From positions 256,001 through 320,000 of the forward strand of contig CAVRZA010000001.1 of NCBI GenBank assembly GCA_963725665.1: a DNA stretch of 64,000 nucleotides, written 5' to 3'. This document shows, one piece after another, positions 1-64,000 of the stretch. Every line of letters begins with the position of its first letter. Within the stretch, counting starts at the first letter, position 1. The translations under genes and the position numbers were made by a program. This DNA is from an uncultured Actinomycetes bacterium (lineage in GTDB: Bacteria; Actinomycetota; Thermoleophilia; UBA2241). The notes beneath the pieces were generated by a model that was not told where the DNA came from, searched no databases, and saw only the letters and a list, made by a program, of their open reading frames with translations.

Positions 1-999
1 CAGCCTCTATACGCTCTTGAGCCTGCAGAACATCACCATCTCGGGCCAGGTGCAGTCGGTCATGCTGATCTACGGCATCATCGCCTGCGTCATAGGATCC
101 ATCCTGTGGATCACGAGCGACGCCTGGAGCTGGAGCAACTTCCACCCGTTCGTCCACTCGGGGCTCACGGCGCACTTCGGCATACCGGCGGCGGTCATCG
201 GCGTGGCGCTGCTGGTCACGCCCTACTTCGGCTTCGAGATCGTGCCCAACATGGTGGAGGAGGGCGACTTCCCCATCACCAAGCAGAACCAGGCCATCCT
301 GGGCTCGATCATCACCTGCGGCCTACTGTACGTGTTCTACTACTTCGCCCTCTCCGGCATGGACACGTGGGGTGCCCTGACCGGCGACGGCACGGGGCAG
401 CCGTTCGCCTCGCTGCACGCGTTCAAGGACCAGATCGGCAACACGGGTTTCTGGGCCGTGTGGCTGTGGATCTTCGGCATCGGCGCCGCCCTCTTCCCCA
501 TCACCACCTCGGTGCTGGGTTTCTGGCTGAGCAGTGTGCGCATGCTCTACGCCATGGGACGGCAGAACTTCCTGCCCAAGGCGTTCGCCAAGACCAACAA
601 GCACCACCAGCCGATCCTGCCGAACATCCTCATCCTGGGTGTTAGCCTGGCGGCCATCATGACGATGAACTACACGACCTTCCTGCAGACGTTCTTCACC
701 CTCATGGCGTTCGCGGCCGCATCCTGCTACGCGATCATCTCCGCGGCGTCGATCGTCGCGCCTACAAGCACCCCGACTGGGAGCGGCCCTACAAGATCCC
801 CGGCGGCATGTTCATGCGCTGGCTGAGTCTCGTCATCTCGGTCGTCTTTGCCTTCCTCACCACGCTGGGCCAGGCCGGCTGGACGACCATGGCCGAGCAC
901 CTGGGCATCGGCGCCCTCCTCTGGATCTGGATGATCGCCAGCCAGTGGCGCAAGGAACCGGTCTGGATGGAGACACCCGACGGCATCAAGGAGTACTGA
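1..999 (+). CDS. APC-family amino acid/polyamine permease, 5'-truncated by the window edge, one frameshift near 755-760
   Basis: Multiple hydrophobic TM segments; motifs YFGFEIVPNMVEE, SSVRMLYAMGRQNFLPKAFAK and HPDWERPYKIPGG. Joins ORFs 17..826 and 808..999. Confidence 0.85.
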
Positions 1000-1019
1000 T
1001 CCGCATATCGAGCGTATAG

Positions 1020-1045
1020 GAGGGGGCGGCGCAAGCCGCCCCCTC
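1020..1045 (+). terminator. GC-rich hairpin after the permease (terminator or RNA-stabilising stem)
   Basis: GAGGGGGCGGC-GCAA-GCCGCCCCCTC: perfect 11-bp stem, GNRA loop, weak pyrimidine tail (TTCGCTT). Confidence 0.55.
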
Positions 1046-1079
1046 TTCGCTTCCCTGAACAGCGCCTAGGAGGCGACGC

Positions 1080-1855
1080 ATGTGTAGAAGACTCGACCAC
1101 AAGACCGCCGTCGTCACCGGTGCCGCCAAGGGCATCGGGCGCGGCATCGCCGGCGTGTTCGCCGCGGAGGGCGCCAACGTCGTCGTCGTCGACGTCGACG
1201 AGACCGCCGGCGCCGCGGCCGCCGAAGAGCTGCGCGGCTCCGGCGCGCAGGCCGTCTTCGTGCAAGACCGACATCACCGACGAGGCGTCGTGCGAGGCCG
1301 CCGTCAAGGCCGCCATCGATCGGTTCGGGCCCGTCGACATCCTCTGCAGCAACGCCGGCATCTACCCGATCGGCGCGCCTCGAGGAGATGACCGAGGAGA
1401 AGTGGGACGCGATTTTCGCCGTCAACGTCAAGGGCATGCTGTTCATGGTGCAAGCCGTCCTGCCGGGCATGCGCGAGCGGAGAAGGGGAAGCATCGTGCT
1501 CACCTCCTCGATCACCGGTCCCGTGACGGGCTTCCCCGGCTGGTCGCACTACGGGGCGACCAAGGCGGCCATGCTGGGCTTCATGCACAGCGCCGCCATC
1601 GAGCTCGCCGAGCACGCCATCACGATCAACGCGGTGCTGCCGGGCAACGTCATGAGCCCGGGCCTCGAGGACATGGGCGAGGACTACATGCGCATCATGA
1701 AGGAGTCGGTGCCGCTGGGCAGGCTCGCGGAGCCCGAGGACATCGCCTACGCGGCCCTGTTCCTCGCCTCCGACGAGGCTCGCTACATCACCGGTCAGAC
1801 CCTCATCGTCGACGGCGGGCAGGTGCTGCCCGAGTCGGTGCTGGCGCTCAAGTAG
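1080..1855 (+). CDS. SDR-family oxidoreductase (FabG-like), frameshifted near 1263 and 1378
   Basis: TGAAKGIG Rossmann motif, SNAGIYP, catalytic YGATK, ITGQTLIVDGG; AGGAGG RBS upstream. Confidence 0.85.
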
Positions 1856-1901
1856 AATCCCGCACAGGTCCTACCATCCGACAGCAGGGAGGGAACCAAC
1901 G

Positions 1902-2679
1902 ATGGGACGGTTGACCGGGAAGGTCGCCCTCGTCACCGGCGGGGCGCTGGGGATCGGCGCGGCGACAGTGAAGATGTTCGCGGCCGAAGGGGCGCGGGTC
2001 GTGCTCGCCGACATCAACGAGTCGGCGGCGGCGCGGGTCGTCGAGGAGACGCGCGCAGCGGGCGGCGAGGTGACGTTCGTGCGGCTCGACGTCTCGAGCG
2101 AGGAGGACTGGCGGCGGAGCCATCGCCGAGACGCTGCGGCTCTACGGCAAGCTCAACGTGCTCGTCAACAACGCCGGCATCTCGCTCGGCCACGACGTCG
2201 AGGAGACCACGCTCGAGGAGTGGGACCACCTCATGGGCATCAATGCCACGGGCGTGTTCCTGGGCATGAAGCACGCCATCGCGGCGATGAAGGACAACGG
2301 CGAGCCGTGCTCGATCATCAACCGCTCGTCGATCGACGGTCAGATCGGCGAGGCGGGTCTCTTCGCCTACTGCGCCTCGAAGGGCGCCGTGACGATCATG
2401 ACGAAGTCGGCGGCTCTCGCGACCGGCGCCAAGGGGTACACGATCCGGGTCAACTCGGTCCACCCCGGCTACGTGCACACGCCGCTCACCGAGAAGGAGG
2501 CGGCGGACTTCGGCCTGGCACCCGACGCGTACTTCAAGAAGGTCGGCGCGCAGCACCCCATCGGCTTCATCGGCGAGCCCATCGACATCGCCTACCTCGA
2601 TCTCTACCTCGCCTCGGACGAGTCACGCTGGGTCACGGGCGCCGAGTTCACGATCGACGGCGGGTGGACGGCGCAGTAG
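1902..2679 (+). CDS. SDR-family oxidoreductase (cyclic alcohol/hydroxysteroid dehydrogenase-like), frameshifted near 2117
   Basis: TGGALGIG, LVNNAGI, YCASK, IRVNSVHPG, LASDESRWVTGAEFTIDGG. Confidence 0.85.
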
Positions 2680-2712
2680 CGCTGCTCGAGGCCTGAGCGC
2701 CATGAGCCGCCG

Positions 2713-4653
2713 GTGCAGGCGCCCGTCCCGGTGCGCCGTCACGCGGCGACGACGCCGAAGCGGACGTCGACGGTGCTGGTCACCATGCCGTTCGCGAGCT
2801 TCAGGCAGCCCTCTCTTGCGCTCGGACTGCTCAAGGCGTCTCTCGCGTCCGCAGGCGAGCGCGTGTCGGTCGTCGATGCGACGCTCACCTTCGCCGAGAT
2901 GATCGGCTCCGAGATCTACGACCTCATCGCCACGTGGCGCCCCGAGGATCTCCTCGGTGACTGGGTCTTCGCGGCGGCGATCTCGCCGCCGTCCGCACAC
3001 ACGCCTGAGCAGTACGAGCGCGACATCCTGGCGGGCGGACTGCGCGAGCACGACGTGCCGTTCTTCGGCAAGATGCCGCTCACGGATGGGCTACGCGCGC
3101 GAGCTCGCCGACGTGCGGCGACGTGCCGACGAGTTCCTCGAGCGCTGCCTGGCGGAGGTGGCGGCGTGGGAGCCGTCGGTCGTCGGCTTCACGAGCATGT
3201 TCCACCAGACCGCCGCCTCGCTGGCGCTGGCGGAGCGGGTCAAGGCGGTGCTGCCTGAGACCTTCGTGGTCTTCGGGGGCGCGAGCTGCCGCGGAGAGAC
3301 GGGGTCGGAGCTGCTGCGCCGTTTTCGCTTCGTGGATGCGGTCGCTACAGGTGAGGGAGAGGCGGTGCTGCCCGAGCTGGTGCGCAGAATGCGCGCGCGG
3401 GCAGCGGCTCGATGGCATCGGCGGTCTCCTGACGGCCCAGCACCGAGAGGTCGGCGGGCAGCCGCCCGAGGAGCACGCGGACGACCGCCCTCTCGTCGAC
3501 CTCGACTCGTTGCCGCTGCCCGACTACGACGACTACTTCGCGCGCTTGGCCAGCGGCGACCTGAACGGGACCTTCACGCCCCGTCTGCCGTTCGAGACCT
3601 CACGCGGCTGCTGGTGGGGCGAGAGGCGTCGCTGCGTCTTCTGCGGCCAGGCGAGCGGCAGTCTGACGTATCGGCGCAAGAGCGGCGAGCGCAGCCTGAC
3701 GGAGCTCGAGGAGCTCGCTCGCCGCCATCCCGAGTCGCCCGTGATCGTGACCGACGAGATCGTATCGCCCCGCGCCTTCCGCGACTTCTTCCCGCAGGTG
3801 CCGGCTCGCGTCCCCGGCCTCCAGGTCCTCTACCTCGAGGTGCGGCCCGGCCTGAGCAAGGATCGGTTGCGCCTGCTCGCCCAGGCCGGGGTGCGTCGGC
3901 TGGAGGCCGGCGTGGAGAACCTCAGCACGTCGGTGCTCAAGCTGATGCGCAAGGGCACCACCGGCCTCCAGGGAGTGGAGCTGCTCAAGTGGGCCCGCGA
4001 GTTGGGTATCGAGGTGGTCTGGAACTACCTGTGGGGCCTGCCGGGGGAGGATGCCGGCCGAGTACGAGCGGGTGGCGGGATTGATCCCCCTCATCACCCA
4101 TCTGCAGCCGCCGAACGCGGTCGGCGTCGTGCGCGTCGACCGCTTCAGCCCGCTGTTCGAGGACCCGACGCGCTTCGGCATCGCCGGCCTGCGTCCCTAC
4201 CCGGCCTATGGCTACGTGTACGACCTGCCGCCGGAGTCGCTGGGTCGCCTGGCCTACTACTTCACCTTCGAGAGACCCGGCCGGCCGGACGTGGACCGCT
4301 ACACGACGCCGCTGGCGGAGAGCATCGCGCGCTGGAAGGATGTCCACGCGTCTAGCATGCTCGCCTACAGCGACGACGGCGACCGGCTGGTCGTCTTCGA
4401 GAGGCGCCCGGGGTACGACGAGGAAGAGGTGACGGTGCTCGACGGCGAGCACCGTCACCTCTTCCTCGCCTGCGACGGGGTGCGGAACGTCTCTCAGCTC
4501 GCTCGTGAGCTGTCGGCGCGCCGGGGCAGTGAGGTGACCACCGTGGAGGCCCGGGACCTGCTGGATGAGATCGTCGCACAGGGGCTGATGCTGCGCGAGG
4601 AGTCCTCCTACCTTAGTCTGGCGCTGCCGCTTCCCCCGCAGCCGGTGGGCTGA
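2713..4653 (+). CDS. RiPP-maturation cobalamin-dependent radical SAM C-methyltransferase (TIGR03975-like), frameshifts near 3095, 3400, 4055
   Basis: N-terminal MPFASFRQPSLALGLLKA, B12 domain GFTSMFHQTAASLALA..VFGGASC, ETSRGCWWGERRRCVFCG (Cx7Cx2C), WNYLWGLPGE, DRFSPLF. Confidence 0.8.
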
Positions 4654-5134
4654 CGCCATCGAGGGCGGCGGCCGCTTTCGCGGCCGCCGCCCGCATCTGC
4701 TCTGAGCTGTAACAGAAGACGGAGAGCGCCTCCGCCACACGGTAACCGCGCTCGCGCACCAGGCCGGCAAGCCGGTCGAGCGAACCGATCGGGCCGCCCG
4801 CATGGGTGACGCCGACCACGGTCGCCCTGCCTCCACCTGCTGGGAGCTGCGCCACGAAGCTGCGCACCGGAGGGGAGGACATCCATCCCCAGGTGGGCGA
4901 GTAGACGACGAGGGCGTCGTAGGTCGCGCTCTCGGGGATGGGGGTGGTCAACTCGACGACCGTCCCCGCCATCGCCTGTGCGACACCGCGGATGCCGGCC
5001 GTGAAGTACGAGTAGGGCTTTGCCGGCAGGACCTCGAGCAGCGTCGCCTGGTGGCCGTTCAGTGCCTCTGCCGTGGCCTGCGCGAGAGAGCCCGTGTAGC
5101 CGGTGAGCGAGTAGTAGGCGATGATGACCCTCAC
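4613..5134 (-). CDS. Flavodoxin-family protein
   Basis: IAYYSLTGYT FMN loop; YDALVVYSPTWGW. Confidence 0.75.
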   Translation of the reverse strand: MRVIIAYYSLTGYTGSLAQATAEALNGHQATLLEVLPAKPYSYFTAGIRGVAQAMAGTVVELTTPIPESATYDALVVYSPTWGWMSSPPVRSFVAQLPAGGGRATVVGVTHAGGPIGSLDRLAGLVRERGYRVAEALSVFCYSSEQMRAAAAKAAAALDGVSPPAAGEAAAPD

Positions 5135-5343
5135 GCTGGTGCCGACCTCCTCGCCGGTCGCCGGCCACCCACTTGCGGGCGTGCGATAGGCTCAACCGGT
5201 CGCCCCGGCTGCCGGCGCCGAGAGCATATGCGTCGCGCGCGCCCTCTGTCATCGCGCCGACAAGCTTTGCTTTGGTGGCGAATCGGGGTAGGTTGCCGGC
5301 CAGGACAACGGCGCGTGCAGCGTCAGTGCAGAGAGGAGGCCTC

Positions 5344-5997
5344 ATGAGCGACGAGACGCCCGAGGTACGCGAAGAACCGAGACCCGCCCCCGCGGTCGGG
5401 ACCGTCGAGCGGCCGCGCATCCTGGTGGCCTTCGCCACGAAGCACGGGTCGACTCCCGAGGTGGCCGAGGCGGTCGCCGAGGAGCTGCGCGCCGGCGGGG
5501 CCGACGTCGACGTGCGGCCGGCGAGCCTCGACGGGGGCCTGAGCGGCTACCAGGCGGTGGTGCTCGGGGCGCCGATGATCCTGGGCTGGCACAAGGACGC
5601 CCTGCGCTTCATCGAACGTCATCGGTCGGAGCTGGCGACGATGACCACCGCCTACTTCGTGACGGCGGCGTCGCTGACCGAGACCGGGGAGGAGCGCATC
5701 GACGCCGTCCCCATCGTGAAGGACCCGTGGCTCGCGAAGCGGCCGAAGGATCCCGCCAGGATGAGCTTCCGCGAGCGCTACGCACGCCCCTCGGAGTACC
5801 TCAAGAAGCCCTTTGCGAAGGCGCCCGAGGTCCGTCCCTCGTCGGTCGCCTTCTTCGCCGGCTCACTCGACCTGACGAACATGAACATCTTCGAAAAGCT
5901 CTTCGTGATGCTCGTCATCGGCGCGACCCCGGGCGACTCGCGCAACTGGGATGCCATCCGCGACTGGGCGCGAGGCCTTCTGCCGCTGGGATCATAG
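5344..5997 (+). CDS. Flavodoxin-domain protein (HemG-like)
   Basis: VAFATKHGSTPEVAEAVA, YQAVVLGAPM, AFFAGSLD, GDSRNWDAIRDWA; AGGAGG RBS before ATG 5344. Confidence 0.8.
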   Translation: MSDETPEVREEPRPAPAVGTVERPRILVAFATKHGSTPEVAEAVAEELRAGGADVDVRPASLDGGLSGYQAVVLGAPMILGWHKDALRFIERHRSELATMTTAYFVTAASLTETGEERIDAVPIVKDPWLAKRPKDPARMSFRERYARPSEYLKKPFAKAPEVRPSSVAFFAGSLDLTNMNIFEKLFVMLVIGATPGDSRNWDAIRDWARGLLPLGS

Positions 5998-6005
5998 GAG
6001 GCGTG

Positions 6006-6974
6006 ATGGTCCGCCAGGCGGATGAATCGAAGGCGAAGGCCTTCGAGCTCGGCAGGGAGGTGGTAGCGGACGGCCGCTTCGTGCGCCAGGCGAGCGCCTT
6101 TCGGCGCTGGGTCAACGCCGATGGCAGCTCTGGCTGGCCCTCCGCGGCCGGCCGCTACCACCTCTACGTCTGCCTCGCTTGCCCGTGGTCGCACCGTACG
6201 GTAATCGTGCGCCACATCAAGGGTCTCGAGGAGGCCGTCACCATGTCGCTCCTCGATCCCTACCGCGACGGGCGCGGCTGGGCGTTCAGCGGCGGCGAGT
6301 TCACCGATCCGGTCAACGGCTTCGCCTTCTTGCGCGAGGCCTACGAGGCCAGCGACCCGGTGTTCGGCGGGCGCGTCACTGTGCCTGTGCTGTGGGACAG
6401 GGAGACGCGACAGATCGTGAGCAACGAGTCGGCCGACATCGTGCGCATGTTCAACGGCGAGTTCGAGGGCTTCGCCCAGCACCACGTCGATCTCTATCCG
6501 CAGCCGCTGAGAGCCGAGATCGACGCCGTCAACGAGTTCGTCTACGAGAACGTCAACGACGGCGTCTACCAGGCCGGCTTCGCGCGCAGCCAGGCGGCGT
6601 ACGAGCGGGCCTACGAGCGTCTCTTCGCCGCTCTCGACCGGCTTGAGGAGAGGCTCGCGTCGAGTCGCTGCCTCGTGGGCGGCTCGCCCACCGAGGCCGA
6701 TTGGCGCCTCTTCCCGACGCTGGTGCGCTTCGACGCCGTCTACTACGGCCACTTCAAGTGCAACCGCCGCCGGCTGATCGACTATCCCAACCTGTGGGGT
6801 TACGCGCGCGACCTCTACCAGCGACCGGGTATCGCGCAGACCGTGGTCATGGACCAGATCAAGCGTCACTACTACACGACCCACGGCTTCTTGAACCCGA
6901 GCAGCATCATCCCGGCCGGTCCCGAGATCGACTTCGAAGCGCCGCACGACCGGGAGCGGCTGTCGACGGGCTAG
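6006..6974 (+). CDS. Glutathionyl-hydroquinone reductase (YqjG-like omega/xi GST)
   Basis: GRYHLYVCLACPWSHR, RVTVPVLWD, IVSNESADI, TEADWRLFPTLVRFDAVY, IKRHYY. Confidence 0.9.
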   Translation: MVRQADESKAKAFELGREVVADGRFVRQASAFRRWVNADGSSGWPSAAGRYHLYVCLACPWSHRTVIVRHIKGLEEAVTMSLLDPYRDGRGWAFSGGEFTDPVNGFAFLREAYEASDPVFGGRVTVPVLWDRETRQIVSNESADIVRMFNGEFEGFAQHHVDLYPQPLRAEIDAVNEFVYENVNDGVYQAGFARSQAAYERAYERLFAALDRLEERLASSRCLVGGSPTEADWRLFPTLVRFDAVYYGHFKCNRRRLIDYPNLWGYARDLYQRPGIAQTVVMDQIKRHYYTTHGFLNPSSIIPAGPEIDFEAPHDRERLSTG

Positions 6975-7017
6975 CCCGGCTCATCGGTCCGCGGCCCGAC
7001 AGGGGACCGTGCTCGGT

Positions 7018-7410
7018 TCAGTCCACCCACCAGTCGGGTAGCATCTCGGCGTCACGATTGCCGTGGCTCGGTGCGCCGAAGGCGACGATCTCCGCGCCTT
7101 GGGGACCGGCCTCGAGCTGACGGACTGTCGCGGGGGCAACGCGCAACGCGTCCCAGGGTCGCAGGTCGACGAGATCGTCGCCGACCTTTGCCCGCGCGGA
7201 GCCGCTCACGATGATGTAGACCTCCTCCTGATCGCGATGATGGTGACCGAAGGAGATGCGGTAGCCGGGGGCGTAGCGAAAGTAGGAGAGGCCTGAGTGT
7301 GCCAGCCCGAGCGGCACCCTCGCGAAACGGGACTCCAGGTGGTCTCCGAGGCCGAACTTGGGCGCCTGGTCCTCGACTTCCTTGAGGTTCACCAGGGTGT
7401 AAGGGGGCAT
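7018..7410 (-). CDS. Cupin-domain protein
   Basis: GHHHRDQEEVYIIVSG cupin motif 1; DALRVAP. Confidence 0.8.
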   Translation of the reverse strand: MPPYTLVNLKEVEDQAPKFGLGDHLESRFARVPLGLAHSGLSYFRYAPGYRISFGHHHRDQEEVYIIVSGSARAKVGDDLVDLRPWDALRVAPATVRQLEAGPQGAEIVAFGAPSHGNRDAEMLPDWWVD

Positions 7411-7621
7411 CCTTTCCTCCTTCGCTAGAGCTCATCGCTCGCCTTGTCCGTCGCCGCCCCCGCCGCGGATGTGCCCTGTGTACCCCGTGGGCGCAAGGGA
7501 CGAGTCCCCCTTGAGCGCTCGTCCGCGTCGGACCTCGGCGGCGTGGAACGACTCTCCGTTGGGCTCGCGGTATCCTCCCTGCGGGAGTCTGTGGCGTGCG
7601 GGCTGACCTCGAAAGGAGTGG

Positions 7622-8038
7622 ATGATGACCAAGATTCCAGATGAGCTCAGAGATCTGCTGTCGGGCGGTCACAACGTGTGGGTGGCAACGGTCGGGCGCG
7701 ACGGTGCGCCGAACGTGTCGATCAAGGGGAGTGGGGCGCTGCTGGACGACGAGCACCTCTACTTCGCCGACATGTTCTCGCGCAAGACTCGCGAGAACCT
7801 CGAGCACGACAGCCGCGTCGCCGTGGGCATCCACGATCCCGAGCGCAAGTTGGCGATGCAGGTGAAGGGCCATGCCGAGCTCATCGATCACGGCGACGTC
7901 TTCGACCAAGTCAACGAGAAGCTCAAGGCGGTGAGCGAGGAGCTGCACCTGCCGCCCATGAAGTACGTGGTGCGCATCACTGTTGATTCCGTATGGGACA
8001 TGGGGCCGGGGCCGCACGCCGGCGAGGAGATCGCGTAG
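7622..8038 (+). CDS. Pyridoxamine 5'-phosphate oxidase-like (FMN split-barrel) protein
   Basis: VATVGRDGAPNVSIKGS, FSRKTRENLEHDSRVAV, QVKGHAE; AAGGAG RBS. Confidence 0.8.
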   Translation: MMTKIPDELRDLLSGGHNVWVATVGRDGAPNVSIKGSGALLDDEHLYFADMFSRKTRENLEHDSRVAVGIHDPERKLAMQVKGHAELIDHGDVFDQVNEKLKAVSEELHLPPMKYVVRITVDSVWDMGPGPHAGEEIA

Positions 8039-8075
8039 CGGCCCGTCGCCGGCGCGGGAACCCGCCCCGTTCTCG

Positions 8076-8516
8076 CTAGTACTTCTTCGCCAGCTTCATC
8101 ACCCAGCGGTGGAAGCTGTGCCCGGTGAATCCGGGCGTCACGTACATTACCGCGCAGGTGCCGTGCTCGCAGCGCAGGTGGGCGCCCTCGGCCTTGCTCA
8201 GCGCCTCCGGCGTCTCCGTGCTCTGGTGCACCCAGACATTGGGGATGTCGGCGGCGACGATGCTGTCCATCCAGCGCGCCGCGTCCTGCTTGGCCACCTC
8301 GAGCACGGCCGCCTCGACGGGCTGCGGTAGCGACGCCAGATCGGGATAGGTGTGGTTACCCTCGATCTCGCTCGCTCCGGGGTCGACGGCGAAGACCGTC
8401 TTGCCCAGTCGCTTCAAGCCTTTGTAGGTCAGTTGCGGGAACTTCCTTCCGCCGCTCGAGTCGCCGATCACCGCGTAGCTTGACAGGCTCCAGAAGTCCT
8501 CTCTCGTGGAAGGCAT
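8076..8516 (-). CDS. CoA-binding protein (YccU-like)
   Basis: YAVIGDS, VFAVDP, YPDLASLPQPVEAA, VWVHQ, CAVM. Confidence 0.75.
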   Translation of the reverse strand: MPSTREDFWSLSSYAVIGDSSGGRKFPQLTYKGLKRLGKTVFAVDPGASEIEGNHTYPDLASLPQPVEAAVLEVAKQDAARWMDSIVAADIPNVWVHQSTETPEALSKAEGAHLRCEHGTCAVMYVTPGFTGHSFHRWVMKLAKKY

Positions 8517-8638
8517 GCTCCTCCCTTCGTGGAGGTCGCCGGCAGTTCTGCGCAAAGCCTACCAGCCAAGTGGTCCGCTGCGCAGGGTCGAGTGGGGCGG
8601 CGGGGTAGCCTGCGGCAGTGCTGCTGCGTGCCGCCGCC

Positions 8639-9208
8639 CTAAGCGAGCCGCTGCCCCTCGCGCACACGACGCACCGTCTCGGTGATGCGCCGCTGCCGCG
8701 TCTCGTCGCGCTTGGCCTCGTTTACCCAGTACAGGTATTGCCTGCGGTGGGACGGCGGCAGGCTCGTGAAGGTCTCATAGGCCTCGCCTTCGCGCAGGGC
8801 GCCGACGAGGTCCTCCGGCACCACGTCGACGTCCTCGCGCGCGCTGGCCGCATCCCACTCGCCGTTGGCTTTGGCGGCCTCGACCGCCGCCAGACCCGCC
8901 GGCGTCATCCTCCCTCCCTCGATGAGACGCTCCACGCGGTCCTTGTTGCTCGGCGACCAGATGCTGCGCCGGCCGCGCGGCGTGAAGCGCAGGGCGTGGC
9001 TCTCGTCGTCGATGCGGCGCAGATGGCCGTCGATCCAGCCGAAGCAGAGAGCCTCCTCGACGGCCTCGTCGAGAGTCACTGACGGCCGCGCCACGTGCTT
9101 CTTGAGGAGCACGAGCCAGATCTCGCGCGCGCTCTCGTGATGCGCCTCGAGCCAGGTCCGCCACGTCTCCCTGTCGGGCGCGAAGAAGGTATCGGTGATC
9201 TCGCGCAT
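8639..9208 (-). CDS. YdeI/OmpD-associated family protein
   Basis: WRTWLEAHH, EAVEEALCFGWIDG, RFTPR..SIWS, MTPAGLAAVEAAKANG, AKRDETRQRRI. Confidence 0.9.
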   Translation of the reverse strand: MREITDTFFAPDRETWRTWLEAHHESAREIWLVLLKKHVARPSVTLDEAVEEALCFGWIDGHLRRIDDESHALRFTPRGRRSIWSPSNKDRVERLIEGGRMTPAGLAAVEAAKANGEWDAASAREDVDVVPEDLVGALREGEAYETFTSLPPSHRRQYLYWVNEAKRDETRQRRITETVRRVREGQRLA

Positions 9209-9224
9209 CGCCGGCCGCTCGCGG

Positions 9225-10211
<987 letters not shown>

Positions 10212-10493
10212 CGGCACCTCCTCGTCGCTCGCGTCCGGCGCGCTCTCGCCGCCGGGGCGGCGAAGCCAGTTTCGCTTCCGCCGCCCGGACGGCCGTTCTC
10301 GAGCGTATGGTTCCCGCTTGCGTCCGAAAGACGGCAGACGGGCCGGCGACGGCCGAGGTAAGCGGGGATTCGCCAGCAATCTTCGCAGAGGCGAGGGGGC
10401 GGCGTCTCGTACGACGCGCCGCCCCCTCGCGGGTGAGCGTTGGCTACACGCGCGGGCTTCTCGGACGACCCGAGCCAGCCCATTGTCGGTTCG

Positions 10494-11225
10494 TCAGGTC
10501 GTGGGTGCCGGCTGGCGTACCGTCAGGACCTCGGCCGTATAGACAGGTGTGGCCGGTACGGTGCGATCGATCGTACCCGATGTCCAGATTACCGCGCCCG
10601 GCTTCACGTCGGCCAGCGTGATCGGCGTCTTGACTCCGTCGATCCAGGCGAAGAGCCTCGTGTCCGACGTGACCTTCACCGGGAGCTGTGAGCCGAGAGC
10701 CCTCCAAAGGGCTCGCGAGGCCGAGCGCACGGTGAGGGTGACCGACCCTGCCGTGGTGTCGACGCCGGCGACCCGTCCTCCGCAGGAGAACTCGGTCAGC
10801 TGGTCGGCCGGCACCCAGTGGCGCACCTTGATGAGCTTGGCGACGTATACCGGCGCCGCCGGCGAGCTCCGGTCGATGCGGCCCTCGATCTCGACGCGGT
10901 CGCCCGCTTTGACGGCCTTGAGTGCGATCACGTGTGCGATGCCTTCGTTGATGGAAAGGATCGAGGCCTTGGGGGCCACGCGCAGCGTCAAGTGACGGCC
11001 GATGTAGGGGCGCACCCCGGCAGATCCGAGGCGCACGTGGACGGTGAGCGCCGACGCGGTGGTGAAGACCCGCTCGACTTTGCCCGTGAGGCTGAAGGTG
11101 GCGGGCGGGGTGCCGGCGGTGGTGCCTGTGGCGGGCGACAACTTGGGGCCGGTCGCGGCCACGGCGGACGCGACGAGCGCGAGCGCCACCAGTGCGATCG
11201 CGCCTGCGATAAGTAGCTTCTTCAC
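10494..11225 (-). CDS. Secreted protein with two tandem OB-fold-like (DUF5666-like) repeats
   Basis: Signal peptide VKKLLIAGAIALVALALVASAVAA; two about 100-aa repeats each ending VK.G..V...G.IDR..PA.PVY.A; AGGAGGAG RBS. Confidence 0.7.
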   Translation of the reverse strand: MKKLLIAGAIALVALALVASAVAATGPKLSPATGTTAGTPPATFSLTGKVERVFTTASALTVHVRLGSAGVRPYIGRHLTLRVAPKASILSINEGIAHVIALKAVKAGDRVEIEGRIDRSSPAAPVYVAKLIKVRHWVPADQLTEFSCGGRVAGVDTTAGSVTLTVRSASRALWRALGSQLPVKVTSDTRLFAWIDGVKTPITLADVKPGAVIWTSGTIDRTVPATPVYTAEVLTVRQPAPTT

Positions 11226-11266
11226 GGATCTCCTCCTTCGCTCGAACACGGGTTCCTCTCGATACA

Positions 11267-11295
11267 GAAACGTCGCCTCGGCCTCTGCCTTAGCA
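11267..11295 (-). promoter_or_regulatory. Putative ECF sigma promoter of the secreted repeat-protein gene
   Basis: Minus strand reads TGCTAAGG-N15-CGTTTC; same motif at 11387 and 14616. Confidence 0.65.
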
Positions 11296-11386
11296 GGGAG
11301 GACTCTGGTCTGTGGGGGACGTGGAACCCTCCGTCGTCACCCGGCCGGCCCACTGTTGGGGAGGTCGGGCACGATTGGCCTGGGAG

Positions 11387-11415
11387 TGTTAAGGTTTTCA
11401 GAGCGGCAGCGTTTC
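11387..11415 (+). promoter_or_regulatory. Putative autoregulatory ECF promoter of the sigma gene
   Basis: TGTTAAGG-N15-CGTTTC, about 60 nt upstream of ATG 11474. Confidence 0.65.
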
Positions 11416-11473
11416 ATACCTGAAGGGCGACCGTTCCGGCGCCGCACGGGCGGCGGACGACGAAGCAGGTGCC

Positions 11474-12757
11474 ATGCTGGACTGGGTGGGGGAGCGACCG
11501 CGCGGCTGTGACGATGCCGCCCGTCAGGCGCAGTTCGTGGACCTCCACCGCGACCACGCCACCGGCGTCTTCAACCTCGCGCTGCAACTCGTCGGTCACC
11601 GCGAGGATGCGCGTGATATAACCCAGGAGGTGCTGCTCAAGGCCTTCGAGCAGCTGGCGCGCCCCGGTCCCTTCAACGCTCGTGCCTGGCTCTACCGCGT
11701 CACCGTCAACGCCTGCTTCGATCATCTACGCGCCCGGCGCAGAAAGCCGGTCATCGATCTCGAAGGCCGCGCCGAACCCGCGGCCACGGTCAATGAATAC
11801 GAGCAGGCCGAGCTGCAGCGGCAGCTGGGCTGTGCGCTGCGCCGGCTGCCGCCGGCGCAGCGCACAGCCCTCATGCTGCGCGAGGTCCACGGCCTCCCGG
11901 TCGCCGAGGTCGCCTACGTGCTGGGCGTGCAAACCGACTCTGCCGCCGTCACGCTCTCGCGCGCCCGCAGCTCGTTCCGGCGCCGCTTTCTCGAGGTCGC
12001 GAACGGCGCGACGACGGAGTTGCGCGAAGAGCGGGACGCCGATGTCGGGGCGGCCGGCGACGCACGCCGCCGTCGCGCCCTGGGGGGCGGCGCGTCGGCC
12101 GGCCTGGTCGTCGGGGTGGGCATCGGCCTGCCCTCGCTCTGGTGGCCGGCGTTGCCTCTGCCGGCGAGCCTCGAGGCCTCGTCGCTGCTCCCGGCCCTCG
12201 CGCCGGCGGCGCCGGTCGCCGCGCTGGCGGCGCCAGCCGCGGCGGCCGGCGCCGCCGGCGCGATCGGCAAGATCGCCGCGGCCCTCTCCACCAAGGCCGC
12301 GGCCGTCGCCGTCGGCGCGAGCCTCGTGGCGGGGGGTGTCGGCGGCGTCTACACGGCCGAACGCACGGCGACCTCCACGAGGCACGCCGGCGCTGTGACG
12401 CAGGCATCCGCCCACGCTGTGGACAAGGCGCGAGGGGTCGGCAACGCTGCGAGCCCGCACCCGTCACCGCGCTCGACTGCGCCGGGGTACGCACTGGCTT
12501 CCCCGTCGCCCGGCGCCTCCTCGAGCGTGTTGCCGACGGTGTCGGCGGCGCCGCAGCCGGCCCCGTCAGAGACGACTTTGGGCGAGACCGGCGACCCCGT
12601 CGTCGACGGTGGCGGCTCGGGCATCATCGGCTCGCCGAGTCCCACACCGTCACCGGTGGCGACGCCCTCCGCCTCTGCCTCCGCTCCGGCCCCAGACCCG
12701 ACGCCGAGCCCGTCGGCCTCGCCGTCGGCGAGCGTCTCGCCTTCCCCATCGCCCTAG
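11474..12757 (+). CDS. ECF RNA polymerase sigma factor with long C-terminal extension (Ala-rich, TM helix, Pro/Ser-rich tail)
   Basis: Region 2 DARDITQEVLLKAF..AWLYRVTVNACFDHLR; region 4 LRRLPPAQRTALMLREVHGLPVAEVAYVLG..LSRAR; TM-like KAAAVAVGASLVAGGVGGV; PSPS repeats. Confidence 0.85.
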   Translation: MLDWVGERPRGCDDAARQAQFVDLHRDHATGVFNLALQLVGHREDARDITQEVLLKAFEQLARPGPFNARAWLYRVTVNACFDHLRARRRKPVIDLEGRAEPAATVNEYEQAELQRQLGCALRRLPPAQRTALMLREVHGLPVAEVAYVLGVQTDSAAVTLSRARSSFRRRFLEVANGATTELREERDADVGAAGDARRRRALGGGASAGLVVGVGIGLPSLWWPALPLPASLEASSLLPALAPAAPVAALAAPAAAAGAAGAIGKIAAALSTKAAAVAVGASLVAGGVGGVYTAERTATSTRHAGAVTQASAHAVDKARGVGNAASPHPSPRSTAPGYALASPSPGASSSVLPTVSAAPQPAPSETTLGETGDPVVDGGGSGIIGSPSPTPSPVATPSASASAPAPDPTPSPSASPSASVSPSPSP

Positions 12758-12850
12758 TCCTCGGGGTCGCTCTACTCACGTCCTGCAGCGCGGCACGGCC
12801 GATCTCCGGTCGCGTGGGCCAAAGGCGGTGAGCCGGATTCGGGAGGAGCG

Positions 12851-14542
12851 TCAGTAGCGCGTGCGTCCCGGCAGGGCCAGGAAGGCGCGGAGCCCGTTCT
12901 CGGTGAACGCCTTGACGTTGCCCGAGCGCGGCGGCGTCGAGGGGTTGCCGTCGTTGTCCCAGGCGATGCCGGTGAATGTCAGTCCGACGGCCTGTAGCTC
13001 GACCAGCTCGACGCCGCCCGTGGTGACGCCGGGCTGCATGGAACCGGTGGCTGCGTTGTACGCGTGGACGAGCTCATGGTAGAGGCCGACGATCGGCGGG
13101 CGCTTCATCCAGGGGTCGGCGCCGGCGCCCACCGTGATCCTGTACGGGTCGTAGGAGACCTTACTGCCAGAACCACCGCCGCGCACGCCGCCCGCGCTCA
13201 GGTAGGCGTTCGCAGCATCGAGCACCTGCGTAGCGTTGCCGCCGGACGTCGGCGCAGCCACGACGCTGCGCCGCGCGTCATCGATAGCTGCGAGAAGACG
13301 GCGACCGATCGGCAAGGAGCGCAGCGCCTCCATGTCGGAGGCGAAACGGGGCGCGAAGGCGGGGTCGGTCACGGAAGAGACGGAGCTTCCCGGGGGCTTG
13401 CCGGCGGCGTTGGTCGACGCGAGCGAGACCCAGGTCACCGTGCCGGGGGCGCTGAAGGGGCGGCGGTCGGTCCGCTGCGCGAACGTGCGTTGCGAGCCGC
13501 TGCCGCCATCGTATCTGTCGCTGCCGCCGCCCCCGGCGAGCAGGTCGTTGCCCGGTCCACCGTAGAGGGCATCATCGCCCTGGCCACCGAAGAGAAGATC
13601 GGAGCCGGGACCACCGTTGAGCCCGTCGTTGCCCGTCCCACCGTCAAGGTAGTCGTTGCCGCCGTCACCGCGCAGCGTGTCGGCGCCGCCGAGCCCGTAG
13701 AGGACGTCGTCGCCGGCGCCGCCCTCGATTCTGTCGTCGTCGGCGTCGCCTTCGAGGTAGTCGCGCCCGTCGCCGCTGGAGAGAGAGTCGTCTCCCGGGC
13801 CTCCGGTCGCGCCGTCGTCACCGGCTCCCGCCCACACGCGGTCGTTGCCAGCCCCGGCATCGATGAGATCATCGCCGGCTCCTCCGTGGATGGTGTCCGC
13901 CCCGCCGCCGCCGAAGATGCGGTCCGCTCCCGGGCCGCCGTTGACGACGTCGCGGCCGGCGCCGGCGTCGACGTAGTCGTCGCCGGCGCCGGCCGCGACC
14001 CTGTCGGCTCCCTCTCCGGCCCAGACGCTGTCGGCTCCGGCGCCTGCGGTGATCACGTCGTCGCCGCGCCCGCCGAGGATGGAGAGGCCGGCGGTGACGC
14101 TGATGTCGGCGGTGATCGTGTCGTTGCCCGCCAGGCCGTCGATGAGCAGCTGCGGCACGTCCTGCGCCGCGTGGGTCGTCGCGCTGCCGTTGATCGTCAC
14201 CGTAAGCGAGCCGTCGTCGTTCTGGTGGATCAGGATGGTGTCGTTGCCGGGCGTCCCGGAGGCGGTGACGGTGGCCGTCGCCGCGGCGGTCCTCGGCGCG
14301 GTGGCCGTCGCCGCGAGGCCGGCGAGGTCGGGAACGTCGCGACTGGCGGCCTCGCGCACGGCGACCGAGGACGGCGACGCGACGGGCGCCGCGAGCCAGG
14401 CGACGGCAAACACGGCGGCGATCACTGTGCCAGCGAGCGCCATGCCGCCTCCGGTCGCGCGTTCGCGATGGATTCCAGCCCCACGGCGCGGCTCACGACG
14501 TTCGCTCACGCCGAGTGCGTGTTCTCCCGTCGGCTCCTCCAC
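12851..14542 (-). CDS. Exported hemolysin-type Ca-binding (RTX nonapeptide) repeat protein with C-terminal M91-like zinc metallopeptidase
   Basis: Hydrophobic N-terminal segment; roughly 20 GGxGxD repeats; [38 protein letters not shown] start at 14542 has a GAGGAG RBS. Confidence 0.8.
13490..14140 (-). repeat. 27-nt-period coding repeats (RTX GGxGxDxLx nonapeptides)
   Basis: e.g. [54 protein letters not shown]. Confidence 0.85.
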
Positions 14543-14615
14543 ACAGGCTCCTCGTCCGGGACGCTGCACCCCGGCACGCGTCCAGCGGGCGCGGGGACAC
14601 GACCGCCTGCAAGCA

Positions 14616-14645
14616 TAAACGTATCCGAGCGTGGTTTCCTTAGCA
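14616..14645 (-). promoter_or_regulatory. Putative ECF promoter of the RTX/M91 gene
   Basis: Minus strand reads TGCTAAGG-N16-CGTTTA. Confidence 0.6.
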
Positions 14646-14743
14646 CGCCGAGAGTGGCCGACGTTCGAGGGGTCGTGCGGGGGACTCAAGTGCGTCTCGC
14701 GGGATTCCCACAGCCTCTCGGGGTGCCTGCGACGCGCGTGGGC

Positions 14744-16069
14744 TCAGCCGAAGACGGGCACGAGGAAGCCTTCGCTGTCGAACTCGAGGCGGCGCTCGTC
14801 GCGATCGACCTCGAGCTCCCAGATGGCGCTCAAGGCGCCGAGGCAGCCCCGCGACACCAGCAGGCGCTCAAGGCGCATGGTGTCGCGGATCCACACGAGG
14901 CGCAGGTCGTCGTCGGTGTAGGGCCTGATCGTCGTCAGGAGCGCGGCGATGACCTCGCGTTCGGTGGCGAACACGAGCGGCAGCCTGGAGTCCTCGGGCG
15001 TGCACGAGGTCAGGGCGTTCATCGCCGTCGCCTCGAGGTCGATGCCGGCGGCGAACCTGCGGCTGACGGCGGAGACCATACCCAACCCCAACGCGTTGCC
15101 CTGCGTGGTCGCGCTGAGACGACGCACCACGATACGCGCGATGCACGGCTCCTCCCGGGGCGCGATCCCAAGGCCGCGGGAGGAGCCGATGACGTTGGGG
15201 TCCATGCCGGCGCCGCTGATCTCCTTGCCCATCTCGTCGACGATCAGCAGGTCGATGTCGGTGAGCGGCAGCCGCGGCAGCACGCTCTTCGCCAAGGCCA
15301 GCAGCATGATCTCGGTGGCCTCGAGCGTCTCGGGTGGCACGAGACGGACGACCATGGGCTCGTGGTCCTGGTTCTCGACGATGGCCACGGCGAAGAGGAC
15401 GTTGACCTTGGCGAGGAGGGCGCGGGCGACGGCGAGGATCGACTCGCCGAGCCCGCGCGAAAGGCCGTAGCGGTGGTACCGCTCGGCCCCCGCCTGCTTG
15501 CCGAGGCCAATGGCCAGCATCTTGAGAGGGCCGCTCTCGACCGGTCCGACGAAGTCGGTGTGCGGCTTCACGCGGTTGACGAGGACGACACCGTCGGCCT
15601 CGTATGCGTTGCGGTCGAGATACAGGGGGATGCCGTTGGCTTCACCGAGCACCGCGACCTCCATCGTCGCGCGCACCGGCGCTCCCACGCTGTCGGGCGT
15701 GACGCCTCGGTGGGCGAGCACCTCGGTCTGCCCCTGGGCCGTCGCGCCGCCGTGGGAACCCATGGCGGGCACGATGAAGGGCTCGAGTCCCTGCTCCTTC
15801 AGCTTCGCGACCACGTGGCGGACCGTCTCCGGCAGGCGGTCGATGCCGCGGCTGCCGACGGCGACCGCCACGCGCGCACCACGGGGCAGCGTGATGCGCG
15901 AGGCCACCGACTCCCACTGGCCATCGATCTCGCGCGCAGGGTCGACGGGGGGTGGCACCACGAAGCTCTGGCGGACCAGGTGCATCGCTGGCAGCCGTGG
16001 TTCCCCCTTGTGAAGCGGGAACGAAAGAACGGGGACGCTGAGGGAGCCTGCTGAGGGTGTCTCGTCCAC
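14744..16069 (-). CDS. Lactate racemase (LarA)/DUF2088-superfamily protein; start uncertain (alternative ATG at 15985)
   Basis: VAVAVGSRGI, PFIVPAMGSHGGATAQGQ, NRVKPHTDF, ESGPLKMLAIGLGK, GKEISGAGMDPNVIG. Confidence 0.8.
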   Translation of the reverse strand: MDETPSAGSLSVPVLSFPLHKGEPRLPAMHLVRQSFVVPPPVDPAREIDGQWESVASRITLPRGARVAVAVGSRGIDRLPETVRHVVAKLKEQGLEPFIVPAMGSHGGATAQGQTEVLAHRGVTPDSVGAPVRATMEVAVLGEANGIPLYLDRNAYEADGVVLVNRVKPHTDFVGPVESGPLKMLAIGLGKQAGAERYHRYGLSRGLGESILAVARALLAKVNVLFAVAIVENQDHEPMVVRLVPPETLEATEIMLLALAKSVLPRLPLTDIDLLIVDEMGKEISGAGMDPNVIGSSRGLGIAPREEPCIARIVVRRLSATTQGNALGLGMVSAVSRRFAAGIDLEATAMNALTSCTPEDSRLPLVFATEREVIAALLTTIRPYTDDDLRLVWIRDTMRLERLLVSRGCLGALSAIWELEVDRDERRLEFDSEGFLVPVFG

Positions 16070-16109
16070 GAGGGCCAGCGTACCACTACGCGCCCGGGCC
16101 AGGGAAAGA

Positions 16110-16150
16110 GTCGACGGCGCGCGACGCGGGGTCGACGGCGCGCGACGGGG
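16110..16150. repeat. Tandem 17-bp direct repeat (21-bp period) in a divergent promoter region
   Basis: GTCGACGGCGCGCGACG at 16110 and 16131. Confidence 0.7.
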
Positions 16151-16212
16151 GTTAACACCGCCGCGCCAGGGGTACTAGGGGCCCAGGTCGCTTCTCACGT
16201 CTGGGGGATCAC

Positions 16213-16452
16213 ATGGCGAACGACACCGCTTCACTCACGCTCGACTGCATCGGGCTATACTGCCCCGAGCCGCTCTTCCAGACCCGCGAGAGCATCGACT
16301 CGATCGAGATCGGCGAGGTGCTCGAGGTGTTCACGGACGACCCGGCGGCCGAGGAGGACCTCACGCGCTTCGCCAAGCGCGCGGGTCACGAGGTCGTGGC
16401 CCTCGAGCGTGACGGTGACCAGCTGCACATCCTGATCCGGCGCCTGAAGTGA
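16213..16452 (+). CDS. tusA: Sulfurtransferase TusA family protein
   Basis: LDCIGLYCPEP motif; GEVLEVFTDDPAAEEDL; 79 aa. Confidence 0.9.
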   Translation: MANDTASLTLDCIGLYCPEPLFQTRESIDSIEIGEVLEVFTDDPAAEEDLTRFAKRAGHEVVALERDGDQLHILIRRLK

Positions 16453-16550
16453 CGCGGCGCTGAGGCTCGCGATCGGACTGCGATCGCTCCTGCCGCGCCC
16501 GGCAGGGCGCACGACCGGCAGTAACACCACGACGGATAGGGAGAGAGACG

Positions 16551-16913
16551 ATGAGAAACGAGAAGGCTATCCTCTACGTGCAGACCACAGACCAGCCCGA
16601 GAAGCAGTACTCGCCGCTGGTGCTCGCGCAGACGGCGAAGGCCATGGACCTCGAGCCCGCCGTCTACTACCTTGGCTTGGGGCTCAAGATCCTCAAGCCG
16701 GGCGCTGCCGACCAGATCAAGCTGGGGACCTTCCCCAGCGTCAAGGAGATGCTCGACAAGACGCTCGGCATGGGGATTCCCGTCTACGTGTGCGAGGCTT
16801 CGAAGCAGATGCTCGGTTGGGAGACGGTGGAGCTCATCGACGGCGTCAAGATCGTCGGCGCGGGGACGCTCAACGACCTCTCGCTCGACGCCGGCGCCAC
16901 GATGTGGTTCTGA
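16551..16913 (+). CDS. DsrE-family protein
   Basis: YSPLVLAQTAKAMD, YYLGLG, GIPVYVCEAS with conserved Cys, IVGAGTL. Confidence 0.8.
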   Translation: MRNEKAILYVQTTDQPEKQYSPLVLAQTAKAMDLEPAVYYLGLGLKILKPGAADQIKLGTFPSVKEMLDKTLGMGIPVYVCEASKQMLGWETVELIDGVKIVGAGTLNDLSLDAGATMWF

Positions 16914-16947
16914 TTCCGCAGTCGTCGTGTCGAGAGAGAACGCGCCG

Positions 16948-18132
16948 ATGACGGTGATCGCGCAGAGCGACGTCGTCTACGCCGACTATCAGTCGTCGAA
17001 GCCGGTCGACGCGCGCGTCGTCGAGGCGATGCTGCCGTACTTCGCGGAGACCTTCGGCAACGCCTCGGCGCTGCACGGTGTCGGCGACGTGGCCACGGCC
17101 GCCCTCGACGACGCGCGCGCCCGCGTCGCCGCCTTCTTCGGCGCCAAGCCCGAAGAGATCGTCTTCACTTCGGGTGCCACCGAGTCCAACAACCTCGCCA
17201 TCATCGGGTATGCGCTGCGCAACCGGCGCAAGGGCGACCACGTGCTGATCACCGAGGCCGAGCACATCTCGATCCTCAACATCGCCAAGTACTTGCAGAA
17301 GAACGGCTTCACCGTGACCCGTGTGCCCATCGACCTCTACGGTCGCGTGTCGCCCAAGAAGCTGCGCGCGCGCGTCACCGACGACACCATCCTGGTGTCG
17401 GTGGGCTGGGCGAGCAACGAGATCGGCACGCTGCAGCCGGTCGCCGAGATCGCCGAGATGCTCGAGGGCACGGGGATCGTGCTGCATAGCGACGCCGTCG
17501 CCGCCGAGGGCCTCGTGCCGCTCGACATGAGCGCCGTGCCGGTCGGCCTCATGAGCCTCTCGTCGAACGACCTCTACGGGCCACGCGGCCTGGGCGCGCT
17601 CTACGTGCGCAAGGGCGTGCAGCTCGCGCCGGTCACGATCGGCGGCGGCCAGGAGCGCGGGCTGCGCTCGGGCACCGAAGACCTCGCCTCGATCGCCGGC
17701 ATGGCCGCCGCCACCGACGTCATGGCGGCCGAGATGGCGACTGAGGTGGCGCATATCAGGGCCATCCGCGATCGTCTGGTGGAGCGGGTGCTCGACGAGA
17801 TCCCCGACTCGCACCTCAACGGCCACCCCACGGAGCGCTTGCCCAACAACGCGCACTTCCGCTTCGACGCGGTCGAAGGCGAGGCGATGGTGCTTTCGCT
17901 GCGCGACGCCGGCATCGCGGCGGCGACCGGCTCGGCCTGTAGCTCCAAGACCCTCGAGCCCTCGCATACCCTCCTCGCCACCGGCCTGTTGCACGAGGAG
18001 GCGCACGGCTCGCTCGAGTTCACCTTCGGGCGCTACAGCAAGGAGGAGGACGTCGAGCGCATCATGGACGCGCTGCCGGCGGTCGTGGCCCGGCTGCGCA
18101 GGCTGTCACCCCTCTATGCGGAGAAGGCCTGA
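16948..18132 (+). CDS. iscS: IscS/NifS-like cysteine desulfurase homolog with Lys-to-Asp change at the PLP site
   Basis: FGNASALH, FTSGATESNNLA, NEIGTLQP, GGGQERGLRSGT, catalytic ATGSACSS retained; canonical SxHKxYGPKG reads SSNDLYGPRG. Confidence 0.88.
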   Translation: MTVIAQSDVVYADYQSSKPVDARVVEAMLPYFAETFGNASALHGVGDVATAALDDARARVAAFFGAKPEEIVFTSGATESNNLAIIGYALRNRRKGDHVLITEAEHISILNIAKYLQKNGFTVTRVPIDLYGRVSPKKLRARVTDDTILVSVGWASNEIGTLQPVAEIAEMLEGTGIVLHSDAVAAEGLVPLDMSAVPVGLMSLSSNDLYGPRGLGALYVRKGVQLAPVTIGGGQERGLRSGTEDLASIAGMAAATDVMAAEMATEVAHIRAIRDRLVERVLDEIPDSHLNGHPTERLPNNAHFRFDAVEGEAMVLSLRDAGIAAATGSACSSKTLEPSHTLLATGLLHEEAHGSLEFTFGRYSKEEDVERIMDALPAVVARLRRLSPLYAEKA

Positions 18133-18199
18133 GGGGCGGGCCTGGACGCGCGGCGACCTCGGACACTGACGACGAAACAAGTGGCGACAAGGACGGACG

Positions 18200-19009
18200 A
18201 TGAAATCGACCCAGTACACCGACAAGACCCTCGAGCACTTCCGTAACCCGCGCAACGTGGGCACCCTCGAGGGCCCCAACGTCGCCGTGGGCCGCGTGGG
18301 CAACCCGACCTGCGGCGACCTCATGGACATCTACATAGAGGTCGACGACGACCGCATCAAGGACATCAAGTTCCAGACCTTCGGCTGTGGATCCGCCGTG
18401 GCGACCTCGAGCATGATCACCGAGCTCGTCGTGGGCATGACGCTCGACGACGCCCTGAAGGTCTCGCGCGGCGACGTCGCCGACGCGCTCGACGGTCTGC
18501 CGCCGATCAAGATGCACTGCAGCAACCTGGCGGCCGACGCCCTGCACGAGGCGATCAAGAACTGGCGCGAAGGCGTCAAGCCGGAGGACGCGATGAAGAC
18601 GCCGGGCGGCACCGCCTGTCACCCGATCCCGGCGGCAGTGGCCGAGGTCGAGATCGCCCGACTCGACGAGTACGAGGGCAAGGGCCTGTACCGGCGGGTG
18701 AACGTGGAACAACTCAAGGACCTCGCCGACCAGCGCGTCGTCGTGCTCGACACCGGCGACCGCGCCGCCCAGCTCGCCATGGACCTCACGCAGCACACCG
18801 GCCGTGTCGTGCTGATGACCATCGGTAAGGAGCCGAGCGTGACGCCTGCCGTGCGCTCGGCTCTGCGCCTCAGCGACGTGAAGGTGCTGGGCGAAGCGCA
18901 GCCGCTCGAGCTGCTTGGCGAGGGCGAGCTCGAGCGCATCCGTGTGCACGACCTCAACGAGGACGAGGAATACGAGCTCACAGCCGACGCGTTCGTCGTG
19001 CTGAAGTAG
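18200..19009 (+). CDS. iscU: Fe-S scaffold IscU/NifU fused to a degenerate thioredoxin-reductase NADPH-binding domain
   Basis: EHFRNPRNVG, GNPTCGD, FQTFGCGSA, LPPIKMHCSNLA; extra about 120 aa EYEGKGL..RVVVLDTGDRAAQLAMDL..GEGELERIRV..ELTADAFV. Confidence 0.85.
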   Translation: MKSTQYTDKTLEHFRNPRNVGTLEGPNVAVGRVGNPTCGDLMDIYIEVDDDRIKDIKFQTFGCGSAVATSSMITELVVGMTLDDALKVSRGDVADALDGLPPIKMHCSNLAADALHEAIKNWREGVKPEDAMKTPGGTACHPIPAAVAEVEIARLDEYEGKGLYRRVNVEQLKDLADQRVVVLDTGDRAAQLAMDLTQHTGRVVLMTIGKEPSVTPAVRSALRLSDVKVLGEAQPLELLGEGELERIRVHDLNEDEEYELTADAFVVLK

Positions 19010-19145
19010 CATCGTCCCCGCGCTCGGCGACTCCCACTGCGGCGCGGCGCGTCGTCGTGCAGGGGACGGAGACTCGCCGAGTCGTGACGTGCCCTGCGCT
19101 CGTGCGGGTCGGCCGCGCGACGCGCGGCAGGTAGACTCTCTCCTC

Positions 19146-20045
19146 GTGACTTCTCGCAGCGCAGCCTCAGCCGAGGGCGGCCGGCGCGCAGCCGGCACGG
19201 CCGCCCTCATCGTAGTCGTCGTCGCCTTCTCGTTTCAGACGGGCTCGGCGTTGGCTACGCGCCTGATCGGGCACGTCGGCATCGTCGAGGCGGTGTGGCT
19301 GCGCACGGCCTTTGGTTTCGCGATCCTAGTCCTCGTGCAGCGTGGCGGCCTGCGCTGGCCGGAGCGGGGCCATCGGCTGGCCTTTGCCGCCCTCACCGTG
19401 TCGCTGGCGGCCATGAACCTGAGCTTCTACGGCGCCATATCGCAGGCCCCGCTCGGTGTCGTGGTGGCGGTGGAGTTCCTCGGCCCTCTCTCCGTCGCCG
19501 TGGCCGGTTCGCGCCGGCCGCTCGACTTCGCCTGGATCTCGCTGGCTGCTGTGGGCGTTGTGTTGCTCGCCGGACCCACGAGCTCGGTGAGCGCCCTCGG
19601 GCTGAGCTTGGCGCTATGTGCAGCGGCCTCGTGGGGGTTGTTCCTGGTCTTCGCCAAGCGCGCCGTGACGGCGATGGACCCGCTCCCGGTCGTTACTCTG
19701 ATGCTGGGGTGTTCGACCCTGCTGCTCACACCAGCGCTGGTCACGACAGACCCGTCGTCGATGCTCAACGGGACGGCGCTGCTGCTTGGCTTGGCGGTGG
19801 CGGTGCTCTCGTCGAGCTTCCCATACGTGCTCGAGCTCGTCGCCCTGCGGCTCGTGCGGGCCGCGACCTACGGCGTGTTCTTGAGCATCGAGCCCGCGGT
19901 CGCCGCGCTGACGGGCTTCGTCATCCTGTCGCAGCGCTTGAGCGTAGCCGAGTGGGCGGCCATCGCCGCCGTGGTGGCCGCCGCAGCCGGCTCGAGCTGG
20001 ACCAGCAAAGCCGGCAAGCAAGTCGCTGAGATAGCGGCGGTCTAG
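19146..20045 (+). CDS. EamA/RhtA-type DMT transporter
   Basis: About 10 TM helices; QTGSALA, MNLSFY.AI..PLGVVVAVEFLGP, SSSFPYVLELVALR, LSIEPAVAALTG. Confidence 0.88.
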   Translation: MTSRSAASAEGGRRAAGTAALIVVVVAFSFQTGSALATRLIGHVGIVEAVWLRTAFGFAILVLVQRGGLRWPERGHRLAFAALTVSLAAMNLSFYGAISQAPLGVVVAVEFLGPLSVAVAGSRRPLDFAWISLAAVGVVLLAGPTSSVSALGLSLALCAAASWGLFLVFAKRAVTAMDPLPVVTLMLGCSTLLLTPALVTTDPSSMLNGTALLLGLAVAVLSSSFPYVLELVALRLVRAATYGVFLSIEPAVAALTGFVILSQRLSVAEWAAIAAVVAAAAGSSWTSKAGKQVAEIAAV

Positions 20046-20061
20046 GCGCCGGCAGGCTGGA

Positions 20062-20241
20062 CTATGCCGCGCTGCTCTGCGAGCTTGGCCAGGCTGTCTC
20101 ACGTCGATCGAGCTCGGCCTCGACGTCGTCGAGCTCGTCGCGGAGGCTGTCTATCAGTTGGCGCAGGTCTTCGGCCCGTGCCAGCAGTTGGTCGATCGTC
20201 ATCGCCGCAGGCTCACTCAGCCCGCTGTGCGCGTCTGTCAT
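20062..20241 (-). CDS. Small acidic coiled-coil hypothetical protein (59 aa)
   Basis: MTDAHSGLSEPAAMTIDQLLARAEDLRQLIDSLRDELDDVEAELDRRE; GGAGG RBS upstream. Confidence 0.5.
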   Translation of the reverse strand: MTDAHSGLSEPAAMTIDQLLARAEDLRQLIDSLRDELDDVEAELDRRETAWPSSQSSAA

Positions 20242-20393
20242 GGGACCCTCCAAACGCATCGGGGCCGGCCGGCCCCGGTCGCCAGGAATGATGACAGGCG
20301 GGGCGGACGGAACCCTCTGCCGGTTGGCGCGACGGATCGGCGTGCACGTCGCCTTGGAGGGCTCTGCCCACCGGCCGCCGGTACGAGGCTGAC

Positions 20394-22116
20394 CTAACGA
20401 TCGCCCAGGCAGTAGAAGTAGCCGTCGCGGCAGCCGATGTACACGCGCCCCCGCCAGACGATGGGCGTCGACTCGAAGGAGCTGCCGCCCCTGAAGGTCG
20501 CGGTCTCGCTCACCTTGACGGTCCACCACTGGCCGTCGCGGCTGCGCAGCGCTCCGCGACGGCCCTCCTGCGATGGGGTGTAGGCGATGCGATAGAGGTG
20601 CACGCGATCGTCGTAGCCGGCGGCGACAAGGGCGCCGTCGGCGAAGATGGGCGTCGAGACGGAGGAGTTGAGCCAGTCTCTGAACACCTCGACCGGTGTG
20701 CGCAGGCCCGGCTCGAGGTTGGGTCCTTTGACATGCTTGGCGGCCAGCGTGTCTTGCGAGACGACGCGCGAGATAGCCGTCGATGCCGATGAAGGCGGCC
20801 AGCGGCGGGTAGCGGTCGGCGCCGCCGTACTCGTCGTTGACGGCGACCGAGCCGATCACCCCGCCGCGCCACTCACTCATCTTGCGGTTCCCAGTGGGGA
20901 AGAACCAGACGACGGAGCTCGCCGCCGGGCGACTCGGGTCGAGCAGGAGGACCCCGCCGTCGCCGGGGATGTACTGCTTCTCCACCGGCACGAGGAGCTT
21001 GCCGGTGCGTGTGGGCACCGTCGTGCCGTCGAGGTCGGAACCCGTCCTGTAGTCGAAGACCACGGTCAGGTCCGATCGGCGCAGCCCGTAGACGTGCCCC
21101 GCGCCCGACGAGATGAAGACGACGTCGCCCATGAGTGCCGGTGAGGCCTCGATGCAGAGGTTGGCGCCCTCCGGATGCGGCTTCTCTCTTGAAGCCGCAG
21201 CAGGGTCGCCGAGGAGGAGCCGGCGCTCGGAGGCGATCGGCTCCTCGTAGGTGGCGCCGACGACGGTCCACTTTTGGGTCGCGAATGGGTCGAGGCTGTA
21301 GAACCAGCCGTCTTCGAGGCCCATGTACTGGCGCCCGTCGATGAAGAACCCGCTCCCGTCGGCGTCGCGGCTGTAGGCGGCGGTGCGTGGCGCGGGCAGA
21401 CGCCAGACCTCGCGCCCGGAGCCGAAGGTCACCGCTCGGTAGGGCGCGATGGCGAGGTCGTCCAGCTTGGCGTCCGCGCCGCGGCGCGAACCGGCGATGA
21501 CAAGGTAACGGTCGTCCTGACTTGTCGGATGAGGGTTCGCGACGACGCTGGGGCTGCTCTTGATGACGTCGCCGAAGTCATAGCGCCAGACGACCTCGCC
21601 GGTTTCGGCGTCGACCTTGCGCAGATCGTGGTCGTAGCCGCCGATGAGCAGGTAGAGACGTCCGCCGTCGCGCACCAGGGCCGGCGTGCCCGTCCAGCCC
21701 GTGCCCGACCAGTACATCGCAGGGTCGTCGGAGAACCTGCCGGAGGTCCAGCCGCCACCGATACGCGTCTTCCAGATCACGTGGAGGTGCGTCGGCGCGG
21801 GGCCGACGCCGTAGAAGCGCCGCGACTCGGTGCCGAGGAAGGTGGCGAGCTTGATGCCGTCGCCGTCGGGGTTCACGGTGACCGCCGGCGAGCCGCCGCG
21901 CAACAGGGCGGCCGTGTCGACGGGGATCGCGTGGGGGCTGCCGCCTGCGCCTGGGCGCAGAACGAGCAACAGGGCTACCACCACGATGAGGACGAGGACG
22001 GCGAGGGCGGCGGCGCGGCGGCGCCTGATCAGGCGCCGCCGCGCCGCCGCCCTCCGCCGCCCGGCGGCGTCGCCCGGAGGGGCTTGCCGGCGCGGGGGGC
22101 GCGGCGCGTCAGCCAT
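20394..22116 (-). CDS. Membrane-anchored PQQ-like beta-propeller protein, frameshift near 20770
   Basis: Arg-rich N-terminus plus TM helix; WSGTGWTGTP, VDAETGEVVWRY, IKSSPSV, IEASPAL; C-terminus FESTPIVWRGRVYIGCRDGYFYCLG in ORF 20394..20687. Confidence 0.75.
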
Positions 22117-22558
22117 CGTCGCGCCGCGCCCCCCGCGCCCGCGGCGGTCGCTTCTTGAGCAGCACCAACCGCTTCAGGTCTTCCACCTCGTCGGCGTCCT
22201 CCAGAGGCACGAAGAGCCAGCGCCCCTCGGGGTAGGGGTGGGCTTCCTCGATGGCGCGTCTGAAGGCCGTGCCGAGCGGCAGGGCGAGGGCGTCGTCGAC
22301 GAGCCTCGGCGCGAGGGTGATCTGCGCCGTGACGGCGCCCACTTGGGGGTAGAGCGCGAGGAGGCTCCTGCCTCCGACGCGGAACCAGAGCATCCAGCCG
22401 TAGCTCTTGCCGTAGAACTTGGCCTCGCCCGGACAGGCGTAGGTGTCGCGCATGAAGTCGCTCACCGCGCGCCAGAGCCCGGCCTTGTCGCCGACGACGC
22501 CCAGCATCTCGTCGAGCGACGGCGGTCGCGCTCTGTCCGCGAAAGCACTCAGTGCCAT
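22109..22558 (-). CDS. DUF3788-family protein
   Basis: YGKSYGW..R..GRSLLALYP, YPEGRWLF, DLKRLVLLK. Confidence 0.75.
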   Translation of the reverse strand: MALSAFADRARPPSLDEMLGVVGDKAGLWRAVSDFMRDTYACPGEAKFYGKSYGWMLWFRVGGRSLLALYPQVGAVTAQITLAPRLVDDALALPLGTAFRRAIEEAHPYPEGRWLFVPLEDADEVEDLKRLVLLKKRPPRARGARRDDG

Positions 22559-22715
22559 CCCGCCGGGATTCTACGGCACGCGGGGGAGGAAGGGGGAAGG
22601 CGTCTCGGTCGAGTGCGGAGCCGGGACTCTGATACGGTGAAGGCGACGGCGCCGCTCGCGGTGAGGGGCCTACGCTGCGGCAAGTAGTCGCGGGCCGGCG
22701 CGGGCGGTGTCGTGC

Positions 22716-22756
22716 GCTGTTTCAGGTCGTTGTACATGCCAACTACCTGAAACAGC
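22716..22756. repeat. 17-bp inverted repeat with 7-nt spacer upstream of the C-S lyase gene
   Basis: GCTGTTTCAGGTCGTTG-tacatgc-CAACTACCTGAAACAGC, 16/17 complementary. Confidence 0.8.
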
Positions 22757-22787
22757 CATAGCGGGCCACGACCCGTCGGAGGTGACG

Positions 22788-23978
22788 GTGGACTTCGACA
22801 AGCCGACCGAGCGCCGCGGCAGCGCCAGCTTCAAGTGGGACCTCTACCCCGAGGACGTGCTCCCCCTGTGGGTCGCCGACATGGACTTCGCCTCGCCGCC
22901 GCCGGTCATCGCCGCGCTCGCGGCGCGCGCCTCTCACGGCGTGTTCGGTTACTCCGTCGTGCCCGACTCGCTTGTCGATGCCGTCGTCGCTCATCTCGCG
23001 GCTCGTTACGGCTGGCGCATCGAGCCGCAGTGGCTCGTGTGGCTGCCGAGCGTGGTCCCCGGGCTCGAGCTCGTGTGCCGGGCCTTCGCCGCGGATGCGG
23101 AGGCGGTGATGACGGTGACGCCGGTCTACCCGCCGTTCCTCGAGGCGCCGCCTCATCAGGGACGGCGCCTCGTCACGGTGCCGGCACTCTTCGACGAGGC
23201 GCCGCCGCCGGTCGGGTCGTCAGAGGCGGCTTCTGTCAAACCGACGGGTGTTCCTCCGGCGACGTGCTGGCGGCTGCCGCTGGCGGACATGGCGGCGGCC
23301 TGCGCGCCGGACACGCGTGCGTTGCTCTTCTGCCACCCGCACAACCCGCTGGGACGGGTGTGGAGGAGGGACGAAGTCGAGGCGGTCGCCTCCTTCTGCC
23401 GCGAGCGCGGGCTCGTGCTCTGCTCCGACGAGATCCACTGCGACCTGCTGCTGGATCAGCTCGAGCACGTTCCGGCGGCGCTGCTCTCAGACGAGGTGGC
23501 CGAGATCACGGTCACGCTGATGTCGCCGAGTAAGACCTTCAACCTGCCGGGGCTCAACTTCGCCTTCGCGGTGATCCCCAACGAGGAGCTGCGGCGGCGA
23601 TTCGCGGCAGCCGGCGAAGGGCTGCTGCCCTTCCCCGGCTGCTTCGCCGTCGCCGCCGCGGAGGCCGCCTACCGCGAGGGCGGCCCGTGGCTGGCCGAGC
23701 TGCTCGAGTACCTGCGCGGCAACGCCGAGCTCGTCGAGTGCTTCGTGCGCGACGAGCTCCCCAACGTGACGATCACGCACGTCGAGGCGACCTACCTGGC
23801 CTGGCTCGACGTGCGCGCCGTCGGCTTGCCCGACCCCGGCGCGGCCTGCGTCCGCGCCGGGGTCGCTCTCTCCGACGGCGCCGCCTTCGGCGCGCCGGGC
23901 TTCCTGCGTCTGAACTTCGCCTGTCCCCGGCCGACCCTGCGCGAGGCGCTCTCGCGGCTGTGCGGCGCCCTGAGCTGA
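22788..23978 (+). CDS. patB: MalY/PatB-family PLP-dependent C-S lyase (cystathionine beta-lyase)
   Basis: KWD..DVLPLWVADMDF, HGVFGY, TPVYPPF, CHPHNPLGRVW, SDEIHCDL, SPSKTFNLPGL, EATYLAWLD, FLRLNFACPR. Confidence 0.9.
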   Translation: MDFDKPTERRGSASFKWDLYPEDVLPLWVADMDFASPPPVIAALAARASHGVFGYSVVPDSLVDAVVAHLAARYGWRIEPQWLVWLPSVVPGLELVCRAFAADAEAVMTVTPVYPPFLEAPPHQGRRLVTVPALFDEAPPPVGSSEAASVKPTGVPPATCWRLPLADMAAACAPDTRALLFCHPHNPLGRVWRRDEVEAVASFCRERGLVLCSDEIHCDLLLDQLEHVPAALLSDEVAEITVTLMSPSKTFNLPGLNFAFAVIPNEELRRRFAAAGEGLLPFPGCFAVAAAEAAYREGGPWLAELLEYLRGNAELVECFVRDELPNVTITHVEATYLAWLDVRAVGLPDPGAACVRAGVALSDGAAFGAPGFLRLNFACPRPTLREALSRLCGALS

Positions 23979-24151
23979 TCTCTCGCGCGCCGTCTTGGGT
24001 TGACGGCACTCGCCGGCGTCTTGGGCCAAAGGGCACGCGCGGCGTCCGCTCCCTTTGACGCCTGGGTGGACTTTCGCCAATACGGATTAGGTGACCTCTT
24101 CGTCGGGCAAGATGCGCCTGCACACGGGATGCTTCTCGAGGAGGACACGAC

Positions 24152-24301
24152 ATGATCCCGCTGCTCCTTCTGCTCATCGCGATCGCACTGGTGTTCGGTT
24201 TCGGCTTCGTGGCCAGGTGGCTCTTCATCATGGCCGCGATCCTGTTCGCGGTCTGGGTCATCGGGTTCTTCGTCGGCCGCAGACGGTGGTACCGCTGGTG
24301 A
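24152..24301 (+). CDS. Small hydrophobic membrane protein (49 aa), absent from the ORF track
   Basis: MIPLLLLLIAIALVFGFGFVARWLFIMAAILFAVWVIGFFVGRRRWYRW; GAGGAGG RBS; resembles actinobacterial hydrophobic proteins ending RWYRW. Confidence 0.75.
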   Translation: MIPLLLLLIAIALVFGFGFVARWLFIMAAILFAVWVIGFFVGRRRWYRW

Positions 24302-24309
24302 CCCGATTC

Positions 24310-24793
24310 ATGATGAGCATTGTCCCGGGCGGCTCCCGCGGGCCGGGACGGTCTTCCGCCACACCCGGTGACGACTTCGCGAACGTGACGTTGACCGGCC
24401 CCGTGGACCTGGCGGGGATGCGAGCCGTCGTCCGCCGGCTCTTGAGCGGTCACGGCGTCGACGAGGTCACGGTGGAGGAGATCGTCCTGGCGACACAGGA
24501 GGCGTCGAAGAACGCTCTGACGCTTCGCCAAGGGGCCGGATGCGTGTGCCTCCGTCACGCTGCATGTCGTCAGCGGCGAGGTGCTCGTGGAGGTGCTCGA
24601 CTGTGGCGGGGGCTTCGACGTGACGTGCGAAGGCATCGACGTGGCGCAGCCTCTCGACGAGCACGGCCGCGGCATCTTCCTCATGCGGCGCTTCATGGAC
24701 ACCCTGGAGGTCGTGCCGAACGGGGTCGGCTGTCTCGTGCGGATGACGAAACGGCTGGGACGGATCGACCTCACGGGGACGGGCGGAGCCTGA
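24310..24793 (+). CDS. Anti-sigma factor/Ser-Thr kinase, RsbW-like (HATPase_c_2), frameshift near 24530-24555
   Basis: IVLATQEASKNAL, VEVLDCGGGFD, DEHGRGIFLMRRFMD. Confidence 0.75.
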
Positions 24794-24833
24794 CGCGCCG
24801 CGCGACGGCGGGCCGGCGGCGTGAGGCGATGAG

Positions 24834-26526
24834 TCAGAGCAGGCGGACGGCCTCGTCGCGCGCGAAGCGCGCCCACTCGGCCGGCCGCCCGTCGTCTTCG
24901 GCTCACGAGGCCGCGACCCTCTTCGCCGAGCTCCGCGATGACCGTCGCGGCGATGCCCGCGTCCTTCAGGGCGGCCAGGAGAGCATCGGTTTCCTCCGGG
25001 GCGCAACAGACGAGCAGGCTGCCCGAGCCGATGAGGCCGCGGGGGTCGGCCCCCAGCAGGTCGCAGATCCGTCTCGTCTCGGGGTAGACGGGTATCGAGG
25101 CGGGGTGCACGGTGACGCGCCGTCCGCAGGCGATACCGAGCTCCTCGAGAGCCGTGGCGAGCCCGCCCTCGGTCACGTCGTGCAGGGCGTGGACGCCTTC
25201 GAAGCCGACGGCCACGCGCGCCTCGGGAAGCACGCTGATGCGATCGAGAAAGCCGAGACAGACGTCGAGCTCGGCGTCGGTCATGCCCAGGTCTCGCAGC
25301 TTATCGCCCAGCTCGGCGGCGAGGAGCGCCGTACCCTCGACGGCGAGCGCCTTGGTGAGCAGCACGCGGTCGCCGGCGGCAGCGCCGCGCTTGTCGCGCA
25401 GATCGGCGCGCGCCAGCGTGCCGACCATGGTCGCGCTCACGAGGGGGCTGGCGATCACTTCGGTGACCTCGGTGTGGCCGCCGACCACGGCGATGCCGAG
25501 GTCGGCGGCCGCCGCGGCGATGCTGCCGAGCAGCGCGAGTGCCTGCGAGGAGGTGCTTCCCGCCGGCAGAAGGACGGTGGTGAGCAGCCAGCGGGGCAGC
25601 GCTCCCGAGGTGGCGATGTCGTTGGCGTTGACCAGGACGCTGTAGCGGCCCAGGTTGGCGCTGGTGAGGGTGATCGGGTCGCCGTGCACGACGATGACCT
25701 CGTCGCGCGACACGTCGATGGCGGCGACGTCCTCGCCGACGCCGGCCCCCACGATGACGGCCGGGTCGGGCGGCGCATCGGGGCCCGTCCCCCCGGTCAC
25801 GCGGCGCAGGTAGCTCGTCAGCAGGTCGTTGGGCAGCTTGCCCTGGGGCAGAGGAAGGCCGAGACGCACCACGTCGTCGACTTCGCCGAGCGAGCTCACG
25901 AGGAAGTCGGCGGCCGGCGGCGCTGCGTCGTCGTCCGGTCCCGGCGCCGCCGGCCGCGCCGGACCGCCGCTGTTCTCGAGGTAGACTGTCACCGCGCCGG
26001 CCGCCTCGCCCGCCTGCACGTCGAGGTGATAGTCGCCGACCATGAGCAGGCGGTCGGGCGCCACGCCCATGAGCTGCGCCGCGTGCAGTACGCCGTCGGG
26101 CGCCGGCTTGTGGGGCAGATCGTCGTCGCGCGTCACGATCACGTCGAAGTCGGCCGCGCGCAGCCCGACGCCGAGCTCCGCGAAGCGGGCGAAGACGGCG
26201 TCGACGGCCGCGCGGCCGCTGCGCGTGATGACACCGAGGCGCAGGCCGAGCCCGCGCAGGCGGCGCACGAGCTCCTCGGCGCCCGGGTTGGGCTCGGCCT
26301 GCGCCGCGCCCACAAGCTCGAACCGTTCGAGGGCGGCGAGCGCGGCCGCGCGCTCGCCGCCCTCCGGAAGCTCCAGGATGTACTCGAGCACGTAGATGTC
26401 GTCGGGGCACCCGACCTCGCGCCTGATGAGGGCGAAGTCGAGCGCCTCGGGACGCGTGAGCGTGCCGTCGAAGTCGAACAGCACTCCCTCGAGGCGGAAG
26501 GGTCGCGGAAGGATCTCCATTGTCAC
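24834..26526 (-). CDS. HAD-family phosphatase fused to an AIR-synthase (HypE-like) domain; frameshift near 24900
   Basis: HAD: LFDFDGTLT, GVITRS, KPAPDG, MVGDYHLD. AIRS: GKLP, GVGEDVAA, DPIT, NANDIATSGA, GGHTEVT, HDVTEGGL, GLIGSGSLL. Confidence 0.8.
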
Positions 26527-26574
26527 AGGATATCGAATCGCACACGGTGCGTGGCGACCGAGGGTGCCCGGGTG

Positions 26575-26633
26575 TGGCCGCTGGCCGATGCGAGGAGTAG
26601 AGTCCGTCGCGTGGCTGTTGAACGTTCAGTCAA
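26575..26633 (+). promoter_or_regulatory. Putative sigma-70 promoter and BetI-like operator for the TetR gene
   Basis: TGGCCG-N17-TAGAGT followed by near-palindrome TTGAACGTTCAGTCAA (26618-26633). Confidence 0.55.
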
Positions 26634-26669
26634 GACCGCAAACGGCATGAGCGCCGTCGGGGATCTGCC

Positions 26670-27290
26670 GTGAAGCGTGAAGAACGCGCCACGCTGCGCC
26701 GGCGCGAGATGCTCGCCGCCTACAACCAGGTCCTCATCGAGGAAGGCCTGCGGGGCGCGTCGATCGCCAAGATCGCCAAGCGTCTCGGTGTGCCGCCCAG
26801 CCTGCTCATCCACTACTTCCACACCAAGGAGCAGATGACCATCGAGCTGGTCGACTACCTGCTCGAGGTCTACCACGAGACCTACGGCGACAAGCTCGCC
26901 GCCGTGCCCGATCCGCTGGAGCGTCTGCACGCCATCCTCGATGAGTTCTTCAGCCCCGAGTACCATCAGCTTCTCGACGATCGCTCCTTCTACGCGTGTT
27001 TTTACCTCAGCCTCACCCATCCCCGCGTGCGCGAGGCCTACGCGCGGCTGTACGAGCATTCCCTCGAGCTCGTCGAGACTGCGCTGCGCGAGACCATGGA
27101 GGCGGGGCGGATCCCACGGGACGACCCCCACGAGCTGGCCATGGTCGTGAAGGCTCTCGAGGAGGGCTACGCGTTCCTGATCGGCGGCGGCGCCGACGAG
27201 GGTGCCAAGGCCACACTGGGAGGGGTGCTCAAGGAGCGGGCGCTGCGGCAGCTGGGGCTGCCGCAGCGCCCGCGGCCAGAGACTCCGTAG
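26670..27290 (+). CDS. TetR-family transcriptional regulator (BetI-like)
   Basis: HTH EEGLRGASIAKIAKRLGVPPSLLIHYFHTKEQM. Confidence 0.88.
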   Translation: MKREERATLRRREMLAAYNQVLIEEGLRGASIAKIAKRLGVPPSLLIHYFHTKEQMTIELVDYLLEVYHETYGDKLAAVPDPLERLHAILDEFFSPEYHQLLDDRSFYACFYLSLTHPRVREAYARLYEHSLELVETALRETMEAGRIPRDDPHELAMVVKALEEGYAFLIGGGADEGAKATLGGVLKERALRQLGLPQRPRPETP

Positions 27291-27302
27291 CGGGGCGCGA
27301 GA

Positions 27303-27337
27303 AGGGCGGGGCGCGCCGTAAAGGCGCGCCCCGCCCT
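27303..27337 (+). terminator. 15-bp perfect GC hairpin immediately after the TetR gene
   Basis: AGGGCGGGGCGCGCC-gtaaa-GGCGCGCCCCGCCCT; no U tract. Confidence 0.55.
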
Positions 27338-27836
27338 CGGGGGAGGAGGCCCGGAGGGGGACCGGGACTCCATGGGGGGCGTTCACACAAGCCAAAGCCG
27401 CCCCGCGATAGGAGCGGCCCCGCGCAACTTACCATAGGCTGTATGTTCGTTCAACGTTTGGCCGCACACTCCTTCACACCTTCTTCATCGACGGCGGCGA
27501 CAACGAGCGCGAGAGGCTCGACGGCCCGAACGGCCGCGAAGAGACGTCGGGTCGGAGGCAGTGGACGGCGGCAGAGCGCCGACTGCGACGGTCATGACCT
27601 CTGTGGCGCCCGCAGGCGGGGCGCGACTTGGGACCCCGCCGGCCGCGGGCTCTCGCGTTGTCGCACGACCGCCTTGGGCGCCGTCGGCGGTTGGCTCGCG
27701 AGGCGCCGACGTGATAAGACCCCACTACGAGCGACATGGTGTCTCCTGCGGGCCGCTGCAGGCCTCGGTCTCCCCGGCACGCTCTCGCCGCCCCCGGGGC
27801 CGGCGGCCGGCAGGCGGCAAGTCAGGAGGTCTTGCG

Positions 27837-28788
27837 ATGGCTCGTCCGCTCCCCGGCGACGTCGGTCGCGTCGCGGTCGTCGGCACCGGGCTCATCGGCG
27901 TGCGCTGGGCGGCGTTCTTCCTCTCGCGTGGGCTCGACGTCGTCGCCAGCGACCCGGCGCCGCGCGCTGAGGAGCGGCTGCGGCGCGGCGTCGAGGCCGT
28001 GTGGCCGCTGCTGGAGCGCGTCGGTTTCGTGACCGGGGCCTCGACGTCGCGCCTCTCCTTCTCCGCCGACCTCGTCCGGGCTCTGACCGGAGCCGAGTTC
28101 GTACAGGAGAACGTCCCCGACGACGACGAGCTCAAGACCGCCGTCGTCGCCGAGATCGACGGCCTGACCGACCCGGAGGTGGTCATCGCCTCGAGCACGT
28201 CGGGGATCCTCCCGAGCGTGATTCCAGGCGCACTGCCGATACCCCGAGCGCGTGCTCGTCGGTCACCCGTTCAACCCGACGCACCTCGTCCCGCTGGTCG
28301 AGGTCGTCGGCGGGGAGAAGACGAGCCCCGAGGCGGTCGACTGGGCGGTCGCCTTCTACAGCCTTCTCGGCAAGCACCCCCTGCGCGTGCGCAAGGAGGC
28401 GCCCGGGTTCGTGAGCAACCGCATGCAGGAGGCCGTCTGGCGCGAGATGTTCCACCTCGTCAACGACGGCATCGCGACCACCGGAGAGCTCGATCGGGCG
28501 ATTACCGACGGTCCGGGTCTGCGCTGGGCGATCTACGGTCCGGCGTTCGTCTACTTCTTGCAGGGAGGACGCGGCGGCATGGCCCACGCACTGGCGCAGT
28601 TCGACCCGGCTCGCATCCCCGACTGGTCTCACAACTACTACCCTGAGGTCGGCGACGAGCTCGTGCGTCTGCTCGACGAGCAGACGCGCGAGCAAGCTCA
28701 GGGACGGTCGCTCGAGGAGTGGGAACGGCTGCGCGACGAGTTCCTCGTGCGCGTGCTCGAGGTCAAGCGGGAGGTGTTCGGCGAGTGA
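27837..28788 (+). CDS. L-carnitine dehydrogenase-like protein (3-hydroxyacyl-CoA dehydrogenase family), frameshift near 28222
   Basis: GTGLIG, FVQENVPD, ASSTSG, GHPFNPTHLVPLVEVVGG, WREMFHLVNDGIAT, GPGLRWA, GGRGGMAH. Confidence 0.8.
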
Positions 28789-30947
28789 GTGAGCCGCTGG
28801 ATCGCGACGCCTCTACGACTGCTGCGTCCTCGGCGGACGCGTCCCCGGCCGCCGTCGTCGCGCCGTCGGCGCGCGGCGGCCGCCGCGACCTGAGCTCTCT
28901 CTTCGACCCGGCGTCAATCGCCATCGTCGGGGCGTCGGCGGATGAGTCGAAGTGGGGCGGCGACCTCGCCGCGCGCCTGCTGCGCGCGGAGCATCGCCGC
29001 CCGGTCTACCTCGTCAACCGCAAGGGCGGCGAGATGCACGGGCAGGTCGCCTTCCCTTCGTTGAGCGACCTCCCCGAGGCGCCGGAGATGGTCATCCTCG
29101 CCATGCCGGCGGCGGCCCTCGAGACCACTCTCGACGATGCCCTGGCTCTGGGCGCCAAGGCCTTCGTTGCCATCTTCGCCGGCCTGGGCGAGACCGATGA
29201 TGAGGGCCGCGAGCGCGAGCGCGCCGCCGTCGCGCGTCTACGCGCTGCCGGCGCCGCCATGATCGGACCCAACTGCATGGGGCTCGCCGACCACTCCACC
29301 GGCCTGCAGGCGGTGGCCTACCTCGACGTGCCCGAGGGCCACATCGGCTTCGTCTCGCAGAGCGGCGCCATGGGTGAGGAATTCGTCATGCGCTCGCGCG
29401 GGTACGGCTGCGGCTTCTCGCGCTACCTCACGCTGGGCAACCAGGCCGACGTCGGCATCGCCGAGATACTCTGGGGGATGGCCGAGCACGAGCAGACGCG
29501 CGTGGTGGCGGTGTACGCCGAAGAGCTGCGCGAGGGGCGCGATCTGGCGCGCGCGGCGGCGGCCGTCGTGGCCGCCGGCAAGCCCGTCGTGCTGCTCGCG
29601 CCCGGCCGCAGCGAGGCGAGCGCCCGGGCGGCCCTCTCGCACACCGGCTCGCTGGCCCCCGACTCCGCGGTCGTCGACGCCGTCTGCCGCGCCGCGGGCG
29701 CCGCGCGCGCGGCCACGCCGCGCGAGCTCTTCGAGCTCACGGTCGGCTTTCTGGCCGGCTATCGCCCGCGCGGGCGGCGCGTGGCCGTCGTGACCGACGC
29801 GGGCGGCGTCGGCGGTATCGCCGCCGACGCCGCCCACGACGCCGGACTCGAGGTGCCGGCCTTCTCCAGCGAGCTCGTCGCGCGCGTCCAGGAGGCGCTG
29901 CCCGGCAGCGCCGGGAGCAACCCGCTCGACTTCGCCATGGGCACGATCGACCCGGACGCCTATGAGCGCATCGTGCCGGTCGTCGCCGGCTGTGACGAGG
30001 TCGACGCCATCCTCGGCGTGGGACAGCTCGGGTATTGGGGCGGCCGCTTCCCGCAGTTCGAGACGCTGGTGGAGCGTGAGATCGCCTCGGCGCGCCGGGC
30101 GGCCGACGCCGCCCGGCGCGCCGAGACGCCGTTCATCGTCTGCACGGTCTACCCGGAGTCGCCGCCGGCGGTGGCCCTGCGCGAGGAGGGCGTACCGGTG
30201 TACCGCGAGCTCGCCTCGGGGGTGAGTGTCCTCGCCGCACTCGCACAAGCCGCGTCGGCCGAGCCGTCGGGCGTGCCCGAGCTGCCCGATCCGGCCGGGA
30301 CGGACTGCTGCGTCTGGGACTGCGACTACTGGGCGGCGCGGCGCGTGCTGCAAGAGGCGGGCGTCCCGTTCCCCGAGGCGAGCCTCGTCGAGAGCCTCGA
30401 ACGGGCCATCATGTCGGCGGGCGGTCTCGGCTACCCGCTCGTGCTCAAAGCGTTGGGGCGGCTGCACAAGTCGGACGAGGGCGGGGTGGTGCTCGACATC
30501 GCCGACGAGCGCGGGCTCTGGACTGCCTACACGCAGCTCTCGGCGCGGCTCGGCGAGCACCGCTTCTCCCTCGAGCGCATGGCGCCGCTGCGCGAGGGGG
30601 TGGAGGTCATCGTCGGCTGTCGGCGTGACGAGCGCTTCGGGCCGCTGGCGCTCGTCGGTCTCGGCGGCGTCTACGCAGAGCTCTTCAGGGACGTGCACAC
30701 GGCGCTGGCCCCACTCGACGAGAAAACGGCGGAGCGGCTTCTGCTTTCGTTACGCGGCGCGCAGCTGTTCGCGGGCGGCCGCGGGCGGCCGCCCGTCGAC
30801 CTGCGCGCCGCCGCGCGCGCGGCGGCGGCGGTCTCGCGTTTCGCCGCCGCGCACACAGAGATCGCCGAGGTCGAGGTCAACCCGCTGCTCGTCACGCCCG
30901 ACGGGGCCCTCGGTCTCGACGCGCGCATCGTCCTCTATCCGGGCTAG
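28785..30947 (+). CDS. Acyl-CoA synthetase (NDP-forming), fused alpha-beta chain
   Basis: SIAIVGAS, IGPNCMG, FVSQSGA, AALSHTGSLA (phospho-His), SNPLDF, LHKSDEGGV, EVEVNPL. Confidence 0.9.
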   Translation: MSEPLDRDASTTAASSADASPAAVVAPSARGGRRDLSSLFDPASIAIVGASADESKWGGDLAARLLRAEHRRPVYLVNRKGGEMHGQVAFPSLSDLPEAPEMVILAMPAAALETTLDDALALGAKAFVAIFAGLGETDDEGRERERAAVARLRAAGAAMIGPNCMGLADHSTGLQAVAYLDVPEGHIGFVSQSGAMGEEFVMRSRGYGCGFSRYLTLGNQADVGIAEILWGMAEHEQTRVVAVYAEELREGRDLARAAAAVVAAGKPVVLLAPGRSEASARAALSHTGSLAPDSAVVDAVCRAAGAARAATPRELFELTVGFLAGYRPRGRRVAVVTDAGGVGGIAADAAHDAGLEVPAFSSELVARVQEALPGSAGSNPLDFAMGTIDPDAYERIVPVVAGCDEVDAILGVGQLGYWGGRFPQFETLVEREIASARRAADAARRAETPFIVCTVYPESPPAVALREEGVPVYRELASGVSVLAALAQAASAEPSGVPELPDPAGTDCCVWDCDYWAARRVLQEAGVPFPEASLVESLERAIMSAGGLGYPLVLKALGRLHKSDEGGVVLDIADERGLWTAYTQLSARLGEHRFSLERMAPLREGVEVIVGCRRDERFGPLALVGLGGVYAELFRDVHTALAPLDEKTAERLLLSLRGAQLFAGGRGRPPVDLRAAARAAAAVSRFAAAHTEIAEVEVNPLLVTPDGALGLDARIVLYPG

Positions 30948-31060
30948 TGGAATCGCGTGCCTGGCCGTTTGCCTCGCGTGGGGCGACGGCAAAGTGGCGC
31001 GACGCAACCGGGCGTGCGAGGCTCGACAGAGGGTGCACGGACGAGCGAACGCCTGTTCAT

Positions 31061-31110
31061 GTTGTTGTACTAGAGTTGACACCATGTCCCGACGGTGCTA
31101 GACAACGCCT
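31061..31110 (+). promoter_or_regulatory. Sigma-70 promoter of the catabolic operon with overlapping HutC/GntR-type boxes
   Basis: TTGACA(31076)-N17-TAGACA(31099) with extended TG; GTTGTACTAG and CTAGACAAC form an imperfect inverted pair overlapping or abutting -35 and -10. Confidence 0.6.
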
Positions 31111-31394
31111 CGGGCGGGGCCGGTACCGGAGTGTCTTCGCTCGCCGGCCGAGGGACCAAGGACTGGGCCAAGGGGGGATTCGTGACGAGGCGTTCGACTG
31201 GAGACGGTGGGTCCGCCGCTTTCTCCTCGGGACGCCTTCGCTCGCTGCGTCTTCCGCGCCACACCTCGTCTTGAGTTTGGTCCTTGTCTCTGCGCGACCC
31301 TGGTCATGCCACCTGCCGAGGAGGTGAGCGAACAGCGAGATCTCGCTTCAACGAAGGCGATAAGGAGCTGGGGCAACCAACAAAGGGGAAATCG

Positions 31395-32489
31395 ATGAGA
31401 AACCCGTACAGGCGTCATCTCGCGGCACTTGCGGTCGTCGTTCTGCTGCTTGCCGTCCTCGCGGCGGCGGGCTGCGGAGGGAGGTCCGAGACCACGAGCA
31501 CAACCTCGCCGGCGGCGTCACCGTCAGTCCAGGTCACCAAGGTCGCCGTCATCACGCCTGAGAAGGCGAACGACTACGGCTGGAACCAAGTGGGGGTTGA
31601 ATCCGTCAAGGCGGCAGCGGCGACCACGGGAGCCCAGGTCATCGTCCAGGACGGCGCGGGGTACGGCGACATCACGCCGATCATGAACCAGCTGGCCACC
31701 CAGGATCCTCAGCTCATCTTCGCGTGGGCGAGTGGCTACAACACGGTCGGCCCCAACATGGCCCAGCAGTTGAACATCCCGACGACGAGCTCCGACCCCG
31801 GCACCGAGTCCGCCAACGTGCCCAATCTGGTCCAGGCGATCGAGGAACATGCCGAGAAGGGCGGGTACCTCGCCGGTGTCCTTGCCGCCAGCATGAGCAA
31901 GACCAGCACGATCGCCATCGTGGCGTCCGCGGATGACCTGAACTGGGCCAAGATGTCCGGCGGTTACATCGCCGGCGCTCGTTCGGTCTCGCCGACCATC
32001 AAGGTCCTCTTCGTGCAGATCGGGCAGGCCGGCTACGCCGACGCGGCAGGCGGCAAGCGCGTCACGCAGAGCGCCATCTCCGGCGGCGCCGACGTGGTCT
32101 TCGGCATGGGGGACGGTTCGTCGTTCGGCATGATGCAGGCCGTTGAGACCGCGACGCCGCCGAGCGGCGCCGACAAGGTGTGGTTCATCGACGTCATCGG
32201 CAACAAGAGCTCCCTCGACAAGAAGCACATCTACCTGTCGTCGGTCCTGTGGGACTTCACGCAGATCGACACGGAGCTCATCCAAGCGGTCCAGAACGGG
32301 ACGTTCGGTCAGAAGAGCGTGTACCTGGATCTCAACAACGGCTTGGGTCTGCTGCAGACCGACCTCATTCCTGCGGATGTCTGGAGCAAGGTCGAGACCG
32401 CTAAGCAGGCCATCATCGACGGCAGCATCCAGGTGCCGTTGACCACGAACATGAAGCAAGTCAAGAAGATGATCGCCTCTGGACAGTGA
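31395..32489 (+). CDS. BMP-family ABC transporter substrate-binding lipoprotein
   Basis: Lipobox AAAGC; NDYGWNQ, GYLAGVLAASMSKT, GADVVFG, LSSVLWD. Confidence 0.9.
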   Translation: MRNPYRRHLAALAVVVLLLAVLAAAGCGGRSETTSTTSPAASPSVQVTKVAVITPEKANDYGWNQVGVESVKAAAATTGAQVIVQDGAGYGDITPIMNQLATQDPQLIFAWASGYNTVGPNMAQQLNIPTTSSDPGTESANVPNLVQAIEEHAEKGGYLAGVLAASMSKTSTIAIVASADDLNWAKMSGGYIAGARSVSPTIKVLFVQIGQAGYADAAGGKRVTQSAISGGADVVFGMGDGSSFGMMQAVETATPPSGADKVWFIDVIGNKSSLDKKHIYLSSVLWDFTQIDTELIQAVQNGTFGQKSVYLDLNNGLGLLQTDLIPADVWSKVETAKQAIIDGSIQVPLTTNMKQVKKMIASGQ

Positions 32490-34171
32490 TCATGGCCCCG
32501 TTCTCTCAAGAGGGTGACGGGGAGGGCGGGCGCGGTCTGACGACCGCGCCCGCCCTCCCCGTCGACGGGGCTGCCGCTCCCGGCGACGCCTCCGCGCAGA
32601 CCATCGCCATCCAGTTCTGCGACATCACGAAAGAGTTCCCGGGGGTGCGCGCCAACGACTGCGTCAATCTCATCGTGCGGCAGGGCGAGGTGCATTGCCT
32701 GCTCGGCGAGAACGGCGCCGGCAAGTCGACGCTGATGAACGTGCTGGCCGGCATCTATCAACCCGACGAAGGCACCATCCGCGTGTGCAACGAGGAGGTG
32801 TGCATCAGCTGTCCGCGGGACGCGATCGACCTCGGCATCGGCATGGTGCACCAGCACAGCAGCCTGATCCCGACCTTCACGGTTCTCGAGAACCTCATGC
32901 TCGGCCAGGGTGAGGGTGTGCGGCTCAGCGTCAAGAAGGCCCAAGACGGGCTCGCGAGCCTCTCGGCGACACTCGGCGTGGATGTCGACCCCGACACCGA
33001 GGTGGGACAGCTGTCGCTCGGCCAGCAGCAGCAGGTGGAGATCCTGAAGGCGCTCTGGCAGGGCTCCAAGGTCCTCATCCTCGACGAGCCGACCTCGATG
33101 TTGACGCCCAAGGGCATCGAGGATCTCGAGCGGGTCCTTCTGAGGCTCAAGCGGGAGGGCCTGGCCATCATCTTCATCACCCACAAGCTGCACGAGGCCG
33201 CCGCCATCGGCGACCGCGTCTCCGTGCTGCGTCAAGGTCGGCTGGAGGACACGATCGACAGCGAAATGATGCGGAGGCTCTCCCGCGAGGAGCTGCAGCG
33301 CATGATCGTTGATCTGATGTTCCCCGGCGAGGCCGAGAGCCTGGCCAGCGTCGCCGAGCTGCGCGACCTCGCGGAGCTGGGCGGCACGGGCAGCAAGGCG
33401 GCTATCGGGGGGCCGTTGCTGGAGCTCGACGGCGTCACTGTCGCCGGCAAGCACGGAGAGATCGGCATCGAGGAGGGCATCACGCTTACGGTGCACGCGG
33501 GCGAGGTGGTCGGCATCGCTGGCGTAGACGGCAACGGCCAGCGACCGCTGGCCGAAGCCATCGCCGGCCAGCGTTCGCTCTCCGGCGGCGATATCAGTCT
33601 CGGCGGCACCTCGATACGCAGGCTGAGCGTAGGCGCACGCCAGCGCCTCGGCTTGCGCTATGTAACCGACGATCGCTTCAACGAGGGGATTGTCGGTGCG
33701 CTCCCTGTGTCCATCAACATGGTCATGAAGAGCATCGGCATGCCGCCGTTCTGGATACACGGCCGCACGCGTCCCGCGGAGATCGATGCCAACGCCGAGA
33801 AGCTGGTCGACGAGTACAACATCATGACGCCGTCGATCCACACCCACGCAGGTTCTCTCTCGGGCGGCAACGCTCAAAAGATGGTGCTGGCGCGCGAACT
33901 GTCCTTCGACCCCAGGGCGGTGGTGTTCAACAAGCCGACCTACGGGCTAGACGTCAAGACCACGACGGCTGTACGCGCGCGAATCCGCGAATTGGTAGAC
34001 ACGGGGAAGGCCGGCGCCCTGGTCATCTCCACCGACCTTGAAGAGCTCCTGGTGCTCTGCGACCGCGTCGCGGTGCTGTCACGCGGCCGCCTCATGGGGG
34101 TCGTGCAGAACAAGCCCGGCGCGGAGCAGGAGATCGGCGCACTGATGATCGGAGGAGGGCGCGGTGAGTGA
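32486..34171 (+). CDS. ABC transporter ATPase (CUT2/nucleoside type, two NBDs)
   Basis: GENGAGKST, IGMVHQH, LILDEPT, FITHKL, LSGGNAQK, PTYGLD. Confidence 0.92.
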   Translation: MIMAPFSQEGDGEGGRGLTTAPALPVDGAAAPGDASAQTIAIQFCDITKEFPGVRANDCVNLIVRQGEVHCLLGENGAGKSTLMNVLAGIYQPDEGTIRVCNEEVCISCPRDAIDLGIGMVHQHSSLIPTFTVLENLMLGQGEGVRLSVKKAQDGLASLSATLGVDVDPDTEVGQLSLGQQQQVEILKALWQGSKVLILDEPTSMLTPKGIEDLERVLLRLKREGLAIIFITHKLHEAAAIGDRVSVLRQGRLEDTIDSEMMRRLSREELQRMIVDLMFPGEAESLASVAELRDLAELGGTGSKAAIGGPLLELDGVTVAGKHGEIGIEEGITLTVHAGEVVGIAGVDGNGQRPLAEAIAGQRSLSGGDISLGGTSIRRLSVGARQRLGLRYVTDDRFNEGIVGALPVSINMVMKSIGMPPFWIHGRTRPAEIDANAEKLVDEYNIMTPSIHTHAGSLSGGNAQKMVLARELSFDPRAVVFNKPTYGLDVKTTTAVRARIRELVDTGKAGALVISTDLEELLVLCDRVAVLSRGRLMGVVQNKPGAEQEIGALMIGGGRGE

Positions 34172-35309
34172 CACCACGAACGAAGCCATCCTTGCCTTCG
34201 GTGCGCCCGCGCGACCGTCCGCGCTGCGGCGTGGGAGGAAGGCGTTCTGGCGGGCGGCCGTCCCCGTCTTCTACGGCCTCATCGCCGGCGGCGTACTGCT
34301 GCTCGTCTTGGGCAAGAACCCGGTCACCTTCTACTGGACGACACTCGAGAACGGATTGCTCACGTCGGCCGGCCTCGAGCAGACACTCATCCGCCTGGCC
34401 CCCCTGCTGTTGATGTCGGCGGGGTTCATCGTGGCCTTCCAGGCGGGACTGTGGAACATCGGCGGCGACGGTCAGTTCCTGATGGCGGCCGCATTGGTCG
34501 GCGGCCTCGGCGCGTCGATGGTGGCAGCGCTGCCTTTCTGGCTCGCGCTCGTCCTTCTCTGCATCATCGCCTTCCTGGTCGGCGCGGCTTGGACTCTCGT
34601 GCCGTCGTTCCTGAAGGCCTACTACGGCATGAACGAGATCATCACCAGCCTGATGATGGCCTACCTCGGCATCAACTTCGCCAACTTTCTGATCAAAGGT
34701 CCGTTCTTGACCGACGTGGGTTTCGTCCCACAAACGAACGTCATTCCCTTCGCGTACCTTCTGCCGTATCTACCGGGCACACGGATCCACGTGGGCATCG
34801 TCGTCGCGCTTGTCGTGCTGGGCCTTGTGCACTACATGCAGACTCGCACCGGGTACGGGCTCCGCCTGCGCATCCTGGGCGCCAACCCAAGAGCGGCAGT
34901 CCATGCCGGCATCAACGTGAAGCGTGACATCATCACTGCGTTCGCCCTGAGCGGCGGCCTCATCGGCCTAGCCGCCGCTGTCGAAGTGCTAGGCGTGTGG
35001 GGCTACGTGCGTGCTGACTGGAATCCCGCGTTCGGCATGACGCTGTTCGCGATCGTGTTCCTCGCCGGGCTCAACGTCATGGTGGTCATCCCCTTCGTGT
35101 TCTTCTTCGCCGTGATCCAGATAGGAGGCCACGAGGCCGCCCGGCAGGCGGGGTTGCCCAACGACTTCCTGTTGCTGTTGGTCGGACTGATCCTGTTCTT
35201 CATGGTGCTGACGGAGTGGGCACGCACGCGGGGATGGTTCAGCAGAAGGGGCAAGGAGGTCGCGTCGGGCGTTGCCCTCGGGCCGGAAGAGGCGGTGAGC
35301 AATGGGTAG
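34164..35309 (+). CDS. ABC transporter permease (nucleoside type)
   Basis: GLWNIGGDGQF, NEIITSLMM, GYGLRLRILGANPRAA. Confidence 0.9.
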   Translation: MSDTTNEAILAFGAPARPSALRRGRKAFWRAAVPVFYGLIAGGVLLLVLGKNPVTFYWTTLENGLLTSAGLEQTLIRLAPLLLMSAGFIVAFQAGLWNIGGDGQFLMAAALVGGLGASMVAALPFWLALVLLCIIAFLVGAAWTLVPSFLKAYYGMNEIITSLMMAYLGINFANFLIKGPFLTDVGFVPQTNVIPFAYLLPYLPGTRIHVGIVVALVVLGLVHYMQTRTGYGLRLRILGANPRAAVHAGINVKRDIITAFALSGGLIGLAAAVEVLGVWGYVRADWNPAFGMTLFAIVFLAGLNVMVVIPFVFFFAVIQIGGHEAARQAGLPNDFLLLLVGLILFFMVLTEWARTRGWFSRRGKEVASGVALGPEEAVSNG

Positions 35310-36237
35310 CATCCTCACCGCTGACTTCGTCGCCGCCGTCATCTCGGGTGCCATCCTCGCCGGCATGCCGCTCCTCTTCGCCGCGCTCGGCGAGACCATC
35401 TCGGAGCAGGCCGGCCTGCTCAACATCGGTCTCGAGGGCATGATGCTCTTCGGCGCCTACGCCGGCTTCAACGCCGCTTACTACGGCGGTTCGTCCTGGA
35501 TCGGCTTCGTGGCGGCCATCGTCGGCGGCATGGCCGTCTCGGGGCTCATGGTCGTCTTCTGCGTGCGGATGGGGCGCGACCAGATCGTCGTCGGCATCGC
35601 CATCTTGCTCGCCATGGAGGGCCTCACCAGCCTGCTGCACCAGGTGCAGTTCGGCACGAGCTACCCGCGTCTAGGGAGTGTGCCGACCATCGCCATCCCC
35701 GGGCTCAGCAAGATCCCCGTGGTCGGGCCCAGCATCTTCACCCAGCCCCTGATCACCTACATCGGCGTCGCGCTCATCTTCGCGGTGGGCTGGATGCTCT
35801 ACCGGACCAACCTCGGTCTCAACATCAGGGCCGCAGGCTGGAAGCCGGTGGCCCTCGACAACGCCGGCGTGGACGTGCTCAAGATTCGCACGATCGCCGT
35901 TCTGGCCACGGGCGCCCTAGCCGGCCTTGGCGGCGGGTACATGGCGATCGTCGTGGCCGGGGTCTTCGTCCCGTTCATCACCGGCGGGTACGGGTTCATC
36001 GCGATCGTCATCGCCATGCTGGCCCGCGGACGCCCCGTCTGGGTGCTCATCGGCGCGCTGCTCTTCGGCGTCGCGTTGTCGATCGCCACGGCGCTGCAGC
36101 TAGTGGGCATCAACGTCTCCACCGATCTCGTGCAAATGCTGCCGTTCCTCGCCGTCATAGCCGCCCTCGCGCTGTTCGCGCGTCACACCATGCTGCCGGC
36201 GGCGCTGGCGACACCGTTCGTCAGGGGTCAGAAGTGA
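35302..36237 (+). CDS. ABC transporter permease (nucleoside type)
   Basis: PLLFAALGETISEQAGLLNIGLEGMML, GYGFIA, MLPFLAVI. Confidence 0.9.
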   Translation: MGSILTADFVAAVISGAILAGMPLLFAALGETISEQAGLLNIGLEGMMLFGAYAGFNAAYYGGSSWIGFVAAIVGGMAVSGLMVVFCVRMGRDQIVVGIAILLAMEGLTSLLHQVQFGTSYPRLGSVPTIAIPGLSKIPVVGPSIFTQPLITYIGVALIFAVGWMLYRTNLGLNIRAAGWKPVALDNAGVDVLKIRTIAVLATGALAGLGGGYMAIVVAGVFVPFITGGYGFIAIVIAMLARGRPVWVLIGALLFGVALSIATALQLVGINVSTDLVQMLPFLAVIAALALFARHTMLPAALATPFVRGQK

Positions 36238-36274
36238 GGTCGCGGCCATTAGGAGCGGCTCGACAGGAAGAGAG

Positions 36275-37465
36275 GTGGACGGCATGAGACGATCGATCGA
36301 GTTCATGCTCACGGCGGGTCCGGTGGAGTACTCGGACAAGGTCCGCAGCGCCTTGGGCTCGCAGCTTTTGTTCGACTATTCGGAGCCCTTCTTCGAGCTC
36401 TTCCGCGACACGCAGGAGAAGTTCAAGCGGTTCTTCAAGACGACCAACGACATCGTGATGATGCAGGGGGAGGCGCTGCTCGGCCTCGAGGCCATCTCGA
36501 TCTGCGGTCTCGACGAGGGCGATGTCGTCATCAACGTCGAGAGCGGTCACTACGGCGAGGGCAACCGCTACTTCATCGAGAAGTACGGGGGCAAGGCAAT
36601 CCCGGTCGAGACCGCCTGGAACACGGTAGTCGAGCCCGAGCAGCTCGAGCCCGTGCTCAAGGCGCACCCGGAGGCGAAGATCCTCTGGCTGGTGCACTGC
36701 GAGACGCCCTGCGGGACCCAGATCGACCTCGAGGCGCTGGCGCGGCTCGGCAAGCAGTATGACAAGCTCGTGTTCGTCGACTCGGTGAGCTGCGCCGGCA
36801 GCGTCCCGGTGGAGGTCGACGCGTGGGGGATCGACATCGTCTCGGTCGGTTCCCAGAAGGTGCTGGGGGCGCCGCCGGGACTCAGCGCCATGGCGATCTC
36901 AGAGGTGGCTTGGGACCGCTTCCGCTCCGTGAAGCGTCCCAACCGCTACTCGTACACCAGCATCCTCGACTGGAAGGAGATGTGGCTCGAGAAGGGGTTC
37001 TGGCCCTACACCGCATCTGTGGCCGATGTGGGCGCCCTGAACGCCGCTGTGAGTGAATACCTCGAGCTCGGGCACGAAGAGAACTTCCGCCGCTACGCGG
37101 AGGTGGGCCGCGCCACGCGGCGCGCGGTCGAAGCGATGGGCCTCGATGTGTGGGCCGACACCGAAGAGCATGCCTGCAACATCGTCACCGCCGTCGCCGT
37201 TTCCGACGGCATCGACGACGAGGAGCTGCGGCGGCGCATGGTGGACCGGTTCGGCGTGTTGATCTCGGGCAGCCTCTTCAACACGCCGATCTACGGCAAG
37301 TTAGTGCGTATTGGTCACATGGGCAGGACCTGCAGCCCCTCGTACGCGCTCACCGCTGTCACGGCCCTGGGGCACTGTCTGCGGGAGCTCGGCCACGACG
37401 TCGACATGAGCGCCGGGGTCGAAGCTTTTCTCGGAGCCCTCGATCCACTGGAGGTCGCCACGTGA
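36275..37465 (+). CDS. Class V aminotransferase resembling pyridoxamine-pyruvate aminotransferase
   Basis: LTAGPV, LFDY, QGEALLGLEA, SGHYGEG, KAHPE, HCETPCGT, DSVS, QKVLGAPPGL, SILDW, AMGLDVWA, GKLVRIGHMG. Confidence 0.8.
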   Translation: MDGMRRSIEFMLTAGPVEYSDKVRSALGSQLLFDYSEPFFELFRDTQEKFKRFFKTTNDIVMMQGEALLGLEAISICGLDEGDVVINVESGHYGEGNRYFIEKYGGKAIPVETAWNTVVEPEQLEPVLKAHPEAKILWLVHCETPCGTQIDLEALARLGKQYDKLVFVDSVSCAGSVPVEVDAWGIDIVSVGSQKVLGAPPGLSAMAISEVAWDRFRSVKRPNRYSYTSILDWKEMWLEKGFWPYTASVADVGALNAAVSEYLELGHEENFRRYAEVGRATRRAVEAMGLDVWADTEEHACNIVTAVAVSDGIDDEELRRRMVDRFGVLISGSLFNTPIYGKLVRIGHMGRTCSPSYALTAVTALGHCLRELGHDVDMSAGVEAFLGALDPLEVAT

Positions 37466-37872
37466 GCTACATCGCCTTCCACAAGGAGAAGTGTGTCTAC
37501 TGCGACCTCTGTGCGGGCGTCTGCTCGCTCAGCAAGCTGGAACGGGTCCAGCCACGCGGGGCCTGCATCACGATCGACCGCGAGCCAGGCGATGCCTTCG
37601 GAGAGCTGCGCTGTTCGGTCTGCGACATGACCCACGATCGCGCCTGCGTCGACGCTTGTCCCGAAGAGGCCCTTGTGTGGGATGCAAAGGCTGGGGTCGT
37701 GCGCTTCGTGGCAGAGCTCTGCACGATGTGCGAGAGCTGCCTTGACGCCTGCCCGAACGTCCATCTCGACGCCGTGTCTGAGCGCATCATGATCTGCGAT
37801 CTCTGCAACGGCGATCCGTTGTGCGTGCAGTGGTGCCCAGAGGGCGCCCTGACCTGGGAGGGGCGGGCATGA
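37462..37872 (+). CDS. Multi-[4Fe-4S] electron-transfer subunit of an aldehyde oxidoreductase
   Basis: CVYCDLCAGVC, CSVC..CVDACP, CTMCESCLDACP, CDLCNGDPLCVQWCP. Confidence 0.88.
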   Translation: MSYIAFHKEKCVYCDLCAGVCSLSKLERVQPRGACITIDREPGDAFGELRCSVCDMTHDRACVDACPEEALVWDAKAGVVRFVAELCTMCESCLDACPNVHLDAVSERIMICDLCNGDPLCVQWCPEGALTWEGRA

Positions 37873-39683
37873 AGTACGGGGGCTACATGGGCAAGTTCCT
37901 TACGGTCGACCTTACGAGCGGCGCCCACGGCGAGCTCCCGGTCGACGAAGAGCTGGCCGAGAAGTACCTCGGCGGCCGTGGCTTCATCGCCAAGCTTCTC
38001 TACAGCCGTCTGCCGCGTCACATCGACCCATTGGCTCCCGAGAACGAGATCATCTTCGCGACGGGGCCGGCCACGGGGACGATGATCCCGACGGCGAGCC
38101 GCATCGCAGTCGGGGTCAAGAGCCCGCTCACAGGGACGATCTCGGCGAGCTACATGGGTGGCCACTTCGGCCCGGAGCTCAAGTACGCTGGCTGGGACGG
38201 GATCATCGTCACCGGGGTCTCGGCCGAGCCGGTCTACCTGGTCGTCGATGGGTCCAAGGTCGAGCTGCGTGACGCCGCCCACCTGTGGGGAAAGGACACC
38301 GAAGAGACGCAGGCCATCCTGCGGCGCGATCTGGGGGACGACTTTCGCACCGGGGCCATCGGGCAGGCCGGCGAGAACCAGGTCCTCTATGCCAACTTCC
38401 TCCACCTGCAGCACGCCGCCGGCAGAGGTGGTCCGGGCGCCGTGTTTGGCGCCAAGCGTCTGAAGGCGGTCGCCGTGCGCGGCCGCGGCGGGGTCTCGGT
38501 GGCCTCGCCGGCCGCCGAGTACATACCGGCCTGCAAAGAGCTCCACGACATCATCATGGAGAACCCGGTCAGGCCGGCGTTCCGCTGGGCGGGTACGACC
38601 GGCATGCTGCCCTTTGTCAATGAGGCCGTCGGTCTGCCTTACAGGAACCACCAGGACGACAAAGCTCCCGACGTGAGCGCGATCCACAACGAGGAGATCG
38701 CGAAGTTCGTGCAGCGCTACGAGTCCTGCAGCGGCTGCAACGTGATCTGCGGATCCGTGGTCGAGTTCGAACGTCAGGGTCGTGCCTACCGCACGGAGCG
38801 CATCGAGCACGAATCCGTGTGGGCCCTCGGCCCCAACTGCGGCGTTGTCGATCTGCCGGCGATTATGGAGGCCGCCCTCGTCTGCGACCGCCTCGGCATC
38901 GACACGATGACTGCCGGAGGCGCGATCTCCTGGGCCATGGAGATGACTCAGCGCGGCGAGCTTACGAAGGAAGACACAGGCGGTCTCGAGTTCAGCTTTG
39001 GCAACGCCGACGTGCTCCGTGAGGCGATCCTCAAGATTGGCGCGCGTGACGGCTTCGGCGATCTTCTGGCGCTGGGGTCACGCGGAGCAGCGCGGGCGTT
39101 CGGCAGGGGCGAGGAGTACGCCATGCAGGTGAAGGGCCTCGAGCTGTCGGCATACGCGCCACGCGCATTCACGGGGATGGGCCTCAGCTTTGCTACGACA
39201 GGACGCGGCGCGGATCACAACAAGGCCTTCACGGTCGCGGCCGAGTTTCTGGGCGTCTTGGGTGACTACGACCGCTATTCGCTCGAGGGCAAGCCTGCAC
39301 TGGTCAAGAGCATGCAGGACAGCACGGCGATCATCGATTCTCTGATCATGTGCATGTTCACGGTCGATCTCGGCATCAGCGTCGAGCTGTACGCCCGTTG
39401 CGCGAGTCTGCCGACGGGCATGAACATCACCGCCGAGGACGTGTACACGATCGGCGAACGGATCAACGCGGTGGAGCGCTTGTTCAACATCGAAGAGGGG
39501 TTCTCCAGGGCGGACGACGTGTTGCCGTCACGTTTCGCCGACGAAGCTGCTCCTTCCGACCCTGGTGCCCACACCCTCGATGTCACCGCAGTCATGGACG
39601 AGTACTACGAGGAACGCGGCTGGGATCGCGATGGCGTACCGACTCCCGCCCTTCTCTCGAAGCTTGGCATCCAGTCTCACTGA
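37869..39683 (+). CDS. aor: Tungsten aldehyde:ferredoxin oxidoreductase (AOR family), copy 1
   Basis: YLGGRG, KSPLTG, ELKYAGWD, AAGRGGPGAVFGAKRLKA, CSGCNVIC, EHESVWALG, CDRLGIDTM, RGADH, DSLIMC, YYEERGWD. Confidence 0.92.
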   Translation: MKYGGYMGKFLTVDLTSGAHGELPVDEELAEKYLGGRGFIAKLLYSRLPRHIDPLAPENEIIFATGPATGTMIPTASRIAVGVKSPLTGTISASYMGGHFGPELKYAGWDGIIVTGVSAEPVYLVVDGSKVELRDAAHLWGKDTEETQAILRRDLGDDFRTGAIGQAGENQVLYANFLHLQHAAGRGGPGAVFGAKRLKAVAVRGRGGVSVASPAAEYIPACKELHDIIMENPVRPAFRWAGTTGMLPFVNEAVGLPYRNHQDDKAPDVSAIHNEEIAKFVQRYESCSGCNVICGSVVEFERQGRAYRTERIEHESVWALGPNCGVVDLPAIMEAALVCDRLGIDTMTAGGAISWAMEMTQRGELTKEDTGGLEFSFGNADVLREAILKIGARDGFGDLLALGSRGAARAFGRGEEYAMQVKGLELSAYAPRAFTGMGLSFATTGRGADHNKAFTVAAEFLGVLGDYDRYSLEGKPALVKSMQDSTAIIDSLIMCMFTVDLGISVELYARCASLPTGMNITAEDVYTIGERINAVERLFNIEEGFSRADDVLPSRFADEAAPSDPGAHTLDVTAVMDEYYEERGWDRDGVPTPALLSKLGIQSH

Positions 39684-39695
39684 GAGGAGTGTGCG

Positions 39696-40785
39696 ATGCG
39701 CGCGGTTCGTCTGGTAGGAGCGAAGCAGCTTGTTGTGGACGACATTGACGACCCCGTCATCGTCGACCCCCACAACGCCATCATTGATGTCACGGCGACC
39801 GCGATCTGCGGTGCGGACCTGCTGCCCTACTGGGGGTACGTGCCTGGCTTTGAGTGGGGCACGACCATGGGACACGAGTTCGTCGGCATCGTGCGGGAGG
39901 TCGGACCCGCGGTCGCTCAGATCAAGGTCGGGGATCGCGTCGTCTGTTCCTCGATGACCTCGTGCGGCACGTGCTGGTACTGCCGTCGACAAGCCCAGCC
40001 CCAATGCGAGCACAGAGCTCTCTTCGGCTTCTCGGGGGCGTATCCGCGACTGGACGGCGGACAGGCCGAGCGCGTCCTCATCCCCAACGCCGATCGCGAC
40101 CTGTGGCGACTGCCGGACGACGTGTCGGATGATGCCGCCGTCTTCGTCGCGGACATTCTCTCGACGGCCTACCGGGGCGTCCAGCGGGCGGATCTTCAGC
40201 GTCGGCGACACGGTGGCGGTCGTCGGCTGCGGTCCTGTCGGGCTGATGGCGATCCTCGTCGCGCGCCTCACCGCCGGCAAGGTGCTCGCCGTCGACACGG
40301 TCGCCACACGTCTCGAGGTGGCTGCCGATCTGGGTGCCGTTCCGGTGGAAGCCAGCGAGGACGCGGTGGAGGCTGTCATGGCGGAGAGCGGTGGTCGCGG
40401 CGCTGATGCGGTGATCGAGTGCGCAGGCGGAGCGCCCGCACTGACCTCCGCCTTGAAGATGGCCCGTCCGAGAGGCACCGTGAGCGTTATCGGTGCCCAT
40501 TTCGAGCCCGACTTCTGCCTCGACGTCGGGGCGATGTTCGCCAACGAGACCACCCTTCGAGTGTCGGTGGGAGCCCCGACGGACGACCGCGAGAATGTCC
40601 TCGGCCTCATAAGCAGCGGCAGGATCGACCCGACCGTTGCGATCTCACACCGCATGCCCCTGGACGACGCGGCCGAGGCATACCAGCTCTTCGAGGCGCG
40701 ACTCGCCACCAAGGTCGTTCTGCTCACAGCGGCCGGCGAAGCCGCCAGGAGTTCACTGACGGCTTCGGCGGCGAGAGCCGAGTGA
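39696..40785 (+). CDS. Zn-dependent alcohol dehydrogenase (MDR), frameshift near 40192
   Basis: ICGADL, GHEFVG, CGTCWYC..C, DILSTAY, VGCGPVG. Confidence 0.88.
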
Positions 40786-41042
40786 CAAGACACGACTCAG
40801 CAGCAGTGCAGATCACAGCCATCCTCTTCGGCACATACGCGGATCTCTTGCCGTCCTCGCGGCAGGGACGGACGATCGTCGACGTGCCTGCAGGCAGCAC
40901 AGTGGAGGACGTTCTTGACGCGCTCACCGTTCCCGCCGGCGCGCGGAGTTTCCTGACGCTGAACGGCGAGCGTGTCACTCCAGAGGACCCAGTACACGAT
41001 GGCGCGGAGCTGCGGGTGATCGTGCCTCTAGGGGGTGGGTGA
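40782..41042 (+). CDS. MoaD/ThiS-family sulfur carrier
   Basis: Ubiquitin-like size and pattern, ends VIVPLGGG. Confidence 0.85.
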   Translation: MTRHDSAAVQITAILFGTYADLLPSSRQGRTIVDVPAGSTVEDVLDALTVPAGARSFLTLNGERVTPEDPVHDGAELRVIVPLGGG

Positions 41043-41052
41043 AGCGAACGTG

Positions 41053-42012
41053 ATGGGACCGCCCTCCACGACCAGAGCAGCCCCGAGACCGAGGAGCACA
41101 TCGCGCCGTCGGACCGGCAAGGGCGCGGCCGAGGGCGGCGCGGCGTTTTCCGCCGCGCCGCCCTCGGCCGCGGATACGGCCCCCGACGCCACAGCCGCGC
41201 GGCGCGCCAAGCGTTCTGGCCTGCCCCTCTACTACCAGGTGATGCGCGACCTCAAGGAGCAGATCGTCTCCGGCAAGCTCGGTCCCGGCGACCGTCTGCC
41301 CTCGGAGGCGCGTCTGACGAGCCGCTATCGCGTGAGCCGGGTCGTGATCCGGCAGGCGCTGCAGATCCTCGAGGATCAGGGTCTGATCGAGCGCGAGCGG
41401 GGCCGCGGGACGTTCGTCTCGCGGAGGGTCGTCGACGACGCCACCCCGCGCATCACGGGGAGCCTCGAGGACCTCATCCACATGAGCCCCGAGACGACTC
41501 TCCGGGTGGCGGAGTTCCGGCTTGTCAAGGCCACACCCGACCTTGCCGAGGTCTTCGGCACGGAGGTCGATTCCGAGCTCTTCTTCGTCAAGCGCGTGCG
41601 CCTCGTCGACGAGATGCCTTTTGCCGTCCTCACGAACTACATCCCGTTCGAGATCGGCGCCTGCATCTCGCTGAGCGATCTCACGCGGCAGCCGCTCATC
41701 ACCCTGATCGAGCAGCAGGCCGGCGTCGACATCGAGTGGGCCTCGCAGGTCTACGAGGCGGTGGCGGCCGACGGGGAGATGGCCGAGCTGCTCGAGCTGG
41801 ACCTGCTCACGCCACTGCTCAAGCTGACGCTCACGGTCTACGCGGCCGACGGCAGCGTGGTCGACCTCGCACACGTCTTCTACCGGTCGGACCGGTATCA
41901 CCATCACGGCTACCTGGCGAGAAACCGCAAGGGCGAGGCGCGGTTCTGGAACGCCTGGGAGAGTCCCAGCTCCGCGCCGCCGGAGAGTGAGGCGGCGACG
42001 CGGGTGCGCTAG
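41053..42012 (+). CDS. GntR-family regulator, HutC/UTRA subfamily
   Basis: PLYYQV..LPSEARL..YRVSRVVIRQALQIL..RGRGTFV; UTRA-like KRVRLVDEMPFAVLTNYIP..YRSDRY. Confidence 0.9.
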   Translation: MGPPSTTRAAPRPRSTSRRRTGKGAAEGGAAFSAAPPSAADTAPDATAARRAKRSGLPLYYQVMRDLKEQIVSGKLGPGDRLPSEARLTSRYRVSRVVIRQALQILEDQGLIERERGRGTFVSRRVVDDATPRITGSLEDLIHMSPETTLRVAEFRLVKATPDLAEVFGTEVDSELFFVKRVRLVDEMPFAVLTNYIPFEIGACISLSDLTRQPLITLIEQQAGVDIEWASQVYEAVAADGEMAELLELDLLTPLLKLTLTVYAADGSVVDLAHVFYRSDRYHHHGYLARNRKGEARFWNAWESPSSAPPESEAATRVR

Positions 42013-42099
42013 AGCGGTGACGCCGGTGCACGTCAACGACGGCAGGAACAGGGACGGGATCCGCGGGGATGCCGCGACCGTCCCGCGGAGGAGGGTCTA

Positions 42100-43251
42100 A
42101 TGACGCAGGTGAGCAGGATGTTCTACACGCCGACCCGGATCGTGCACGGTCTCGGGTGCGTCGCTGGCCTCGGCGGGCAGGTGCGGGCGGTCGGCGGGAC
42201 CCGGGCGTTCGTCTGCACGGATGCCGGGCTGACCGCGGCCGGCGTCACGACGACAGTGACGTCGCACCTCGAGAAGGCTGGCGTGCCGTTCGTCGTCTTC
42301 GACGACGTCCAGGAGGATCCCGGTGTCCAGACCGTGGCGGCCGGTGTCGAGCGCTTTCGCGACGGCGGCTGCGACGTCGTCGTCGCGCTCGGAGGCGGCA
42401 GCCCCATGTGCGCCGGCAAGGGCATCGCGCTGGTGGCCGCCAACGGCGGCGTGCTCACCGACTATGAAGGCTTCAACAAGGCCGCCGATCCCCCCTACCC
42501 GGTCATCGCCCTGCCGACCACGGCCGGCTCGGGGACCGAGGTCTCGAAGGTCACGATCCTCACCGACGAGGCGCGTGACTTCAAGATGTCGATCCTCGAC
42601 GAGCGCACCTTCCCGAGGGTGGCCATCCTCGACGCGACACTCATGGAGACGCTGCCAGCGTGGCCGGCCCTCGTCGCGGGGATGGACGCCCTCGCCCACG
42701 CCCTCGACGCCGTCTGGTCGGTGGGGGCGACCCACTTCTCGGACGACCTTGCCGTGACCTCGGCGGCGACGATCTTCGCGTCGCTGGCGCCGGCGGCGCT
42801 CACGGGCGACCTCGCGGCCAAGCAGCGCATGCTCGAAGCGAGCTCGGCGGCCAACATGGCCACGGGGACCTCGCTGCCGGGTCTCGCTCACGTTCTTTCG
42901 CAGCCGCTCGGCCGCTATCACATCGCTCACGGGCTGGGCACGGGCATCATGTTGCCCTACACGATGGAGTTCAACCTGCCCGTGGCGGCCGAGAAGATGG
43001 CGCCGATCGCGCGCCTGCTCGGCTGTGTGGGCAGCGACAGGGAGTGCGCCGAGGAGCTCCTCGATCGGCTGTGGGAGCTGATGGAGGAGGTGGGCTTCCC
43101 GGCCACTCTCGACCCGGAGATCGTGCGCGAGGACGACCTGCCGCTGCTCGTAGAGCAGTGCACACAGGTCGTCAACTACAGGCTCAACGTGAGAAGGGCC
43201 TCGCCGGCGGACCTGACCAAGCTGTATCGCCGTGCGCTTGGAGAGGAGTGA
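42100..43251 (+). CDS. Iron-containing alcohol dehydrogenase
   Basis: ALGGGS, LPTTAGSGTEVS, GMDALAHA, GLAHVLSQ, IAHG. Confidence 0.9.
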   Translation: MTQVSRMFYTPTRIVHGLGCVAGLGGQVRAVGGTRAFVCTDAGLTAAGVTTTVTSHLEKAGVPFVVFDDVQEDPGVQTVAAGVERFRDGGCDVVVALGGGSPMCAGKGIALVAANGGVLTDYEGFNKAADPPYPVIALPTTAGSGTEVSKVTILTDEARDFKMSILDERTFPRVAILDATLMETLPAWPALVAGMDALAHALDAVWSVGATHFSDDLAVTSAATIFASLAPAALTGDLAAKQRMLEASSAANMATGTSLPGLAHVLSQPLGRYHIAHGLGTGIMLPYTMEFNLPVAAEKMAPIARLLGCVGSDRECAEELLDRLWELMEEVGFPATLDPEIVREDDLPLLVEQCTQVVNYRLNVRRASPADLTKLYRRALGEE

Positions 43252-43254
43252 CGG

Positions 43255-45150
43255 ATGACCAGCGAGCAGAATGTCGGGGGCTTCTGGGGCAAGGTCCTCT
43301 TCGTCGATGTCGGCTCGGGTGAGACGCGGGAGGAACCTCTCGACACCCGAGGGGCCGTCGACTTCGTCGGCGGCCGCGGCCTGGGCGCCTACTACCTGTT
43401 CAAGCTGCTCGCGCCGGGCACCGATCCCCTGGCGCCCGAGAACCCCCTGATCTTCGCCCAAGGCCCGCTCTCGGGTACGGCCGCGCCCGGCTCCGCGCGC
43501 GCGGCCGTCGTGACGAAGTCGCCGCTCACCGGGCTCTATCTGTTCTGCATCACGGGGGGCAAGCTGGGCCCGGCGATGCGCCGCTGCGGCTACGACGTGA
43601 TCGTCCTCACGGGACGCGCGGAGGAGCCGGTCTACGTCGAGGTGGCCGGCGGCGCGGCGAAGATCCGCAGAGCCGCCCACCTCTGGGGCCTCGACACGCA
43701 GGCCACCCAGGAGTACATCCGCGACGAGCTGCCGACCGGCAAGCTGGCGATCACCTGCATCGGCCCTGGCGGTGAGCGGCAGGTGCCCTACGCGTGCCTC
43801 ATCAACGAGCGCCGCGCGCTCGGGCGCGGCGGCGCCGGCGCCGTCATGGGGGCCAAGAACGTCAAGGCGCTGGTCGTGCGCGAGGGGCCCGAGTCGGCGC
43901 CGGTCGCCGACCCCGACGCCTTCAAGCGAGCCGTGCGCAAAGTCGGGACTGAGCTGCGCGACAACCCGTTCACCTCGGGTCCGCTCAAGCTGCATGGGTC
44001 GGTGAGCACGGTGGCCGTGACGCTCAACACGGGCATCCTGCCGGCCGAGAACTGGCGTCGCTCGGCGACGCCGGCCGAGGCCGGCGGGCTCCTGGGCGAG
44101 ACGCTGCGCTCCGACTACCTCGTGAAGGACGCGCCCTGCGGCGACCCGTGCCCGGCGCGCTGCACCAAGGTCACCCTGGTGCGCGACGGCCCGCACGCCG
44201 GCGCCACCAGCGAAGGTCCGGAGTACGAGACGATCTACGCCCTGGGCACCTCCTGCGGCATCTACGACCTTGGCGCCGTCATCGCCGCCGACCAGCTCTG
44301 CGACCTGCTCGGCCTCGACACCATCTCGGTCGGGGTCACGATCTCGTTCGCCATGGAGTGCTACGAGCGGGGTTTGCTCGATGCGACCGACACGGGAGGC
44401 GTCGACCTGCACTTCGGCAACGCCGAGGCGATGCTGCAGCTCATCCGCGACGCGGCCTATCGGCGCGGCTTCGGGGCGCGCATAGCACGGGGCTCGCGCG
44501 CCTTGGCCGAGGAGATCGGTCAGGGGTCGGAGGCGTTCGCAATGCACTGCAAGGGGATGGAGGTCGGTGGTTACGACCCGCGCGGCGCCAAGGGGATGGC
44601 TCTTGTCTACGGCTGCGGCCCTCGCGGCGGTTGCCACCACGCCGGCGGTTACACCGTGACGGCCGAGTTGACCAACCCCGCGCTCGACCGCTTCGCCGAC
44701 TCGGGCAAGGCGCCGATCACACTGGCTACGCGCAACCGCAGGGCCGGCGCCGCCGACTCGGCCGGCACGTGCGCCTTCCTCTCTATCGGCATGCAGGACG
44801 ACACCCTGGCCGAGCTGGTCGCGGCGGCGACGGGCAGGCCCGTCGCCGCCGCCGACCTGTACCTCGCCGGTGAGCGGATCAACACGCTGGAACGCGTGCT
44901 CAACGTGCGCGAGGGGCTGCGCCCCGAGGGCGACGCCATCCCGCGGCGGCTGATCGACGAGGCCGTGCCCGAGGGCATGCTGGCGGGACAGACGGTGGAC
45001 TGGGAGCTGATGCGCTCGGAGTTCTACACGGCGAGCGGCCTCGACCCGGCCACCTCGCTGCCGACCCCGGAGACCCTGGCCCGCCTCGGCCTCGAGTGGG
45101 TGCGCGACGATCCGACGGTCGCGGCCCTGATGCCGGAGGCGAGGTCATGA
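43255..45150 (+). CDS. aor: Tungsten aldehyde:ferredoxin oxidoreductase (AOR family), copy 2
   Basis: VGGRGLG, KSPLTG, GRGGAGAVMGAKNVKA, CGDPCPARC, GPEYET, CDLLGLDTIS, YDPRG, RGGCH, DSAGTC. Confidence 0.9.
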   Translation: MTSEQNVGGFWGKVLFVDVGSGETREEPLDTRGAVDFVGGRGLGAYYLFKLLAPGTDPLAPENPLIFAQGPLSGTAAPGSARAAVVTKSPLTGLYLFCITGGKLGPAMRRCGYDVIVLTGRAEEPVYVEVAGGAAKIRRAAHLWGLDTQATQEYIRDELPTGKLAITCIGPGGERQVPYACLINERRALGRGGAGAVMGAKNVKALVVREGPESAPVADPDAFKRAVRKVGTELRDNPFTSGPLKLHGSVSTVAVTLNTGILPAENWRRSATPAEAGGLLGETLRSDYLVKDAPCGDPCPARCTKVTLVRDGPHAGATSEGPEYETIYALGTSCGIYDLGAVIAADQLCDLLGLDTISVGVTISFAMECYERGLLDATDTGGVDLHFGNAEAMLQLIRDAAYRRGFGARIARGSRALAEEIGQGSEAFAMHCKGMEVGGYDPRGAKGMALVYGCGPRGGCHHAGGYTVTAELTNPALDRFADSGKAPITLATRNRRAGAADSAGTCAFLSIGMQDDTLAELVAAATGRPVAAADLYLAGERINTLERVLNVREGLRPEGDAIPRRLIDEAVPEGMLAGQTVDWELMRSEFYTASGLDPATSLPTPETLARLGLEWVRDDPTVAALMPEARS

Positions 45151-46769
45151 CCGACTACGGCGACTTTCGCGAGTACATCACGGCCCTCGACGACGGCGGC
45201 CTCTTGCGCCGTGTGAAGTCCTCCATCTGCAAGGACACCGAGCTCATGCCACTGGTGCGCCTGCAGTTCCGCGGCCTGCCGGCCGAGGAGCGCACAGCGT
45301 TCCTCTTCGAGCAGGTGACCGACGCGACCGGCCGGCAGTACCCCGGGCCGGTCGCGGTGGGCGTCATGGGCGCCAACCGCGAGGTCTACGCCAAGGCCCT
45401 CGGCTGCGCGCCCGACGGCATAGTGCGAACGCTGGGCCGAGGTGCACGGCGGCGGCTACATCGAGCCTGTGCTCGTCGACGACGGTCCCGTGCTCGAGGA
45501 GGTCCACGTCGGAGACGATCTCCTCGAGCACGACGGCATCCTGGAGTTCCCCCACCCGATCTCGACACCCGGCTTCGACCCGGCGCCGTACTTCACCTCG
45601 CCCTTCTGGGTCACCAAGGACCCCGAGACCGGCGTGCGCAACGTGGGCACCTACCGGGTCATGGTCAAGGAGGCGGACAGCGGCCGGGATGATGGCCCAC
45701 CAGTCGCAGCACATCGGCATCCACCTGCAGAGCGCGCGCCAGCGGGGCGAGATGCTCGAGGCGGCCATCATCCTCGGCTGCGCGCCGGCGGTCGGACTGT
45801 GCAGCGTGGCCAAGATCCCCTACGGCGTCGACGAGTTCGCCGTGGCGGGGGCCATCGCCGGTCGACCCGATCGAGCTCGTGAAGTGCCGGACGGTCGATC
45901 TCGAGGTCCCGGCCAGCGCCGAGATCGTGGTCGAAGGATACGTCGACCCGACGTTTCGCGAGGCCGAGGCGCCATTCGGGGAGTACACCGGCTACATGGG
46001 GACGCAGGGTGGCCAACCCCGTCTTCATACGTCACCGGGATCACCCACCGCCGAAAGCCGGTCTACCAGGCCTTCCTCAGTCAGTTCCCGCCCTCGGAGA
46101 GCAGCCTCATCCGTAAGCTCGCCTACGACGCGGTCTACCTCAAGCACCTGCGTTCGGCCAATATCCCCGGCGTGCTCGACGTGCAGCTGCACGAGGCCAC
46201 GGGCAGCTACGGGCTCATGGTCATCCAGCTCAAGAAGGCGCACCCGTCGCAGCCGTGGCAGGCGCTGCACTCGGCGGCAGCGCTCGATCCGACCATCGGG
46301 AAGATGATCGTGGCCGTCGACGACGACATCGACCCCAACGATGCCGATGCGGTCAACTGGGCGATGGCCTATCCGCATGCGGCCTCATCTGGACGTGCAC
46401 ATCGTGACGGGCAAGGCCTCGATCCTCGACCCCTCGTCGGCGCCGCCCGAGGCGCACGTCGACGAGCAGCGCTTCCCGCCGCCGGTGGGCACGTCGTGCA
46501 TCCTCATCGACGCCACCCGCAAGTGGGACTACCCGCCCACCTCGCTGCCGCGCAAGGAGTTCATGGACAAGGCGTTGAGGCGGTGGGAGGAGGAGGGGCT
46601 GCCGCCGTTGTCGCTCAAGAAGCCGTGGTTCGGCTACGAGCTGGGCTACTGGACCGACGAGGCGCGCGAGGAGGCCAAGGCGGCGGTCGAAGGCGGCTAT
46701 CTCGAGCACCGGCGCTCGCCTGCGAACCACACGCGAGCCGGTGCCTTCGTCGGGGTTCGCGGACACTGA
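45147..46769 (+). CDS. UbiD-family (prFMN-dependent) decarboxylase, about five frameshifts
   Basis: [81 protein letters not shown]. Confidence 0.85.
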
Positions 46770-46805
46770 GAGCACAGAGCACTGAGACGAGAAGGGGAGA
46801 GTTAG

Positions 46806-48029
46806 ATGGCTGATCTGTCGGTCGATTTCGCGGGGCTCAAGCTCAAGAACCCGTTCATCATCGCCTCATCCGAACTGACGAACAAACTGGACAAGATCAA
46901 GATCGCCGAGGAGAACGGGGCTTCGGCCGTCAGCACCAAGCTCACCTTCCTCAAGGTGCCGCTGTACGCGCGGCCCTACCACATCATCGAGAAGGGCGGC
47001 GCCTTCTATTCGCCCTCCGGCGAGCGCATGCAGGTGGAGGACACCCAGGAGCTCATCCAGCAGTGCAAGGAGCAGACCGACCTCAAGATGATCGCCAACA
47101 TGATGGGGCCGGGCGAGGATCTCGAGGGCTGGGCGAAGCTGGGGCGCATGCTCGAGGATGCGGGAGCCGACATGCTCGAACTCAACATGTCGTGCCCGAA
47201 CCTGGGCCTCATGGCCAAGCAGATGGGCGTCGACGAGGAGCCGGAGCTGGGCGCCACGCTGGGTAAGGACCCGCTGCTCGCCGGCCAGGTCACGAAGGCG
47301 GTCGTCGACGCCGTCAACATCCCGGTGATGCCCAAGATGACCCCCGAGGCCAACACCATGATGGTGTCGCAGTCGGTCGAGAGGAACGGGGCGGCGGCCG
47401 TGTCGGCCATCAACTGTCCGCAGTCGCTGCCGCCACTCGACATCAACAACGGCGGCCGGCCGTTTTACCCATCCACGGGCAACCAGTCCTACGCAGGGCT
47501 GTGCGGCCCCTGGATCCGGCCGCTCGCCTATCGGCACGTGGCTCAGATGAGCACCGTCTGCCCCGACCTGCCCATCGCCGGTGGCGGAGGGCTCATGAAC
47601 TGGCGCCATTCGATCGAGATGCTCATGTACGGCGCCACCGTGCTCACCTACTGCTCGCTGCTCTACCTCAAGGGCTACAAGGAGTTCACAAAGATCGAGC
47701 CGGGCGTGCACAGGTTCATGGACCAGCACGGCTACGAGACGCTGGCCGACGTGCGCGGCCTGGCCCTCAAGTACATCGTCACGCCGGGCGAGGTCGACTA
47801 CATCCCGATGCTGCCCGAGATCGATCTGCAGAAGTGCAACGGCTGTGGTCTCTGCGCGGCCCCCGGACACTGCGAGTGCATCGAGATCGTCGATGGCAAA
47901 GCCGTCCTGGTGAACTCCACGGACTGCTACTCGTGCGCCGTCTGCTACTTCCTGTGCGCGCGTGACGCCATCCGCATGAAGGAGGCGCCGATCGAGAAGA
48001 CGCGGGCCGGCGTCGCGGCTCGGGACTGA
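46806..48029 (+). CDS. Dihydropyrimidine dehydrogenase PreA-like FMN enzyme with C-terminal 2x[4Fe-4S] domain
   Basis: DLSVDFAGLKLKNPFIIAS, ELNMSCPN (catalytic Cys), PVMPKMTP, GLCGPWIRPLA, AGGGG; CNGCGLC..C and CYSCAVCYFLC. Confidence 0.85.
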   Translation: MADLSVDFAGLKLKNPFIIASSELTNKLDKIKIAEENGASAVSTKLTFLKVPLYARPYHIIEKGGAFYSPSGERMQVEDTQELIQQCKEQTDLKMIANMMGPGEDLEGWAKLGRMLEDAGADMLELNMSCPNLGLMAKQMGVDEEPELGATLGKDPLLAGQVTKAVVDAVNIPVMPKMTPEANTMMVSQSVERNGAAAVSAINCPQSLPPLDINNGGRPFYPSTGNQSYAGLCGPWIRPLAYRHVAQMSTVCPDLPIAGGGGLMNWRHSIEMLMYGATVLTYCSLLYLKGYKEFTKIEPGVHRFMDQHGYETLADVRGLALKYIVTPGEVDYIPMLPEIDLQKCNGCGLCAAPGHCECIEIVDGKAVLVNSTDCYSCAVCYFLCARDAIRMKEAPIEKTRAGVAARD

Positions 48030-48057
48030 TGATCGGCTGGGGAGAGGGGCGGCGTCG

Positions 48058-48941
48058 ATGAAGGCTTTCGACTACGTTCGCCCGTCATCTGTCGAAGAGG
48101 CCTGCTCGGCCCTGACGGCCCCCGACGGTCAGGTGAAGGTCCTGGCCGGCGGCACCGACGTCCTCGTCCAGATGAGGCTCGGGACCCTGCAGCCGCAGAC
48201 GCTGGTCAGCCTGAGGGACGTCCCCGACCTTGCCATCGTGCGCCTCGAGGACGACGGCGCGCTGACTATCGGCGCCGCCACCACACTCGGGGCGGTCGAG
48301 AACGCGCCTGCGGTGCGGGGCAGCTTCCCGGCGATCGGCGAGGCGGCCGCGTGCATCGGCTCGGTGCAAGTGCGCAGCCGGGCGACGGTGGGCGGCAACC
48401 TCTGCAACGCCGCCCCATCGGCCGACATGGCGCCCATCCTTCTCGTCTACGAGGCCGAAGCGATCATCACCGATGGGAGGGCGGAGCGCAGCGTGCCCTT
48501 GGAGAAGTTCTTCGCCGGGCCGGGGGAGACGGTGCTCGGACCGGGGGAGCTGCTCAAGGCCCTGCGTGTGCCCCCCCTCCCTCGCGAGCAGCCACGCCAA
48601 GTACTACAAGACCTTCCGCTCCGCCATGGACTGCTGCACCGTAGGCGTCGCCATCGCCGCGGTCTTCACGCCGGGCACGACGAGCCTCAGCGACGTCCGC
48701 CTGGCACTCGGGGCCGTGGCGCCCACGCCCGTCCGTGCAAGGCAGGCGGAGAGGATGGCGCTCGATCAGCCGCTCGACGAGGGGCTGATCGAGCGCGTGA
48801 GCGCCCAGGCCGCCGCGGAGGCCTGGCCGATCAGCGACGTGCGCGCCTCGGCCGAGTACCGTACGACGCTCGTGGAGGTGCTCACGAGGAGAGCCCTGAA
48901 GGCGCGCTCTCTCCTGGGCGGAGCAAGGAGGGCGAGGGTGA
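48058..48941 (+). CDS. Molybdenum hydroxylase FAD subunit (CoxM/XdhB-like), frameshifted
   Basis: [63 protein letters not shown]. Confidence 0.88.
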
Positions 48942-49421
48942 AGCGGGAGCTGCGCATCACGGTGAACGGCGACGAGCATCACCTGCTCGTCGACACGCGG
49001 CGCACGCTGCTCGAGGTCATCCGCGACGAGATCGGCCTGACCGGCACCAAGAACGGCTGCGGCGCCGGCGAGTGCGGCGCCTGCACGGTGCTGGTCGACG
49101 GTCTGCCGGTCAACTCCTGCCTGATGCTGGCCGACGAGGCCGACGGCCGGAGGTGACCACCATCGAGGGCCTCGCGGCCGGCGGCGAGCTCGCACCCCAT
49201 CCAGCGAGGCGTTCGTCGAGCACGGCGCCATCCAGTGCGGCTTCTGCACGCCCGGCATGGTCCTGTCCGCCAAGGCCCTGCTCGACCGCAACCCCGACCC
49301 GACGCGGGAGGAGATCCTGCAGGGGCTCTGGGGCAACCTCTGCCGCTGCACCGGCTACGTGAAGATCGTCGACGCCGTCGAAGCGGCGCGCGACATGCTC
49401 GCGGAGGTGGGGTCGCGATGA
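48938..49421 (+). CDS. Molybdenum hydroxylase [2Fe-2S] subunit (CoxS-like), frameshifted
   Basis: [37 protein letters not shown]; AAGGAG RBS before GTG 48938. Confidence 0.88.
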
Positions 49422-51737
49422 CGACGACGATAGAGGAGAAGCAGAGGCAGACCAGCGTCATCGGGCAACGGCTGCCGCGCATCGACGCCATCCCGAAGGT
49501 CTCCGGCGAGGCGCAGTACACCGTCGACCTCAACATGCCGCGGCATGCTCGTCGGCAAGATCCTGCGCAGCCCGCACCCGCACGCCCTGATCAGGTCGAT
49601 CGACACCTCGCTGGCGAGGCAGGTCAAGGGCGTGCGGGCGGTCATCACCGCCGACGACGTGCCCGACAACCTCTTCAGCTTCTTCCAGTGGCTGGCCGAC
49701 AAGCACATCCTCTGCATGGACAAGGTGCGCTACGTCGGCGACGAGGTGGCCGCGGTGGCCGCCGTCGACGAGGACACGGCCGAGGAGGCGATCTCGCCTG
49801 ATCAAGGTCGAGTACGAGGCGCTGCCGGCGGTCTTCGAGCTCGAAGAGGCGCATGCGACCCGGCGCGCCGCTGGTGCACGACGACAAGGAGAGCAACACG
49901 ACCTGGAGCGTCGACCGTCTCTTCGGCGACCCCGACACGGCGCTGCGCCGAGTGCGACTACGTCGTCGAGGGCACCTACGTCACCCATCAGGTGGCGCAC
50001 ACCTGCCTCGAGGTCGTCCAACTGCATCGCCAGGTGGGACAACAAGGACCGCCTCACCATCTGGACCAACGCCCAGGCACCGCACACGCAGCGACAGGAG
50101 GTGGCGCGCGTCCTGGGCATCCCGCTGCGCAACGTGCGCGTCATCAACTCGCACATGGGCGGCGGCTTCGGGTCGAAGCTGGTGATGGACATGAAGCTGC
50201 CCATCGCCGCCGTGCTGTCGAGGATCACCGGCCGCCCGGTGCGCATCGTCAACACCCGCAGCGAGGAGTTCATCGACGGCGCAAGACGCGCTACCCGTAC
50301 ACGATGCACCTGAAGACCGGGGCCACGAAGGACGGCCGCATCCTCGTGCGCGACCTGGAGCTGATCGGCGACGCCGGCGCCTACCACGACAAGGGGCCGG
50401 CCACCGTCAACTTCTCGAGCATGATGTTCGGCACCCTCTACAACGTGCCCAACATGCGCTTCCACGGCCAGCTCGTCTACACCAACAAGGAGATGGGCAC
50501 GGCGTTCCGCGGCTTCGGCAACCCGCAGGTGACGTTCGCCACCGAGTCGCAGATCGACGAGCTCGCCGAGAAGATGGGCATGGACCCGCTCGAGCTGCGC
50601 CTCAAGAACGCCAATCAGCCCATGCAGACCACGTTCACCGGCGCCGAGATCTCGGGCTGCGCCATGACGGAGTGCATGCTCGCCGCGGCCGAGGGCATCG
50701 GCTGGGAGGAGAAGAGGAAGCCGGCCGGGAAGAAGCCGCTCCGCGGCGTGGGCCTGGCCAACATGGTCCACACCGGAGGCGGCGGGCGCTTCTACGGCTA
50801 CAACTCGGCTGAGGCCTTCATCAAGCTCTCGGACGAGGGCACGGTGACGCTCATCACCTCCGCCCTCGACATGGGCCAGGGCGCCCACACCGCGATGGCG
50901 CAGATCGCCGCCGAGGAGCTCGGCGTGCCGCTGAGCGACATCAACGTCCTCTCCCACGACACCGACCTTACGCCCGTACGACCTGGGCTCCTGGGGGAGT
51001 CGGGCCAGCTTCATGAACGGGAACGCCGTCCTCGCGGCCGCCAGGGACGCGAAGCGCAACCTGGTCGAGGCCGCGGCCGAGATGCTCGAGGCCGATCCCC
51101 GAGGACATCCTCATCCAGGACGGCAAGATCTGGGTGAAGGGCTCGGCCGAGAAGCACGATCTCTCCGAGATCGTCGAGCCACGCCGTCAACGAGCACGGC
51201 GTCACCATCTCGGGCACCGGTCGCTTCGTCGACAGGCTGCCCGAGGGCTACACGATCCCGACCGCGTTCGCCAAGAACATCCCCTACTTCTCGTTCGGCA
51301 CGCAGGCGGCCGAGGTCGAGATCGACCCCGAGACGGGCCAGGTCCGGGTGCTCAAGGTGGTGGCGGCGCACGAGACGGGCACGACCATCAACCAGACCAT
51401 GGCCGAGGGGCAGATCGAGGGCGCCGTCGCACAGGGGATCGGCTTCGCCCTCATGGAGGAGCTCGTGCACGAGAACGGCAGGGTCGTGAACGACCGCTTC
51501 CTCGACTACAAGATCCCCAACATCGGCGACATGCCCGAGATCAAGGCGATCTGCGTCGAGAGCGTTGGCACGAACGGGCCGTTCGGCGCCAAGGGCATCG
51601 GCGAGCCGGGTCTGGTGCCCACGGCTCCCGCCATCGCCAACGCCGTCTTCGACGCCATCGGCGTGCGCTTCCACGAGCTGCCCATCACCCGGGAGAGAGT
51701 CCTCGAGGCCCTGAAGGAACGGCGAGCGGCGACGTAG
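49418..51737 (+). CDS. Molybdenum hydroxylase molybdopterin-binding large subunit (xanthine oxidase family), many frameshifts
   Basis: [76 protein letters not shown]. Confidence 0.88.
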
Positions 51738-51751
51738 ACGCACGAGGGGAC

Positions 51752-52601
51752 ATGGCCGGAGTGGCGCTGCGGGCCGTCGCCTGCGACACACTCGCCGACG
51801 CCCTCGGTCTGGGGAGTCGGGAGATGGTGGCGCTGGTCGGTGGCGGAGGCAAGACCAGCGCCGTCCGCCTGCTCGCCGGCGAGCTGAGCGTCGAGGGGCA
51901 GGCGCGTGCTGGTGGCCACGACGACGGCCATGTTCCTGCGCGAGATGACCGCCGTCGGCCCGGTGGTGATGGGCGCCGACGGCGACGGCGCTGACAGACG
52001 GATTGAGGAAGGCTCTTGGCGAAGGGACGGACGGCTTCGGTGGCGCGTTGCCGCGGTCGAGGGCGGCAAGGTGGCCGGTCTGTCTCCGGCCGCGTCGACG
52101 AGCTGTGGGCCGAGGGTCTGGTCGATCACCTGATCGTCGAGGCCGACGGAAGCCGGGGCAGGTCGCTGAAGGCCTTCGGACCTCACGAGCCGCAGGTGCC
52201 GGTCACGGCCACCACGATCGTGCAGGTGGCCGGACTGGACGCCCTCGGGGCGCCGCTCACCGACGAGCACGTGCACCGGTCGGAGACGCTCGCGGCGCTG
52301 CTCGCGATACCGCTCGGCTCCACGGTGACGGCGCGCGTCTTCGCCGACAGCCTGCGGGTGCAGGTGCGGCGACTGCGGCGAGAAGGGAGGGTGGCTCGCC
52401 TGGCCGCCCTGCTGAACAAGGCCGACGGCCCGGCCGAGCAGGCGTCGGGGCTGGCCGTCGCGGAAGAGTTGCTGGAGGGCGCTGCTCGGTGCCGACGGTG
52501 TGTCGACCGGCGGTGGCCGCCGGTGGCCCGACGCTCTCGTCATCGCGAGCCTGCGGGAGCGGCGCTTCGCCCGTGTGTCGACGACGGAGGGGCGGGCGTA
52601 G
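51752..52601 (+). CDS. yqeC: Selenium-dependent molybdenum hydroxylase accessory protein YqeC, frameshifted
   Basis: ALVGGGGKTS, LVATTTAM, IVEADGSRGRSLKA..HEPQVP, VAGLDALG, VHR, LLNKAD. Confidence 0.8.
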
Positions 52602-53229
52602 TGGCCGGCGACGAGGCGCGCGAAGCGAGGCCGGCGCGGCGTCTCCGTCGCGGCCGTCGTGCTGGCAGCCGGGCGCGCCACGCGCATGGGAGGGCAGAAG
52701 CTCCTGCTGCCGCTCGCGGGGCGGCCGCTGGTGCAGTGGGTCGTCGACGCGGCTCTCGGCTCCAAGGCCACCGAGACGATCGTCGTCGTCGGCCACGAGG
52801 CCGAGCGGGTGGCGGAGGTCCTCGAGGGCCGACCGGTGACCGTGGTCGTCAACTCGGACTACGAAGAAGGGCTTGAGCACCTCGCTCCAGGCGGGGGTGC
52901 GGGCGACGGGCACGGCCTGCGACGCGGCGGTCTTCTTGCTCGGCGACCAGCCGTTCGTCGACTCCGCGCTGTGTCGATCGCCTGATCGACCGGTTCGCGG
53001 AGTCGGGCGTGGAGGTCGTCCGGCCCGCTGATAGGCGATCGGCCGGCCCACCCGGTGCTGATGAGCGCCGGCTGTTCCCCGAGATCCTCGAGCAGCGCGG
53101 CGACGTGGGGGGCCGCGAGATCATCGAGCGGCATCCCGAGCGGGTCTGTCTGGTCCCGGTCGACGACCCCGCGTCGCCCAGGACATCGACTCGATGGAAG
53201 ACTACGAGGCGGCGAGGGAGAGCGCATGA
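52601..53229 (+). CDS. mocA: Molybdenum cofactor cytidylyltransferase (MocA-like), frameshifted
   Basis: VLAAGRATRMGGQKLLLPL, NSDYEEG, LGDQPF, GHPVL, GDVGGR, DID. Confidence 0.8.
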
Positions 53230-54070
53230 GGGAAGCGGACTCTACGCGAGGGTGGCCGAGCTCACCGGACAGGGACGCCGTTTCGTGCTGGCCACCATCA
53301 CCGACGTCAAGGGCTCGAGCCCCCGCGGCGTGGGCACGAAGATGCTGGTCATCAGGGACGGCTCGACCGTCGAGACCATCGGCGGGGGCGTGCTCGAGAG
53401 GCAGGCGATCGCGGACGCGCTCGCCTGTCTTGCCTCGGGGCGTCTCCCGCAGCGAACGCTACCAGTTGCGCGAGCAGGGCGACCACGCGCTCGGGGGACT
53501 GTGCGGGGGGGAGGTCACCGTCTTCTTCGAGCCGCACGTCCCCGCAGCACGCTCCTCATCGTCGGGCGCGGGCCACGTAGGCCAGGCGCTGTGCCGGTTC
53601 GCGGCGCTGCTCGACTACCGGGTGGTCGTCCTCGACTCCCGGGAGGACATGGTCATCGCGCGAGCGCTTCCCGAGGCCGAGCGAGCGCATCTGCGGCGAC
53701 CCGGCACGGACGGCCGAGCTGTTCGACATCGACGAGGACACGCACGTCGTCATCGTCACGCACGGTCACGTGCACGACCAGCGGCGCTGCGCTCGGTCAT
53801 CGACTCGCCGGCCGCCTACATCGGCATGATCGGCAGCGCGCAACAAGGTGCGGACGATCTTCGCCCGGCTTCGGGAGGACGGGCGTGGCCGCCGAGCTGC
53901 TCGACCGGGTCCACTCACCCATCGGCCTCGACATCGGCGCCGAGACGCCGGCCGAGCTCGCCCTCTGCATCATGGCCGAGATCGTGGCCGACCGGTACGG
54001 CAAGCTGGCGGCCGCGCACGCCGCGCTCGGCCGCCGGAGCGGGCGGCGGCCGAGGAGTCCCGCGCCGTGA
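53226..54070 (+). CDS. xdhC: XdhC/CoxI-family Moco chaperone, frameshifted
   Basis: GSSPRGVGTKM, TIGGGVLE, GGLCGG, GAGHVGQAL, VIVTHGH, YIGMIGS, SPIGLDIGAETPAELAL. Confidence 0.82.
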
Positions 54071-55033
54071 TCCCGCCGCGTCCAGCGGCCTCGACGACGC
54101 CGGCCGGCCGCGTGGCGCTCATCAAGGGTGCCGGCGACCTGGCCACCGGGGTGGCCTCTGCGCCTCCTGCGCTCGGGGTTCGCCGTGGTCATGACCGAGA
54201 TCGCCGCAGCCCACCGTCGTGCGACGGACGGTGGCCTTCGCCGAGGCCGTGTACGAGGGCCGCGACGGTGGTCGAAGGGGTGGAGGGAGTGAGGGTCGAG
54301 GCGGCCGAGCCGGATCGACGACCTCCTGGTCCGCGAAGCGGTGCCCGTGGTCGTCGATCCCGAGGCGGCGCGTGCTGCGCGAGCTCAGGCCCGCCCTGCT
54401 CGTCGACGCCATCGTGGCCAAGCGCAACCTGGGCACGCGCTGGGCGACGCCCCGGCGGTGGTCGCCCTGGGGCCGGGGTTCGTCGCCGGGCGCGACGTGC
54501 ACGCCGTGATCGAGACCAAGCGCGGTCACACGCTAGGCCGGGTCATCTTCGAGGGAGAGGCCCTGCCCAACACCGGCATCCCCGGAGAGGTGGGCGGCTT
54601 CGCGGAGGAGCGTGTGCTGCGTGCTCCCGGCGCGGGGGTCTTTCGCGGCGCGCGCGAGATCGGCGATCGGGTGAGTCGGGATGAGATCGTCGGCCACGTC
54701 GACGATCTCCCGGTCCCCGCGCGCCTGGACGGCGTGCTGCGTGGCTTGCTTCACTCGGGTGTCGCGGTGGGCGCCGGCTTCAAGGTGGGCGACGTCGATC
54801 CCCGCGCGCAGCGTGAGCACTGTTTCGTCGTCTCAGACAAGGCGCTGGCCATCGCTGGTGGAGTGCTCGAGGCCGCGTGCACCCTCCTCGGCGGCGTGCG
54901 CTTTGCGATGACAGAGACGCGACTGTATGAACGTGACGACAGAGACGCGACGGTGAGAGACGTGGCCGTCAGAGAGGCGACAGTGGGAGACGCGACAGAG
55001 ATCGACCGGAGGTCCGAAGGAGGTAGGCAGTGA
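54067..55033 (+). CDS. yqeB: Selenium-dependent molybdenum cofactor protein YqeB (EF2563 family), frameshifted
   Basis: IKGAGDLATGVA, VRRTVAFAEAVY, VDAIVAKRNLGT, ALGPGF, IETKRGHTLGRVI, PNTGIPG, KVGDVDPR, SDKALAIAGGVLEA. Confidence 0.85.
54941..55000 (+). repeat. Four degenerate 15-nt tandem units in the YqeB C-terminal tail
   Basis: AGAGACGCGACGGTG / AGAGACGTGGCCGTC / AGAGAGGCGACAGTG / GGAGACGCGACAGAG, encoding RDATV RDVAV REATV GDATE. Confidence 0.65.
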
Positions 55034-56031
55034 AGTCCTATAGCACACTCATCAAGGGCGCACGCCTTGTCGTGGAGCGTTGCTTCGCTGTGAAGGAGGG
55101 CGACGCGTTGCTCATCATCGCCGACGAGGACCACGAACGTGAGGCCAAGGCCATCGCCGGGGTGGCGTACTCGCACGGCGCGTACCCCACGATCGCCGAC
55201 GTCTCGCACCATGTGAGCGCCGCGCTGGCGTCGATGGCCGTTGCCATGGAGCCGTCCAAGACGGTGGCGGCCGCCATGAAGGCCTCCGACGTGATCATCA
55301 TCACGACCAACCTCGAGTGGGCGAACCGCTTCGCCCACGTGAACCCGGTCGCCGAGAGTTGCGCCCTGGGTGCCAAGATCGGGTCGGTCGAGGAGGGCAT
55401 GGCGGACTGGGACCTCACCTTCGACGACATCGACGCGATCGTGGGTCGGGCCGAGAAGCTCATGGCGGCCATGGAGGGCGCTCGGTGGTGTCGCGTCACG
55501 AACCCGTCGGGCACCGACGTGCGCATCTGCATCGAAGATCGCCCGCCGCTCAAGGTTGTGCCCATCAAGGGCGCCGGTGAGATGATGGGTCCAGTGCCGC
55601 TGTGGGGCGAGGTCGCCTACGCGGCGCGCGAGGACAAGACCGTCGGCACCATCGTGGTCGACGGCATCATGCTCGGCGTCGGGGTCTACGGGTCGCTCAA
55701 GGAGCCCATCACGTGGACCATCGAGGACGGACGCGCCGTGAAGATCGAGGGCGGGCCCGAGGCGGAGCGCCTCAGGAGCGTCATCGCCGATTCCGACGAC
55801 ATGGCCGACGTGGTCGCCGAGTTCGCCATCGGCACGAGCCACAAGGAGGTCTTCGGCTCACCCTCCGAGAAGGGCATGATGGGCACCACGCACTTCGCCC
55901 TGGGCGACAACTCGCACGCCTATCCGGGAGGACAGAGCCGCAGCCGGTTGCACCTCGACGGCTCGGTACGCGACGTGACCATCGAGGTCGACGGGAAGGT
56001 CGTCATCAAGGACGGTGCCCTTGTCATCTGA
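55030..56031 (+). CDS. M29/aminopeptidase T (NicX-fold) metallohydrolase
   Basis: VKEGDALLIIAD, NPSGTD, GEVAY, GTIVVDG, AEFAIGTS, EKGMMGTTHFALGDN, HLD, IEVDGKVVIKDG. Confidence 0.82.
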   Translation: MKSYSTLIKGARLVVERCFAVKEGDALLIIADEDHEREAKAIAGVAYSHGAYPTIADVSHHVSAALASMAVAMEPSKTVAAAMKASDVIIITTNLEWANRFAHVNPVAESCALGAKIGSVEEGMADWDLTFDDIDAIVGRAEKLMAAMEGARWCRVTNPSGTDVRICIEDRPPLKVVPIKGAGEMMGPVPLWGEVAYAAREDKTVGTIVVDGIMLGVGVYGSLKEPITWTIEDGRAVKIEGGPEAERLRSVIADSDDMADVVAEFAIGTSHKEVFGSPSEKGMMGTTHFALGDNSHAYPGGQSRSRLHLDGSVRDVTIEVDGKVVIKDGALVI

Positions 56032-56032
56032 G

Positions 56033-56419
56033 ATGTCGGAGAGAGTAGTCGTGGTCGGGCTCGACGCCGGCAAGCGCAGCGACATCCCCGGCGGGAGCTG
56101 GGTCTGCGAACTGGTCTCGGGACCGCGCACGGGAGCGAGCGCCAGCATGCTGGGCTTCTCGAGCTGGGCTCCGGGAGCGGACACCAAGCAGCTCGTGCAC
56201 GAGGTCGACGAGCTGTGCTACATCGTGAGCGGCGAGGGCAAGCTCTCCGTGGGCGAGGAAGGCGTGCCGTTTCGCGCCGGGGAGGCGGTGTTCATCCCGG
56301 CCGGCGTGCCGCACGGCGTGGTGAACGACTCGACGGCCGAGATGACCATGGTCTACGTGTTCTCGCACCCCGAGTACCCGCCCACGCGTGAGGCCACCGA
56401 GGCTGAGAGAGGCGCGTGA
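56033..56419 (+). CDS. Cupin-domain protein
   Basis: VHEVDELCYIVSGEG; GEAVFIPAGVPHGVVN. Confidence 0.85.
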   Translation: MSERVVVVGLDAGKRSDIPGGSWVCELVSGPRTGASASMLGFSSWAPGADTKQLVHEVDELCYIVSGEGKLSVGEEGVPFRAGEAVFIPAGVPHGVVNDSTAEMTMVYVFSHPEYPPTREATEAERGA

Positions 56420-56438
56420 TCGGGCCGGGGCTGCCGTC

Positions 56439-57068
56439 GTGGGTCGTTCCGACGAGCGGCGGTCGCGGCTGAGTCACCGGGGCGAGCGCGGCGCCGCGCT
56501 CGTCGCCCTGGCCCTCGCCGCGCTCGTCGTACTGGCCGTCACGCTTCTCGGCGCCTGCTCGGAGTCCGCCCCCGGCGGGTCTCCTTCGCCATCGTCGGTG
56601 GGGGACGCGTTCCGTGCTGCGCACCCCTCGGGCGCCGTTCCGCCGGGGCTGAAGAGGGGCGGCGACGCGAGCCGCGCCGCGGAGCTGTTCGCGGCTCGCG
56701 TCGCCGCCGATCGCATCCTGCTCCCCGGCTGGCTGCCGCCAGACTACGGTCTTGCGGCGCCGTACGTCGGCATCGGGAGTGGCGTCGCCCTGCCCAACCC
56801 CTTCATCTGGGACGGCGGCTACCGCGTCTCCTACAGCGACGGTCGCGGCCTGATCCTGTTGCACGTGGGTTCAGGGCGCCTGCCCGGCGAGGGTGCCTGG
56901 CAGGCGCTGGCGCGCACGTGGCGCGGGACTACCTTACGGATGCGTATCGCGAACGGACTCACGACGGTGGCCTCCCGCGCCGGCGCCCGGCCGGTCGCCG
57001 TCGCCGTCGCCGGAGTCCCGGCCCCACGAGAGACGGCCGTCCGCGTGCTCCGCAGTCTCCGCAGGTGA
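56439..57068 (+). CDS. Hypothetical lipoprotein
   Basis: Hydrophobic stretch ending in lipobox LLGAC; ILLPGWLPPDY; start uncertain. Confidence 0.6.
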   Translation: MGRSDERRSRLSHRGERGAALVALALAALVVLAVTLLGACSESAPGGSPSPSSVGDAFRAAHPSGAVPPGLKRGGDASRAAELFAARVAADRILLPGWLPPDYGLAAPYVGIGSGVALPNPFIWDGGYRVSYSDGRGLILLHVGSGRLPGEGAWQALARTWRGTTLRMRIANGLTTVASRAGARPVAVAVAGVPAPRETAVRVLRSLRR

Positions 57069-57133
57069 CGGCGGTCGGCTGACCGAGAGTGCTGGGCGGT
57101 CGGGTCGTCTGCTCGACGAAGCGAATCCCCCGC

Positions 57134-58609
57134 CTAGACCCGGCTTTCGTGTGCGGAGGGCGGCCCGCCTTCGCCGCACAGCCGAGCGAGCACGCCGGCG
57201 TACACGTCGACCGCGGCTTCGAGCTGCGCCACCGGCACGTGCTCGTTCGGGCGGTGGATGTTGCCCATCGCCTCGCCCGGTCCGAAGACGACCACGTCCG
57301 TTCCGGCTCCCTGGTACACCGACGCCTCGGTCGTGCCGCTCTTGAGCTCACTGTCGCTGGGCAGGCCGAGCGAACGCAGCGTCGTGGTGAGCGCCGCCAG
57401 GGTCGCTGAGTCGTCTTCCGCGAGGAAGGGCGGCGACTCGAGGAGGCGCCGGACCTCGACCGTGCATGCGCTCGTCACGCAGCCCTCCCTCAGTCGCTGC
57501 TCGTACTCGTCGAGAACGGCGCCTCGCCGGCCGGCGGACGCCGAGCCGGCGGGCACCGAGCGGACATCGATCACATACTCGAGTCGGCCGGGCGCCAGCC
57601 GCAGGAGACCGTTGTTGACGGTGCTCCACGGCGGCTCGAAGCCTTCCGCGATCTCCTCGCGTAGCTTGGATTTGAGCTGGCGCGTCGCCGCGCGTACGCG
57701 CAACAGCAGCGTGGCGAGGTCGGGCGAGGTGAGGGGCTCGTTCACGAGCGCGTCGGACGCCAAGGGAGACACCTCGACGGCCACCCCGCCGACGCGAGAC
57801 ACGTCGGGTCGCTCCGCGGCGCACATCACGAGTCGACAGGAGGCCGCCACCTTGTTGACGAGGTCGCCGCCCTCGATGCCGACCACTTCGACAGGCTGCT
57901 CGCCCGACCGTCTGCCCGCGAGGTCGCTCAGCAGGTCGAGGCAGGCGTCGTTGGCTGACGCCCCGACATGTGGCTGCGACGAGTGAGCCGCCCTGCCCGT
58001 GAAGGTGAGGCTCCAGAGGGGAAGTGGCGACGGCGACCTCACCGGCGCGTCGGCGGTGACGCGGAACTCGACGTAGCCCTTGTGAGCCGGAGTCGGGCGC
58101 AGGCCGCTCGGCTCGCCGACGAGCGCGAGGGTCGGTGGGGGCCGCAGCGCCGCGACGAGCAGCTTCGCCCCCCAGCGGCCCGTCTCCTCGCCGTAGGTGC
58201 CGGCGAGGAGCACCGGGCGCTGGAGCGGCTCCTCGCGGAGCCGCTCCAGCGCCGCCAGCTTGCAGAGGAAGTCGATCTTCACGTCGGCGGCGCCCAGGCC
58301 ATACAGCCGGCCTTCGCGCAGAGTGAGGGCGAAGGGGTCTCCCCCCGTGCGCGTCCACAACGCCGGGTCGCCGGGCGGCACGGTATCGAGGTGGGTCGTC
58401 AGCAGGAGGGCGCCGGACCGCGGCTCGCCCCGCCACGCCAGCAGGTTGTACTGTCGCTGCCCGTCGTGGACTTCCTCCTGCAGGGTCGTCGTCAGACCCG
58501 CTTGCGAGCAGAGCGGCGCGAGGAACTCGACTACGGGTCGGTCGGAGACTGAGGAGCGGCTGTCGATAGCGACGAGCTTGCGCGCGGCCGCGACGACGTC
58601 AAGCGACAT
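57134..58609 (-). CDS. M20-family metallo-amidohydrolase (ArgE/DapE-like) with duplicated dimerisation region
   Basis: LVAIDS, THLDTVP, LYGLGAADVK, GEETG, VGEPS, HKG, GRAAHSSQP, TTEAS, FGPG..NIHRPNE. Confidence 0.85.
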   Translation of the reverse strand: MSLDVVAAARKLVAIDSRSSVSDRPVVEFLAPLCSQAGLTTTLQEEVHDGQRQYNLLAWRGEPRSGALLLTTHLDTVPPGDPALWTRTGGDPFALTLREGRLYGLGAADVKIDFLCKLAALERLREEPLQRPVLLAGTYGEETGRWGAKLLVAALRPPPTLALVGEPSGLRPTPAHKGYVEFRVTADAPVRSPSPLPLWSLTFTGRAAHSSQPHVGASANDACLDLLSDLAGRRSGEQPVEVVGIEGGDLVNKVAASCRLVMCAAERPDVSRVGGVAVEVSPLASDALVNEPLTSPDLATLLLRVRAATRQLKSKLREEIAEGFEPPWSTVNNGLLRLAPGRLEYVIDVRSVPAGSASAGRRGAVLDEYEQRLREGCVTSACTVEVRRLLESPPFLAEDDSATLAALTTTLRSLGLPSDSELKSGTTEASVYQGAGTDVVVFGPGEAMGNIHRPNEHVPVAQLEAAVDVYAGVLARLCGEGGPPSAHESRV

Positions 58610-58868
58610 GGGAGCCGGGCTCAGCGGCGGGGGCTTGAATGCGATCTGGCACGGTTGTCCTCGGGATCTTCTCCTCCTCAGGGTCGGGGTGCCGAGCAGG
58701 TCACGCGCTACGCCAAGCACGTCGCTCCGCACTCCATGGACGCCCCGAAGCACACCTTGCACGCCGGGGGGCTCTCATCCGGATGCTATAGTAGAAGGCC
58801 TGATGAGCGAACCCCTCGCCTCATTGTCGATCGGCGTCCCCGCGACCGCCGACGCCCGCTGAGGGCGG

Positions 58869-59645
58869 ATGGAGTCGAGCGGCATAGCCGGTAAGCGTGT
58901 CCTCGTCACCGCCGCGGCCACCGGCATCGGCCGCCGCGTGGCTGAGCGCTTCGCCGACGAGGGCGCCCGCGTCCACGTCTGCGACGTGGACGCGGGCGCC
59001 CTCGAGGCCTTCGGCGCCGCTCACCCCTCGATCACCGCTACGCTCGCCGACGTGGCCTATCCCAGCGACATCGACCAGCTCTTCTCCGACGTGCGCGCCC
59101 GCCTCGGCGGTCTCGACGTGCTCGTCAACAACGCCGGCATCGCCGGCCCCGCTGCTCCGGTCGAGGAGATGGACGACGGCAGCTGGCGGCGCACCCTCGA
59201 CGTGAATCTGACAGGCGCCTTCCTGTGCAGCAAGTTCGCGGTGCCGATGATCAAGGAGGCCGGCGGCGGGTCGATCGTCTTCATGTCGTCGAACGCCGGC
59301 ACGATGGGCCTTCCCTTCCGCGGGCCCTACGTGGCCTCGAAGTGGGGACTCATCGGCTTCACGAAGTCGCTGGCCATGGAGCTCGGCCCACACAACATCC
59401 GTGTCAACGCCATCTGCCCCGGCGACGTCGAGGGCGAGCGCATCGATCGCGTCATCGCCGCCGAGGCGCGCAACCGTGGCATGAGCGAGGATGAGGTCAT
59501 CGCCGAGCGTGTCACCGGCGTCTCGCTGCGCACGATGGTCACCGCCGACGACGTGGCCGCGCTCATCCTCTTCGTCTGCTCCGAGGCCGGGGCCAAGATC
59601 TCGGGCCAGGCGCTGGTCGTCGACGGCAACGCCGAGCGCGCCTGA
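58869..59645 (+). CDS. SDR-family oxidoreductase
   Basis: TAAATGIG, LVNNAGIAGP, YVASKWG, IRVNAICPG, ISGQALVVDG. Confidence 0.9.
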   Translation: MESSGIAGKRVLVTAAATGIGRRVAERFADEGARVHVCDVDAGALEAFGAAHPSITATLADVAYPSDIDQLFSDVRARLGGLDVLVNNAGIAGPAAPVEEMDDGSWRRTLDVNLTGAFLCSKFAVPMIKEAGGGSIVFMSSNAGTMGLPFRGPYVASKWGLIGFTKSLAMELGPHNIRVNAICPGDVEGERIDRVIAAEARNRGMSEDEVIAERVTGVSLRTMVTADDVAALILFVCSEAGAKISGQALVVDGNAERA

Positions 59646-59673
59646 GGGGTCAAACCCGGACAGTCAAGCGCAG

Positions 59674-60303
59674 ATGCGAACGGAGGCGCTCGACGTGCGT
59701 GCTCGCTGGTTCCTTGTCGCATTGTTGGCGACGCTGGTGGCTGTCGTCGCGGCGCTCGCCTATCGCTACGTCCCCCCCGTCCCCCCGCCCAGAGACGAGC
59801 TGGCGGCCATGCGGAAGACGGCAGCTGCCCTCGAAAGTGCCTTTCTGCCGGGCTGGCCCGACCAGTACGTCGGTAGACCGCTTCCCAAGACCGTGAGGGC
59901 GGCCGTCGACGCGGAGTACCAGGGCGTCATCGGTCGTCTTGGGACGGAGGAGCTCGCGCGCAGCTACTAAGGCACGGACAGCCACGCGCGCATCATGATA
60001 TGGGCGCAGCGTGAGAACCGACGGAACGACTACGTCGTCAGGCACTGGTTCGATCCTGAGAGCGTGCGCTTCGTGCGCAGGCTGTGGAACGGAGACGTCG
60101 AGATAGAGATCATCGGACGCGAACACGACGACGAGGCAACGTGGAGCTCGAGGCGTGAGCGCATCGTGCGCGTCACGGAGCGGCAGGCCTTCCACCGCGA
60201 CCTCATCCGCTTTCGCATGCGTCATGACGATGGTCGCTGGAGGGTCGTCTCCAAGGAATCGATCCGGGCCATCGACGAGACTGGCAGGATCGTCGAGGGG
60301 TAG
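59674..60303 (+). pseudogene. Membrane-anchored hypothetical protein interrupted by an in-frame TAA (59968-59970)
   Basis: ORFs ending 59970 and starting 59995 are in the same frame; N-terminal TM helix WFLVALLATLVAVVAALAY; C-terminal DGRWRVVS. Confidence 0.5.
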
Positions 60304-60492
60304 CCCGGCCCCGCCTCCGCGGCACGACGTCGGGTGCTCTCGTGCGGCGGCCTAATCCTCCCGGCGTCGTCTTCTATTCCGTGGTGCGGCTCCCCCGGCA
60401 AACGGCTTCTGCGACGCAGCATCAGGGCAAGAAAGCTGGCGGTGAGAACGACGCGGGCCGTACCGGCCCGCATTCTGCAGAAGGAGGACGTC

Positions 60493-60807
60493 ATGTTCGC
60501 ACGCGTCACGTCGGCACAGCTCAAGCCGGACCAGGTAGAGACCTTCGTCAGCACGATCCGCGACCAGGTCATCCCCAGGGCGCAGAACCTGCCGGGCTTC
60601 AAGGGAGGCTACTGGCTGGTCGACCGCAGCACCGGCAGGGGTTACGGCATCACGTTGTTCGAGAGCAAGGAGGCACTCGACGCGACCGAGGCTCAGGCCA
60701 ACCGGATACGCGAGGAGGTCAGCAGGGGCGCGGGGCTTGCCATCCCCGCGTTCGAGCACTACGAGGTCGTGGCCTCGGTCGGCTCCGCCGAGGAGACGGC
60801 CGCCTAG
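60493..60807 (+). CDS. ABM-like dimeric alpha-beta barrel protein
   Basis: MFARV..IPRAQNLPGFKGGYWLVDRSTGRGYGITLFES..YEVV; AAGGAGG RBS. Confidence 0.75.
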   Translation: MFARVTSAQLKPDQVETFVSTIRDQVIPRAQNLPGFKGGYWLVDRSTGRGYGITLFESKEALDATEAQANRIREEVSRGAGLAIPAFEHYEVVASVGSAEETAA

Positions 60808-61048
60808 CCACAAGCGTGCCCGGGCGTTGCCGCGGTCGCCGGGGCGGCGACCGCGGCGGCCCGGGTCGAAGCCGACATCCAGCGTCACCCCGCCCAGCGC
60901 CGGGTCGATTCCCTCTTCTCCCGCGCGCACCTCTGTCGAACGGACCTGACACGAGGGGCTCGCCATCGCCTCACTGGCTGAGTCCCTCGACTCGTACCTA
61001 GAACGCGAGGAGGGGCGGGCAAAGGGCCCCGGCCGGCGGGCGGCCTCG

Positions 61049-61402
61049 TCAGCAGGTGATGTGAAGGACGGCGCGGGCCTCCTTCGCCTGTGCCTCTCCG
61101 AGCAGCCGTAACGCCTGCTCGGTGGGCAGCGCGACGATCTCGATGCCGCGTCGCTCGGCCTCCGCCCACACCTCTGGCATGATCGGCAGGCTGCCGTTGG
61201 CACCGGTCCCCACGATCAAGCGCTCGCCGCCCCAAGGGATCGCCTCATCGACGGAGAGCGGGGTGTGGCCATAGCGGTCGCGGTAGGCCTTGGAGCGTTT
61301 CTTGCTTCGCTTCTCGACCCGGCCCGCGTCGATCACCACGTCGTTGATGTAGCGGTGGCCGTCGATCTCGATCTCACCGAACTCGATCCAGCGCGCTTTC
61401 AT
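61049..61402 (-). CDS. Mth938-like (DUF498) protein
   Basis: FGEIEIDGHRY..DVVI, LIVGTGANG, LPTEQA, AVLHITC; AGGAGG RBS. Confidence 0.85.
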   Translation of the reverse strand: MKARWIEFGEIEIDGHRYINDVVIDAGRVEKRSKKRSKAYRDRYGHTPLSVDEAIPWGGERLIVGTGANGSLPIMPEVWAEAERRGIEIVALPTEQALRLLGEAQAKEARAVLHITC

Positions 61403-61488
61403 CACCCACCTCCTACGGGTGCGGTGCTGCACCCCGTACCCGAGTGTTCCCGCAGCGGCCAGGGGTGCTGCGCCGGCCGGCTGCCTGG

Positions 61489-62310
61489 CTATGCCAGGCC
61501 CAGCCGGCGCAGGTCGTCCTCGTCGAGGCCGAAGTAGTGCGCCGTCTCATGGATGACGGTGACGCGGATCTGCTCGGCGATGTCCTCGGGCCGGCCGGCG
61601 TAGCGCTCGATGTTGCGCCGGAAGAGCAGGATCACGCCGCTCGCCGGACGACCCAGCGTCGAGCCGTGCGGCAGGGGGATGCCGGTGAAGAGCCCCAGGA
61701 TGCGCGGGTCGGTGCCGTCGAGCACCATCTCGCGCGAGGGGCGCTCGTGGACGACCACCGGGACGTTCCCCAGCTGATCGAGGAGCTCCCGTGGGAGCTC
61801 GTCGAGCGCAGCGCGGGCGATGCGCTCGAACTCCTCCTCGGTGAGCACCGGCCGGCGCGGGTCCATCGCCTCGTCGAGCCGCATCACGGCCAGGTTCTCG
61901 CGGATCTGCCCGGCCTGGTCGCCCTTGAGCTGCAACGCCTCGCTGAGCAGGTCGCGCGCGTCGGCCTCCTCGTCGGCCGCCATGTCGTAGTTGGAGAGGG
62001 CGTCGCGCAGGAGCCTGATGGCCGACTTCGTGTCGTCGGCGAAGTCGAGGTAGACCTCGGCCGCGCGCACGAGAGGCATCGGGTCGGTCGGATCGGCCTC
62101 CATCCAGCGCTCGAAGGCGTCGAGGGCGTCGTCGGGGTTCTCGTCGGCCAGCGCGATCTCGGCCTCGACCTCGATGACGGCGGGGTCGGCGGGGGCGGCG
62201 GCCTGGGCGCTCTCGAGCGCCCGCGCCGCCGCCCCCGCGTCGCCCTCCTCCAGGAAGGCCCAGGCATCTTCTATAGCGCGCTCGGCGCGCTTGCGGTCGG
62301 CGTCGTTCAC
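61489..62310 (-). CDS. TPR-like domain fused to a zincin (Zincin_1/DUF1025) metallopeptidase
   Basis: Helical repeats at the N-terminus; ALDELP, LGLFTG, ILLFRRNI, TVIHETAHYFGLDEDDL. Confidence 0.8.
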   Translation of the reverse strand: MNDADRKRAERAIEDAWAFLEEGDAGAAARALESAQAAAPADPAVIEVEAEIALADENPDDALDAFERWMEADPTDPMPLVRAAEVYLDFADDTKSAIRLLRDALSNYDMAADEEADARDLLSEALQLKGDQAGQIRENLAVMRLDEAMDPRRPVLTEEEFERIARAALDELPRELLDQLGNVPVVVHERPSREMVLDGTDPRILGLFTGIPLPHGSTLGRPASGVILLFRRNIERYAGRPEDIAEQIRVTVIHETAHYFGLDEDDLRRLGLA

Positions 62311-62418
62311 AGCGCCTGACTATACCCGAAAAGCCGGTCCCGGCTTCGAGGACCATGCCGGCGAGGTCGAGAGAGGGGGCGGCCTTGAGGAGGCGTCGCG
62401 ATGCCACGCGCCGTGTGT

Positions 62419-62823
62419 TCAGCCGACCCAGCCCTGGCCGTTCCAGTAGGCGCAGATCCTCTTGCCACGCCCGCAGAGTACGAGCTCGAGGGTCTTCGGC
62501 CACCATGTCCGGTCGGCCTCGAGCTGCAGGTCGAAACCCCGCACGCGCAGTCGACGAAAGAAGAGGCCCTGCTTCTGCGGACGCTCGGTGGCGGCCTCCA
62601 GCAACGCCGTGCGAAAGAGCCCCCACCCATGGATCGACACCCACACGTAGAGGTCGCCGCCGCCTTTGGCGACGAAGCGCCGGACATCGGGGGCGGCTAC
62701 GACGTCGATCGCCGCCAGCTCGTTGGTGATCTCGAGCTCGCCTGTGTCTGCGCGCTGCGAAGCCGGAACGTTCGCCTCCTGTGGGTCGGGACCGATCCAG
62801 CTGCGATGTGGGCGCGCAAGCAT
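62419..62823 (-). CDS. Hypothetical protein, start uncertain
   Basis: Plausible globular sequence DVRRFVAKGGGDLYVWVS..LEAATERP..PKTLELVL..AYWNGQGWVG. Confidence 0.5.
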   Translation of the reverse strand: MLARPHRSWIGPDPQEANVPASQRADTGELEITNELAAIDVVAAPDVRRFVAKGGGDLYVWVSIHGWGLFRTALLEAATERPQKQGLFFRRLRVRGFDLQLEADRTWWPKTLELVLCGRGKRICAYWNGQGWVG

Positions 62824-63077
62824 TGTTCCGCATTGCCGGCTGTCCGAACATGCGACGAGCCTCGTGTCCCATGTCTCCGTGCTGCGCCGTCGGCGCCGGG
62901 CCTGCCCTGACGGTCTCGCCTGCAGGCTTCGTCCTCCCGTTCGCGCTCTGTATAGTGTCCAGTGGCCCTCACCGAGGACGCCGCGCCGGCCTCCTCTGAA
63001 ACACGACGACACGGAGACCGCATGGAGACGCAGCCCGGAGCGACCGGACGAGACGAGGAGCGCAGAGGGACAGAAGA

Positions 63078-64000
63078 GTGACGAGGACGGCGGTGAGCAA
63101 GGCGGCGGCGAAGGCGACGGCGGCGGGCAAGACGCCGAGTGCGCCGAGATCTGCGAGGGCGTCGGCGAGCGGCCCGCGGCCGCTCGCCGGCGCCCTCGCC
63201 GTGGGCGTCGATCTGGGCAAGGTCACGACCTCGCTGGCCGTCGGCCGCGTCGCCGCCGACGGCTCGGTCGAGCTCGTCGAGACGATCGTCGAGCGCCACT
63301 GCGGCGAGCCGCTGCGTCCCTTCGTTGAGCTCTACGGGCGCCTGCTGGCGGGCGACGGGTCCGATGCGGCTGACGGCGCTTCTCGCCTCATCAAGGTCGT
63401 CGCGACCGGCGCCTACAGCGACCGCCTTGGCCCGCCGGTGCTCGCCGGCGTGCCCGAGGAGATCGCGCAGGAGCACGCCGCGCGCGCCCTCTTCGGAGAC
63501 GAGGGCGCGCTCAACGTCGTGCGCATCGGCGGCAGCGGCTACTCGGTGCTCACGCGCACTGCTGCCGGACGCGTCCGCTACGAGCCCAATGAGCGCTGCT
63601 CGGCCGGCACCGGCGAGACGATCGAGGGCCTCTGCACGCGCCTTGGCAGCTCGCTGGCGCGGGCCGTCGAGCTCGCGCAGGCGAGCCCCGACGCGATCGT
63701 CGTCACCAGCCGCTGCGCCGTGTTCGCCAAGAGCGAACTCACACACTACGCCAACGAGGGCGAGGACCACGGACGCATCTTCCGCGGCGTCTTCGAGAGT
63801 GTGGCGCGCAACGTGCACGCCCTCTACGACAAGGTGAAGGTCGACGGTCCCGTGGTCGTGGTCGGCAACGGCGCCCTGATCGGCCCCGTGGTCGAGGCCT
63901 TCTCGCGCCTCGCCGGGGTGAGCGTCATCGTGCCGCCGGAGGCCGGGTACTTCGAGGCGCTGGGAGCGCTGCGCTACGGCGCGGCGGATCTCGCGCCACG
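63078..64000 (+). CDS. 2-hydroxyacyl-CoA dehydratase activator-like ATPase (BadF/BadG/BcrA/BcrD family), 3'-truncated, absent from the ORF track
   Basis: AVGVDLGKVTT, VVATG, VRIGGSG, NERCSAGTG, SRCAVFAKSE, VPPEAGYFEALGAL; frame open to the window end. Confidence 0.8.
   Translation, partial: MTRTAVSKAAAKATAAGKTPSAPRSARASASGPRPLAGALAVGVDLGKVTTSLAVGRVAADGSVELVETIVERHCGEPLRPFVELYGRLLAGDGSDAADGASRLIKVVATGAYSDRLGPPVLAGVPEEIAQEHAARALFGDEGALNVVRIGGSGYSVLTRTAAGRVRYEPNERCSAGTGETIEGLCTRLGSSLARAVELAQASPDAIVVTSRCAVFAKSELTHYANEGEDHGRIFRGVFESVARNVHALYDKVKVDGPVVVVGNGALIGPVVEAFSRLAGVSVIVPPEAGYFEALGALRYGAADLAP

Follow-up and report, generated by a model that had tools for sequence, protein, structure and literature searches.

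How iron-sulfur clusters are built when the 'desulfurase' beside the scaffold cannot mobilise sulfur is a question that has been posed for the IscS-IscU pair of Archaeoglobus fulgidus (PMC8918507). In that system IscS carries Asp199, has no desulfurase activity and contributes a cysteine ligand to a [2Fe-2S] cluster on IscU (PMC7585200, PMC8918507), and in the crystal structure of the IscS-IscU(D35A) complex it is the loop cysteine that ligates the cluster between the two proteins (PMC8918507). The 64,000-nucleotide stretch of DNA analysed here, which we call the window, comes from a soil or peat actinobacterium and raises the same question in a bacterium, as it encodes an IscS homologue, IscS(ND), in which the lysine that forms the Schiff base with PLP is replaced by aspartate. 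A preliminary description of this DNA had pointed to the A. fulgidus protein as an inactive Lys-to-Asp form that donates its cysteine as a cluster ligand, in agreement with the published accounts (PMC7585200, PMC8918507).

The replaced lysine and its active site

The iscS(ND) gene (16948..18132, + strand) encodes a 394-aa type I cysteine-desulfurase homologue of the A. fulgidus IscS2 type that lacks the PLP Schiff-base lysine. Its reading frame is intact, running from an ATG at 16948 to a stop at 18130-18132, and the product matches the Pfam family Aminotran_5 (PF00266; E 9.7e-70, 235.8 bits) over positions 1-370 of 371. Within SLSSNDLYGPRG (aa 203-214), the codons AAC (17566-17568) and GAC (17569-17571) specify Asn207 and Asp208 where desulfurases have His-Lys, and the mobile loop GSACSS (aa 328-333) keeps Cys331 (TGT, 17938..17940), the cluster-ligating residue in the A. 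fulgidus IscS-IscU structure. The preliminary description had read these codons, the open frame and the loop cysteine in the same way, and its view that a read error is unlikely is borne out by the wider family. The Asn-Asp pair (N-D) and GSACSS are found in 120/120 of the closest homologues listed (the query and 119 metagenome or MAG proteins, 80-98% identity), N-D recurs in 118/120 of the Asgard relatives listed, and across three homologue lists it is held by 120/120, 118/120 and 113/120 members; a deeper N-D lineage has the loop variant S-S-S-P-C-T-S, with the cysteine still there. The gene is under purifying selection, with pairwise dN/dS of 0.19-0.34 against 10 orthologues. Contigs of four public peat and wetland runs (two studies) span 17516-17609 and leave 17566-17571 unchanged among the differences listed, with a further 290 difference rows outside that list, a weakly informative agreement, as these are assembled related strains rather than the raw reads of this assembly. 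The probability that N-D reflects a sequencing or assembly error, or that the gene is a decaying pseudogene, is negligible, because the frame is open, the pair stands in every close homologue listed, from many independent assemblies, as well as in the genomes of relatives, and the gene is constrained; we regard both as ruled out by the conservation of N-D.

Among solved structures, the best match to IscS(ND) is A. fulgidus IscS2 (449.6 bits, E 8.9e-134), with which it shares the motif SSND[IL]YGP, while the best lysine-bearing PDB chain reaches 328.3 bits and E. coli IscS 310 bits. The Asp208 column corresponds to the D of SSNDIYGPKG in 4eb5_A and holds Lys in 168/168 Lys-type sequences. The top PDB chains are of the IscS/NifS type, and NifS and IscS rank first among the NCBIfam models; the protein scores under every NCBIfam desulfurase cut-off (NifS TIGR03402, 449.3 against 530.75; NF010611, 376 against 548), including that for IscS (TIGR02006, 367.7 against 643.2).

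The loss of the lysine is accompanied by other replacements around it. We compared 66 sequences of the N-D clade with 168 Lys-type sequences, and of the positions with a conservation of 85% or more among the Lys type, eight are replaced in the N-D clade, namely T17, T18, M153, Q185, H207, K208, V341 and R357. Here, Q185 becomes Ala and H207 becomes Asn in 66/66, K208 becomes Asp in 65/66, V341 becomes Thr, and R357 becomes Glu or Gln. In IscS(ND) itself, four further conserved positions of the active-site region are replaced beside N207-D208, so that the earlier reading of two adjacent changed residues holds for N207-D208 but has to be widened to take in others, such as Gln185 to Ala and Arg357 to Glu. 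The Q185, H207 and R357 columns are 98-100% conserved among the 168 Lys-type sequences, and we take them to be the Gln near PLP O3', the His before the Lys and the substrate-binding Arg, equivalent to E. coli Q183, H205 and R354. Part of the cofactor pocket, read out from the alignment as T78, H106, N157, D182 and S205, is kept. Because the lysine is replaced by aspartate, an internal PLP aldimine is not possible in IscS(ND), and with His207, Gln185 and Arg357 lost the protein is not expected to turn cysteine sulfur into a persulfide; its homology to the A. fulgidus protein likewise suggests that it would be without desulfurase activity.

Of the features of a functional IscS or NifS, the protein lacks the PLP Lys in S-x-H-K, a score above an NCBIfam cut-off, and the active-site Gln, His and Arg, while it has those of an A. 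fulgidus-type lysine-less IscS, that is the fold, the Asp, the loop Cys, closeness to Lys-less forms, and an IscU alongside. Judged from its sequence, the window ORF encodes an orthologue, in a bacterium, of the lysine-less and desulfurase-dead IscS that became known from A. fulgidus, as had been proposed from the shared Lys-to-Asp change, and is a further, bacterial member of a lysine-less family already known; the best solved match also carries the SSND motif. The likeness to A. fulgidus IscS2-IscU (4EB5, 4EB7, 4HVK; D199K variant, 4R5F) extends to the type I fold, the Asp in place of the PLP Lys within S-S-N-D-[IL]-Y-G-P, the retained loop Cys, and an IscU with all cluster ligands (4eb5_C match, 157 bits), with the two IscS proteins about 53% identical by hand count on the printed alignment. 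The differences lie in the host, where a bacterium that has both a haem-copper oxidase and a canonical IscS-IscU pair takes the place of a sulfate-reducing archaeon, and in IscU, which in the window has an extra thioredoxin reductase (TrxR)-like domain of ~120 aa (269 aa, against the 153-aa chain 4eb5_C).

The tusA-dsrE-iscS-iscU cassette

Two genes for small putative sulfur carriers precede iscS(ND) on the same strand and in one operon with it. The tusA gene (16213..16452, +) encodes a 79-aa TusA/SirA-family sulfur carrier (Pfam TusA, 81.3 bits) with its cysteine, Cys17, in G-L-x-C-P-x-P; E. coli TusA is its closest counterpart in the PDB (1dcj and 3lvj_C, E 4.5e-13), Cys17 is invariant in 14/14 orthologues, and it is the only PF01206 match in the genome. 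The dsrE-like gene (16551..16913, +) encodes a 120-aa DsrE/DsrF-family protein (DsrE, 47.6 bits; DrsE_2, 48.4 bits) with a single cysteine, Cys81, in V-C-E-A-S, which aligns with that of its best PDB match (3mc3, E 2.2e-11) and is invariant in 15/15 orthologues, where mean column identity is 84%. The pair therefore has both cysteines looked for in a TusA/DsrE relay, the C-P-x-P Cys of TusA and a conserved Cys in a DsrE-family protein. A structure prediction for an IscS(ND)-TusA complex, run without controls, scored 0.00, below the mark, and is evidence neither for nor against binding.

Downstream, an iscU fusion gene (18200..19009, +; NifU_N, 154.4 bits) starts 67 nt after iscS(ND) and encodes 269 aa. 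Its N-terminal IscU/NifU_N scaffold (aa 5-124; PDB matches 7c8m and 4eb5_C) holds Cys38, Asp40, Cys63, His106 and Cys107, all invariant in 14/14 orthologues, and is followed by a low-confidence linker (aa 133-147). The C-terminal domain (~aa 148-269) is predicted to adopt the NAD(P)H-binding-domain fold of thioredoxin reductase or a TrxR-type FNR, with PDB matches 3lzw and 5nii and Pyr_redox cluster matches in the atlas; in the model of the fusion (pLDDT 81.7), Foldseek superposes 3lzw over 120 columns (rmsd 1.9, 28% identity) and also retrieves several TrxRs. The domain lacks the TrxR CxxC, its glycine-rich loop is altered, and its TIGR01292 match is weak (25.3 bits, aa 177-265). We expect no NAD(P)H binding by it. 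As a guess, it might dock an electron donor or carrier.

The order tusA-dsrE-iscS(ND)-iscU(N+C) recurs in 14/14 of the actinobacterial loci listed and in one locus of another class (L103), while the order is tusA-iscS-iscU(N+C) in a Thorarchaeota locus (L026) and, in one from Bathyarchaeia, tusA-iscS, after which the contig ends. The Thorarchaeota locus shares the gene order and the IscU fusion with the window (IscS 63%, IscU N domain 73%, C domain 40% and TusA 62% identical), but has no dsrE between tusA and iscS and belongs to an archaeal, low G+C host. With HMMs built from the cassette proteins, which favour cassette-like carriers, TusA was matched in 17/17 N-D loci and DsrE in 15/17, against 0/68 loci with a Lys-type IscS; the 17 loci are not independent, 13 coming from the window's own class, and represent about four separate lineages. 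The sample of loci from named taxa is thin, as it was drawn with a very general peptide pattern and holds 5 of the N-D type among at least 80 loci listed. In the literature covered, which takes in few subscription journals, we found no description of a tusA-dsrE-iscS-iscU linkage or of a bacterial lysine-less IscS. The linkage to TusA in every N-D locus examined, usually with DsrE, and in none of the 68 Lys-type loci offers a concrete and testable sulfur route.

The flanking genes, a DUF362/LarA_N-like gene (14744-16069, - strand) and an EamA transporter (19089-20045), are not conserved beside the cassette in other loci and were rejected as members on that account. The intergenic region that separates tusA from the divergent gene upstream holds a tandem repeat (16110..16151) of two copies of the 21-nt GTCGACGGCGCGCGACGCGGG, the second 95% alike, which is a possible regulator site. 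A sigma-70 promoter scan returned 0 sites, the two terminator-like sites fall inside the next gene, and no Rfam RNA families were found within the 64-kb window.

Sulfur supply to a lysine-less IscS

The genome also encodes a canonical Lys-bearing IscS (SLSGHKVYGPKG, 50% identical to IscS(ND)) with a second IscU directly after it, and other class-V enzymes besides. These are the only two IscU genes, and searches of the genome, at 97.5% completeness, found neither SufBD nor an A-type carrier (PF01521), so that the two IscS-IscU pairs are its only recognisable scaffolds. It further encodes a haem-copper oxidase subunit I (536.4 bits). A similar pairing is reported for Methanosarcina acetivorans, where the catalytic lysine is missing from IscS1, which is reported to act probably like A. 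fulgidus IscS (Deere et al. 2020, PMC7585200), its isc1 cluster comprising iscS1, iscU1 and four genes of unknown function, to which the main text of that paper does not give the names SirA, TusA or DrsE, and in which a functional Lys-type IscS2-IscU2 is also present (PMC7585200). The window genome likewise pairs a Lys-less with a Lys-type IscS-IscU, although M. acetivorans is an archaeal methanogen. In the sense of the minimal ISC system (MIS) MisS-MisU, as defined in PMC12192291 and PMC13066941, the cassette has a desulfurase homologue and an IscU-type scaffold, and no chaperone or carrier genes were found in the scanned locus; given the missing lysine, an active desulfurase of the MisS type is unlikely for IscS(ND). 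The coexistence of two IscS-IscU pairs opens a possible division of labour to study.

On balance, we think that the cassette probably encodes a non-catalytic IscS(ND) that partners IscU and is supplied by a TusA/DsrE persulfide relay. IscS(ND), in which the fold, Cys331 and some of the cofactor pocket are retained, would most likely serve the IscU encoded beside it as a structural partner. Cys331 would act as persulfide acceptor, as the fourth ligand to the [2Fe-2S] cluster while it forms, or as both. TusA (through Cys17) and the DsrE-like protein (through Cys81) would bring sulfane sulfur to IscS(ND)-IscU, the carriers perhaps taking their charge from the canonical IscS or from some other source of persulfide or thiosulfate, and the cassette would then provide an accessory, second line of Fe-S assembly next to that of the canonical pair. 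The scaffold role and the whole relay step are what we infer from this arrangement. The components have homologues that work together elsewhere, as IscS, IscU and TusA are known partners in E. coli (PMC11302665) and TusA-IscS binding and sulfur transfer are established there (3LVJ; PMC11302665, PMC13066941). The families in the E. coli IscS-TusA (3LVJ) and IscS-IscU (3LVL) complexes are homologous to those of the cassette, whose TusA is closest to E. coli TusA among solved chains, but the active E. coli IscS makes persulfide and passes it to TusA, which IscS(ND) cannot do, so any sulfur transfer must run from carrier to IscS or IscU. TusA/DsrE relays also operate in sulfur oxidisers (Rhd-TusA-DsrE-DsrC; DsrE3/TusA of Metallosphaera). 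In common with these, TusA- and DsrE-family genes stand side by side in the window, each with a conserved cysteine; in contrast to them, the acceptor beside the carriers is IscS-IscU, and no DsrC, DsrAB, Hdr-like/sHdr or rhodanese was found among the Pfam-scanned neighbours (5727 to 37465).

The preliminary description had taken the lysine loss to imply sulfide-dependent Fe-S assembly, which is not supported in that form. On this rival reading, IscS(ND)-IscU would build clusters from free sulfide and iron, with TusA and DsrE unrelated to it or serving as sulfide/polysulfide buffers. Sulfide has been hypothesised as the sulfur source of A. fulgidus IscS-IscU (PMC8918507), desulfurase-deficient E. 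coli can draw on it for Fe-S assembly under anoxia (PMC13015791), and strains related to the window's host are found in metagenomes from peat and wetland, where sulfide may at times be present. The canonical IscS-IscU pair and the haem-copper oxidase speak otherwise, since such a host is not a desulfurase-free strict anaerobe, and free-sulfide chemistry leaves the carrier linkage (17/17 and 15/17 against 0/68) unexplained. With sulfur carriers upstream of a dead IscS, persulfide delivery is at least as likely as free sulfide, and we consider assembly from free sulfide unlikely. Alternatively, the cassette could be a sulfur-trafficking module (thiolation, molybdenum cofactor, persulfide handling) or one for cluster storage or repair, in which IscS(ND) is an adaptor that holds persulfide or a preformed cluster. 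E. coli TusA serves both tRNA thiolation and molybdenum cofactor synthesis (PMC13066941), the cassette TusA is the only one in the genome, and the cassette is accessory (10/24 family genomes, against 21/24 for a canonical pair or Lys-type IscS). We nonetheless rate this reading as improbable, because all IscU cluster ligands are invariant in 14/14 orthologues, the A. fulgidus complex holds its [2Fe-2S] cluster between IscS and IscU (PMC7585200, PMC8918507), and no thiolation or molybdenum cofactor genes were found in the Pfam-scanned neighbourhood.

It is also conceivable, and in our view very improbable, that IscS(ND) is still an enzyme that binds PLP or PMP non-covalently and carries out a different reaction, for example one of lyase or transamination type with some other sulfur compound as substrate. 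The cofactor pocket is partly kept and the replacements are strictly conserved as if selected (N207 and A185 in 66/66, D208 in 65/66), while the position of the Arg for the substrate carboxylate is Glu or Gln, and to our knowledge no PLP fold-type I enzyme works without its Schiff-base lysine. A. fulgidus IscS was crystallised with PMP and modelled with PLP in the complex structure (PMC8918507), so that some cofactor chemistry may remain, although desulfurase activity is absent from that protein (PMC7585200, PMC8918507). For the non-catalytic partner that we favour instead, the unusual IscU scaffold and the sulfur carriers may show where lysine-less IscS systems obtain their sulfur.

Distribution and relationships of the N-D clade

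The cassette is present in 10/24 genomes of the same family, and is therefore dispensable there, while 21/24 have a Lys-type IscS or the canonical pair. Its presence is unrelated to weak single SufB-like matches, which occur in 5/10 family genomes with the cassette and 7/14 without. Across the phylum, orthologues were found in only 4/401 sampled genomes. In two trees, which are unrooted and do not include the A. fulgidus sequence, the actinobacterial N-D clade groups with Asgard archaea (SH-aLRT 99-100), whose sequences are its nearest relatives in both, and the lysine-less family around it is mostly archaeal. IscS(ND) falls inside the Lys-less clade (SH-aLRT 96), and the Lys-type paralogue of the same genome falls elsewhere. 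The Asgard grouping and the presence in so few genomes of the phylum make a transfer of iscS(ND) between archaea and bacteria plausible, as had been suggested earlier, and it could have run in either direction.

A bolder extension, which we put forward tentatively and hold to be doubtful as a whole, is that the cassette is a self-contained, desulfurase-independent Fe-S assembly line that has been exchanged between Asgard archaea and Actinomycetota. Here, sulfur would run 'backwards' with respect to E. coli, from TusA/DsrE-SSH to the loop Cys of a pseudo-desulfurase and on to IscU, whose pseudo-TrxR domain would recruit the reductant that converts persulfide to sulfide, in an oxygen-respiring host in which neither SUF nor A-type carriers were found. 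Independently of this scheme, the dead IscS type is more than a peculiarity of archaea. Actinomycetota from soil and peat have it as a conserved protein under selection, and a Desulfosporosinus MAG is named as the source of a further N-D copy. Other residue pairs appear among the names in the cluster look-up, with an N-S form in Odinarchaeum and a Q-G form in 'bacterium BMS3Abin14'.

Active site and kinship of the Asn-Asp IscS

The gene iscS(ND), which encodes an IscS homologue with Asn-Asp in place of the desulfurase His-Lys, lies at 16948-18132 on the plus strand of the window as the third gene of a cassette, and is an intact ORF of 394 codons whose product matches Aminotran_5 end to end (Pfam; E 9.7e-70, 235.8 bits). 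Translation of the ORF places Asn207-Asp208, encoded by AAC (17566-17568) and GAC (17569-17571), within SLSSNDLYGPRG, and the mobile-loop motif GSACSS at residues 328-333, where Cys331 is TGT at 17938-17940, exactly as the preliminary description had it. That description also held a read error to be unlikely, and this is borne out: Asn-Asp and GSACSS occur in 120/120 proteins (the query plus 119 homologues, 80-98% identical, that come from many different metagenome contigs and MAGs and are named, where a name is given, as Thermoleophilia, Solirubrobacteraceae or Actinomycetes bacterium), and dN/dS computed pairwise with ten orthologues of other genomes lies at 0.19-0.34. Such conservation rules out a read error or pseudogene as the cause of the replacement. 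Four public runs from peat or wetland, belonging to two studies, supply contigs of related strains that span the site, and none of their displayed differences (290 further rows are not displayed) falls at 17566-17571.

Among all solved structures, the best match of IscS(ND) by a wide margin is Archaeoglobus fulgidus IscS2 (4eb5, 4eb7, 4hvk; 449.6 bits, E 8.9e-134), about 53% identical by hand count on the alignment, whose chain reads SSNDIYGPKG at the matching position. The next match is its engineered D199K variant (4r5f), while the top lysine-bearing chain scores 328.3 bits, and IscS(ND) falls below the curated cut-off of every NCBIfam desulfurase equivalog. The A. fulgidus traits invoked in the preliminary description, namely Asp199, the lack of desulfurase activity and the donation of Cys to the [2Fe-2S] cluster on IscU, are confirmed by two reports (PMC7585200, PMC8918507). 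We aligned 66 Asn-Asp proteins (that of the window, every fourth match among 119 actinobacterial and 120 Asgard ones, and five locus proteins) with 168 lysine-type proteins, which keep the PLP Schiff-base lysine (100 of 150 representatives with His-Lys and 370-420 aa, and 68 locus proteins). Eight positions with a conservation of 85% or more among lysine-type proteins are replaced in the Asn-Asp clade: T17, T18, M153, Q185 (to A), H207 (to N), K208 (to D), V341 (to T) and R357 (to E/Q). Four of these we take to be E. coli Gln183 (contacting PLP-O3'), His205, Lys206 and the substrate-binding Arg354. The cofactor-pocket residues T78, H106, N157, D182 and S205 are retained, and this partial retention fits the non-covalently bound PMP described for A. 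fulgidus IscS (PMC8918507). Judged by sequence, IscS(ND) is a predicted further member of the A. fulgidus-type dead IscS, a kind already known. Another published lysine-less IscS, IscS1 of M. acetivorans, shares a cluster with four functionally uncharacterised genes (PMC7585200). In the literature searched, with subscription journals mostly outside it, no report was found of a bacterial lysine-less IscS or of tusA-dsrE-iscS-iscU linkage.

Cassette genes and carrier linkage

The cassette consists of four genes on one strand, in the order tusA (16213-16452, plus; TusA family, 81.3 bits), dsrE-like (16551-16913, plus), iscS(ND) and iscU (18200-19009, plus), the last encoding a 269-aa IscU with an N-terminal scaffold domain and a C-terminal part. 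Cys17 of TusA is kept in 14/14 orthologues; Cys81, the only cysteine of the DsrE-like protein, lines up with that of 3mc3, a DsrE-like protein of solved structure, and is kept in 15/15; and the full set of cluster ligands in the IscU N-terminal domain is invariant in 14/14. The C-terminal part of IscU, about 120 residues, matches no Pfam family as such, and its predicted model (mean pLDDT 81.7 for IscU) fits the NAD(P)H-binding domain found in thioredoxin reductases and in ferredoxin-NADP reductase of the TrxR type. The superposition on 3lzw covers 120 columns with an rmsd of 1.9 and 28% identity; several thioredoxin reductases superpose too, and weak sequence matches agree with this fold. As read from the alignment, CxxC is absent and the glycine-rich loop is V-L-D-T-G-D, so that this part looks like a redox-inert pseudo-domain. 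Upstream of tusA, the window carries two tandem 21-nt repeats (16110-16151), while several relatives (among loci L012-L020) carry an inverted-repeat-like ATACC ... GGGTAT about 30-60 nt before tusA that is not evident in the window; these repeats may be operator sites.

The four-gene order with both IscU domains is present in 14/14 actinobacterial loci recovered, and also in L103, a locus from another class of the phylum. A Thorarchaeota locus holds tusA-iscS(ND)-iscU with both IscU domains and without dsrE, and a Bathyarchaeia locus holds tusA-iscS(ND) followed by the contig end. Two of the 14, both MAG loci, have broken frames (in L025 the breaks fall in dsrE and in the C domain of iscU, and in L021 iscS is in two pieces), which are frameshifts or assembly errors. 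As a control, HMMs trained on the TusA and DsrE of the cassette, and hence biased toward cassette-like carriers, were run over all fetched loci, with five loci lacking a clean IscS protein set aside. TusA was matched in 17/17 and DsrE in 15/17 Asn-Asp loci, which amount to only some four independent lineages, against 0/68 lysine-type loci for either carrier. In the Dehalococcoidales MAG locus L030, the IscS homologue has Asn-Gln for His-Lys and clusters with other lysine-less forms (Gln-Gln, Gln-Gly) outside the Asn-Asp clade, and a downstream DsrE-like ORF matches the DsrE HMM; this locus suggests that lysine loss and carrier linkage arose more than once.

Phylogeny and Fe-S machinery

The lysine is absent from 19 of the 150 nearest cluster representatives. 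Two trees were built, both unrooted quick searches with many unnamed rows and with the A. fulgidus sequence not among them. In the first (IQ-TREE, 76 rows), a lysine-less clade of 24 rows (SH-aLRT 96) contains a 17-row clade (100) made up of seven Asgard (98) and ten actinobacterial rows (97). The second (63 rows), from which 28 lysine-type or long-branch rows were removed for speed and to which 15 Asn-Asp rows were added, joins L103, the Asgard clade and the main actinobacterial clade in one group (99) of unresolved branching order. The other Asn-Asp lineages there are a Thermoplasmatota/Euryarchaeota group, a group of 413-416-aa proteins with no taxon name, and a group that unites a Bathyarchaeia MAG protein with one recorded under a Desulfosporosinus MAG. 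The last two proteins (L027 and P0492), assigned to different domains by their record names, form one clade on very short branches (99), as a result of either a recent transfer or a mistake in binning or naming. The genome's own lysine-type paralogue lies far off, among bacterial lysine types. The tree pattern fits inter-domain transfer of the Asn-Asp IscS, in either direction and in one or more events, and the archaeal-bacterial transfer proposed earlier is plausible. An archaeal origin is the more economical reading, since most of the deeper lineages that bear a name are archaeal and few Actinomycetota carry the gene. The GC3 of the cassette (0.88-0.92) resembles that of neighbouring genes, so any transfer would not be recent.

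The window's genome (3.73 Mb, 12 contigs, 68% G+C, 97.5% complete) also encodes, on contig C3, a canonical IscS 50% identical to IscS(ND), with SLSGHKVYGPKG and GSACAS, directly followed by a plain 135-aa IscU, as well as further class-V enzymes. It has exactly two NifU_N genes, a haem-copper oxidase subunit I (536.4 bits) and a sole TusA match, that of the cassette; neither the SufB/SufD core (PF01458) nor an A-type carrier (PF01521) was found in it. Among 40 relatives in families f1-f7, f2, f3, f5 and f7 have SufB and SufD (about 230-304 bits) and mostly lack an IscS-like gene (E <= 1e-60), whereas f1 (the window's family), f4 and f6 lack SufB and SufD and have IscS-like genes; 12/24 f1 genomes show a single weak SufB-like match only. 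This mostly exclusive distribution suggests that the Fe-S machinery was swapped at lineage level within the class. An Asn-Asp orthologue occurs in 10/24 genomes of the window's family, 1/16 others of the class and 4/401 sampled evenly across the phylum (the window's included), which marks the cassette as accessory and patchy and lysine-type IscS as the lineage's mainstay.

Sulfur supply to the cassette

We consider it reasonably probable that the cassette serves as a second assembly line alongside the canonical IscS-IscU pair. Here, IscS(ND) would be a non-catalytic partner of IscU, sulfane sulfur would be brought to it by TusA and the DsrE-like protein, and Cys331 would act as persulfide acceptor, cluster ligand or both. 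The dead-enzyme and scaffold roles are proposed by homology to the A. fulgidus work, while the relay is suggested by gene linkage, the invariant carrier cysteines and the known E. coli IscS-TusA partnership. The live rival is that IscS(ND) and IscU assemble clusters from sulfide, which the preliminary description took to be implied. The sequence does not by itself imply sulfide dependence, since the genome has a canonical IscS and a haem-copper oxidase and both carriers are co-encoded. We regard this rival as unlikely.

Elsewhere in the window, a 611-aa ORF (12851-14689, minus) combines RTX calcium-binding repeats (145.2 bits) with a C-terminal Peptidase_M91 'effector protein' domain (83.7 bits). 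In a 916-aa ORF (23773-26526, minus), a HAD-type hydrolase domain is joined to AIRS and AIRS_C domains, whose fold is that of ThiL, SelD and HypE. Another class-V aminotransferase (36275-37465, plus; 68.6 bits) ends a Bmp-type ABC transporter operon (31284-36237).
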